64,000 nt of DNA, taken from assembly GCA_030324005.1 (NCBI GenBank), contig JARDVH010000025.1, forward strand, positions 83,545,693 to 83,609,692, given 5' to 3'. A program made the position numbers and the translations under genes. Under the pieces are notes generated by a model. That model did not search any database. It saw nothing but the letters and a program-made list of their open reading frames with translations, and was not told the origin of the DNA. Position 1 is the first letter of the stretch. Every line of letters starts with the position of its first letter. This stretch comes from Negaprion brevirostris. Lineage: Eukaryota. This document shows positions 1 to 64,000 of the stretch, piece after piece.

Positions 1-692
1 CAATTGTAAAACAGACAATTCTAATTATTAACTAGCTGAAGCACTTAATTTGGAGGTGCTACAATTCTGCATGAGTTTTTCCCAGGACCCAAAGTCAATT
101 GGGCCAAAAGTGAAGCTTTAAGAGTAGCCTTGTAGCATTTCTTTTGATTGCAACAGGAGCATACCCCAGACTCCAGCTCTCCATGGAAGATTTCCTTTGC
201 TAACCTGGTATCACACATGCCAGCTCAGGTTAGCACCTTGGTGCCTGATATTTTGTCCTACATTCTGAAGCTTCTGAAGGCAGCTCAATTGAACGTTTTA
301 AAATTGAATCTGAACTGTAAACTAGGCTATGTGTATTATGCATTTATTATGCTGAAGTAATAGAAACTTCTTACCATGGCAAAAACATTCTCAAATATTT
401 AGAGATTTAGAAGGAATACATGCATGGAAACTGAAACCTTTCTGGAGAGATTGTGAGCACTTTGCCAAATGTATCAAAGCCTGTGAAGAATTCTACATTA
501 GTTCTTCACTATTTTTGTTGTCTGATGTGTTATCTTAATTTTTATCTGTGCAATTGTGGCCTAATTAAACTTGACTAGCAACTCGTGGCCTTGGAAAAAA
601 AAGTGTGCACGCAGGTGCCATTGAGGCAAACAAGATTCAAATATTTTAATGTTTAATCGCATTGTTAATTGGAAGAAATTTTTTTCTTTCAG

Positions 693-755
693 CACTATAT
701 ATTTAGAAAATATGTCAAGATTTTTATCGCTGTTGGCTTGAGATCCACCTGTGAG
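693..755 (+). CDS. Candidate internal coding exon of an unidentified host gene (HYIFRKYVKIFIAVGLRSTCE)
   Basis: Strong acceptor ttttttctttcag| at 692/693. Only frame 0 is open. Two possible donors: GAG|gtagaa at 755 (phase 0) or CCT|gtgagg at 750 (phase 1, which would join in frame to the 42424 exon). Non-repetitive context. Confidence 0.6.
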
Positions 756-2002
756 GTAGAAACTTAACAGAATGGTACATCTACTTGTTAGAACCTATAT
801 TTCATTTTGTACCTTCAAAAAGTTCAGGTCAGTGTGCTGATGTAGTAAAACCAATGGAGCACATCTGTCATTGATCATGTCATATTTGAGTGAGCCAGTA
901 AAATCTTGTACGGCTTTGTACTAACAGTCACCTGATTATGGAGACCACATGTGAAGTAATCCTCAAAGAACACATTGAGCTTCATGCAGAGAATGCCTTC
1001 CAGTGAATTGGACAATAATCTGACCTGAGCTGTGAAGAACAAGTATGGGTGAAGAAAAATATATGATGTTTTTTCCAAGTATGATATAGTGCAAATTCTT
1101 GCATATAACAATAATAGCTTCTTATGTTGTCAGAGAATGTGTTTTGAATTTACTTGGTTACCCAAGATGCACATCTATTGTCCTAAGGAAAACCAAAGGT
1201 TCACTATACAATGTATAACATGGTGTTCCCAGTTGGACAACAATCAAGGCCACAGAATTGCAATTGGAATTAAATCCTTAAATTAGCAATAAAGATCCTA
1301 GGATCCAATGTAATAAAACAGAATTTGGAGCAATAATCTACAGTCTCTAAATTTGTTGTTCTAGTTGAAAAGAATTCAAATGTACTTTCAAGTCTAAACT
1401 GCATCAATATTAACTGTAAATCCTGGTCTGACAATATATCTGATCACATCAATCATTTCAAGCCTGCAGGCATTATTACTTGGAGTATCAAAATATTCAA
1501 TAGGAGGAACAGCGAAAAGTGTGCAATTTTCTGTCTTGCTCCAATTTAAAAGTAGTAATACAAGCATAACTTGTTAATGTGCGGAATTTTTGTGTTTGTT
1601 GCCTTAATAACTTTCTGTAATTGCCAAGTTCACTAAAATGTAGCAATTTTCTAATTTGTACAAATGTTTATAATATTTGAGTGAAAATCATTTGCTTTAT
1701 CATTTGAAGAAAAACAAAAAGCATTTTAAACTCATCGTTATGTTTGCAAATGTTTCTTGGAACTCAAATCCAAGTTGAGAACATGTTTCTCCTATTGTGT
1801 GCGATGGGTAATTTTTTTTTTGCTCTGCCCCAGCATCTTTATAAACGGAATAATGTTCCTTGACGTCATTGACCCAAACTACTTACTGACAAACTGACCT
1901 GAGTTCTTCTGATTTTTTTTAAGCAATGGATATATAAAAGTGCCTTTAATAGCACTATGGGACTGTGTGCATCAGTTCAAGGTCAGCCTTCTTACTGTAT
2001 CT

Positions 2003-2360
2003 GAGAAAAAGACTTCTATTTATATAGCACCTTATTATGTCTAGCTGAAAATTTCTCACACGTTGAGTTATTTTAGAACATTGAGTGTGTTAAGTAGGCA
2101 AAAGGGTGCCTGTTTTGCATATCCAGTAAACAACCAGCTTTTTTTTCTAGCTATGTTGACTGAGGGAGTAATGTTAACTTGAAGATTGGAAGAGGAATCT
2201 GTTCTTCAGGTGGCTGCATAGAATATTTAATAGCCAATTCAATAATCTTTAGAACAGGCAAATGAGGGAAGGTAAGTGACACTTCGGCAGTTTTGCAATG
2301 AAATGTGCTCCTGCCCTGGCATGAAATTTGATTCCACAACCCTGACTCAGAAGTAAGAGT
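2003..2360 (-). mobile_element. Old DeuSINE (SacSINE1/AmnSINE-like), degraded
   Basis: Reverse complement of the SacSINE-type tail (aaagacttctatttatatagcacc) and head (ccacaaccctgactcagaag). Confidence 0.55.
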
Positions 2361-2894
2361 GAGATGTGAGAAAACATTGAGCGATGTCTCATGTGAACCA
2401 AGTGTGAAAGAACATACCGCTGGAAATTGAACAAACCAGATGTGCTTCATTACAAATAGTCTGTTACTGGGTTGTTTATACTGAAGCAAATATTTAAAAT
2501 GGTAGTCTGTTGCATTCAAAGATTCAGCTCTTCAATAAGTTCAAAGGTAGATTGCAGATTTTAATTTTTTTTCTTGACATAATTATAAGATTTACTGGTA
2601 AGTAACAGATGGGCTTCATATATTTTAAAATTAAAGATCCTGGGCCATTTTTACTAAGATTGCACTGTTGGTGTAATTTGATACATGCTTGGGTCCAGTG
2701 AATGCACCTTCTTCAGAACAGCAAAGAGAGCTTTTTTATATTGTAATAATAATATCCAGGATCCTGAACAGTTGCAGAGAATTGCACTTAAAAAAAAAAG
2801 CAACTGTCAGAACTATTGAACATTGTTTAAACAAGTACTGTAAGTTGATGCTACTTTTTAAAAAAAAATTGAGATGTCTGCAAAAGTAAAGACA

Positions 2895-2994
2895 TGATGT
2901 GGACTTGCGGGCATTGGGCTGGGGTAAACACAGTAAGAAGTAAACTTCATCAAATAAATTGGTTGGACTTTAACCTGGTGTTGTGAGACTTCTT
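2895..2994. mobile_element. Short Penelope-like element remnant (family A) with 12-bp TSD
   Basis: Direct repeat aaagtaaagaca at 2883-2894 and 2995-3006. Inverted ends cagtaagaagt...acttctta. Shares ttggactttaacctggtgttgtgagacttc-type sequence with 28813-28999 and 60379-60498. Confidence 0.7.
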
Positions 2995-3782
2995 AAAGTA
3001 AAGACAACCAGTGCCTAAGATTTGAGTCATTCAGACAGATTTATAGAGGTGTTAGAGACTTTTTAGTTTTGATAGTGTCATTATAGTTAGGACTTGGTTC
3101 AGGTTGTACTATATAGTAGTAAATCTGAAGACTTGAGTCATTGAAATGTCGCAAGTAACAGAAATTCTTATTTTCTTTATCAATGAATTACATTGGATGC
3201 TTGTATTGCAATATTGTATTGCAGTTCCAGATTGTATTTTTGTTGGTTCATTTTAAATTGTATTAGTAATGAAAGGTGCTATTTTTGAAAGTATTCATCA
3301 TTTTTGCAGAATATGGATGCTTCAGAAGAATTGATTGGTTGAATTTACTGTACAAATATTTAACACAAAATTATCTAGTGCATTGTTCAAGTTAAAGTGC
3401 TGAATTTTCCTAACTTGGTCATCTGATTTAAGGTTGCAGCTTTATGACCTCTTGTCTTCACAGTATTCTTGTACAGCTACTCTCCGTCAATGTGGCAATT
3501 GCCTATTAAAATCAGAGATGCTCCACTGAAGTGATCTAATAATTTGGATTTTAGCACTAAATTATTTTCTTTATTTTACATTGCTTAAATCATATTATTA
3601 CATATTTCAAAAATGTGCAGCACACGAAACATTATAAATGTTGATCAAGTATTATCAGGAGTTGATTAAATATCTGAATTCTGTTTGCTGCTCTGAAGTG
3701 AATTGGGTGAGACAAGCATTGAGTGTGTGAGTATTCCCAGATCTTTCCTGGCTTTTTCTCTAACTTGCCTCACACCATGTCT

Positions 3783-4468
3783 GCTGGGCCTCGGTTGGTA
3801 ACACTGTCACCTCTGAGTCAGAAGGATGTGTGTTCAAGACCCACTTCGGAGACTTGAGCATTAAATCGAGACTGATGTTAGAGAACAATAGTGAGAGAGT
3901 ATTGCAAACTTGGAAATGCTGTCTCATGGATGCAATGTTAAATCAAAGCCTTGTCTGCAGCCACACACCCGCCACCACCCCCCCCACCACCCCCCCCNNN
4001 NNNNNNNNNNNNNNNNNNNNNNNNNNNNNNNNNNNNNNNNNNNNNNNNNNNNNNNNNNNNNNNNNNNNNNNNNNNNNNNNNNNNNNNNNNNNNNNNNNNN
4101 NNNNNNNNNNNNNNNNNNNNNNNNNNNNNNNNNNNNNNNNNNNNNNNNNNNNNNNNNNNNNNNNNNNNNNNNNNNNNNNNNNNNNNNNNNNNNNNNNNNN
4201 NNNNNNNNNNNNNNNNNNNNNNNNNNNNNNNNNNNNNNNNNNNNNNNNNNNNNNNNNNNNNNNNNNNNNNNNNNNNNNNNNNNNNNNNNNNNNNNNNNNN
4301 NNNNNNNNNNNNNNNNNNNNNNNNNNNNNNNNNNNNNNNNNNNNNNNNNNNNNNNNNNNNNNNNNNNNNNNNNNNNNNTACATATTATAACAATGAGTGC
4401 ACTTGAAAATGATTCAGTAGCATTTTGAAACATCCTGTGATCATGAAAGATGCTGTATAAATGCAAAC
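3783..4468 (+). mobile_element. DeuSINE (SacSINE1-like), interrupted by an assembly gap
   Basis: tRNA-like head ggtaacactgtcacctctgagtcagaagg...gttcaagaccc; Deu-like body ggatgcaatgttaaatcaaagcc; tail catgaaagatgctgtataaatgcaa after the gap. Confidence 0.7.
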
Positions 4469-4879
4469 CTTATGGTGAGCATGTATATCCCGCATATCTT
4501 CTTCTGATGTGCAACATCTTTTCGAATACATTGAAAAAAGCCTTTGATATTTATAAATTTGATGACAATACTTAGTGTTCAGCATTTCATTTGCAAATAT
4601 GCCTTATTTAAAAAACTGTGGACCATTTTATAGCAAGGTTCTAGAATTTTGAATGATGCATTCTCTTCTTGTATCATTTGTTAAAATTACTTGTTGGTCT
4701 GTTACTTCCTACCAGTAGCTTTTACACACAGATTCTTGTGCACTTATCATTTCCTTGTTATATTTTTTGTTAGTCAGCTGGACCTATTTGAACCTGTCAT
4801 CATGTTTCAATCACCTGTCAAGTTACTAAGAAACCCCACCTCCGTTATTTCCTTGTGATCAGTATGGAGTATACGCTTA

Positions 4880-4985
4880 GCCAATTACAGAGCACTTCAG
4901 TGTAGGCTGATTACTGGCAGGTAACATTTGCATCAAGTAAGTGCCGGGCCCTGATCATCTTCAGCAAGAAAAGGTCCAGTCACAG
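4880..4985 (+). mobile_element. RT fragment of the same LINE family as 35488-38480
   Basis: ggctgattactggcaggtaacatttgcatcaagtaagtgcc encodes ADYWQVTFASSKC and parallels 37640-37720. Confidence 0.5.
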
Positions 4986-6634
4986 TGCCATATAGTGTTG
5001 ACGCTCACGCAAGCTGTTTTAAGGTGCCTGATTTATCGTGCAGCAATTTTATTGTCAACATGACATTCTGTTGTTATCACTGTGACTGAAATTGACAGGA
5101 ATGTTGTAATGATGCATGTCCTTGTTCACATGCCTTGCTATATAGTAGATTATAACTTGTATGGAGCAATGTCATAATGTGTTAGTGTTAAACAATGTTT
5201 AAAACTCTACTGTGCTCTTTTAAAATTTTAATCAAAATTTGGTAGTGATAGTGAAATATTTTACCTTGCTATAAAATGGTCCTCAGCTTCTTAAATAAGG
5301 CATATTTACATTAAAAAAGCTGAACATTTTAATTACATTTGGTGTCAATAGTTGAAGGTAGGAAGGAACATGAATAGCTTTGAAAGGAAAGTTTCTGGTC
5401 TAGAAGGAAAGTATGGACAAGGGGAAAAGCATTTGCGGTTTTGATTGTGTAAAACCACTTGTGTNNNNNNNNNNNNNNNNNNNNNNNNNNNNNNNNNNNN
5501 NNNNNNNNNNNNNNNNNNNNNNNNNNNNNNNNNNNNNNNNNNNNNNNNNNNNNNNNNNNNNNNNTCAATGTCTCTTTCAATGTAACTTTTGTACTGAATA
5601 TCCTGTTTTCTCATGCACAGCATGATTTCTATAATGGTAATAAAATAAGCATTTTGAACTTCTCTATATCCTCATCACACGTTATCTGTGCTGTGCCTCA
5701 GGGATTGATTTCTTGATGGCTACAAATTCATTGACATTCTCTAGTACCTTCCCTAAGTGGTATAATTCTTGTGTTTGCCCTGTCAATGACTGTTCACAGG
5801 ATGCTCACCACAGGGGACGACATGAGCAAAAAATAATTCTGTCCACTTGTAAGTACTTGCAGAAGGGGTCACTGGATAGCAATTGGGACAGGAATTCTAG
5901 CAATTGGCTGATAGGAACACATCATTACGGGCACAAAAGTGGCTTTATCCCTAACTGCATACTGTTGAGGAACTGTTGAAGCATTACAAGGCTCACAACC
6001 ATGATTAAAGGTGTAATTTTAAATCAACCTGCCTAACAGAGGGGTGTCAATATCCACCTCCATTTTGCATCTTGCACAATTTAGTGAATTTTCTTGCTTT
6101 CACATGTTTTGTCAACCCCAATAATCCAATAAATTACTTGAAAAGAAACAAAATGTGTAAGTAAGTTATACCTAATAATTTAAATTACTATGGATAACCT
6201 GGTATAGAAAACATCAAGGAATGCTGTACAGAGAGGGAGATTATGAAGGAAAAAGGGAGGGAGAGAAAAAATAGTGATTAGGGAAGAAGAAAAACAGCCA
6301 GAGGGAAATGTTTAAGGGGTTTTTAATGGTGTGGAAAAGTGGTGGTGGGACAAATAAAACGAGATCCAGAGGATGATGAGGACTATAGCAGAAACAGAGT
6401 TATAGTTGAACAACGGGAGCAGGAATCACCAATAGAGGAGCAGGTTACTTATAAGGGTAAAAAGCTAGATGAAATTGTGAACATACAGTGGATTTGATTA
6501 TGAGGGCAGTGGTCATATAATTAATCCGTTGAGAAAAGCCCTGCTGTCCTGAACAGATCAGTTTATCTCCTAAGAAGTAGAAATGACACTCTTAGATCAA
6601 TAATTGCTCAGGATAAAGAGCGGAAGCAGCATTG

Positions 6635-7170
6635 GTCTCAAATATTATGTTCAGTTCTCAGCATCAAATTTCAGGAAAGTTACCAGTATATTGGCCTTAA
6701 AGAGGGATGATGGAGATTCACATGAACGATGCTAGAATTTAGAAGGCGTGTTACATAACTGTGGCTTGTATGCCTTAGCAATGATCCTTAATTTGTATTC
6801 TGTTGCATTTAGATAGTTGCTGGAGATCTAATTGGGGTGTTTAAAGTAATGTTGAGATTTGGTAGGATAGATTCAGAGGTTATTTTCTCTGTTTAATGGG
6901 GTGGGTCTAGAACAAGTGGACGTAATGGCTAGACTATTGTTGAGTAAAATTGGGAAACATTTTTTCATGTAAAAGGTAGTGGAAATCTGGAACTCCCTAT
7001 AAGCTGTGGATATTGGTTTAATTGAAATTTTAAGGATTGACATTCATGTATTTTCTTTGGCTAAGGGCTTTAATGGATATTTGAGTGAAGGCAGTTGAGG
7101 TGCAATTAGGACATGTTCTAACCAAAATTAGAACTAGCTCAAAAGGATGAGTAGTATGCACTTGTTTTTA
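6635..7170 (+). mobile_element. Old CR1 LINE 3' portion
   Basis: Degenerate YYVQF..., GDLIGVFK and VVEIWNSL motifs followed by a CR1-type 3' UTR. Confidence 0.6.
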
Positions 7171-7379
7171 TTCATTAAATCGATCAACCTGTTTAAATAT
7201 ATGATCTAGCAATGATCATTGATATATCTCCTGAATGCTGATGGATTTGGTCACNNNNNNNNNNNNNNTCAACTTACCTCTGCTCATGGACTATAAAGTT
7301 CAACTTTTTTCCATATGGCTTAGCCTCAAACCACCTGAATTGTCATTTTAGGCATATTGAAGGGGTATAGAATTTTGAA

Positions 7380-7552
7380 ACACTGATCTAAATTTAGCTT
7401 TCTTTGCCACGCACATTCCATTACCAAGTCAGCTTGCCTTCATTTTGCAGTATTGCCTAACCTCAGTTGTGTCTGTTTTCCACTGCTGCTAAAACCTGAA
7501 ACATTAAGGTAACCCAGAAGTGGATCAATTTCTCAAATGCCCTCATACCTGA
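7380..7552 (+). mobile_element. L2 LINE RT C-terminal fragment
   Basis: Translates (with a one-base slip) to HSITKSACLHFCSIA*PQLCLFSTAAKT, resembling L2 ITKTAYFHLRNIARLRPCLSSSAAET. Confidence 0.55.
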
Positions 7553-9054
7553 CGTCTAGCTTTTACAAATTAGCAGTTCATTACAGTTGGATTTTAAAGG
7601 TTGGGGTCTGGATTGGAGAGCACATAATTTGGTGTCTGTGGCCACTATCCTGATTTCCTCATCACGAGGGCAATTACAATTGATTAATTCAGGTCCTGTA
7701 CCCACATCAGCTAGGATTTCCAGTTGGCAACGTGGACAGCCCATATTGACCTGAATTGTTCAGGCCAACATGCTTGATGAGGGTAATGTCACAATTTTGT
7801 ATTATAGGAAAACCACCTTCCCTGGACCCATAAACAGCCTCTAATCCATTGGCTGTCCCCTGGAGGGATTGTCCCTCCAGAATGATGGCTAGGCAGCTGT
7901 ATTATTTGAAAAAGGAAAGTAAACAGTACTAGCAATTGTCCCTTATTGTCTGCAATCTCGCATAGACAACTTCCATTTTGGCTGATGGGGCTGCTGAATG
8001 CTGGGGGACCTCTCTTTGACCCTCCAGTGCCGGAAGCTCATCTTCCATCCTGATTGAATGGCTAGCGTGCTTTCTGGCCTTCATTGATAGGAGTGCCATG
8101 TTCCTGACACCTATTTAAAAAGCCGGCCCAAATGTCTTCTCTTGTTTTTGCCTCCTGCTCAGTGACCACTTTGCTGAAGTGGTTACTGTTGATGTGCATT
8201 ATAGAAATGTAAGTTATTAGAAATTAATTAATCAGGAAACAGTTTTCTGTTGGCATTTCTTTTGCTAAGGAAGGAATTACTGAGGACTTCAGAAAATTTG
8301 ATTGTAAAGAAATATGATACTGTTGACTCATCTTTGAGAGTTGAAACAGTCCCTCTGACATGGAGCCACTGAATCTCTTCAATTTTATTAATGTATAAGA
8401 GGGATCAATTTTTGGCTATCATTTATTGACACAAATAAGATAATATAGCAAAACTGGACCTACGCAAAATTTCCTGGGTTTGCAAAAGTCAGTGGCAGAA
8501 GATGCAGTTTTTGACTTTACTTTCCTGCCTTGGAACCCATGCTGTGGAATTAAGTAATTCAATCAATTATGAACTGAAAGGTATACTTGTCATGAAACTT
8601 AACTGCCTAAAAACCTTCTACTGGATTAAAATTAATGTTCAGAACACTTAACTAAGACAGTGCTTCCTTTAAATATTGGGGATAAAGGTTCTCATAAATG
8701 TAGTTAACTTTTCAAAACACTTTCATTGGCCTATTTTGTACTGTCAGATGAGTCATGAATCCTGTTTCAATCATCTAGATGTTAGGCACCACAAGATTTG
8801 AGGTGGACAGATGCAGATGATAGCCAGGCTTTATGGCTATTAATTTCTCCTATCTGCTGGGTAAAATATTGTGCAATGTAAGCCAGTTTGTTTGATCACC
8901 AGCAGGATAAAACTACAAAATTAGAGAGCTACTTGTATAAAGAATTAATGATTATTATGCTAATTGTTTGAATGCATCATCAGTGATCTCAGATCACATG
9001 AAACTGGAACTTGAGGGAAGAAATGGATGGAATCCTGCTGACGTCCATCCCATC

Positions 9055-9180
9055 GCCACACTTGTGCAAGGATATTTTGGCCTTGGAGGGAGTGCAGACG
9101 AGATTCACTAGGCTGATACTGGAGATGAGGGGGTTGGACTATGAAGAGAGGCTGAATAGACTGGGTCTGTACTCGTTGGA
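9055..9180 (+). mobile_element. CR1 RT fragment inserted in the Gypsy 5' LTR (runs into gap)
   Basis: KDILALEGVQTRFTRLILEMRGLDYEERLNRLGLYSL. Confidence 0.85.
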
Positions 9181-9649
9181 NNNNNNNNNNNNNNNNNNNN
9201 NNNNNNNNNNNNNNNNNNNNNNNNNNNNNNNNNNNNNNNNNNNNNNNNNNNNNNNNNNNNNNNNNNNNNNNNNNNNNNNNNNNNNNNNNNNNNNNNNNNN
9301 NNNNNNNNNNNNNNNNNNNNNNNNNNNNNNNNNNNNNNNNNNNNNNNNNNNNNNNNNNNNNNNNNNNNNNNNNNNNNNNNNNNNNNNNNNNNNNNNNNNN
9401 NNNNNNNNNNNNNNNNNNNNNNNNNNNNNNNNNNGGAGAAACCAGATCGGAGTGAGGACAATCTGCATTATTAGCAATCTACAGCAGACCTGAAGACATT
9501 TTAACATGGCAGCATGTTGATGGGGAAAAACTTAAACGTCGGCAGCGAGTATTGATTCCTTTCAAAATGATTGTTGTTTGCCAGTTCACGGGAAATTTGA
9601 CAGGGCACTCAGCATGCCCGCTAACGAGCACAGCAGGAAGAGATAAGCC

Positions 9650-10482
9650 ACAGATCTTTAAGTTTGCTGATGACATCACCGTAGTGGGTCTCAAACAATG
9701 ACTAGACAGACTACAGGAATGCAATAGAGAATCTGGTGAACTGGTGTGACAACTATAATCTGCCTCAATGTCAATAAAACAAAGGAGATTGTCATTGACT
9801 TCAAGAAGCGTAGTGGAGAACATGCCTCTGGCTACACCAGTGGGGATGAAATAGAAATGGTAGAGAACTTCAAGTTCTTAGGTGTTCAGATCACCAACCA
9901 CCTGCCCTAGTTCCTCACGCTGACACTTTAGGTAAGAAAGCTCACCAACACCTCCACTTTCTCAGAAGACTAGGGAAAGTTTGGCATGTCAGCTACGACT
10001 CTCACTAACCTTTATAAATGCACAGTAGAAAACATTCTTTCTGGTTATATCACAGCTTGGTATAGCTCCTGCTCTGTACAAGACTGCAAGAAACTACAAA
10101 AGGTTATGAATGTAGCCCAATCTATCATGCAAACCAGCCTCCCATCTATTGACTTCCCGCTGCCTTGGAAAAAGTAGCCAGCATAATTAAGGACCCCACA
10201 CACCTCGGACATGCTCTCTTTCACCTTCTTCCGTTGGGAACGATATAAAAGTCTGAGATTACGTACCAGCCGACTCAAGAACAGCTTCTTCCTTGCTGCC
10301 AACAGACTTTTGAATGGACCTACCTTGCATTAAGTTGATCTTTCTCCACCCTAGCTATGATTGTAACATTACATTTTGCACTTTTTCCTTTCCTTCTCTA
10401 TAAATGGTATACTTTGTGTAGCATTCAAGAAACAATACTTTTCACTGTATACTAATCCATGTGACAATAAATCAAATCAAAT
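9650..10482 (+). mobile_element. Rex1/Babar-clade LINE, 5'-truncated
   Basis: KFADDITVVG, NKTKEIVIDF, YKCTVENILSGYITAWY, RLKNSFFLAANRLLN; 3' end gtgacaataaatcaaatcaaat. Confidence 0.85.
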
Positions 10483-10587
10483 AGTTATTGCCATTGTTAG
10501 TTGTTTTTGTTGTGATGGGATGCAATCATCACCACCTCATTTATATAGCCATGAACATAAGAGTCCCACTTTGCCACATATATTCAG

Positions 10588-10666
10588 GTCATAAGAAATA
10601 GGAGCAGGAGTAGGCCATCTAGCCCCTCAAGCCTGCCCCACCATTCAATAAGATCATGGCTGATCT
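10588..10666 (-). mobile_element. CR1 3' terminus (runs into gap)
   Basis: cataagaaataggagcaggagtaggccatctagcccctcaagcctgccccaccattcaataagatcatggctgatc. Confidence 0.8.
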
Positions 10667-12867
10667 NNNNNNNNNNNNNNNNNNNNNNNNNNNNNNNNNN
10701 NNNNNNNNNNNNNNNNNNNNNNNNNNNNNNNNNNNNNNNNNNNNNNNNNNNNNNNNNNNNNNNNNNTCTGGTAACAGGTTCAACAATTTGAACGTGTTAC
10801 CCGACAGCAACTCCTAAAGTACTATAAAACCCTTGTGGTTATTGACTTTTTTTAGCTGAGGTCACAAAATCTAAAGGACATTTTTGAACCACCACCACCC
10901 AAATAATGGTTAAAAACCTCACAATAGCTTTTAAATTGAATACAGGAGGGAGATTGTCCATGCTTTCTGATAACAGAATCTGGCTGAAACCTGAGTTCCT
11001 CTAGCCATCAACCACTTGACGCCATGATCCAGTGGGCACTCCACTGATGAGACAAGGCAAGATGGCTAACATTCTTTGTTATAAAGGAAGAGAAATTACT
11101 GAAATCCTTTAAGCCATCTACATCAGGCGTTCTCCCGACTGAACCACAGAATCACACATGTCACTAGTTCCACTGGAGAACCACAGGCAAATGGTGAGGC
11201 CGAATGGGAGGTTTATAAGGTCATGGCACTGTTGCAGAAAAAAGAATCACCTTCACCGTACTTAGTTACTGGTCAACAATTTTGCACAACAGTCTGATTC
11301 CTTTGGAGCTCCTAATGCATAGGAGGTTACTTATCCATCTCTTCATACTTAGACCAGGTATCACCTGAGACCAACCTGAATGAGGTCTGGCAGAAGGAGG
11401 ATTATTATTGTACAAAACAAGCTGTCACTTTCAACCATTCTAACCTGGGCAATCTGTCTGGATCCCACCACAGAACCAACTTGGTGGAGTTTTGAGTCCA
11501 TTGGTTCATCCTTATTCCTATTCAACATTGACTGCAGTATCCTCGGACGCAATAAATCAGCAGCATTGGTTTTCCACAAGCGAATAATCATTGACTTGGA
11601 TTGACTGCCCAGATGAAAGGGAAAATGTCCTGACCACCCCTGTAGACAATTCACATCTTTCCTATCCCTCCTGCGCAAGAACTGAGGACCCATTCAGACA
11701 AATTCATTAAAACACCAGAGTGTCTTTCTCTCCAATGTATTTTCTTCTGATTCAGAGGGGACAAGGACTTTGGATGGGGATGGGCAGAGTAGCAAAAAAA
11801 GGTTTAAGGATAGAAAGAAAGGCTTGAGGGAGGTGTAGTAAAAGAAGCTAATGGCTATCATCAGAAATGTCAGATCACACACAACTGGAACTTGCGGAAA
11901 GAAGGTTCTGGCCTAGTCCTGCTAAGCTCTGTCTCTCAAGTCAATAAATATTCGTTAGTTTGCAATAGCATGGTTTCCAGCTCTCTTGTGTCGATGGTGC
12001 CCACAGCCAGGTCTGTGATATTAATACATTTCTNNNNNNNNNNNNNNNNNNNNNNNNNNNNNNNNNNNNNNNNNNNNNNNNNNNNNNNNNNNNNNNNNNN
12101 NNNNNNNNNNNNNNNNNNNNNNNNNNNNNNNNNTAATACATTTCTGAAAATTAAACGCAAAAGAACTAGGAGAAAACATTGTGAAAATATGACATTTCTA
12201 CATTTCCTTGACATTGAAACATTTTCAATGTATTTGAAGATAAATGCCGCAAAGTTCTGTAGTCATTTGGATGATCCAAATCACCAACATTAGAGTTATT
12301 CTGCAAAACTGGTAGTGTTAAGAACTACAGGAGACTTCGATGAATGAAATTTCCCTCCTAATTTATTTAAGTACTTGTGTCAATTCACATATTTGGATTC
12401 TTTGTGAAAAATATAGTGAAACATTTTGTTCAGCGTTGCATCCTAATCGAACTTACCGAGAATATTGTCCAAGCCACAAATAAGTTGCTTTATGACACCT
12501 TTTTTGACTTATTGGGTCGCATACTAATTATAAACGAAAGGCTATATTTGACAGGACTTGGCATGATGGACCTGGAAGGGTCTCCAAAACACTTGAAAGA
12601 TCGTAGAAGTTCTGGTTATCTCTGATGTTTTTCTGGTTACATTATGTTTCTGGAACAATGGTATCAGTTCCTAGAACAGACCAATATTGTTATGGTGCTA
12701 GAATGGCTAACTAGCTGTGAAAAGTTAATCTTATCCAGCTTCATTGTCAAGCACAATGCCAAACATGCATGCTTTGGGATTGGAAAAGCTGTTTGAGAAG
12801 TGTGGCATCAGGAGAGAAAAGGGGACAGGCAAAGGACTGCAATTAAAGTTTTATTTATGAGTGTCAC

Positions 12868-12988
12868 GAAGGAGGAGTAGGGTAGATGTCCGTAGGCAAT
12901 TTAGGGAGTTCGGGTCCAAACTGAGGAGCAGGACCTCCAGGGTGGCATTCTCTGGGCTGCTGCCTAGTACCAGCAGGGCTAGGAATGA
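12868..12988 (+). mobile_element. CR1 ORF1 (esterase-like) fragment
   Basis: RRQFREFGSKLRSRTSRVAFSGLLPSTSRARN resembles CR1 ORF1 ELGRKLKSRTSRVVISGLLP. Confidence 0.7.
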
Positions 12989-13088
12989 NNNNNNNNNNNN
13001 NNNNNNNNNNNNNNNNNNNNNNNNNNNNNNNNNNNNNNNNNNNNNNNNNNNNNNNNNNNNNNNNNNNNNNNNNNNNNNNNNNNNNNNN

Positions 13089-13446
13089 GAAATAGAGTCA
13101 GAGAGATACACGGCACAGAAACTGACCCTTCGACTCAACTTATCCATTCTGACTGGGTTTCCTATAAGTAACTAGTTCTGTTTGGCCCATATCTCTCTAA
13201 ACCTTTCCCATCTATGTACCTGTCCAAATGTATTTTAAATGTTGTAATTGTACCCACACCGATCACCTCCTCTGGCAGCTCATTCCATAAACGCACCACC
13301 CTCAGTATGAAAATATTGCCCCTCAGGTCCCTTTCTCCTCTCACCTTAAACCTATGCCCTCTAGTATTGGTCTCCCCTACCCTGGGGAAAAGACCTTGAC
13401 TATTCACCTTATCTATGCTTCTCATGATTTTATAAACCTCTATATG
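13089..13446 (-). mobile_element. CR1/HER1 LINE 3' end
   Basis: ORF 13162-13425: LFPRVGETNTRGHRFKVRG...VVRLWNELPEEV...TFKIHLDRY. Confidence 0.9.
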
Positions 13447-13585
13447 TTAAACTCTATGTTAGACCTCCATTTGCCATCTCTCTTGGTCAACAGGGATGGT
13501 GAGGTGGTGAGGGCAAGGGGAAGGGTGAATGTTCAGACTTTGCACTATCAACAGAACCTTTGCCCACTGGTAACACATATTAGGA

Positions 13586-14305
13586 AATCATAGAACCACA
13601 GCGCAGAAGAGGCCCATCGAGTCCATATTGACACATTAGAAACATCTGAACTTTGACCTAATCCCATCTGCCAGCACTTGGCCCATAGCCCTGAATGTTA
13701 TGATGTGTCAAGTGCTCATCCAGGTACTTTTTAAAGGGTGTGAGGGAACCCACCTCTATCACTTTCCCAGGCAGTGCATTCCAGGTGGTCACCACTCTTT
13801 GGATAAAAAAGCTTTTCTTCATTTCCCCCCGCCTTTAACCTCCTGCCCCTTGAACCTGTGTCCCCTTGTGACTGACCCTTCAGCTAAGGGGAACAGCTGC
13901 TCCTTATCCACTCTGCCCCTGTTTCTCATAATCTTGTACACCTCGATCAGGTCACCCCTCAGTCTTCTCTGCTCCAACGAAAACAACCCAAGCCTACCCA
14001 ACTCTTCATAACTTAAATGTTCCAGGCAGCAACCTGGTGAATCTCCTCTGCACCCTCTCCAGTGCAATCACATCCTTCCTATAATGTGGTGACCAGAACT
14101 GCACACAGTACTCCAGCTGTGGCCTCACCAAAGTCCTATACAACTCCAACTTGACTTGCATGCTTTTGTCATCTGTGCCTCAACTGATAAAGGCATGTGT
14201 CCCATATGTCTTTTCACCACCCTACTAACATGCCTTTCCGCTTTCAGAGATCTACGGATAAACACGCCAAGGAGTGTTTTGTTCTATAGAACTTCCTAGT
14301 GTCCT
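13586..14305 (-). mobile_element. CR1/HER1 LINE 3' portion
   Basis: LGLFSLEQRRLRGDLIEVYKIM...SVTRGHRFK, plus 3' tail. Confidence 0.9.
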
Positions 14306-14974
14306 AAACTGGATATCCTACCCATTCATCTTAATGGTCAGAAAATCAAAGCTAGTCCTACCAAAGAACAACTGCTTTTATATAGCACCTTTAACTCAGT
14401 CTTCAGAATTTCACTGTTTGATGAATTGTACCATCCTCCAGTATAGTTTAATGACAAGTAACTATGTTGCACTGATTAAGGGTGCGTCATCTCAGCAGGA
14501 GAAAGGCACTCCTTCCACCCCCTTAACACTAACAAAGCAAACTCTTCACCTTGAATGAAGTCTGGGACTCACCAGTTTGATCTAACATTGGAAATGTGGA
14601 ACATACATACCTTCTGAAGTTGATTGATGGTAGGTGTCCATAATCCAAGATGCAGCATGTTTAGCAAATTGGAAGTGTTTTATCTGTGCCCCGAACAAGT
14701 ATAGCTATGAAGTGATTAGTCCACATTGACGGAGAGTAGTCAAATCTTACTGATCTGGATTTTACTGAGATGTTCCTTCTCAAACCAAGGGGAGAGAAAC
14801 ATGGAACAGCGACTCCCTGAATTCATGTGGGATGGGGGGGGGTTACATCACAAGTTTGCTGGTTATTAGCATTTCAGCATCAAAAACCTATTATGCACAA
14901 AGCGTTCTAGTGTCACAATTATTCTAGCGGGGTCATGGTGTTGATGCACTGTTGCTCAACAAGTGTCCTTGCAT

Positions 14975-15110
14975 CAAAAACAGGAAATTCTAGGAACTTT
15001 AAGCAAGTCAGGCAACATCTGTATTGAGGACTGACAAGTTAACCTGACACGTATGGACACTTCATCAGAATAGGTTCCAGTATCACTCCAGCATCCACAG
15101 TATTTTGATT
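14975..15110. mobile_element. Penelope-like remnant (family B), degraded
   Basis: gcaagtcaggcaacatctgt and ccagcatccacagtattttg arms; cttcatcag is a hammerhead core CUGAUGAAG on the - strand without GAAA. Confidence 0.5.
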
Positions 15111-15186
15111 TAAGTTTAGTTTTCTCTGCATCAACAGTGTAGTTAAACTCTGCTGTGACTTCAAATGTTCCTCCCAGCTTCCCCAC

Positions 15187-15617
15187 TTATTGTCACAAGT
15201 AGCTAGTGATGAATCTGGCTAAGTTAGGGGTTCCACTCACATACACACAGGGCAGGGTAGGTGTAGGAGGATGTGGCGGCGCGGGCTCGTTGGGCCGAAG
15301 GGCCTGTTTCCCGTGCTGGGCTGTTCTTTGTTCTTTGAATAGGCTTACATCAACACTACAATGAAATTACTGAAAATCCCTTAGTCACCACACCCCGGCG
15401 CCTGTTCGGGTATGCTGATGGAGAGTTTAGCATGGCCAGTGTACCTAACCAGCATGTCTTTCAGATTGTGGGAGGAAACCGGAGCACCCAAAAGAAACCC
15501 ATGCAGACACATGGAGAACGTATAGACTCCGTATAGGCAGTGACTCAAGCCAGGAGTCAAACCCGGGTTCCTGGTGCTGTGAAGCAACAGAGCTAACTAC
15601 TGTGCCACCATGCTGCC
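15187..15617 (-). mobile_element. HE1-like V-SINE with alternative 3' tail; + strand CR1 3' end nested at about 15262-15337
   Basis: Head/V-domain reverse complement gtgggaggaaaccggagcaccc...aaacccatgcagacac; tail ttattgtcacaagtag/gcttacatcaacactacaatgaa; nested gggccgaagggcctgtt...ttctttgttctttg. Confidence 0.85.
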
Positions 15618-18600
15618 TTTAATTGTTTAAACAATTTAAATTTTTAATGAGTAACAGAAATCTCAAAATTGAGGAAATGAACATTCACTGCAGGTGGTGG
15701 AATGGGAGAAGGCCATTTCAGGTGAAGGAAATGGCTGACTGGTGAGCAATGCTAAAAGGAGGCTGTACTTTCAATATTCCATGTTCAGTGAGTTTGCAGA
15801 GGCTAGAGTAGAGATGCTACCAATCCACTCATGTCAGTCTCTAAACGCAGTAAGATCTTTTGAAGGAATCACAAAGCCATCTGGGGTGAAGGATTCTACA
15901 GAGAAGTGTTTTATCGAGGACTGAATTTAACTATTCCAATCTGTGTCTGAACACTTCCTTTTGTTATTGGCATTAGATATTAATGTTTGTACTGGAATTC
16001 AGTTGCACTCCATATTTTGTCTTGTATTTGGCTCTTGGAAATATAGCTAAAGATTGGGGAAAAAAATTAACTTTAGTAGTATGTAACATTAATTGTGGTT
16101 GGAAATATTGGTCTAATACTTAGCATTTGATGACTATATTGTGCTGTGTTCTATGAACAGTATATCTTAATTTATAAATAGTAAGTTAAATAGAAAGAAG
16201 TGTTACATTGCATGCAGTGTACATATTTGAAAAATCATGAAAGGAAGTGTGCACATCTTTAGTTTGCAAGTTCTATTTGAGAACGTATCCATTTGTCAAG
16301 GCTGTCCTGAATATAGCACTGCAGGTTTTGGATGGGTTAAATGATTTTTTGGGAAGATGCCAAGCATAGGATTGATTTTTGTAAGACCAATGTCATTGCT
16401 GCTAAACTGATATTTCTCATCCAGTGGAATACGGATAAACTGATTTGGAAAATTGAATTCTTTCATTGCTCAAATGCACTTTATGGTGAATTTATATTTT
16501 CTATGGAATTATCTTCAGGGTAACATCATGAACTCAAGAATAGCATGGTAGATTGCAATAAAGAAGAATGAAATGTAATAGAGTGAAAGTGAAATGGTGT
16601 GTTTTGTTATTACAGCAACTCATTGTACTGTGTTACTGCAGGTGAAATTACTCTTGTACATGTTATTCTTATATACCAGAGTACAATTATCCTGCTATGA
16701 ATTGTAGTTTGCTGTTATGTTGATATTACCATGTTTGATTTTTCTTATCACGTAAGTGATATATCTTTACAAGCTACAATGAATACCTTTTCCCTATATT
16801 CCTGGCATGGAAACCCACCTTTTACATTCTAGCAGCTCAGCACCAAGCATTGAGAGGCTGAACAAGTGACCTTTTCCCAAGATGCTGCCAGCTGCTGCTC
16901 TGCAACTGATATGGGAAGTATGAAAAATTAGCACTGCTTGTTTTCCAGTTTTTAACAGTTGCCATTGACCATATGGTAGCTCATTATTTGGAGAGAATAT
17001 AAAGAAAGTTAGATGAGTACAGGCTATTTGACTTATTGATACATGAGTATTTCTTCTTGATATCGAGTTGTATTTTGAATAACCTCAATGTTTTTGCCTT
17101 TATTGTTTTCGTATGTTCTGGGGGAGAAACTTTCATGTCAATCTGTTCCAAATTTATTTTTTGTTCATTTTCATGTCTTGGTTTTTGTTAAATCAAAATT
17201 TAAACTCAGTGTTTTCATTGCCACTGTAACCTCAATGCTACTGTGACTAAGATGATCTAACTCATCAAACTAAGGATCAAAATTGAAATCTTGCTTTCTA
17301 CACTTCAGTGTACTCCAACATATAGTACTACTTCGTGATTTCCCCCACCCCCAGACCACCAGGAGATTCCTATATTTACATTTTCAAAGTACTTTTGAAG
17401 TAAGTATTTAACAGAAGAAATACTGTACATGAAATTTGAGATTGAAGCTACTTTTAAATTGAGTCACTACAAATAGATTACAATGAACATGCTGTCAGGC
17501 TATAGAAGAGTAGAGCTTTGAAAAAATATGTACAGCGGTGGCAATCTTTGAGACAGGGCCTTTCATTTGTGTTTTGTGACTAATATTGCTATTATTAGTT
17601 ATGCAGGCAGGCAGAGTAACATCAAAAGACTGTTTAGTTATTGGTCAACATGTTTGAAGTTGGCAACCTAGCACTGATAATGGATTGACGAACTGAAAAG
17701 AAATAAATCAAAAATAATTCAGCTTGACCTTGATCTCCACTTTTACCAGATGCTTCATATACTTATCACAGCAAAGGTTGCAGCTAGTTTTATAACTGCA
17801 GCCCACAGGTATCCAAGTCAGTGAAATAATATTTCTTCTCCCAGGGCCTAGCATGCTGCAAGTAGGTCTTGAGGATCTTGAATTTTATATTTCCTTTTTT
17901 TGTATATTCCTGTATTGGTTGATTTGCCGGCACCTGCCTTGTCACTAACAGCAGTACTGTTGTTTGGGTCGTTAACAATGTTTTGGAAGTTAAAATATAA
18001 TTCCCTGGTTATGTGACAAAATTTCCAGGGGCTGTCCTCGCAGAGAAAGTTGCAAATCAGGGATTAATGCAATCTGTTCTTGTGTTTCCCTATTTGTTTG
18101 TAAGATTTCTTTCCTGACGGTTAGCCCACATTTGTTATAGCTGATTCTTACCTTTGGCAGACCCATCTACATTGAATGGAAGCCCTGAAAGTACTCGGGG
18201 TTTTTTTGAATGTGGCCCTTCATTGTTTTTGACCCAATACACAAAAACCAATACACATTATGAGTTGATGTACCACAAACCTAAAGTTTGACTGCTGCGG
18301 CCTCCATTCATTCTTTCTTTTGAGTTGATATTAATCATTGCAATCCCCTTCCCTACACACTTTTTTTTTATTCAGAGGGAAGGAGAGGGAGCTAACAGGA
18401 AATCACAGTGCATAACATGTTGATGGAATATTTAAAACTCTTGTACTCATTGTGAGAGCAACCTCTGGGGAAACCTGACNNNNNNNNNNNNNNNNNNNNN
18501 NNNNNNNNNNNNNNNNNNNNNNNNNNNNNNNCAACTGTTGAACCTTTATCTGCAGATTAGGGATACTGTCCTTTTATAAGTCTGTTATGGTTTCAAGTCC

Positions 18601-19182
18601 TTGATTACAGACTGTTCTCTTGAGCTATCAAAACATTCACCACTTGGTTACAGATGCCCACGCTTGGCAATTCCACCATTTTGTGCTTAATCTTTCAAAG
18701 TCCAAGCTTCAGTGCTTTACATTCTGGTGGAAATTAAATTTTTAACTCCATTTGCCGCAAAATGCTTCCTCTTTACATGCAAACGTTCAGGAATGCAGCC
18801 TGATCGGATTCTTTCAAAACTTTTATTGCACTAAGATGCCACCAAGTTTTCTATGTTGGAATGAATGATATAGGTATTCCAAGGTCCTTCAGAGAAACTT
18901 TGGCAGATGGCTAGATAAAAGTTGCAAGTATGTGCAATTGAGGGGTGCTTCTTGATGTTTAGTCAATGATTTTTGTAAAATTGTATAATCGTGTAGTTAG
19001 AGGTTTAGTACAGAAGGAATTTGTTAGGTTGAAAAGTGTGCTGATTCTTTGACAAGATATATTTAAGAGTATACCAAAGTATATAGGGACTAAAGAATTG
19101 TACTCAAGTTCTTTATATAAACCAAATGCCGGTAGTACACATCAACAATTTAAAAAGAGAAAAACAAGGTAATGTCTTGTGT

Positions 19183-19301
19183 GGGGAATTTTCACAGTAA
19201 CATAATGGCAGTATTGATATAGCCTACTTGTGACAGAAATGAATAAAAGTTTATTTATTGTCACAAGTAGGTTTACATTAACACAGCAATGAAGTTACTG
19301 A
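19183..19301. repeat. Tail-to-tail inverted pair of SINE/LINE 3' tails
   Basis: cctacttgtgaca (19223-19235) and tgtcacaagtagg (19259-19271) are perfect reverse complements; outer cagtaac/gttactg also pair. Confidence 0.75.
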
Positions 19302-19427
19302 ATATAGCTAAGTAAGGTAGTAAAAACGGATAAGAAAGATGGATGGAAAGAAGTTGCAATGTGGGTGGAGGAAAAAGACATAGAGACAAGGGGGGCATTA
19401 AAGTTTAAATTGAATAATATTAGTGGT

Positions 19428-20530
19428 CATACAAGTCTTAGAGCTTTACAGCATGGAAACAGGCCCTTCGGCCCAACCTGTTCATACCTCCCCTTCTTTA
19501 AAACCCCTAAGCTAGTCCCAATTGCCCGTGTTTGGCCCATATCCATGTTACCCATGGATATGGCCCATATCTAAACACTTTTTAAAAGATAAAATTGTAC
19601 CTGCCTTGACTACTACCTCTGGCAGCTTGTTCCAGACACCACCCTCTGTTAAAAAAAATTGCCCCTCTGGATTCTTTTGTATCTCTCTCCTCACACTTTA
19701 AACCTATGCCCTCTAGTTTTAGACTCCCCTACTTTTGGGAAAAGATATTGACTATCTAGCTGATCTATGCCCCTCATTATTTTAATAGACCTCTATAAGA
19801 TCACCCCTCAGCCTCCTACGCTCCAGAGAAAAAAGTCCCAGTCTATCCAGCCTCTCCTTATNNNNNNNNNNNNNNNNNNNNNNNNNNNNNNNNNNNNNNN
19901 NNNNNNNNNNNNNNNNNNNNNNNNNNNNNNNNNNNNNNNNNNNNNNNNNNNNNNNNNNNNNTGACTATCTAGCTGATCTATGCCCCTCATTATTTTATAG
20001 ACCTCTATAAGATCACCTCTAAGCCTCCTATCCTCCAGAGGAAAGGAGTTCCAGTCTATCCAGCCTCTCCTTATAACTCAAGCCATCAAGTCCTGGTAGC
20101 AACCTAGTAAATCTTTTCTGCACTTTTTTTTATTTTAATAATATCCTTTCTATAATAGGATGACCTAAACTGTACACAGTATTCCAAGTGTGGCCTTACC
20201 AATGTCTAGTACAACTTCAAGAAGACATCCCAACTCCTGTATTCAATGTTCTGACCAATGAAACCAAGCATGCCGAATGCCGCCTTCACCACTCTGTCCA
20301 CCTGTGGCTCCATTTTCAAGGAGCTATGAACCAGTATCCTTAGTTCTCTTTGTTCTGTAACTCTTCCCACCCCCTTTCATTAACTGAGTAAGTCCTGCCC
20401 TGGTTCAGTCAACCAAAATGCATTACCACATATTTATCTAAATTAAACTCCATCTGCCGTTCACTAGCCCACTGGCCCAATTGGTCAAGATCCTGTTGCA
20501 ATCCTAGATAACCTTCTCCACTTTGCCACC
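19428..20530 (-). mobile_element. CR1/HER1 LINE 3' portion, gap-interrupted
   Basis: 3' tail acagcatggaaacaggcccttcggccc; reverse-complement RT motifs (YKTLVRPHLEYCVQF). Confidence 0.9.
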
Positions 20531-21682
20531 AATCTTGGTCCTTCACAGAGCTTCCCCAACTGTTTTCCTTTGAGCACAATCAGCGATCCAGAACAAATGC
20601 ACCAGTTTTGTGACGTGAATTTCTTGCTTGAATTTCCCCTCAAGCTCATTTGTCTAATGCCAGATATAAAATCTTGCATAAGCTGTGTTAATTGTGGAGC
20701 ATTTTAGAGCTTTTTTTAATAGAAATTTTAAAATTCCTTGATATATTTAAGAATGGTGACCTGGCATAGTTTTATCCATAAAACTGGGTTTATTATAATT
20801 ATTTAATTTATTAATTTATTATAATGGGTTTATTATAAGAAATATGCATTTTCAGTCTGTGCCTAGCCACTTACCTCTAACCCTGCAGTGTCTTGAGTGA
20901 TTGGCAATAACCAATTTGAGTAACAAAGGACTATTATAGTAATATTAACTGTATACTAGAGTGCTAGTACATGCTCCCATCTACTCTGGCACTCAGCCCC
21001 ATCCTACCCGGAGAAAGCCTGGCCTCAGCACAGATTTGTATGTTCCAGCAAGATTGACCAGTTAGGTCACATGACCCTCATCCTTCAAGGGACCATCTAC
21101 TATAAATTTGATACTTGAATAACTGAAAAGGACTGTACAAAACTATACAGAACCATTTCTTAGTTGCAATGATGTCCGGTAGCCATTTTCATGTTAAATT
21201 AAACAATATTTAAATTTTTTTTAGTGTCTTTACATTGGAGGAAAGAAAGCTTAATTTTAAGAGCCTCTTTGAAGGACAACGGGTGCAATTATTGAAAGCT
21301 CTCCAGTGGGGTCATTTAATCTGGGGCCATTACAAGATTTGTGGGTGAGGCCAACTTCCAGTGAGATGAATTTTAAATTTGCTCAAAGTTGCAGAAGCTC
21401 AGTTTGCACTGAATGCAATTTGCATTTGAAATTTATGACATTTTGCACTAAATTTACTCATTTTTGGGCAAGTTGTGCTGGAAGTACCAGTGCAGCCAAG
21501 TGGAAACTCCAGGCCCTTATGAAGAAATTGATTTTGGCAACAGAAGAGGTAATGACAAAGGAATACTTAATAAGAATGAAAATAGCATAAGAAAGTAAAA
21601 AAGGACAATGCTGAAAACGCTCAGCAGTTTTGGCAGCATCTGTGGAGATAAATTTCGTCAGACAGTTACAAACTGAAACATT

Positions 21683-22636
21683 GGGCTGGATTTTACCCTC
21701 CCTGTAGATCTATTTCAATGCACATGCTCGTAAACTCAATTGCCTTCTCACTGCCTTCCTACCATCCCTAACCTCATATTGCATTCGGCAGCAAAGATGT
21801 CAGGCAATATACCCACCCTTCTTGAAGCCATTTTAGGGACAACTTCAGCCTCTGTTGCTATTTTTCCGCAGCAAGGGAAGGTGCAAATAAGATGGAGGGC
21901 GTGGCAGCTTACCATGTGGGCTGGTGATAGGCAAGAGACACTCATTTGGGGAGGGTCCCTTTGCCCATAAATGATACCCCCGATCATATCCCACAGCCCT
22001 CCCTGGGATTTTCAAATTGGCCTTCACCCAACTTGCTGGGGTATGCCAGTCGCATCCATGAATAATCCCAAACTTTCATAGAATCCCTCCAGTGTAGAAG
22101 GAGGCCATCTGGCCCATTGAGTCTGCACTGACCACAATCCCGTCCAAGCCCTACTCCCACAACCCTACATATTTACCCTGCTAATCTGCCTGACACTAGG
22201 TCAACTTAGCATGGCCAATCAACCTAACCCCCACATCTTTGGACTGTGGAAGGAAATCAGAGCATCTGGAGAAGACCCATGCAGACATGGGGAGAATGTG
22301 GAAACTCCACACCGAGGCCGGAATGGAACCTGGGTCACTGGCACTATGAGACAGCAGTGCTAGCCACTATACTGCCCCATACAAAGTCCAAGCCCCTTTA
22401 CTTTGGAACTACCTGTAATCTCAGCAGTGGCCGCCGCTCAAACCCAGCGCTGCTAACTCTACAGAACTTTGTCAATCCTCCTGGTTATGGGACAGGAGTC
22501 TCACCCTGAAACAATTAAGGTTGTTAGCAGTGTAAAATGACTACTGGATAACTGGCTTTTGGGTGGGCAGGTTCACAACTAACTTTTTCAGTCCTGAGTG
22601 GTTTGAGGGAGGGAAACACCCTGTAAATTCCAGCCC
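21683..22636. mobile_element. PIF/Harbinger-like MITE
   Basis: TIRs gggctggattttac (21683-21696) and gtaaattccagccc (22623-22636), 13/14 match; 3-bp flanks ATT/TTT. Confidence 0.75.
22076..22378 (-). mobile_element. HE1 SINE (HER1-type tail) nested in the MITE
   Basis: tcatagaatccctccagtgtagaaggaggccat tail; V-domain ttagcatggccaatc...cccatgcagacatggggagaatg; tRNA-like head. Confidence 0.9.
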
Positions 22637-23039
22637 TTTAATTCTCTTTCGCTCTCCACAAATACTGCCTGACCTGCTGAGTATTTCTAGCATCTTTTGT
22701 TCTTATTTCAGATTTCCAGCATCTGCAGTATTTTGCTTTGTTTCTGTTAATATAAGAGATGAAGTGAAGGACCTGAAGGGATGAATGGAATTATAAGGTC
22801 AATGCTTAATAAAAATAGTTAAGATAAAAGGTTCAATATTAATTTCATATAGCTGGGTTGAAATGTTTAGAATGAATCGGTGGAATTCCAGAGGTAGGAC
22901 AGAGGAAGAAATAGTTTTACCAAATGAGAGAAACTTTGGATCTCAAGTTTCAATGTGGTTTGAGAGAAAATGTGACAGCATATTTTCCTATTCACTTTTC
23001 TCTCATGCACTCAACTCAGTTATTTGCCTCACCCACAGT

Positions 23040-23330
23040 GGTAATGAGATTGAATTCTAACAATTGAGTGATTTTTTTTATTTTTCCTTCCAGTGTGCAC
23101 TACCTCACATTTATCTATATTAATGTTTATTTGCCACTTATTTACCCAGTCCTCCCAAGTTTCATTATGTTGCGTTCTTCTTCAGCATTAGCTACTAAAT
23201 TTGTAGCATCTGAAAATTTTAATGTTGAGTTACTTGTTTCTAAGTCCAAATTATTAAGGTAAATTATGAATCATAGTAACCCCACCACCGATTATTTCTA
23301 CCTTCCTCCAATCTAATTAACCACCCTTTA
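23040..23330 (-). mobile_element. Old CR1 RT fragment
   Basis: aaatttgtagcatctgaaaattt is the reverse complement of KFSDATNL (KFADDTK-like). Confidence 0.5.
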
Positions 23331-23384
23331 TTACCATGTAAAGGAGGGGGGATTGGAGGGGGGAGTGGCCATCAGTTACTAGTG

Positions 23385-23702
23385 ATTGATGGTACAGAGT
23401 ACTCAGTCCTGCAGATCAGGAAGGTGCCAGAGTGTGATCATTATGCTGAGGTGGTAGATTTCAATTGCACCGCTGACAGGGACATTCCACATTAACCTTA
23501 TGGTCCCTAGGCAAAAGAGAAGATTAATCATCCAGTGGTTGAATTCCTGCTTGCCATCCAGTCAATCTTTCTTGCAACCGTAACATGTGGGATGGAGATG
23601 AGATTGGGATAGCTTGGATTTATAGCTTGCCGGCCCTCATCGAGCTGTGAGCTGATAAAATTCATCCGGTGGAGGTCAGGAAACTGAAATGGAAGCTAGT
23701 GC
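23385..23702 (+). mobile_element. Ancient tRNA-derived SINE (AmnSINE2/LF-SINE-like), highly diverged
   Basis: cagatcaggaaggtgccag...tgctgagg...ccctagg...atccagt motif order recalled from an old gnathostome SINE; not verified. Confidence 0.4.
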
Positions 23703-24667
23703 ATGTGTTTCTACTTGACTCTTAATNNNNNNNNNNNNNNCACCAGTGCTGCTTATCTGCCCCCGATCTTCAGTTCTTTGTGCCAGTTGTGTGGGCCACA
23801 TAATAATGACTTTTGTCCCTGCCATTTGGCAGTCTATAATTATTATTGGCACAGACATAACTGCTGAATCCAGTGTTCTTTAGTCAACAGGAAAACACAT
23901 TTTGAAAGTAAATGAAAGAGCAACACACTGTCATCAGTGTGATATCCTGCAATATTCTGTCCTTTCATAAAGTAATTTCAAAAGTATTCAGTACTCATCA
24001 AAAAACTCTGTTTCACGACAAAAACACACAGTGGCAAGCTAACATCAGAGCATAATTGACATATCCAAAACTGTTTGGTGTTCTTTACACAAGGTACTGT
24101 TTTTAAATTCCAGCAGATAGTCTTTTGTAACCTTGTTCCAAAATTCTGTAATAATCTTGAGAACGTGACCGAATAAAGGTACAATAAATGTCACGTGGAA
24201 AACAGTCTGTTATTTTTCAAATACCAATCTTTCTGTATATTTCATTCAAGTTAGAATATATCCTCAGGTTGGGATTTTATAAACTAACAGTGCTCGTAAA
24301 ATTGGTGCGATTTCTATGCACATTGAGCTGAAGTTCATGTTAGACTGAAGGAATGAATTAATTGGGATACATATAGCCCTTTTGAGCAATAGACCCTTCT
24401 AAGGACTCTTCAGTTTGATCTATTGAAGGATGTCATAGACTTTGGAACTTTTCTACTTCAAAAGTCAAATGACACTTTTAAGATGTTTTTTCTAAAATAA
24501 CCCAGTGTTACTTGATAATGATCAGTTGCAGGAAAATACCATTTCCTAATGGAAGTATTAATAAGTCATGAAAGAAATGTGCATTTTGCACAATTAGAGT
24601 GCTGTTGATTCACTCAGCAACATAATTAATAAACTCTACTAGTTGTTTCTTAACTGGCAGCAAATCC

Positions 24668-25430
24668 TGTTTCCCCCATTACCCCTGTGCTCACTGACCT
24701 ACAGTGGCTTCCAGTCAACGATCTCATTCTTGTTTCTATCTCTAATCTCTTCCAGCCCCACAACCCTCCAAGATATTGCTGAGGGACATATTCCCAATGT
24801 TTTTTGTCTTTCACTCATCAAATAAAGACCAGAATGCCAGATTTGGGGCGATCACAATGATTTATACCACAGGATCCCATTTTATGCAAATAAAGGAATA
24901 TGTTCAAGCCTTGTACCTTTTTTCAATTATCTGAAAGCGTAGGGAGGCCATCACTCCCCTTTGCTTTTCCACGGTAACACCTCATTGATTAGAATCATTT
25001 TGTCAGCAATCAGCTTTTTCCTTATTGGCAAATTGTTGTGATTGCTTGAAATTAGGCACGTTTTTGTGTGTCTTGATGAATACTAGATGAAAAACCTCTG
25101 CAATATGTCTCCCTTTTCGGCAATATTCAAGTTCTGAACTACCAACTCCAAGATATCTGTGCTCCTGTAATTCTGGCATCTTATACACCCCAATTTTAAT
25201 TGCACCACTGTGCTGGTTGTGCCTCCAGTTACCTAGGCCCCAAGCACTGGAAAACACTTTCTCCGCCTCACTTTCCTCCTGTAAAATACTCAAAACCTCC
25301 CTCCTGGACCCAACTTTTAGTCATTTATCTTAATATCTCCTAAACAAATTGAACTTATTTTATAATTTCCTATGAAGCATCTCGGAAAATTTTATTGTAT
25401 TAAAGGTCCTATGCAAATATAGTTGTGGTT
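24668..25430 (+). mobile_element. L2 LINE 3' end, split by a PLE insertion
   Basis: cccattacccctgtgctcactgacctacagtggcttcc (PITPVLTDLQWLP); resumes at 25146 with ctccaagatatctgtgctcc; L2-type tail ttaaaggtcctatgcaaatatagttg. Confidence 0.75.
24777..25145. mobile_element. Penelope-like non-autonomous element (family C) with inverted ends and degenerate hammerhead cores
   Basis: Direct repeat ctccaagatat at 24766-24776 and 25146-25156. TTGATGA-atactagat-GAAA at 25073-25092, with an inverted counterpart near 24800-24821. Confidence 0.65.
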
Positions 25431-26864
25431 TTGCAGACTTCAGCCAGTGAATTGTATCAAATTTAGCTGCTTTTGGAAGTCCTTTGCTCATTAATTGAAA
25501 GGTAAAATCTATTCTGTGAGTGATGTTTGTCTGTGATTTTTACATTTTTACTTCTTTATATATCAGGACAAAAGCAGTTATTATTTTTAACCTTAATGAT
25601 CTTGAAATGAAAGTCCACACATTTCACTGTCTGGAATGTGGGTTTGAAATTGTCCAAAATTTCGAACCTATCTGATCTTTCTTAATTTGAAACAACAATT
25701 AGGCTTCACTGTATTCCAGAAGTAGCCTCTTTTATTTTACATATGTTGCTAATTTTATATATTTGTATATATAACAGGAGAAAACATTTTTTAGATAATA
25801 CAATAAATTAGAATAATGTTGTTTAAAAGCCAAGTCTACTTATTTAGTGTTTAAAGCATGATGCACTGTCAAAAACAATATTCTAAAGTAATTGGAAAGA
25901 CTATTTTTTTAATCAGTCAGTTTTTATGTAAAACTGAAATAAAGCTGTGTGGAAGATGCTAGTAAGAAAAACAAATGTGGAGAATGACGTTGGCGGTGGT
26001 GGTGGGAGTGCTTGAATCAACAGCCTGCCCACCCACCATTATTGACTTGGGTAATATGCTGCCCGCACTGTATGGTGACTGAACTGGCCAGCTGAGCGGA
26101 ATGGGCAGAGTGGTTTTTTTTATGGCCCAGATTGAAAAGGGCAGGATGGGACTAGTTACCTCATCTGGAGGTTGCCCTTCATGGATCAAAGTGTCACCTG
26201 TCCTCTACATGCATCCAACGCTTTCCAAAATAATATTGTGCATTATTTTATGTTGATTAGTTTGTTAAATTGCATGATTAACACAGGCTGGAGCTGGACT
26301 CTGTTATGGGATCTATGTTATTGAGACTGACCAGATCACAGGACATGGCCATGTTAATGACATGTTGTAACAAACTAATTAGAAGTCCACAAAAATATTC
26401 AAAGCTGCCAAATTGGACAGTGTGTAGGCAAATTTATTCTTCATACTAAACAGTTAGTTAAAATGGCTGATGAAAATAGGGAGGAGTACTTTGTAGAACA
26501 AATTGAATTTCCTTGTACCCTACTTTCCACATCCATAATCAAGAGAATCAAAGAAAAAATAGTGCTAGCTAGCAATAAAGCGATAAGATGTGCAAATATT
26601 GTGGTGATTGTACCTTTGAGAGCAACACAGAAAAATAAGGATTACCTAGCCAGCCAGGACTCAGTGTCAAATCACCCCAAAATTAGAGAGACTCCTAGGC
26701 AGTGACATTCTGGGGGCTAGTTGCAGCTGCTGTGTAGTTCTTATAAATGAATATGTTTTTTGTTNNNNNNNNNNNNNNNNNNNNNNNNNNNNNNNNNNNN
26801 NNNNNNNNNNNNNNNNNNNNNNNNNNNNNNNNNNNNNNNNNNNNNNNNNNNNNNNNNNNNNNNN

Positions 26865-26980
26865 CCCATGTCTCAGAGGGGCTATCAGGATTTAAAATAT
26901 ATGGTTGGTGCAGACTTGATGGGCCAAATGGCCTCCTCCTGCACTGTAGGGATTCTATTTTATTCTATTTCATTCTATTT
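26865..26980 (+). mobile_element. HE1/HER1 3' end with (ttcta-like) tail repeats
   Basis: ggtgcagacttgatgggccaaatggcctcctcctgcactgtagggattcta. Confidence 0.8.
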
Positions 26981-28764
26981 CATGTGGAAAGATAGATCAT
27001 TCGTAAACATGTGGACCACTTGAGGAATAGAGAAATGTTCTAGCGGTCAGTGTTGCCATTAAAAAATGTATTTAAACCGGTAAGCACTGAAGTGCCTGAT
27101 CTGTTATCAATATAACTAATATCTTGTGGAAGCAAGTAATGCTGAACTGCCTGTGCCAGAAAGAGTACCTTCTTATTTAGGTCCCTATTAATGTCAATCT
27201 TGTGGAGGCATCTCAGACTACAGAATTGCACCACTCTATAAGAAACAGAAAATCCCCTAAAATCTCAACTTATACTTGTCCAACTCATGTACATAATGTG
27301 TAGTTGGTATTTAGGGCAGAGTGAATCAGTTATTGAAGATTGTGTAAAGGAGTTAAATAGGGGCGGAAGTGGTGATTGTCCGTTTAAGGGAAACACAGCA
27401 GAATAAGGGTCGCCTGGACTCATAATCATCCCATGGTGAGAAAGGCAGAGGCATTTTGGGAACTAGTTACAGTCATATGGCTACTGTAAATTCTTATTAA
27501 TAAATACCTTTTGTGTTTATTAATGAAGTCTGTGGAAGTGCATCATTACAAACATACAGCGAATTGAATCAAGACAACATTGTGAAATGGTGAAAAGTTA
27601 CACAAATTAATGTATCAGTGAAATGGAATCAGTATTGTTGCAATATAACTTAGAACAGAAGAAAATATTGTGACGGGGAATAAAGTGGTATCGGGCAAGG
27701 ACTACACTACTGAATTTACCCATGAGTGGCAACAGGAGAGGCAAGAAACTAATCTATAAATGTACAAACGATGCCATTGGAGATTGGAAAAGCAGTTGTA
27801 AATGTCGAAGGATCATTCAGGCAGCAAATCTGCACACAAAATCAAAATGACCCCCATTTTTCCTGAATTATAGGAATAAATGTTAATTAGAGAGCTCTAA
27901 CTTTGGAAATTGGAGAGCATTTTAGCCTTGGATAACATTAATTATCCAGTGAGTTGGCTGTAACTGTGATGCACTTAATGCATAAGCATAGTAGATCATG
28001 TGGGAGTCCAAGCATATCAAATGGATTTAGTGAGGCAGATGATTGTTGTACAACAGGTGCATTCTGCACTAAAATTGGTTCTTAATTATTTTGGCTTTAT
28101 GAAACTGCAGTGTAGAACTTGCAGTAAACGGTGCTTACTGAGAAACATATGGCCTGCTACTTGGCGGATCTGTTATTCATTGTTTTTATTTTTTTTAACA
28201 TTATGCAAGCAACTGCTCCCTTTCCAAACAAAAGCTGAGTTTCTCCGCCAACTGGTTAAGAGCCAGCTACTAAATATGACTGACAACCACTGGATGACAG
28301 AAAATGTTGTGTACCCTTTGTTTAATATGATGTAAAAATACTTGACTCGGTTGAAGATATTTTTGTTTGGCAAATATATCCTATGGACAAAGCATAGCTT
28401 GTTAAAAACACAGAATGCAACACGGTACAAGCTTGATTGGAACAAGTTTCTAGTTAAACATCCAGGAGACAAATAAAAATGATACGTTTTCCTGCCATGC
28501 ATATGTGCATCCATCAAGGTGTGGCATACCAACACAATGTATTTCCACTTTCTGCATCAAGGACCTCCAGGTTGAATTACACAAATTACATTCAAACTAA
28601 GTTTTTAGTTATTTTGTGTTGGCTATCCCATATTCCCAATATCAGAAGCCCAACTACTACTTGCCTCACTTCCCATTAAGTCCATTCTGTTGAGTGAAAT
28701 TACAGATGTGCATCTATTTGTGCTGTGGGACTGCACCCACTGGGAACTGGGTTAGAAACGATCG

Positions 28765-29255
28765 CAGGCTATTCAGCCCATTGCGCCTGCTCCACCACTT
28801 AATATAATCATGATGTGGCGATTGCCAATGTTGGACTGAGATGGGCACAGTAGGAAGGCACACAACACCAGGTTGAAGTCCAACAGATTTATTTTGAATC
28901 ACAATGAAGGTGATTGAATTCCCGATGAAGGAGCGCTCCTAATTAAAAAATAAACCTGTTGGACTTTAATCTGATGTTATCAGACTTCCTACTGTGACCA
29001 TATAATCATGTCTGATCATCCACTTCAATGCTTTTTTTCCTCACACTATCCCAATATCTTTGATATTGGTGTTTAAAAATGTCAATCTTTTAACATACTC
29101 AATGACTGCATTTCCATAGTCCCCTGGGATAGAGAATGCCAAAGATTGACAACATTCTAACTTCAAAAAAAAATTCACCTCATCCATGTGTAAATGATTT
29201 GCCCCTTATTTTGAAATCATATCCTCGGATTTGAGACTCCTCAACTCGAGGAAAT
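28765..29255 (-). mobile_element. Older CR1 3' end, interrupted by a PLE
   Basis: ggctattcagcccattgcgcctgctccaccacttaatataatcatg|tctgatc; tgggatagagaatgccaaagattgac. Confidence 0.75.
28813..28999. mobile_element. Penelope-like fold-back element (family A) with 11-bp TSD
   Basis: TSD atataatcatg at 28802-28812 and 29000-29010. Arms cacagtaggaag...gtccaacagatttattt and aaataaacctgttggac...cttcctactgtg. Central CCGATGAAGGAGCGCTCC is a decayed hammerhead core plus stem II. Confidence 0.8.
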
Positions 29256-32118
29256 AAAGAACAAAGAGCAGTACAGGACAGGAACAGGCCTGTGTGCCAA
29301 TACAGATATCTCTCTAATCTAAAATTTTCTTGCCTCCACATGTCCATATCCTCTATCCCCTGCCTAGNNNNNNNNNNNNNNNNNNNNNNNNNNNNNNNNN
29401 NNNNNNNNNNNNNNNNNNNNNNNNNNNNNNNNNNNNNNNNNNNNNNNNNNNNNNNNNNNNNNNNNNNAAACCTCTGTCAGATCCCCCCTCATCCTCCAAT
29501 GCTCCAGTGAAAACAATCCAAGTTTGTTCAACCTTTCTTCATAGATTATATCCTTTAAACCAGACAACATCCAGGTAAATCTCTTCTGCACCCTTTCCAA
29601 TGCATCAATATCCTTCTGGTGATGTGGCGACCAGATTTGTACACAATACTCCAAATGCGGCCTAACCAAAATCTTATATAGTTGCAACATGATTTTCGAA
29701 TTCCTATACTCGATGCCCTGACTGACGAAGGCCAGCATGCCATATGCCACTTTGACCACTTTGTCCACCTGAATTGCCACCTTTAGGGAACTGTGGATCA
29801 GCATGCCTTGATCCCTCTGTACATTAATATTTCTAAGGGCTCTGCATTTACTGTATGCTTCTGCAGTCGACCTTCAAAATCGCATCATCTCCGATTTGTC
29901 CAGGTTAAATTCCATCTGCCATCTTTCGGCCCAGGTCTTCAGCTGATTTATATCCTGCTGTATCCTCTGATAATCCTCCTCACTACTGCTACTTCCTCAA
30001 CGTTCATATCATCTGCAAGTTTACCAATCAGACCACTTATATTTTCCTCCAAATCATTGAGATTATGAACATCGCTCATCAAACACCTTCAGTTAGAAAA
30101 GTACCCTTCCACTGCTACTCTATTTTCTATGCCCAAGCAAATTTTGTGCCCATCTCACCAACTCACCTCATATGACTTCACCTTCTGTATCAGCTTGCCA
30201 TGAGTTTAAAGTTTATTTATTAGTCACAATTAAGGCTTACATTAGCATTGCAATGAAGTTACTGTGAAATTCCATGAGGAGCTGTATCAAAGTCCACAAC
30301 ATCCATTTCTTGGCCCTGATCAATTTTTCTTATCATTTCCTCGAAGAACTCAATCAAGTTTGTGAGACATGACCACCTCCTCACAAAACCATGCTATCGC
30401 TAATAAGCCTATTCTCTTCCAGATGTGAGTACATCCTGTTCCTAAGAATCTTCTTAATAATTTCCCCCGCCATTTATGTAAAGCTCACAGGCCTGTAATT
30501 TCCTGGATTATTTCTTCAGCCCTTCTTTAAACAGAAGAAAAATGTTAGCTACTCGCCAATCCTCTGGTACCTCACCTGTGACTAAAGAGGATACAAAGAT
30601 TTTGGCCAAGGCCTCAGTAATTTCTCCCCTCGCCTCTCTCAGTATTCTGAGATACAGCCTATCTGGCCCTGGGGACTTGTCCACCTTAATGTTTTTCAAA
30701 ATCTCTAGTACCTCCTCCCTTTTTGTCTCAACATGTCCTAGAATGTCAACATCCTCCTTTCTATACTCGCCATCCATCGCATCCTTCTCCTTTGTGAATA
30801 CTGATGCAAAGACTCATTAAGGACCTCACCCACCTCATCTGGTTCCAGACACACATTCCCTATACTGTCCTTGAGTGGACCTACCCTTTCCTTAGCTGCT
30901 CTGTTCCTTATATAGGCATAAAAAGCCTTGTGATTCTCCTTAATCCTGCCTACCAAGTACATTTCATGGCCCCTTTTTGTCCCCCCAAGTCACTGTTTAA
31001 GGTCTTTCCTGCTATCTTTGTATTCCTCAAGAGCCTTATCTGTCCTCAATTTCCTGAAATTTATGTATGCCTCCTTTTTCACTTAGCTCACAATCTCTCT
31101 TGTCATCCAGGGTTCCCAAATCTTGCCATCTTTATACTTCATTTTTGAAGAGGCATACTTGTCCTGAATTGTTAACAACTGACTTAAAAGACTCCCAGAT
31201 GTCGAATGTAGATTTACCCTCAAACAGCCACCCCAGTCTACATCCCCTAGCTCTTACCTAATGCTGTCAGAGTTAGCGTTCCTCCAATTTCATACTTCCA
31301 CTCTGGGATTACTTCTTTCCTTTTCTACAAGCACCTTGGATTTGAATTGTAGAATTGTGATCACTATTCCCAAAATGGTTCTCCACTGAGACAGCAATCA
31401 CCTGCCTGGATTCGTTTCCCAGAACCAGGTCTAAGCTAGCCCCTTCCTGATGTTGGGGAAGTTAAAATTACCTGTCAGAACAACTCTGTTGTTTTTACAT
31501 CTTTCCATAATTTGCTGACATATCAGTATCTTCACTTCACTCTGGCTCCTGGGAGGTCTGTAGTACAACCCCAACAGTGTGATTTCATTGCTTCTAATCC
31601 TGAGTTCTGCCCATATGGCCTCACTGCATGATCCCACCAAGGCGTGCTCCCTCTATACAGCTGTGTCATTCTCCCTAATCAATAAAGCAAAACCCCCACC
31701 TCTTTTGTCACCTTCTGTCTTGTCTGAAGCATCTAAATTCTGGAATGCTAAGATGCCAGTCCTGCCCTTCTTTCATCCAAGTCTTTAATTGCCACATCAT
31801 CAAAGTTCCGCAGTAGTAACCCAAGCTTTACGTTTATCCGCCTCATCTGTCATACTCTTCTTTAAAACAAATACACCTTAGACGAGCTGTCCTGACATTT
31901 TTTGTACACTCTCTTAACCTTATTGGACCTATTCACTGAGTTCTCCACAATCTCTGTACTGTGGCCCTTTTTGATTTTTGTCTTTGTTTTCTCTGCCTTC
32001 CACTTTTCCTCTTCCTGCCTTTTGTTTTTGTCTCCATTTTACTTCCCTCTAACTTCCTGCATTAGTTCCCATTCTCCTACCATTAGTTTAAACCCTCCCC
32101 AACAGCACTAGCAAACAC
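29256..32118 (-). mobile_element. Long CR1/HER1 LINE (end of ORF1, APE endonuclease, RT, 3' tail), pseudogenised
   Basis: GVFASAVGEGLN* (ORF1 end); LLGLYYRPP...VVLTGNFNFPNI; KSPGPDRLYLRILRE...VPEDWRVAN; LYKILVRPHLEYCVQIWSP. Confidence 0.92.
30205..30271 (-). mobile_element. Tail-only 67-bp retroposed insertion with 7-bp TSD inside CR1
   Basis: TSD ccatgag at 30198-30204 and 30272-30278; same tail as the SINEs at 15187 and 48250. Confidence 0.8.
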
Positions 32119-32120
32119 AC

Positions 32121-33010
32121 CCTTATGGTATTCCAGGCGGGGTCTAACAAACATTCTATACAATTGAAGCAGGACTTTGCTACTCCNNNNNNNNNNNNNN
32201 NNNNNNNNNNNNNNNNNNNNNNNNNNNNNNNNNNNNNNNNNNNNNNNNNNNNNNNNNNNNNNNNNNNNNNNNNNNNNNNNNNNNNNNNNNNNNNNNNNNN
32301 NNNNNNNNNNNNNNNNNNNNNNNNNNNNNNNNNNNNNNNNNNNNNNNNNNNNNNNNNNNNNNNNNNNNNNNNNNNNNNNNNNNNNNNNNNNNNNNNNNNN
32401 NNNNNNNNNNNNNNNNNNNNNNNNNNNNNNNNNNNNNNNNNNNNNNNNNNNNNNNNNNNNNNNNNNNNNNNNNNNNNNNNNNNNNNNNNNNNNNNNNNNN
32501 NNNNNNNNNNNNNNNNNNNNNNNNNNNNNNNNNNNNNNNNNNNNNNNNNNNNNNNNNNNNNNNNTATCTAATTGCTTATCATTTACAGAATTCTCTACCC
32601 ATATGTTCCTCCTATCAAAGTGGATAACCTCACATTTCCCCACATCCCTGCCATGTTCTTGCCCACTTACTGAGTATGTCCAAATCCTCTTGAGGCCATT
32701 TTACATCTTTGTCACTTCACACGTTCCCACCTAGCTGTGTGTCATCAATGAACTTGGAAATATTACATTTTGGTCCCCACATCCAAATCATTGATATATA
32801 TTGTGAACAGCTGGGGTCCAAGTACTGATCGTTGCAGTTACCCACTAGTCATAGCCAGCCAATGTGAGAATGGCTTATTTTACTTTTGCCCTTTTTTTTT
32901 TGCTAACCAATCTCCTGTAGAGTCTTTCTCAAAAGTTTTCTGAAAATCCAAGTATGCTACATCCACCAACTCCACTTTATTAATTCTGTTGATCGCAATC
33001 TCAAATGACT
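32121..33010 (-). mobile_element. Further CR1 RT segment, gap-interrupted
   Basis: GKCEVIHF; SKVLLQLYRMFVRPRLEY; reverse-complement SVLGPQLFTIYIND...KFIDDT. Confidence 0.85.
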
Positions 33011-34624
33011 GAATAACAACTCTTGTCTTTCTTTATTTTCATTATTTTGTGAGATAGTGACAAATATACCCCCGGCGTAAACACATTATGCAGAAACATT
33101 TTGCTACAGTACCAAATTACTAGGGTGATATGCATTTATACACTCCCTACTTCAAATTCACATTAAGTGGTGTTATGTTCTTATGTTGCAGACTTTACCC
33201 ACCTAATGACTTATTAAGTTAAAATGTANNNNNNNNNNNNNATTTCAACTGTGGGTTGCTAAATTATTTGGTCTGCAGAGATAATCAATTATACAGCATC
33301 TCAAACAAAAACAAATGTTTATTGTAAGGTTAGCATGTTGCTCTGTATTTTTTTTCGTGGTGTGCTATGTCTAGAGGTAAGCTGTTTCATTTGCATTTTG
33401 AAAGTATACACACTGACAATCGACGTGAGACACTGCTGTGCTGGAATAGGAGGGGATTCCTTTGCAAAATAATTGGTCCGGTACAGATCTGGGGCAATTG
33501 GTGCAAGGATGCTGAATAATCCAATTCACTGCCGAAATTATTCAGTATAATGTAGCCCTTTCAAATTACAGGAAGTAAGTCATACTTCATTTTCACTATC
33601 TCATGGGCTAGCTTCAATTCGAACAGATATCTGCTGTCTGAAATTGGTGTCCTTTACTTCAGTAAAATTATATGTTCTGAAAATCTAGTTTTAAGCAAGA
33701 TACCTAATATTTCATGATCATGCATACCCTTTTAAATAGAATTGAGTGATTGCTGTTTGTTTGTTATAGCTATATAGGAGCGTGTGGCATGCTAATGAGT
33801 ATCCTCATGATCTGATACTCCTGGTGAGAATACTAATCATTTTATGAAGTGAATCTTAACATTGGTAAATATTTCGGAATGCTCCAGATAATACATAACA
33901 CAACAGTAAAGCAGGTTTTGTTTCTGCCCAAAGGAAGCAATCTATATCAGCGACTTGAAATTTTATATTAGGTTAGAATTGAGCTGGAAATCTCAGAATG
34001 AGAATATTGCTACTTGGCTCAAATAGATTAGTTATTTAAAAAGCATAGCGGAAACAAATTCACTGAGATTTTGGTTTAAAGAGCCTATCAGATGGTGTTT
34101 GGTGAACTAATTCAGTACAGGTTTGAAATTTCGTAAGTGAAACATTGATTTAGTAAGGAATCTGAGCAGAGACGTGTCAGCTGTTGGCTTTAAGCTGTTA
34201 ATACCATACATCTGTCCTGTGGGTTGGTGTCTTGTCACCTATTGCAGTGCTCAAATGTTTGGAGAAGTCTGAGAACTGAACAATCACAACTTAGAAGCTG
34301 TAGCTCCTAAAAACATTTTGGAGAAAGAGTGCTGCAAAATTTGTTCTTGTATTTAACCCTAACTGCCATTCGATTTCNNNNNNNNNNNNNAACACGTTTA
34401 TTTATTTTTAAGTGACGACTACTGTTCCTGTCTCCATGTGGGCTTCTTATGTTGTTTCATCCTAACTTTCTAGATATTCAAGGTGATATTGTTAAAACAG
34501 AATAAATCAGCCTTCATAGTTGCAAAGTGTAAACTAGAAATGATTCAATGTCAAAAAGCCACTTTCGTTAAAGTTCTGACTGCAACAACATTGCAATGTT
34601 TGGAGGCTGACATTTGCCCTACTC

Positions 34625-35145
34625 AAAATATGAAATTTAGTGTAGGAGGGAGGACTTTTGCCTGACCAGCTGGAGAGCCAACACAAGTGCCTGTGTCGCT
34701 TACTTTTGGGAATGCCCACTGCACTAAGTGCCAATGTTGGCAGCAGCATGGTTTCTGTGGGATCAAGGTGGGGGTGAAAATTGTGTTCCCAAGAACTGCC
34801 ATGGTTGGGGTGGTGGGGGGGAGTGGGGGAGTCTGCAGACTATGGGACGTTGTTGGGGAGGGAGACATGGGGTTCAGCAGTAAAGATGGTGGGTTGGCTC
34901 TTGGTAGCTGCCTTCTCAGTGCTGGATTCCTCCACCAGGCACTATGAACCCTCAAGTGGGAATTAATTGCCCACTTCAGGGCTTTAATTAGCAGTGTGGC
35001 GGGATGGTTCGCCATGAGCCTTCCTGTCCTAGATTTAGTCATGACTCAGACAGAAAGGCAGCATGACCAAGTCCTGCCACCTCTCCAGTTTAAATGCCTG
35101 ATTCCACCACCAAACTCTCCTTGGAGGAGGGCATTAAATTCCAGC
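34625..35145. mobile_element. Harbinger-type MITE remnant
   Basis: Ends in aaattccagcc, the same TIR as 22623-22636; GC-rich interior; left TIR decayed. Confidence 0.5.
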
Positions 35146-35487
35146 CAATCTTCCTAACATGTAAATGTGAATATTGACAAATGTAAAGGCATAGATAATT
35201 TGGTGTACTTAATATACTAATTAATACATCCGTCATTTGCAGCGTAAGTGGTGGTATTCCTTTAAAACATTTTGGCACTGGATGTGCTTTATGGACATCA
35301 AGTATATATTCATTTGATATGTCGCTCTATCCTTGGAATACAATCACTTGGCTATTTGTTAAGGCTAGGTTTTAAATTATACTTGTGTATCTGACAGGTT
35401 TACTTGGCCTTGTTGCCAGCTGCTCACTGTCTTCTCTTTGGGAACCAATTGGACTCAGTGCAACTTTAGTCTTGACTATGTGTAACA

Positions 35488-38480
35488 GCAGCACAGTGAT
35501 TATGTTACTGGCAAATGATGCAGAGACATGGGTTCAGATCCCATTGCAGCAGCTGGGGAACGTTAAACATATCTGGAATAAAAAGCTATTGTCAGTAATG
35601 GTGACTGCGAAACTCCTAAATTGTCATAAAAGACCTTCTCATTCTCTGATGTCTTTTAGGGAAGGGATTCTGCTGGCCTGTGTGTGACTCCAGATCTACA
35701 GCAGCATGATCTTAACTGCCCTCTGAAATGGCCCAGTGAGCCCCTCAGTTGTATCTAAATGCTATGAAACATCTAATAAACGTAAATCTAGATGGATAAC
35801 CCAGCAACAATTTAGACCCTGGACATGATAAATGCACAGCCTGCTTAATCCTTCCCACTAACACCTGTAGATGTGAATTAAAATTGCAAAAGCTGTCCCA
35901 AGCCGGTCAAGCAACAGTCTGATGCAGTCATAATCTGAATCCCCACCATCAGGGCAGTACCCTTAGAAATGGCAGCACAGTGGTATACAATCAAGAAGGA
36001 AGGCCCTGAGAGGTCTTAACATTGACTCCGGACTTCATGAAAACTCATGATACCTAGCCAGACAAAGACAAAGAAACCACCATCTGCCCTTACTCAGTTG
36101 TTGAATCCATACTCTTGCATGTCGACCATCACTTGGAAGAAACACACAAAAGTAAGGGCACATATCTTTATTGCTCATAGCCAAGAGTAGCGAGATGTCA
36201 TAAGTAGCGACTGAGCTTGCAGATCCTGAAAGACATAGGTGCTTGTGGCAAGTGGTGTGAAAATCAAAATAAAAAATCAAAATCAAAACTCAAAATCCTC
36301 ATTAACCTCGTCCTCCCTAATATACTTGTATACTTTTTAACACCTTGCTATTATGTTGTGTGGTACTCACCCATGCTAAATGGGATAGATTTAGCACAGG
36401 CTGGTAGCTCAGACCTAGGCACCCATGAAGCACTATGAACTATTCATAGTATTCCATCATAATCTATAATCTTACCACCTGGCACATCCCTCACTCTACA
36501 ATTTCCATCAAGGCAAGCGACTCATACCAGTTTAGTGAGAAGGATAGGAGACAGTGCTAAGAGCAGCACTGGGAGTACCCAAAAATGACATGCCAACTGA
36601 GCCATACTGGACTACAGACATGCTTAACAGAAGATGTAGCATTCTATTAAGAGTTAAGTAATTCCCAAGTCAATTAATAAAATCAAAGCTCTTCAGTTCT
36701 TCCACATCCAGTCATCAGTTGTGGTGGGCAGTTAAACAACCTGGGAAACCATGAACATACCAATCTTCAGTGGTGAGATGCTGAGCACATCTGTGCAAAT
36801 GACAAAGTTGAAGTACTTGTAAATGTCACAGCCATCTCTGCCTCCTCATGTGATTACAAATATCACAGATAGCAATCTTCAGCAATTCAATTCTCTCCAC
36901 ATGATATCAGGAAATGGAGGAGGACACTGGATGCAGTAAAATCTGGGCTCCACAACATCTGGGCCAAAGAGCTGAAGACTTGTGTTCCAGAATGAGCCGC
37001 ACCCTTGTAGTCAAACTGTTCCAGTACAATCACAACACTGGCCTGGAAGATTGCCTAGATATGTTCTGTCCACATATAACGGTACAAATCGAGCCCTCCC
37101 AATTACAGCCCCATTAGTTTACTCTCAATCATCAAAATAGTGATGGAAGGTATCAGTAACAGTGCTACCAAGCAGCAATTACTTAGCATTAACCTGCTCA
37201 CTGATGTTCAGTTTGGATTCTGCCAGGGTCATTCAACTCAAGACCTCATTATAGCCTTGATCTGAACACGGACAGAAAAGCTGAACTCGAGATTAGATGA
37301 AAGTGACTGCTCTTGACAGCAAGGCAGCAGTTGACTGAATGTGACACCAAGAAGCTCCAGTAAAATTGAAGTCAATGGTCATTGGAGGAAGACTCTCCGG
37401 TGGCTGGAGACATAGCTAGTATGGTTGTTTCAGTCCAGTCACGTCAGCCCAAAGAACATCACTGCAGGAGTTCTTCAGGGTGGTGAACTTGGTCTGATCA
37501 GCTTCAACTGCTTCATGAATGACTTTCTCTCCCTCAATAGATCAGAAGTGGTGACGATTGCACGTGTTTAATACTGTTTGCAACTCTTCAGACAATCAAG
37601 CAGCACATGTCCTGGTCTTGCTGCATGTGGGCAACATTCAGGCTGGAGCTGCTAAGTAGCAAGTAACGATGACACCACACAAGTGTCAGGCAGTGACCAT
37701 TTCCAGCAAAAGATATCCTAACTACCTCCCCTTGACAGATAGTAGGAGAAGGGAGTCTTGCCATTGGCTGGAAACTTAACTAGACTACCCACAAATGTTG
37801 TAGCTACAGAAGCAGGTGAGAGGTTATGATTTGGCTTCAAATAATTCACCTCTGAATTCCAAAACCGATCCACCATATACAAAGCAAAAATCAGGGGCAT
37901 TTCTGCTTTCCATTTACCTGGGTGAGTTTAGCCCCAGCAATACTGGTGAGGTCCCAGAGGACTGGAGGACAGTGAACGTGGTACTGTTGTTTAAAAAGGG
38001 TAGGAGGGATAACCCGGGTAACTATAGGCCGGTGAGTTTAACGTCAGTGGTAGGCAAGTTGANNNNNNNNNNNNNNNNNNNNNNNNNNNNNNNNNNNNNN
38101 NNNNNNNNNNNNNNNNNNNNNNNNNNNNNNNNNNNNNNNNNNNNNNNNNNNNNNNNNNNNNNCAACTCACTCAGGCATTTCCTATACGAGCAACCTCTAT
38201 TCCCTAGAAGGCTAAGGGAAGCCGGTGCATGGGGACAGCAGCACCTGAAAGTTCTCCAAGTAGCACACGATCCCGACCTAAAATATATTGTCATTCCTTC
38301 ATTGTTGCTTTTCAAAATTGTGCAACTCCCTCTCTAACAACATCATGGGTGCACCTGCGCCACATACACCCAACCCTAACAGCAGAAGTTAAGAGGCTGA
38401 CCACATGCTTCTTGGGCCAATTAGAGATGTGGAATAAATGTTGACCTCGCTAATGAAGCCCACATTCCCATGAATAAAAA
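35488..38480 (+). mobile_element. Near-full-length decayed single-ORF APE-RT LINE (CR1/Jockey group) with tRNA-like 5' head
   Basis: B-box-like gggttcagatccc at 35530-35542. EN remnants VKQQSDAVII, GSTVVYNQE, VLNIDSGLHE, LLHVDHHLEE. RT remnants NYSPISLLSII, QFGFCQGHS, ITAGVLQG...FNCFMND. 3' end cccacattcccatgaataaaaa. Confidence 0.85.
37941..38062 (+). mobile_element. Younger CR1 RT fragment nested in the LINE above (runs into gap)
   Basis: TGEVPEDWRTVNVVLLFKKGRRDNPGNYRPVSLTSVVGKL. Confidence 0.9.
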
Positions 38481-38513
38481 CGAAAGATTGCATTTATGAA
38501 AAATAGTTACACA

Positions 38514-39100
38514 GGGCTCAATTGGGCGCAAAAATGTGATAAAGTTGGGCGTGAGGCCATTAACGCAATCTGCGCCTGCGTCCACAGAGATGCCCACTTT
38601 AACAAGGCCCGAAAATGGCTGTGATCTGATTTGTGCCCAAAACGGGCACAATGGCAATTTAAATGCATTTGCCTGCCCAACTTTATCAGCATTTCCCCCT
38701 TTATCATCACTTTTGCGCATCTAGATTGGGCGCGAAACAGACATTCTTGGCAAAGGTCTGTTTCAGGCGCTACAGCTGCTGAAAAGGTAAGTTCAGCACT
38801 TCCAATGGCTCTGACTCGGATTGGAGGTTGGGGGGTGGGGCGGGTGATGTCTGTGGGGCCAGATTCGCTTTATCTGCTTTTTGCAGCCTGGGAGTGATGT
38901 GACAGCGGCAGGATTTTCAAATTTTTTTCCTCACTGTGCATGCGCAGTTCAGAGCTCCAATTGTTTTGGGTGTGCAATTCAGACCCATGATTTTTTTTTC
39001 AGGCTAAGTGTGTATGGGGATGCCTGAGAGCAGACTTCCAAGTCAGATCTGAATTGCACCCAGATTCAGCACTTAAAATGAAAATAGTAAAATTGGGCCC
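38514..39100. mobile_element. PIF/Harbinger-like MITE
   Basis: TIRs gggctcaatt and aattgggccc (9/10); flanks ACA/ATA; internal inverted repeat tgataaagttgggc / gcccaactttatca. Confidence 0.7.
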
Positions 39101-40778
39101 ATAGAAGTGTAAAACCTAAGTTGTACTGATGTGCATTACTGGCATTAGATATCCAGAGTAATTTTTAATTTGAATAACAGTAAATTAATATATTTCATGG
39201 CCGTAAAACAAAATTGTTGCCATGGTACTTGATACCTTACCGAGGTCTCAAAGTCGTCAGATCATTTAGGGACTCTGGCCTCTTATTGTTGGTGCAGTAA
39301 TAGCATATGAGGTGGTACATTAGTACACATTCAATGTGTCAGATTGTTTTTACGTAATTCAAACCCAAACGTCAGGAACTTAACTTCAGATCAAAGAAAC
39401 TTATGTAACAGGAAAGCAGCAAAGTAATTCAATACTTAAAGAAATAAATAGGGTAAGTTAACTGCTGTCAGGAATCTGAAGGTTGTGACAGACTTGATAG
39501 CTGGAATTCAGCATCTAAAATATTGTCTATTCAAAGTCATTTTGTACATTTCATCTCCAAGACTAATTTCACACTGGGCATAATGACAGAATTTTAATGG
39601 TGATTAGAGGAAGGATTTTCTCTGCTTACAAAGAGCCATTTTGAAACTTACGGAGACGATAAAGCCCAGATGTGAAATAGGAAAGAACTCTTGACATTGT
39701 ACATAATATATAACAGACCTCTGTCTTTATCGGCTGACAAAATACAGTTAGTAATCTCTGCAAAGCAATCAATAATCTCAATTACGCAAGTCATAAAACT
39801 TTGCTACCCCTATAATAGCAGACTTGTAACTATATTTTTACTCTCCATTCTTAAGCTGCAACAGGAAAGTCTATTTTCTGTGTAATTTTACCCACTATCT
39901 ATTGTGGCATTTATTTACGCATGAGCAATTTTTGCAATTGAATGCATAGCTTGAAATAGTAATCAGGAAAGCTACATTTAATCTTCCTGTGCATATATAT
40001 AATACTAAGCCAGGATTATTTCTTTGGGCCTCATTATTTCAGCAATATTAATTACATTTAAACTAATGGAAAAGTATTCACCCACATAGTGCATGAAGTC
40101 AATTCTTGAATAAGGATAATGTGGTACAACACGTGAAACACAAACTTGCATGCTTGCTGATGTTTACAATGCTGAAGAAAATTTCCAGACTCAATTGTTG
40201 TCACATTGTGTTAATTTAATCCAAGATAGTTCTTTTAGTTCAACATGACTGGCCTGCCTGTGAGCAGACTCCCTGGAAAACTACCCTCCATCTGGATGAA
40301 TGTAGCGAGAATCATAGGGAACACATATGATCATCTTTACATACTTTATTAGCACACCATCACTGAAGCATCTGACTAATCCTCTTTCCTCTATCTTCAA
40401 ACTGAGTACTATCTGGTTTCAATCCAACTAAGATATAAATTGTCAAGTTTTATTTGATCAAAATCTGCATTTCTCAACTCTTAGATGGGCAACTATACCG
40501 GGGATTCTGAACTGTCTACCAAACTACATTGCAGAACAAGCAAATATACTATAAATGGCCTCCAAGCATGGTTGTATTTGAATGGAATGACTTGAACTAT
40601 CAATGAATAACCATCAAGGAAACAATATCTATCCTCTGAAGTACTTGCATCATTTTGAGATGTGCATATTTTCAACTTGCAATAATGCTAACTGAATCAG
40701 TTATAACCAAAGAGAATCTAATATGTGTTATACCACTGGTAAAAATTCGTTCAAACGGCTTGTGTGATAACTAAACAT

Positions 40779-41275
40779 GGGCGGCACGGTAACACAGTGG
40801 TTAGCACTGCTGCTTCACAGCTCCAGGGACCTGGGTTCGATTCCCGGCTCGGGTCACTGNNNNNNNNNNNNNNNNNNNNNNNNNNNNNNNNNNNNNNNNN
40901 NNNNNNNNNNNNNNNNNNNNNNNNNNNNNNNNNNNNNNNNNNNNNNNNNNNNNNNNNNNCACTTCTGCTTCACAGCTCCAGGGACCTGTGTTCGATTCCC
41001 GGCTCGGGTCACTGTCTGTGTGGAGTCTGCACATTCTCCTGGTGTCTGCGTGGGTTTCCTCCAGGCGCTCCAGTTTCATTCCACAGTCCAAAGATGTGCG
41101 GACTAGGTTGATTGGCCATGCTAAAATGCCCCTTAGTGTCCTGAGATGCGTAGGTTAGAGTGATTAGCAGGTAAAGTATGTAGGGATATGGGGGTAGGGC
41201 CTGGGTGGGATTGTGGTCAGTGCAGACTCGATGGACCGAAGGGCCTCTTTCTGCACTGTAGGGATCTATGATTCT
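40779..41275 (+). mobile_element. HE1 SINE, full length (head duplicated across a gap)
   Basis: Head gggcggcacggtaacacagtggttagcac...gggttcgattccc; V-domain; HER1-type tail; direct repeat taaacatggg at 40772-40781 and 41276-41285. Confidence 0.92.
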
Positions 41276-41539
41276 TAAACATGGGAGTGCAATATGAATT
41301 ATCTTTGAGCCTGGAGATTTAGCACAGTAGCACATAAAATTGATTTTCAAATTCCTTCCACAGATTTTCCATCACATGATTGTTAAGTAATAGCAAGCTT
41401 CATCTATATATAAAATCTAATTTTATTGTGAAATCACCAGGCTCCAAAAGTATTTATATTGCAGCTCAATGCTTAATTTTAACACAAGCTATTTTCAAAA
41501 ACCAAGCCTACTGAATTATGGTGGAGGCAGATTCAATCT

Positions 41540-41706
41540 TTGATTTGATTTATTGTCACATGTACTAGTATATAGTGAAAAGTATTGTTTCTTGCATGCG
41601 GACTAAGCATATTGTTCATAGAGAAGAAAAGGAGAGAGTGCAGAATGTGGTGTAACACTCACAGCTAGGGTATAGAGAAAGCTCAACTTAGTGCGAGGTA
41701 GGTCCA
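41540..41706 (-). mobile_element. 3' UTR of the Rex1/Babar family seen at 9650-10482, inserted in an old CR1 tail
   Basis: tttgatttgatttattgtcacat...tagtgaaaagtattgtttcttg is the reverse complement of 10425-10481. Confidence 0.8.
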
Positions 41707-41967
41707 TGGCTTTCACAAGAGGCTAGGATTCTTTTTCTGAAGCAGAATAAGTGACACAGCTATGGAAAAAGGCAGAGGAGTGGCGCTAAGTGTCATTGAT
41801 CTTGCAATCAATATATCTTTTTTAAGGAGGTTAGCTAACCTTTCACCAATGGTACCAGGAACCTTTACTTGCATGTTATGCCAGTAAACAGGAGATCTTT
41901 GTTACTCTATCAGTTTTTCTTTCTCCACCATCAGAGTTCAAGATGGTTGTTAACCTACAGAAAAAAC

Positions 41968-42270
41968 ATACTCTTGATCTTTGGCCATCCATTGCAGAGG
42001 GCAATGGACAGATTGAGGGCCTTCGCTTGGGGCTGTGCCTGGACCTGGTCAAGGTGGTTGTCAGTCAGCACAGGCAGCAAGAGGTTGAGGGACTTGTTCG
42101 ATCTGACAACCTGCCTCTCTTCTATGGCTATAACCACGTCAGGGCGTCCCTAGAGAGAGACACCCTGCAGTATCCAGTGGCACATGTGAGACTTTCTGTG
42201 ACTGGCCATGACTGGAATACATCATTGATAATCAGGACCAGACTTTAATTTGATGTGTTAAGTTTTCTTC
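41968..42270 (+). mobile_element. Tx1-like (L1 clade) LINE ORF2 C-terminal remnant
   Basis: Across frameshifts: LLIFGHPLQR / LGLCLDLVKVVVSQHRQQEVEGLVRSDNLPLFYGYNHVRASLER / AVSSGT, matching the recalled fish/shark Tx1 C-terminus. Confidence 0.7.
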
Positions 42271-42423
42271 AAATTTTGTTAGTTTATTTGTGGTAATCCT
42301 TTGAGAAGAGTTGCCTGTGAATAGTCATTATGAAAGAGCAAGCTTACAGAAAATTTTTACATTTAATAACCATGAATATTTTGTTTTTAATTCTAAGTAA
42401 AATACCTGTGTTTATATTTCTAG

Positions 42424-42493
42424 ATTCTGATGCGTTAAACTATAGCACCAAGCTGTGTAACAAACAAGCCGCTGTCTTCAAAGCTGCTACCAG
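42424..42493 (+). CDS. Internal coding exon of the host gene (xSDALNYSTKLCNKQAAVFKAATR)
   Basis: tttatatttctag| acceptor and CAG|gtaggt donor. 70 nt with a single open frame (phase 1 to phase 2), compatible with the 58893 exon. Confidence 0.75.
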
Positions 42494-43429
42494 GTAGGTG
42501 AAGTGTTCGAGCTAATTAGTATGAACTACATCAGAGCATGTTAGTTTCCCTTTGCGTTACAGCTGTTGGCCACAGTGAATGTTGCATGCATCTACTTCAT
42601 GATTTATAGAATACTTCATTGCCTGAACTGCCAGATGCCTATCTGGAATGCTTTGTATATAATTACAATCTCAACACCAATCCTGTGCTCTAGGATGTGC
42701 GCTGCACTTTAACGACAATGCTCTCGCCACCTGCTCAACCATTTGTGAGCCTCAGCAGTTATCTACAACTATTGTCTAGGAACGGATGGGTCAGTAAATG
42801 CTTATGTCTAACCCAAAAAAGAGAGGGAAAAGAACAGCTTCTCTTTTGTTCCAAAGCTTCCCTGTCTCCAAATGGTGCTGATTTGATTTGCGTAGCCCCC
42901 AATCTGTGATACACAATCAGCGTTTTTGTTTTAGAAATGCCTCTGTTTGTCCGCAAGCTTGAACAGCCTGTTTCATTTTTTTTTAAAGGCAACTTGATGT
43001 TAGGTTACATTGACTAACAATTTGCAATTTCTGAGACAAAAGACTGGAAGACTTTATGATGAGAATTTCCAAAAGATCTGTATGCTCAAGCAATGCGTAT
43101 TATTCTGTATTATACGGTTACACTAACTTAATGCTAGTGTGACTGCAGGCAGCAATGCTTCTGCTGCTGATGTAAGAAACATGCAGTTACCCAACGTTTT
43201 AAAATTGAACAATGCCTCTAGCCTTCTGTAGTGCTAGAACCCATATGTTGTATGACAGAATGCAGTATTCATTTTATTGAAGAGCTGTCTTTTAATTTAA
43301 TTCAGTTTAAGGAAAGACAAAACCATCATCTGAGGATTATTTTGAAATTCGGATTGCTTCTCTATTATTACAAGTATATTGCCACTGAAATGTTGAAAAG
43401 CTGTGTTACTATTTTAGAAAGTTAATATA

Positions 43430-43890
43430 TAACTTGGTGTTCTAAGCACCCTGTTATAGGAAGCATAATTGAGCTATGCAAGTGGTCCTGTGAAAATCTA
43501 CTGGAATAAGTACCAAGAGCGAGAGATGGTTATAGTTACAAGAAAGGAAATGTTTTTTTCTAAAAACTCTAATAGAGAAAATTAAAGAGTTCTAATCTGG
43601 GGGTTCAGCACTTTTAGGGAGTAAATATGATTCATCTCACTGTTTGACAGACCATAATGAGGGGTCATGAACTCCTCGTGTCAATAGAAAAGATATAGGG
43701 AAATGTTAGAGAAATACTTACCTTGAATGGCTTTGAGATAGACAATAATATCACTTAAAGAGAATTGGCCAAGTATTTGAAAAGGAGAGAGATATAAAAT
43801 GAAGCAGCAGAATAACATTAAAATGGATTATTCTAATTGAAGAATTGCTGCTGATAAATATACAATGGACTAAATAAGCTTGATCTGTGC
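43430..43890 (+). mobile_element. Very old CR1 3' portion
   Basis: Degenerate gcaccctgttataggaag..., aatgaggggtcatgaactc, ttaaagagaattggccaagtatttg and tail. Confidence 0.5.
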
Positions 43891-44689
43891 TTTTATTTTG
43901 ATCTGCAAAATTTAAAAATAACGTACAACTTTTTCCCCCCAGTTCTTTCTTTCTCCTTTAGTTCTCATTGGATTTCCACGTTTAGGCATTTATTTTTTTC
44001 CCTTACTAAATGCAAGGATTTTCATTTTTCGCACCCAGTATCTGGTTTTCAGTGTAGAGCAAAGACCTATAGTGAAATATCATTGGCTAAAGCTGGATAC
44101 AAAAGCCTGTTTTTTAGGTAATAACAGTTACAACCATTCAGGTTTCATCTGTTGGCATCATTAGCGCACACAGCTGTTTTCCACCAACATATAACAACAG
44201 TACACGTGCTCAAGAAGATAATTCATTCAAAACCTGGGCAGCTGATTGTATCCAAGGACAAATAATAAATCTGAACATTCTATTATTGTATGAATGATTT
44301 GGTGGATCGGAAATGATTGGTATAGTTAGAAGCTTTCTTAATTGCATGTAATATTTTATCAGTTTTGTCTACTTGTCACTTTTGGTGAATATCTTGTTGG
44401 GATGTGGGTAATGATGCTTGTATTGTCCATCATTCAGATATAACTCTTGACAGTGTAGAATGCATCACTGCTAAACCTAACTGTATCCATGCATACATTT
44501 TTCAAATATAGCTTTCGGGAATAATTTGAAGCAGAAATCCAAGCTATTTTCTTCGTTCCTTCGCCACCCTGCAACCATGAGTTCAGTTCAGAGATGTATG
44601 TGATAGAGCAATGTTATTTCCATGACTGGCTCATGAGTGATCTTATGTGCTGTTTTTGATGGGGTGAAGGAGGCTGACTGTCAAATCAA

Positions 44690-47508
44690 GTGTCAGATGG
44701 CCAATTAGTGGACGTCCAAGAGGAAAGCAGCCACGGGGCAAGGGTTCAGCTGAATGGAAAATTAGAAGGTAGGAGTACAGGTTAGTGACGAGGCTGATGG
44801 TTTCTAGAAAATAAAAGGAAGAAACAGAATGTATCGGTCATATTATCTGAGAAATCATATAGAAGTAGGGAAATTTGATAATAGAACAAATTTAAAAGCT
44901 TTGTATCTGAATGCAAGAAGCATTTGGAATAAAATTGAGTTAACAGTGCGCACAGGAAAAAAGAGGTATGATTTGGTGGTGCTTACTGAGATGTGGTTGC
45001 AGAGAAACCAGGTTTGAGAACTGAATATCCAAGGGTACGCTGTATTTTGGAAGGGTTGGCAAAAAGGGAAAGGAGGTGGTGTAACTTTGTTCGTGAAGGA
45101 AGAGAGAAGTGCTGTAATGAGAAATAATTTAGAGACTGGAGATCAAGATGTAGAATCAGTTTGAGTAGAAGGAAAAGAAGCCGCTGGTGGGAGTAATCTA
45201 TAGATCACATAACAGTAACAGTTGGGCGCAGTATAAATCAGGAAATATTGGGAGCTTGTAAAAAATGTACAGCAATAATCATGGATAATTTTAATATGCA
45301 CATAGACTGGATTAATCAAATTGCCAAGGGTAACCTCAAGGGGGAGGGGAGTTCATTGAATGTATTGGAGATTGTTTCTTGGAGCAATATGTTGTGAACC
45401 AACCAAGGAGCAGAGTATTCTGAATTTGGTGTTGAGGGTGGGTTAACTAATGATCTCATAGTTAAGAATCCTCTGGGGAAAAGTGATCATAGCATGCTAG
45501 AATTCAAAGCTCAGTTTGAGGGAGAGAAACTGGAGTCCGACATTAGGGTCCTGGAGTTAAAGGTAATTACATGAGCATGAGATGAAACTTGGCCTTTGTG
45601 GTCTGGGCAGGAAGGCTAAAAGGTAGAACAATTGATGAGCAGTGACAGTTGTTTAATGAGTATTCCTCTCAACTAAATTATATTCCAGAGAGAGAGAACA
45701 ATTGTGAGAGGGGAAAAAACATCCATGGCTAAGTAAGGAAGTTAGGAAACTTTTAAAGATCATCAAAGGGTTATTAAAAAAGTAATAAAAAGAATGAAGA
45801 TAAACTATGAAAAAAAATCTAATGCAAAGTGCAAAAAAGGATAGCAAAAGCTTCTATGACTCTTGGAACACAGAAATGGTTGAGACACTAAGTCAATATA
45901 TAGCCTCAGTTTTCACAGTGGAGCAAACTGGTACCATCCCGATAGTAACAGCTAATGCAGAGGTAATAGAAAGGAAGGAACTTAGAACACTCATCATCAA
46001 TAGGGAAAAAGTACTGAGCAAACCAGTGGGATTGAAGACAGACAAGTCCCCGGGACCTGATGACTTATATCCTAGGGTATTAAAAAAAGTGGCAGCAGAG
46101 ATAGTGGATCTATTGGTTATATTATTCCAAAATTCCCTGGATGTGGGGAAAGTTATAGTTGATTCGAAAAATGATAATATAATGCCCTTATTCAAAAAAG
46201 GAGGAAACTAGACAAGTTTAACATCTGTTGTTGGGAAATTGTTCAAATCAATTATTAACAGAGTAATAACAGGAAAGTCAAAATGCAATCCATTCGAGTC
46301 AGCATAGTTTTATGAAGGGTAAATCATGTTTGACTAATTTGCTGGTGTTCTTCGAAGATGTATCAAGCAAAGCGGATAATGGGCATCCTGCAGATGTAGT
46401 ATATCTGGACTTTAAGAAAGCACTTGATAAGGTGTCACCCTAAAGATTAATACACAAGGTAAGATCACATGGGGTTAGGAATAATTTATTAGCTTGGATA
46501 GAGAATTGGCTAACGAACAAAAAGCAGGGAATTTGGATAAATGGTTCCTAATCAGGTTGGCAATGTGTAATTGGTGGGGTGGGGCAAGGTTCAGTCCCTG
46601 GGTTCCAACTATTTATAATCTATATTNNNNNNNNNNNNNNNNNNNNNNNNNNNNNNNNNNNNNNNNNNNNNNNNNNNNNNNNNNNNNNNNNNNNNNNNNN
46701 NNNNNNNNNNNNNNNNNNNNNNNNNNNNNNNNNNNNNNNNNNNNNNNNNNNNNNNNNNNNNNNNNNNNNNNNNNNNNNNNNNNNNNNNNNNNNNNNNNNN
46801 NNNNNNNNNNNNNNNNNNNNNNNNNNNNNNNNNNNNNNNNNNNNNNNNNNNNNNNNNNNNNNNNNNNNNNNNNNNNNNNNNNNNNNNNNNNNNNNNNNNN
46901 NNNNNNNNNNNNNNNNNNNNNNNNNNNNNNNNNNNNNNNNNNNNNNNNNNNNNNNNNNNNNNNNNNNNNNNNNNNNNNNNNTGGCCCATTCGTCCAGCCT
47001 ATCTAGATCCTTCTGCAGACTCTCCACACCCTCCGTGCAATTTGCCGTTCCACCAATCACTTGAGAGATGTCGTTACTTTGGAGGTAGTTCAAAGGAGGT
47101 TCACTAGGTTGATTCCAGAGATGAGGTTGATATATAAGATGAAAGGTATTGACAAAGTAGTTGCAGAGATGCTTCCTGTTGTTGGGCAATCTGTAACAAG
47201 AAATCATAGTTTTAGGATAAGGGGCAGCAAATTTAAAACAGAAATGAGGAAAAATTGCTTCTCTCAAAGGGTAGTGAATTTGCAGAAATCACCCAATGTC
47301 CCAGCAAACACCACACCCAGAATGTGGTGGTTTCTGCGACATTGTGAATTTAAGGAGTAGAGAGACAGATTTTTAATTAGTAATGGGTTGAAAGATTATG
47401 AAAGAAAGGTAGGAAAGTGGAGATGGGGCGAGATGAGATTAGCTATGATCACATTAAATGGCGGAGCAGGCTTGAGGGGCTGAACTACATACTTAGTTCT
47501 TACGTTAT
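44690..47508 (+). mobile_element. Long CR1 LINE (EN + RT + 3' tail), pseudogenised, gap inside; - strand CR1 piece at 46982-47056
   Basis: LKALYLNARSIWNK, YDLVVLTEMWLQ, DKSPGPDDLYPRVLKKVAAEIVD, KGKSCLTNLL, LEVVQRRFTRLIPEM. Confidence 0.92.
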
Positions 47509-47556
47509 ATTCTAATTAATCATGGAAGAGTGTCTCCGTAATTAATAGGGAGTCTA

Positions 47557-48029
47557 GGCTGGGATTTCATATGACAGATGTTGCCACAAACAGGAAGTTG
47601 GCCATTGCTACAAATTTAAAGGCCTCCTTCTCTCTGTCTTTCTTTTTTATTGAAGCCTCAAGAAAGTCAAAAAATTAACTTAATCATAAGATGCTACCAC
47701 TTTCATCAGTAAAATCTGCTGCTACAGTTGTCTCACTGACAGCCTTTGCTTCCACTTTGTGCTGCTTCGTTATACCTGCCAAAAGCCCTCCCAAACTTCA
47801 ATTTGTCTGATACCTGAAAAATGCAGCCGACAAAAAAATCCCATATAATTGGGCTTTTTTAACAAGCTCAACAGCTTGTTAATTTAATATTTAAAAATCA
47901 TGGGTGGTCTTCCAATTTATATGCTTGCTCATCTTACATGACTGGCATGATAACATCTTATTCAACATCATCCAACATCTTACGTTTATGCGCATGGGAT
48001 GACCCAATTTGTGGCTGCAAAATCCAGCT
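47557..48029. mobile_element. Harbinger-type MITE remnant
   Basis: ggctgggattt...aaatccagct ends resembling the TIR family above. Confidence 0.4.
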
Positions 48030-48249
48030 CTCTATGTCTCAACTCAGCACACAGCTAGCACTCTGAACCACAGGGAAACTGCATGCAGCACTTGATTGTA
48101 TTTTCCTATTTAGGTTTATGAAAAAATTGTAAATGTGTGATTCAGAGTGAAACCATTTTATCAGTAGAACAATTCTAGGCATCAGCTGAAATGCCGTTTC
48201 ATTATTAATGCAGTTCAGAACTAATTTATATATTACAGTGATTTTCTAT

Positions 48250-48669
48250 GTTTAAAGTTTATTTATTAGTGTCACTATTAGGCTTACATTAACACTGCAA
48301 TGAAGTTACTGTGAAAATCCCCTGGTCACCACCCTGTGGCGCCTGTTCAGATACATTGACAGAGAATTTAGCATGGCCAATGCACCTAACCAGCACATCT
48401 TTCGGACAGTGGGAGGACTCCGGAGCACCCATAAGAGCGTAAGAAGTAGGAGCAGGAGTAGGCCATCCAGCCCTTCGAGCCTGCCCCACCATTCAATAAG
48501 ATCATGGTTGATCTGAAGTGGATCAGTTCCACTTTCCCGCTTTCTNNNNNNNNNNNNNNNNNNNNNNNNNNNNNNNNNNNNNNNNNNNNNNNNNNNNNNN
48601 NNNNNNNNNNNNNNNNNNNNNNNNNNNNNNNNNNNNNNNNNNNNNCTAACCACTGTGTCACCGTGCCGC
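48250..48669 (-). mobile_element. HE1-like V-SINE with alternative tail; CR1 3' end nested at 48431-48545
   Basis: aaagtttatttattagtgtcac...gcttacattaacactgcaatgaagttactgtgaaaatcccc; head ctaaccactgtgtcaccgtgccgc after the gap. Confidence 0.88.
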
Positions 48670-51303
48670 TCATGTAAAGATCCAGAAGTGCTCAAAGGCA
48701 TTGTGTTACACAAACTGGGCTATTTATATCCGATTACAAAATTACTGATTGTTTCTGCAATCAAGTCAATCTTACAGTTCTATCTATGCAAATTGCCAAT
48801 CTTTATTAGAAAACCTCAGCCCTCGGATATCAAAATGTGGTTACCAGGCATGGGTAAATAAATCTATACTGCCCTCTGGTCGTCGGGTTTGGTATTGCAG
48901 TTCCTCGGAAACATTTTACAGGATAAGCTGATTGTGAATGACTTGACTGTTTTATTTTACTGAGAAACTGTTGTAGATGAAATTATATAGGGCCGTTATT
49001 TTAAGTGCACCTGTTTTATGAAATGTCTGAATTAGTCTACATTTGCTTGAGGTTTTTCCTCTTCTGTTTTTCCTTAGCTTCCACCCTCCCCACCGTTTTC
49101 TTCCCTCTCACCCATCCCACTATAGCACACCAATTGAGGACAGGCAGTTTATTGTTCACATTCCTTAGCCACTGTTTCTCTGGCCAGCTGCTGGTAGGTA
49201 AAGAAGCAATCAGGAAAACTTTGCTGCCATTTGTCAAAGTCAGGCAGCTGTATCAGTAATTCAGCAAAATCAATGCTATCTCTGTCCCACTGTTTGTGAC
49301 GTTGCATATTTGTACCAGTACATGCCCAATGTGCTGCCCTTTATAAATGTTTTTAACATTCCTTAAGCAAGGAACAGATTGAATGACAGTATGAAAGTTT
49401 GTTCATTGTGAAGTAACATGCACTGTTTGTTATTGGTTGACTATTTTTACAAATTTAGAATGTTAACTTACAGGGGGCATGAAACAGGGTACTCTCTCAT
49501 TTTAGAATTCATCTATAACAAGGCATCAGATTATGAAAATCTGTTTGAACCTATGCTTGAATTATATTGGATTGTTGATGTCCAGGAAGGTGAACTTTGA
49601 CAAAGATATCAAAGGTGCAGAATTTGGCCCCAAACTTTTGAATCTGTCAAAAAAATTGAAACAATTGATTTCAATCCAGGAGATCATGAAATCATTTGCT
49701 TCAGTTCTTAAATGAATGGATAGATTTGTTATCTACATTGTGTGCTGTGATTAGAATATAACAAACACCTTTAGATATGACATTATCATTAATAGGAGAT
49801 AACAGACAGTGTAGGTAAATTACAGCAGTAACCTTTTGGCCATATAGTTTGAGTGGCAATTGTAAACATCATCTGAGCTTCAGGCTTAGTTTTGTGCCTT
49901 TAACTCATTTAGAAGTTTATATTTGTGATACGAATATTATCATGTGTTTGTGCAGCAGACTGTTACGTTTGACATTTGGCAGATATTCTGATGCCATTTG
50001 AAAAAAATATTGATTTATTATGTAAACCTGAAAATAATTTAGATCACAATTGCAATTTTATAGTTACTTAGAACCAGATTGTGTAGTTAGGCATAGAGTC
50101 GTTGTGATCTCCTCATTAGTAATGGCTCTGGTGCAGAATGAAGGACTTCTAGTCTGAGTGAAAATGTGCATCTGCCATGCATTTTACAACTGTTCTCAGC
50201 CAGTCAACTCCTTATTTAAGACTTAATCCAATTGATGTTGCAGCTGAGTGCCACGGAGACTTTTCAGTTTCAGCGTGAAAAGGCGTCATGTCAAATTCAG
50301 TACCTTGTGGCCTCCTGCTGTGAGCAGATTATTATCTTGCCCTTGGTGCTCTGATAATCAACATCCACCTAGTTCCTGGCAGGTTAAAAGTTGTTGCACC
50401 CATGTCCATGTAACCGAGGAACAAGATCATTAACTACCTTTTAATGTTTTTCTCTTAAATGTGGAAATCAAACCAAGGCCACCAGTCAGTTTCTCTAAAA
50501 TGTGCAGATGAAACATGCCATCTACCCTACAGTTAGTCATCCTCAGAGAATCCAGTTTCCACTTGATTAATGGTACAATATATGATAAAATAATCTGTGG
50601 TTTTTAGACCAGCACTTTTGTATGACATGCCATAAATGCTGTGTTAAATATACAGTATCTCCCCCCCCCCCCCCAACCCCCAGGACTGCACAGTATCCCC
50701 ACATCCCCAACCCACCAAGCACCTCCCTCCTCCCTCCTCCTTTTCAATGGGAGCTTTAAACTCATCTGCTTTACAGCAGTTATGGTAAAAAAAAAAGGAG
50801 CATGTCCCACTTTGCTCCATTCCTTTTGCACTTTGCAGCTGGAACTGGGGCAGGCTTCACTTCTTCGGTCTCACTCAGACAATGTCAGGAAGGTTGGCAA
50901 GACAGGTGCTTTCTGTCTTAAGCACAGTTTGCTCACTGAGGAGTGGCAATCCACTGCTGACTACCACTCCAGGGAATTTGTGGGCCATTGACATGACAGC
51001 CTGGAGTTGGATCTATGGATTCTTTAACTGTGCTGACAACTGAAGCAATATATGAAGAACTTAACTTGAACCTATCTTACTGTTATTTCCATCAGTTTTG
51101 TAGTAATTTACTTCAAAATGCTGAGCTTTTTTGGTTAATATGAACATTTCATGTTACATGAATGCCATGCTTTAAGTTGGAAACAGATTCTGCAAAATGT
51201 AAAACTGCCACATAGAGGGAAAAGTACATATATGTGAATGTAACCTGCTGCTATTTCAGGTTTTAGCAGCAAAAGCTTTCCTAATGAATCAGGTTCCATT
51301 CCA

Positions 51304-51391
51304 TGGGCTGAATTGTCCCATCCCATCTGCCACGGGAATCGTAGCGGGTGGGACGCCGACCTTGGGGTGAGCGCGATCATAAAATCCCACA
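51304..51391. mobile_element. Short internally deleted Harbinger-type MITE
   Basis: gggctgaatt start, aaaatccc end, CpG-rich interior. Confidence 0.4.
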
Positions 51392-53409
51392 CCATGTCTG
51401 TTCCAGCTGACATGGCTGTTCTTGGCTGATGTTTCATCCTAAGCTATTTCTCTTGGTGCTTTTTGTCAGTGTGGATTGCCATTGCCTTCCACTGTCTTGG
51501 GCTGGGCGAGGAGACAGCTCCTAAGTCTACCTTGGTCAGAACAGGAATTAACCCACACTGTTGATATTATTTTTAACCTCCTGCTCAGTGTTCAGCCAAA
51601 TTAGTTCATCAGTTGCCTCAGTTTCCATACTCCAGTGATTTGTAATTACTTCAGCTTTCAAATATTCAAGTTACAAACAAGAATCACCTTTTTAAACTCA
51701 ATTGATGGAGCCACTATAAAAGATCAGTTGTGGAAGCATCAAGTTTATTTCTTCTACAGTCAAAATAGACACATCTAATTTCTCTATGGACATAGAGCCC
51801 TGCTTTCTAGATGCAGATGTTGGAAAATCGTGGGGATGCTCCTACGTTTTATTAGCATAATTTTAATCAAAAGATGATAAGATCATTTCCCAATTATATT
51901 TTCTGGAGTGGAGAAATCAAACATTGCAAAAAGGGTGATAATTGAGTTGACTGTCCTATGTTTTGCTGAGAGTTGGATCATGACAATGTCATAGAAACAG
52001 ATGTTGGATGTATTTGCAATGCACTGTGCAAGAAAAGTTCTGACTTTCAACCAACAAAACATTGACTTAACACGGAACTAATTGTGTGCAGTCAACTGTT
52101 CCTCATAAGACAATATGTTACAGCTAACATGCTTTGATAGGTAGGATGTCTTCGTGAAGACTGATAGCCTCAAAATGATATAGTAAATCGAAATTGAATG
52201 TCAAAACTATGATGCTGTGACAGGAAGACCTAATTGAAGGAGTAACTAAGGGCAGACGGTTACTGGTGTTGGCAGCAGTGAAGGTATGATTTTGAGGTCT
52301 TCTGATGTCCCGGTTATAACAACTGACAGATGATCTCGCAACATTGGGCACCAGTGCCAATTGCACTTCATCACCAGTTTGGGCAGAAGAGTTGCTGAAT
52401 AGAATCCAAGCTGTTTCCTGCAGAAGGAAGAAAAATCAGGACACTATCAAGCTGCAGCAAACCTTTTGGCAACAGCATAATGAGCAGTATTGGGTAATGA
52501 TCTCAAATTGGATCATTCATTGGCCTTTCTTTGGCAGAGACTAGGCACAAAATGAGAGGAAATTCAAAGGTCACGCTCCTTCATTCAAAGTTTTATTTAA
52601 TTTGACTATGTTACTTTCATATGACCTGTCCAGAGTCTATAATTACAATATTCAATAGGAAACGGCCTTTTTCCCTTACTATGATTACTGTGAACCATTG
52701 TTGCCAAATCGCGTTAGGTCAAGAGTTTATACTGTAATTGCTTTTTTCTTTCTTTAGCTTATTAAGCTTTTTTTGTGAAAAAGCAACAGATTATGTAGTT
52801 ATTAACTCCCCTCCTGCACATCAAACAATCACATCTCCCAACGCATTTAACTTTCGTCTCTGTAATTGGAAAATGGACAGTTATTTGCTGATGGTCCCAT
52901 ATGATGTGAATGAGTTCACGCTTTTACTTTCTAGTTCTTGTCTGCTCAAGCATCCATGACACACCATTCTGTTTACTACAATAGATCTTTGCGTGCTTGC
53001 AACTCCCTGACTCTTTATTCAACAAACTACTTGATGTTAAATGGTGTTGTAGTCAAAATTCAGGCAAGCAGTTTATTCCTGTTACTATTAAGGTCAAAGC
53101 ATTCAGATGAAAAAAAATCCAATTAAAAACCCATCCATTATTTATCAGAGTGTCAATTTGAATGAGACATGCTTTTGAATCACCAGTATAATCTTCTACA
53201 GTACCACAATGTGATTAGAAAACATAGTTTTAGCTTTCTTTTAATATCATAATGATGAATGTCAAACACAACATTATTTTTTACAAATCCAATGAAAGTA
53301 CTGAAACCAAGGTAAACAAAAAACATGTTGGGATGTCAGCCTTTTTGGATAAGGAACTGTATGCTTTTCGGGGAATGTCATGATAAGGGAAGGATGTAGC
53401 TGAACACCA

Positions 53410-53505
53410 ACTCAACATTATAACAGTCACTACACTACACTACACAAAATGCTTAATTAACTGTAAAGTGCTTTGGGGCATCTGGTGTTCATGAAAAGCA
53501 AGTTT
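53410..53505 (+). mobile_element. DeuSINE 3' tail fragment
   Basis: acattataacagtcactacact...aactgtaaagtgctttgggg...catgaaa. Confidence 0.55.
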
Positions 53506-55319
53506 TTTTTAAAAAAAATCCCTCAACATGATTTATGACCTTAATTCCTATATCACCTCCTTTTCAGAATAAAGATTGCTAAGATTCTAATGCAGGCAAT
53601 AAAATACCTAACTAACAGTTTTCAATAAACTTCTGAACTAAAAGGAAGTTGTATGGCTCTTCCTTGCTCATTTTTAACTTGGTGCTGTAGTGATCTGCAG
53701 TGGGCAGTCCTAAGATAATGTAGTTGCTTTTGGCAAAATTTAGGTCTGAGTGGAAATTTAATTTGTCAATGTATTTATTTTATTGGTGCCAAAGTATTAG
53801 AAAAGACTTGTACTAGTGTACAGACATTTGTTTTATCGAGCCAAGACTTAGAAACAAACACCTGTCATTAAGCAGGATGTTGAATGGTAGAATACGTTTT
53901 GCTGTTACTTCCTTTTGGTAAGGAGCTTCAAGATCAAGGTAGTGTTGAAGCCTTGTTATGGATAAGTCCTTCAACTATTGGTACACCTTTGAGAAAATTG
54001 TGAAAGGCTGTGTTGATTATACACAATAAAAAATGACATTTTAGTGTATAATAATGCAGATAACATCTGGTAAGTTATAGATACTAAATTTTAAAGGAAG
54101 ATAATTCTTGCAACAAGGTGCATGTCTAAGCCCAGAAAAAACAGTTGATGAGCTTTTAGCAACCCCATAGACCAGAGTTTCATGGTTGAAGTGGGAATTG
54201 CATGATAGGATTAATCAGGCACCCCATTCCCACCTCCACCTTTAAGTCCAACAGAGTAGATTTTCTAGCAGTCCATGCCCTAACTGACCTCTAGACCAGG
54301 AAGGAGCAAGCCCAAGTCTGAGTCCAGATCAGGCTAGACCAACTCTATTCCCAAAACACTCCAGCCCTGTGCTTTCAGTGTAATTAGTGGTTCGCCTGTA
54401 TACAGTTCAACATTTTAACTGCTTTAAAACCCTCTCACTGCCTCACCTTCCTCACCCCACCCCCTCAGTCATTATTCACTCTAATCCTATTATAACCATT
54501 ACATGTCATTTAATAGCACAGAATCCTCCCCAAGTATTATATAACTCCAAACCATCAGCATAAACAGAGACAAACACGCTTATAAAATTATGAGGCAGTT
54601 GGATTTTCATAAAACTCTCCAAATAAAGAAACACATTTCAGACTGCTATCTGAACAGATATCTAGACTGAGTCCATAAAAACAGTGGAAAAAGATTAAAC
54701 AATCATGCATTAGGGCCTAATGATTAGGCTATTCTTTCAATAGTGTGAAATGTACTCTTTTTGCCTATTAGACAAACTTTTTAAAACTCATTGAAGACTG
54801 TTACATACTTACAATGTTGATCTTTTCTGCCAAATGACAAGCTGTCAAGTAAATAACAATCTGGCAAACACCACTGTTCAAGGGGTAGTTGTGTCTGCCA
54901 TTCACAGCACTTATAACTCACCTTAATGATACTGTATTAATGAATTATAAATGAGGACAAAACCATTTTACTTGCCTTAAATTGTTCCCAACTCCAATCC
55001 GTGGTTCACACTTCCAATCAGCGGGCATTAAACTTGAAAGCTGTTAGAATCTGGCAGCCTCCATGAAAACTTAGCAGAAACAGGCTCTCAATAAGTATAC
55101 CGTGATGTCAATTGTCTCTTTAATAGAAATGGGCAGGTTCTGGGTGCTGCTCCAGCCCCCACCCTTGTGAAAATGACTGGGGCCTGAAGCAGATACAGAT
55201 TTTTCCAGTTCACTTTGTTCCAATCAGGACTGGGAAAATCCAGCCCCTGCCTTGGAAAATTTAAGGGATAAAAGGCAATTCTATTCATTCTATTGTGACT
55301 TCATTTTCCAATGGATTAA

Positions 55320-55383
55320 AACTGAAAATGCTGGAAAATTTCTTGTCTAAAAGCATCTGTGGAGAAAGAAAGAAAGAGTTAAT
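55320..55383. mobile_element. Penelope-like family B stub
   Basis: aactgaaaatgctggaaaat...agcatctgtggagaaagaaagaaagagttaa. Confidence 0.55.
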
Positions 55384-56184
55384 CGCAGCGATCTAATGAC
55401 CATATAACCGTGGGTACAAATTTCGTAATGGCCGCTAAATCTTGCAAGAGAACAAAATCAGGATTTTGAAGTTCTCCATGAGATCTTCCCTGAGATGCTG
55501 TTCCTCCAGTTTGTGCTGAGCTTCATTGGAATATGGTGCCTTGACACTATCTGTGTGATAGCTCCTTGGAATAAATTATTAAACACTGTTACAGACTTCA
55601 CCACTTAATGGGCATGTTTGCATGAACTTGATTTCCTACTACTTGACGGTTGGTAGAGCCTGACATTAAGTTAATTAAGTTAAAACTCACTGCACTAGCA
55701 GCATTCATTGCTAGATATAGTGTAGACTAACATTTGGATACCTAAACGTTTGTCGAAATGTCTTTTAAACTTCCTTACTACCTCCAAAAAGGTTTACAGA
55801 AAATAATAGGAATAGCATACACTGAGACCTGTTCTGTATGATAAATTATCAATGAAGTTTTTAAAAGATTTCTCGTAACATCTTATGCAAGAATAGCCAA
55901 TTGATCAACCCTTAATATGTGCAAGCTTTCATGGTATGAGATTATCCAGCAGTAAGTAGCAGTTGCTATTGCTTTGAGCAATATATATATAGCCATCATT
56001 AATTTCCAATTATATTGACTAATTTCATTAGGATGAAAAAAAATCTTATTTAAAATCTGCCAGAGGCTCTTTTATTACAGTCAGTTCAAACATGAGTAAA
56101 CACAGCTGTTTTTGCCCACAATAACTGAGCACTGAAGATGCTCTACCCAGAATCTTTGAAATCGACATTGATGCAAATAGAATG

Positions 56185-57040
56185 TAGGAACATAAAACAG
56201 AAGTCGGCTATTCAATGATGATTAGAAGCCTTTCTTAACCATACTGCAAATTAAAAAGTGCAACATCTTAAAGCCATTTGCACTTGGGTGCAATAAATCT
56301 GTATGGTTCTTATATTCAGTTAAGCTCATAGCTGATTTGCACCCTAAATTCTACCTGCCTCAGTTCCAGAGCCCATAAAACCATTGCCTAACAAATATTT
56401 ATCAAAGTCAGTTTTGAAATTAACAATTCAACCAGTTTTAACATTTTATTATTTAGAGAAGAGGGGAAGAAAATTCCAGGTTTTCGCAATCCTGTGAAAT
56501 CAGAGATAAAGCAAGTGCTTCNNNNNNNNNNNNNNNNNNNNNNNNNNNNNNNNNNNNNNNNNNNNNNNNNNNNNNNNNNNNNNNNNNNNNNNNNNNNNNN
56601 NNNNNNNNNNNNNNNNNNNNNCTCTGAACAGCCTAGCTCCCAATTTTAAGTTTAAGCCCCCTTGTCCACCCACCAGAGGATACAGTCTTTATCTAACTTT
56701 TCTTGTGTTCTTTCGTGTTGTAACACATCAAATCCTTTAATCATTGTAGGCATCCCAATTACATCGCCTCTTAATGTTCTATAGTTAAGGGAATACAAGC
56801 CTAGTCTGCAGAACTGTCCTTGTGATTTAACTCTTCTAGCTCCAATATAATTCTACTGAAGTTGTGCTATCCCTCTATTGTCAATATATGCTCACTGAGG
56901 CACAGTACCCAGAATTGAATGCAGGCATTCAGATGGGACCTAACCAGAAGTTTATGCAAGTTTGTAACATGCACCAGTTGTGTTCTAACCCTCTTTGCAA
57001 TCAAGATTAAGATTAGTTTAATCATTTAACATATTTTATG
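56185..57040 (-). mobile_element. Old CR1 3' portion, gap-interrupted
   Basis: taggaacataaaacagaagtcggctattc tail; acccagaattgaatgcaggcattcagatgggacctaacc (reverse complement of VRSHLNACIQFW). Confidence 0.65.
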
Positions 57041-58020
57041 TATCTGTTCGCTTTTTTGCTTTTTATTTAGCTTGTATAAGTGGTGGGAACTGTACCTTGA
57101 TTTGACTATTTTGGCCAGTGACTGCTTCAACTTGGTTGTATTCCAAGTCACCTAACAATAAGTTCCCACTTGCAACATTTGCATTATTTTGGCATTCATT
57201 TGTATTTGATGGGTGAATGAAGAATAATATCTGATTCCCTGTTGTGGTCTTTTTTGATAGTAATAAAGTCCAAACACACACAGCACTCACTCTGCCTGTG
57301 TCTTAGTTCAATTACTGATTTGTAGAATATGAAATTCTGTGGTCAGCTTTTTGCATATGCTTCCATTGCCATCACTCTTACTAGTTGTTGTCTGTCACCT
57401 TCACTCAAGAAAAACATGGGCCTGACTCAGAATTGGGTCTTGTATGCAAAAAGAGTAGAACCAAAATGAGATGGCTTTATATTGTGCATAACTCTTAAGA
57501 GACCCTACTGTTAGAATCAGTAAATAGTTGCATTTAATCATTGGTGACTACGCACTAAAACTGTTTTGCAATAATGTGAAAATATAACTGCATTCTTTTA
57601 CGATTTTGTTCCTGCATTCGGTACTGTGGGTTCATAAATGTGTGTCAGAAATCATAGTGCTACTCTTTATTTTTTGCTACTGGGGGAATATGGATGTATT
57701 GTGCTTGGGGGTGCTCTTCCCTTCGGGAAATACGTTGATGTTGGTATTTCCTGTTGATCCTCGTCACTAAGTGAAAGGAGGTGGGGATCAATGCTGCAAG
57801 AGGCACTCTAGAACTCGCCCTGAAACTCCCAAGAAGTCGTCCATGCATTGTTCGGTCTTCAAAGCAATTACATCATTAAAACATCAGACAGTTCCATGAT
57901 GATAAAAGTAAAATACTGTGGATGCCAGAAATCTGAAATAGATCTCCAGCATGGGGAAATCCCAGGAGACACTTTCTTTAAGGTAATGAAGTAGGACTTC
58001 CATTGTGTCAGTTTTTTGAG

Positions 58021-58247
58021 GAACATAGAACATTACAGCGCAGAACAGGCCCTTCGGCCCACGATGTTGCGCCGANNNNNNNNNNNNNNNNNNNNNNNNN
58101 NNNNNNNNNNNNNNNNNNNNNNNNNNNNNNNNNNNNNNNNNNNNNNNNNNNNNNNNNNNNNNNNNNNNNNNNNNNAGCTTTCTCCATCCGAGGAAAAAGG
58201 CTATCACTATCCACCCTATCTAAACCTCTAATCATCTTATATGTTTC
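58021..58247 (-). mobile_element. CR1/HER1 3' end, gap-interrupted
   Basis: gaacatagaacattacagcgcagaacaggcccttcggcccacgatg; IETYKMIRGLDRVDSDSLFPRMEK. Confidence 0.88.
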
Positions 58248-58892
58248 AATAATGTAGTAAGTAATTCTAATTTGTGTGCCTTTGTAACCTGTTTTACCTG
58301 AATAAAGGATAACATATGCCAAGCAGTAAGTGGAAAAACAGGGAAACCAAGTGTGGGTATGAAGAATGGTGGTATGAGAATAGGAGGAGAGTATTGGGTT
58401 GATTGTGAGGCTCCTAACTTCATTTGACATGGCACAGAACAGTTATGAGGTTAATAAATAGGTCATTGCTTTTTTCTCAGAGAAACAATGGCTTAGGAGA
58501 GATTGAGACAAGTAATTTTAGCAATTGTAATGGGACTTGTGTTGTTTCTTTCTCATCTAGTTTCAAATAAGCCATATCTTGAGAAACAAAGGAAAGGTAT
58601 GCCACAATACTGAATGTAGTCTTCTCCACTAAATGATAAAGGGCCAATAGAATTCTGAAGCAAATATAGAAAGAACTACAATGTTTTATATTCAAGAAGC
58701 CAAAATAACAACCTTTTCTTGCCGAAACCAACCCGCTAATAAATTACAAAGCACAGAAACAGCAGCTCTAGAATCATTTATGCCAGGATTTTAAGTGAAG
58801 GATTGATCCTGAACTCTACCCTGGTTCTGTTGGAGAAAATCTGAGTGCAGCAATCATTGACAATTGTTTGTACTAAATTTACATTGTTGCAG

Positions 58893-59172
58893 ATTTTTCA
58901 AGTATCAACATAAAAAACATCCAGGCTGCATGGTGGAGTGTTCTCAGGAACAGAGCACAGGACTTTTATCCTCTGGGTGCATTTTGAGAGCAGCTTCTTA
59001 TCTTCCTGAAGCAGCTGGCTTTGTAAATATGGAGGAAGTAACAGTTCTGGATGCAGTGACCCTCATTGGTCGCACCTGTCATGACCACTGCAGCTTATCC
59101 AGACAAGTCAGAGGAGAACTGTCCTCATTGCCTTTGCTTCACCAGACAGTCTGCACAGAATTGTGTTGTTAG
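58893..59172 (+). CDS. Terminal coding exon of the host gene (FFKYQHKKHPGC...LLHQTVCTELCC*)
   Basis: Branch-point-like tactaaat at 58871 and acceptor ttgttgcag|. Phase 2 completes AG+A (Arg) from the 42424 exon. 92 stop-free codons in non-repetitive, GC-richer sequence, then TAG. Confidence 0.75.
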
Positions 59173-60378
59173 CTGCACAATGCAATGCACGTGGCACAAA
59201 TATTAGGGTTGGATTTTCCTGAAGATGGGTTCATGTCACCAACTTTTCACTATTGTGGGAACCATGTTGCATTCAATCATGCAGGTAAAATCAATTAAGT
59301 GATCGCTGCTATTTTTATCAGTTTTATTCTGGGAGGGAGACTTTTTTACTAGGTAGCAAAATTCCTTCCAAGTGGAAAGTGTCAGATGTGGCATCACTGG
59401 TTTTTCTGAAGAGCAATGGTTTGTCCTCTTGTAAAATCACCTTTTTCTATCTGGGTAATTATAATCCTTTCATTGTGGTATTTCATAGTGTCCCCATCAT
59501 TAAAAGGAAGAAACACTTAGTGGAGAATGGCTCTTGAGGAAGAAATGGCTATTACCTGTATCCATGTCAGCTAATCTCACTGAGAAATCCCCTGACACAG
59601 AGGAGGTGAAAATCGAGAGGTTCTTCATCCTCAAATGTTTTCAGAAGGCAAAGGAGAAAAGTGTCTCAACTGCAAAAAAAAGCATTTTAAAAAATCAGCT
59701 ACTGCTGCAGTGAATGGGGCTTGATATCTGGGAGGGCCTCCAAGAGGTGAAAAACAAAGCAGATCTGGCACTTTGCTTCAGAAAACTCAAAACATTTTCC
59801 AATATAGAGTTTGCTTCCTAGAGCAGCACGAGACATGCTGCTTCTTCCAAAATGTATGCACAGGGTGCTTTGTGATCAGCTTCCTAAAGGAAAAGGAATG
59901 CTCACTAATTAAGAATCAACAAATCATTTTTTGCCTAGCTGCATGAGAGTTTACCGGCCAAGTTGTATGCTATTCACAAATGGGATCAGCACAGACCTAC
60001 CTAATTGTACAATAGTATGCTTCTGGCTTGCAGTCTGTCGGAATCCATGACGAAAGGCATCATCACCCTCATTTACAAGTGGAAAAAGAGTGAGAGAAAA
60101 TCCAAAATTGGCAGTCAGCTTCACTCTTAAAGTGGATAATAAAATTCTGTTCAGGGTCATTGCAGTTTGGGTCAAGTCTGCTCTGGAGTTGGTATCCACC
60201 ATGATCAAACATGCACTGTGTCTGATAGATCTCAAAGATTTAGTCACCTGTGTGCAGGACAGGGCNNNNNNNNNNNNNNNNNNNNNNNNNNNNNNNNNNN
60301 NNNNNNNNNNNNNNNNNNNNNNNNNNNNNNNNNNNNNNNNNNNNNNNNNNNNNNNNNNNNNNNNNNNNNNNNNNNNNN

Positions 60379-60498
60379 TGCTCTGTCTGAGGCCAGAACT
60401 CTCCATTCACCTGACGAAGGGGCTAACCCGAAAGCTAGTGAGTTTACTATCAAATGAATCGGTTGGACTTAAACCTGGTTTTGTCAGACTTTTTACTG
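60379..60498 (+). mobile_element. Penelope-like family A pseudo-LTR segment (5' part in gap)
   Basis: ggttggacttaaacctggttttgtcagactttttactg shared with 2961-2994 and 28955-28996. Confidence 0.75.
60406..60442 (+). ncRNA. Minimal type I hammerhead ribozyme motif (PLE-type)
   Basis: UUCAC-CUGACGA-A-GGG-GCUAA-CCC-GAA-AGCU-A/GUGAG. Stem I is UUCAC:GUGAG, stem II is GGG:CCC, and palindromic AGCU replaces stem III. Predicted cut after A60437. Confidence 0.7.
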
Positions 60499-61522
60499 GT
60501 TGCATTTGCCATGGAACACTCCAGTCAAGTGGATAATGCTGTACCATCCCTGATGGAAAGTGTTTTCAGAAAAATATTTTCAACCACAAGCTCTACATGC
60601 ATGTCCTCAAAGCTCTATAGGGAAATGAGATTGTCAATCCTGTCAAATAATTCTCTAAGCAGACTGTTGAAATCTTATAGAATGCTGCAACTTTCAACCA
60701 ATCACTAAGACGTTGATGAGAAAGGCCCAGCTGTGTATTCACGTTCCTACGTAGAACAAGGGCACATTAAGGGACTGATCATGTAATGTCTTGATATTAT
60801 CAACCATTTGTGTGGGCATACAGGTGGTCTATCCTAACAGCCTGTTAAAATCTTCCCTTTAGAGCTCTGTTTGTTTGTGGTCTGCAAGCTCATCCTTTAA
60901 AAAAAATACCACAGGCCCTCCCTTTCAGATTCTTCCTACAAACCTGGAGTATCATTCCACACTGCGTTTGAGATGTCTGTGGTGGTAGAGACTGTCAACC
61001 ACCACCTTCTGGAATGTGGCCTTTGCAAAAATGCAATGAATTTTGCCCAGGTTCTTCCTGAGCAGCACAGTAGGCTGTTCCAGGGATGCACACTGGGATG
61101 AATATCAACTGGTGCTGGAGGACCATTAGATCACTGGAAGACGCTGTTTGGTCTGTTAGAAAACTACTGCTCTGTTCATGCAAAAGCTGTCGATAACCAA
61201 GGGTTTCAGAATGATGTACTCAAGGTCCATGACTGTGTGCTGAGGAATGCACTAAGGCTTGTGACAGCTACTGCAGAGGCTCAGTGGAGAAAGACCACTG
61301 TCTAACATCCACCTGCCATAGTATACCAAGGGATTGGAAATCGTGAAAAGCCACTCAGGTTGTATGCAATGGAGAATGTTTAACATGAAATTTAAATGTA
61401 TATTCTGGATACAACCTTCAACGGCAAATGTAATGAGACACCTTATGTACTATGTTGAAAGAAACTGACTGTATTGCATTTTATGTTAAGTTTGAACTAT
61501 GATGTTATGTACTTTTGCAAAT

Positions 61523-61866
61523 AGAATAGTACAACACAGTACCGGCCCTTCAGCCCTTGATGTTATGCTGGGCTATGTCCGAACCCAAGATCAAGCTATC
61601 CCACTCCCTATCATTGTGAGTTCCATGTGCCTATCCAATAACTGCTTGAAAGTTCCTAAAGTGTCCAATTCCACTATCACAGCAGGCAGTGCATTCCACA
61701 CCTGAACCACTCTGAATAAAGAATCTACCTCGGACATCCCTCCTGTATCTCCCACCATGAATCTTAAAGTTATGCCCCCTAGTAACAGCTATATCCACCC
61801 AAGGAAATAGTCCCTCCACGTCCATTTTAGCTACTCCCTCATCATCTTATAAACTTCTATTAAGTC
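61523..61866 (-). mobile_element. CR1/HER1 3' end with 6-bp TSD, inserted in the Tx1 3' UTR
   Basis: gcaaat at 61517-61522 and 61867-61872; GLFPWVDIAVTRGHNFKIHGGRYRRDVRGRFF. Confidence 0.88.
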
Positions 61867-62096
61867 GCAAATGTTATAAATAAAGTATATCTTTTGGAGA
61901 AAAATAAGCAAAGTACCTTGAACTGGATGCATCAAAATCTGTTTGCTATTAAGTTTCCACTTCTGCCTTGTAGAGTGCCATGTATGTTAGGCACAATGAA
62001 AGAGCATGTGCAAAAAGGCATTGTTACACTCAATAACTGAAGTAGTATTTCTCTGGGGATGAGTTAGTTGCCAACTTAGGTTTATAGGCAATCACC

Positions 62097-63044
62097 AAGA
62101 AATGTCTTCAGCACACCTATTCCTCGCTTGGTGCTGCTTTCAAATATACATTTTGAAAAATCACCACAAATCCTTTAGATCTCTCAAATTAGTTGGTTAC
62201 TGTCTTCAAGCAATCATCTTTGAGCATTGTTTTCCCCTGGTTGGATTCTCCATTCTCCTCTCATTTTTCCCAGGTTTGATGTCCCTTTTCTTCACTGTGA
62301 ATGACTTGAGCCACCTTCCTATATGCAAGGAGTGATTGATCCCTTTTTGCTGTATTTCTGTCCTTAAATTTGGATTTCTCAAGTGTGCAAAATTGTAAAA
62401 GCTGATATGCAACAACCATTGCTTTTAAAATAATTCTTGAGGATTTTCGAAGTACAAAACTGCAGTTGAGGAGCCTCGTCCACTGGCTGCACAATTCAGG
62501 AAGTCATGGATGCACTGCCTGCAAATCTATAACCATTGATTTCTTTGGAAAAATAACTGTGGACTGTAAGTCAGCACCATGTGTTTGGAAATTCCACCTT
62601 TTGGGTTCAGAGGAGTCAACTGTAGTGAGAGATCAGAATACCTGTGGATCCTCTGCCATGATGTCCTGGAGTTTTTGTCAGTATATTTTGTGAGTAGATA
62701 CTGTCCTATAGATGGCACTATTTGACTGTTCTAGTTGTGTAACTTGCTATAATACAATGCCACAAGTAAAAGCAAATTACTGCAGATGCTGGAATCTGAA
62801 ACCAAAAAAGAAAACACTGGAAAATCTCAGCAGGTCTAGCAGCATCTGTAAGGAGAGAAAAGAGCTGACGTTGACTTTGTCAAAGCTAACAAAGGGTCAT
62901 CTGGACTCAAGTAATGCCACATAAGAAATGCCCTCGACACACCTATTCCTTGCTTGGTGCTGCTTTCAGGTATACATTTTGAAAAATCACGACAAATCCT
63001 TTAAATGTCTCAAATTAGTTGTTTACTGTCTTCAAGCAATCATC
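62097..63044 (+). repeat. 122-bp local direct duplication (62097-62218 and 62923-63044)
   Basis: Ungapped manual alignment gives 11 mismatches in 122 (about 91% identity). Confidence 0.9.
62770..62908. mobile_element. Penelope-like family B fragment
   Basis: aagcaaattactgcagatgctggaatctgaaacc...ctcagcaggtctagcagcatctgt...gagctgacgtt, then an inverted stub ctttgtcaaagctaacaaagggtcatctggactc. Confidence 0.75.
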
Positions 63045-64000
63045 ATCACGTATGCCACAAGTAATTTCATGTATGAACAAATGTCTGCGCTGTTGGCCTT
63101 TGACTGCGACAGACAAAGTTAATTGAGTAACTTTGCTATGCTGCAAAATAACTGCAAACTGTCCACTTTCATCCATTTATTCAGCTGTATGTGCATTCTC
63201 AAATGAACTGCATTTGTAAAAATGTGACTTTTGTAGCCAAGCACGTTCATCATTGGTGATTATATTAACCCCTGTTTGGCATCAAGAATGACATTTAATT
63301 TAGATTTTCTTAAAATATTTAGGAAAGAAGCATGTAATTATTGGTGTATTGTCTCAAAGTGGTTTTCATACCAATGTATTTTCAGTAATGAAAGCTTAAG
63401 AAAATTAACTATATAGTAGAAAATGTTCTAAAATGTCAGATTTTGTTTTGGGTATCAGTAGTTGTATCCCAAGAAGGCCCATTATTTTGCAGAGCACTTT
63501 TAATCCTGCTATGTTTCAGAATTCAGTAAGAGAAGTTATTTGATGCGGCAAAATTGGTAAAAATCATGGGACAGTTTGGGGGAAAATGACTTTAAGAAGG
63601 GGAAACTGCAAACAATACTTGTCCTGCAGCCCAATCAGTCATTCCTTTTATCTGTGCTTCAATTTTAAACAGAAAGCATTCATGTGTTCTGCCTCTCCCA
63701 CAGGAAGTTCCCAGCTGGTCACTGTAACAGCTGTTCTTGCAGTAAGCAAGCAAAGCTCAGTACATCATTTTAGAATTTGAATGTAAGTGTCAGTATATGC
63801 TCAGTGCGAACAGCTGTTACAGTCACCTAATGGAAACTTTTCACTCCGGTGGGCTGAAAGACACCTAGTCCTGATTTTAAAAATAATGAATACTGAAACT
63901 GGTGGGAAAAAATTGTTCCACAGGGTTAAAATTGCAGCTCTGTAGTGTACAGTGTTGCTTTTTCTTTGCTTATTTTGAATTAGTGAATGATGCAGCACAA

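Follow-up and report, generated by a model that had tools for sequence, protein, structure and literature searches.

A minimal type I hammerhead motif, likely inert at this site, within a very high-copy and likely Penelope-like repeat

The motif and its surroundings

Our study revealed a minimal type I hammerhead motif on the forward strand of the window, the 64-kb stretch of DNA that was analysed (Table 1). A preliminary description, made from the sequence alone, had named the core nucleotides, an extra A, a 3-bp stem II and an AGCU palindrome, and all of these were present in the sequence where it had placed them. It had also described a stem I of 5 bp; the pairing is present, but its actual length is 6 bp, which is among the longest of 12 motifs compared. 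The G10.1-C11.1 pair is formed by G60419 and C60429, and the A at H17 is in keeping with the NUH rule. Scans of both strands, using the core pattern and a relaxed hammerhead descriptor, confirmed that this is the sole intact core in the readable sequence of the window, as had been claimed, and the relaxed descriptor matched in 1 of 200 doublet-preserving resampled windows. An Rfam scan returned no hammerhead match up to an E value of 5, which is to be expected of a motif that lacks stem III.

Table 1. Positions of the hammerhead motif, its carrier repeat and neighbouring features in the window
Feature	Position	Strand	Basis or remark
Minimal type I hammerhead motif	60405-60443	+	Sequence, stem pairing probabilities, fit to published consensus
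Stem I	60405-60410 / 60438-60443		6 bp, of which one is a U-G wobble
Core CUGACGA	60411-60417	+	
Extra A between positions 9 and 10.1	60418		
Stem II, GGG/CCC	60419-60421 / 60427-60429		3 bp, 5-nt loop
GAA	60430-60432		
Palindrome AGCU replacing stem III	60433-60436		No helix III loop
H17 = A	60437		Predicted cut after 60437
Visible part of high-copy repeat fragment carrying the motif, likely PLE end repeat	60379-60498	+	Depth spike; loose ends at 60379 and 60496-60498
N run, 113 nt	60266-60378	.	5' portion of this repeat likely located here; family contigs reach beyond 60379 on the upstream side
Upstream part of older, fragmented LINE-like ORF2 remnant	59800 (approximate)-60265	+	Frame pieces, raised depth, joints
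Downstream part of older, fragmented LINE-like ORF2 remnant	60499-61305	+	Ends at TAA 61303-61305; frame pieces, raised depth
Candidate open frame, proposed last host exon, 91 aa	58894-59172	+	Translation
TAG, proposed host stop	59170-59172	+	1234 nt before motif
ATTAAA hexamer	59499-59504	+	Between proposed stop and motif
AATAAA hexamer	60138-60143	+	267 nt upstream of motif, in LINE-like remnant
Second repeat family, nearest other hammerhead-like remnant	62765-62912	+	Core decayed at 62884-62912; unusable partner
Inverted arrangement of motif-family tail	28847-29001		Broken hammerhead core at about 28920-28940
Inverted arrangement of motif-family tail	2890-2995		

The motif is carried by a 120-nt repeat fragment that sits within an older LINE-like remnant. 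This was indicated by contigs of four public runs placed upon 58400-61400 (5459, 6500, 10814 and 18444 contigs per run), which came from organism A, in which most of the sampled words were found, and its relatives B and C, with two of the runs representing one sample. In the upstream part of the remnant, depth was elevated at 60016-60116 and contigs were joined to other loci; in the downstream part, several bins had elevated depth and joints occurred at 61018>61095 and 61260>61373. This pattern, common to both sides, points to an older dispersed repeat around the motif. In a protein atlas, the first match to the LINE-like frames scored 0.95 and was unnamed, and the nearest family cluster was RVT_1 (0.86, 41 % of members), while Pfam, homologue and PDB searches of the frame pieces gave no support. 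The remnant is putatively of the Tx1/L1 kind, and it apparently carries a large internal deletion. The N run between the upstream part and the repeat ends 26 nt before the motif and could conceal a second core; a single-copy contig of organism C extends 268 nt beyond the left end of the run, whose true length may therefore exceed 113 nt. The window as a whole contains 22 N runs totalling 2787 nt, many of exactly 100, which lie mostly within repeats and resemble those of a short-read assembly.

The preliminary description had placed the motif 1.24 kb past the stop codon of a host gene on the same strand. The distance from the TAG and the strand are correct, but the reading of this TAG as the end of a host gene is without homology support. 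Pfam had no match for the 91-aa frame or for nine candidate exon pieces, homologue searches for the proposed gene found none, and atlas matches to the 91-aa frame were all <0.9, with low recognition. Thirty matches of the proposed last exon within a representative set were rejected as chance, being short, spread over multiple stretches and 28-44 % identical, and a nucleoporin identity, suggested by one weak PDB match (E 0.035), was likewise rejected. A rough splice-site scan, too strict for a gene model, scored the acceptor at 58893 poorly. Contigs across the proposed last exon differ by 2.6-3.0 % in the relatives, similar to the repeat-derived flank, and one contig of B has an extra A at 58911, near the contig end, which would be a frameshift if real. 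Further exon-like pieces with splice signals were picked out by eye on the forward strand at the approximate positions 12401-12556, 16425-16485, 17750-17808, 33770-33823, 42424-42494, 58561-58596 and 63704-63741. Read from the letters, these pieces suggest a putative long forward-strand gene whose last exon is uncertain, and the candidate exon at 63704-63741 could place the motif in an intron.

The repeat family that carries the motif

Summed contig depth was about 3.4e5-1.35e6 at 60319-60520, compared to 4.5-11 in the single-copy flanks; summed depth is not equal to copy number, and it is the contrast with the flanks that marks a very high-copy repeat in A, B and C. The loose ends that delimit the visible fragment were seen in four runs of three organisms. 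Contigs of the repeat family extend upstream of 60379 into the N gap and downstream beyond 60498, where this copy ends and other family members go further. Loose ends at 60419 derive from family variants that retain the core with compensatory alterations on both sides of stem II, one of them with a GAAA loop, and those at 60429 reflect one extra C in stem II (34-51 contigs per run), which gives a stem II of 4 bp. The extra-C contigs indicate that stem II of the copy described here is likely weakened, being one pair short of a common family form, and the 5 of 19 repeat pieces that align without gaps may be members that share the short stem II. The letters of stem I and of the palindrome are common to thousands of copies.

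These variants bear directly upon the possibility that the motif is a chance match without hammerhead ancestry. The folding energy of the motif is unremarkable by itself (z-score -1.56) and, together with the silent Rfam scan, could be read in favour of chance. However, the resampled windows matched in a single case, the motif agrees letter for letter with the published consensus (PMC4209133), and the family variants preserve the core despite changes in both strands of stem II. The family contig evidence refutes a chance match, the probability of which we consider negligible.

One contig of C links the end of the repeat to its start, which indicates that tandem copies of the family exist somewhere, and opposite-strand joints among family contigs were also seen. 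Tandem and inverted end repeats, a trait of Penelope-like elements (PLEs), are therefore present in this family. No RT/GIY-YIG ORF was seen beside the motif in the readable sequence, and the fragment itself is without an ORF. As no such ORF is linked to the family, its designation as Penelope-like, drawn from sequence features, is likely rather than proven.

Within the window, the tail of the fragment (60449-60498) is 79-87 % identical to three other copies, which brings the motif-family tails to four, two of them forming one of the inverted pairs in Table 1. A second family comprises four copies that are 69-79 % alike (the remnant nearest to the motif, 22644-22739, 21591-21652 and 14970-15028). 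The preliminary description had counted at least six PLE remnants; the count holds, with four copies in each family, while the name Penelope-like was drawn from the hammerhead motif. Other repeats were also observed in the window. Long decayed LINE-like stretches, which are presumably CR1-like, lie on opposite strands at 29230-32570 (-) and 44800-47480 (+), and short interspersed repeats occur at, for example, 40770-41270 and 22076-22370.

The same hammerhead core was found at 11 metagenome loci in other organisms. The search pattern behind these loci fixed most of the core and basal stem letters. Their pairing counts, with 25 of 500 shuffles reaching the same level for the 5 rows that have the motif, therefore cannot serve as independent evidence. 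A link to Penelope ORFs was not found among the 11 loci, and the core pattern was unmatched in viral contigs. Two marine metagenome contigs (L005:397-434 and L008:397-434) carry a minimal hammerhead with a 5-bp stem II, and their stem I start, palindrome and H17 = A are the same as in the window motif. A third contig (L009, ~346-376, reverse strand) has a minimal hammerhead followed by a tail that resembles the tail of the window family.

Age, folding and expected activity

Single-copy right-flank contigs of B and C start at 60472 and 60469, respectively, and thus include the final 27-30 nt of the repeat. This shared 3' junction indicates that the insertion is older than the split of A, B and C; it is this junction that documents the sharing, while in B and C paralogues swamp the letters of the orthologous core. 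The flanks of the three organisms differ by 1.9-3.3 %. Drift relative to sister copies amounted to 134 differences in 1562 nt (8.6 %), with gaps in 14 of 19 pieces, a figure based upon 19 repeat pieces of about 41,700 and filtered at 88 % likeness. At position 60456 this copy has a private G, compared to an A in about 99.8 % of the depth. With 4.3-8.6 % drift, 13-17 core positions would all remain unaltered with a probability of 0.22-0.56, so an intact core would arise by chance in around a quarter to a half of such copies and selection is not needed to explain it. Being common to three organisms and ~9 % off its sister copies, the insertion is neither very young nor special. The preliminary description had allowed for a young neutral insertion; our data support a neutral insertion, but 'young' is wrong given the common 3' junction and the drift.

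It had also suggested a role in a host 3' UTR, for which we found no support, as the proposed last exon is without a homologue and has diverged like the flank, the poly(A) hexamers precede the motif and the surroundings are LINE-like. Co-option by the host as a 3'-end device would mean that the motif cuts nascent RNA 267 nt after the AATAAA or trims a long 3' UTR, in the manner of the Clec2 or the intronic amniote hammerheads. The motif does lie on the same strand as the proposed gene, 1234 nt past its TAG, and the insertion has been retained in three organisms, but strand agreement is a coin toss and presence in close relatives equals the expectation of neutral inheritance. Domesticated hammerheads are known (PMC6155905) and, according to a preprint, exon-overlapping Xenopus retrozymes tend toward 3' UTRs (bioRxiv 10.64898/2026.07.22.740005). 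However, the known domesticated cases are self-sufficient in their fold, whereas the window motif lacks stem III. Furthermore, the proposed last exon has no Pfam, homologue or atlas support, its contigs are as diverged in the relatives as the repeat flank and include the 1-nt insertion in B, the ATTAAA at 59499 comes earlier, and the motif could be intronic in view of the candidate exon at 63704-63741. Taken together, the chance of host co-option appears to be very slim indeed.

In a 61-nt context, stem I had a pairing probability of 0.77-0.86, which fell to 0.14-0.40 in longer contexts and to 0.14-0.30 once the context was at least 120 nt. As the motif is without its own stem III, the active fold needs two copies that pair via AGCU and swap stem I arms. 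The dimer fold was estimated at -19.3 kcal/mol, compared to -22.7 kcal/mol for two monomers, in a nearest-neighbour model that ignores the hammerhead tertiary core; by this energy estimate the dimer is disfavoured by 3.4 kcal/mol, with the concentration cost still excluded. According to PMC4209133, minimal hammerhead (min-HHR) monomers are inactive and dimers cut in vitro, but weakly, with activity low even when the two copies are tethered. The Anolis PLE hammerhead was cleaved only when the protein of the element was present, and RNA reads ending at the site were not observed (PMC11167929).

Our preferred reading, to which we assign a probability of roughly 0.85, is that the motif is a minimal hammerhead within a 120-nt piece of what is likely a PLE end repeat, present in very high copy, and that it is likely inert here. 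Going by PMC11167929, the element RNA would have been reverse-transcribed from near this end, and the resulting copy may have been inserted into the older LINE-like remnant before A, B and C split. On the basis of the literature, the active fold would form only when the AGCU palindrome and the stem I arms pair with a second copy, probably aided by the element's own protein. A transcript crossing the site would be cut very rarely, given that there is no visible intact partner in cis, no ORF and a short stem II. Survival of the core would be attributable to the few-percent drift of the copy and not to upkeep by the host. The complete core, the 6-bp stem I and the unread N gap near the motif are points against inertness.

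An alternative is occasional accidental activity. Read-through or intronic RNA would pair with one of the family transcripts, or with a further core inside the gap, and cleavage at 60437 would follow, with no gain for the host. In favour of this, the core is complete, thousands of family copies have the same stem I and palindrome letters, tandem and inverted arrangements of the family exist (including that at 28847-29001), and dimers cut in vitro in the published work. However, a second copy would be held by just four palindromic pairs plus short stem I arms, the nearest-neighbour model disfavours the dimer by the margin given above, and activity is low even for tethered dimers (PMC4209133). 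We therefore regard such activity as unlikely. A broader proposal is that dispersed single minimal hammerheads in host pre-mRNA or read-through RNA are cut in trans upon expression of Penelope-family RNA and its protein, so that transposon activity trims or terminates transcripts; at the window site, the motif would then act as a transposon-switched aid to termination 267 nt after the AATAAA. If true, transposon expression would act directly on host RNAs, as such cores are very numerous in genomes of this kind. At this locus the evidence for cutting in trans is limited to the intact core, the significance of the motif is small as it stands, and we consider the proposal highly unlikely.

Comparison with known systems

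The preliminary description had assigned the motif to the minimal type I hammerheads of PLEs, with an architecture suited to dimers, and this is supported: the motif fits the published consensus for the min-HHRs in the pLTRs of metazoan PLEs, which are of type I, as here (Cervera and De la Pena 2014, PMC4209133). These min-HHRs share with 60405-60443 the sequence CUGANGA, an extra base before G10.1, the G10.1-C11.1 pair, GAAA, UH, a 4-nt palindrome in place of helix III and a short helix I. They occur genome-wide mostly as single copies from truncated elements, and likewise here. Helix II of min-HHRs is usually long (about 5-8 bp), and the 11 vertebrate rows in Fig. S3 have a stem II of 5-7 bp, compared to 3 bp in the window motif, with a 3-bp case given for C. 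briggsae (PMC4209133). Published PLE min-HHRs are linked to RT/GIY-YIG elements, whereas no such ORF is linked to the window motif. The word 'shark' is absent from the searched portion of supplementary file 2 of PMC4209133, and no paper dedicated to the PLE hammerheads of sharks emerged from a literature search.

In the Anolis Poseidon element PAc, the hammerhead is located close to the genomic 'tail' end of insertions and is followed by a short tail (PMC11167929). The window copy is arranged likewise, with 61 nt separating the cut site from the end of the copy. The ORF of PAc starts inside stem II and its protein assists cleavage, whereas the window motif has no following ORF. Non-LTR retrozymes share with the window repeat a non-coding nature, a type I hammerhead and many dispersed monomers (PMC7229834; bioRxiv 10.64898/2026.07.22.740005), and have been reported in one chondrichthyan in the latter; the supplements of this preprint may list the family described here. 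Active retrozymes form tandem arrays in which two or more cores are intact, whereas the readable sequence of the window has a single visible core.

Domesticated hammerheads, such as those in the Clec2 3' UTR and in introns of RECK, CTCL and DTNB, lie near or in a host transcription unit, a putative one in the case of the window motif (PMC6155905). However, they are conserved over deep time and lie outside current high-copy repeats, whereas the window copy shows no sign of selection, and they fold self-sufficiently with a stem III that the window motif, in keeping with its lack of an Rfam match, does not have. In summary, this class of motif has been in print since 2014, and 60405-60443 is one further copy from a family that is thousands strong.
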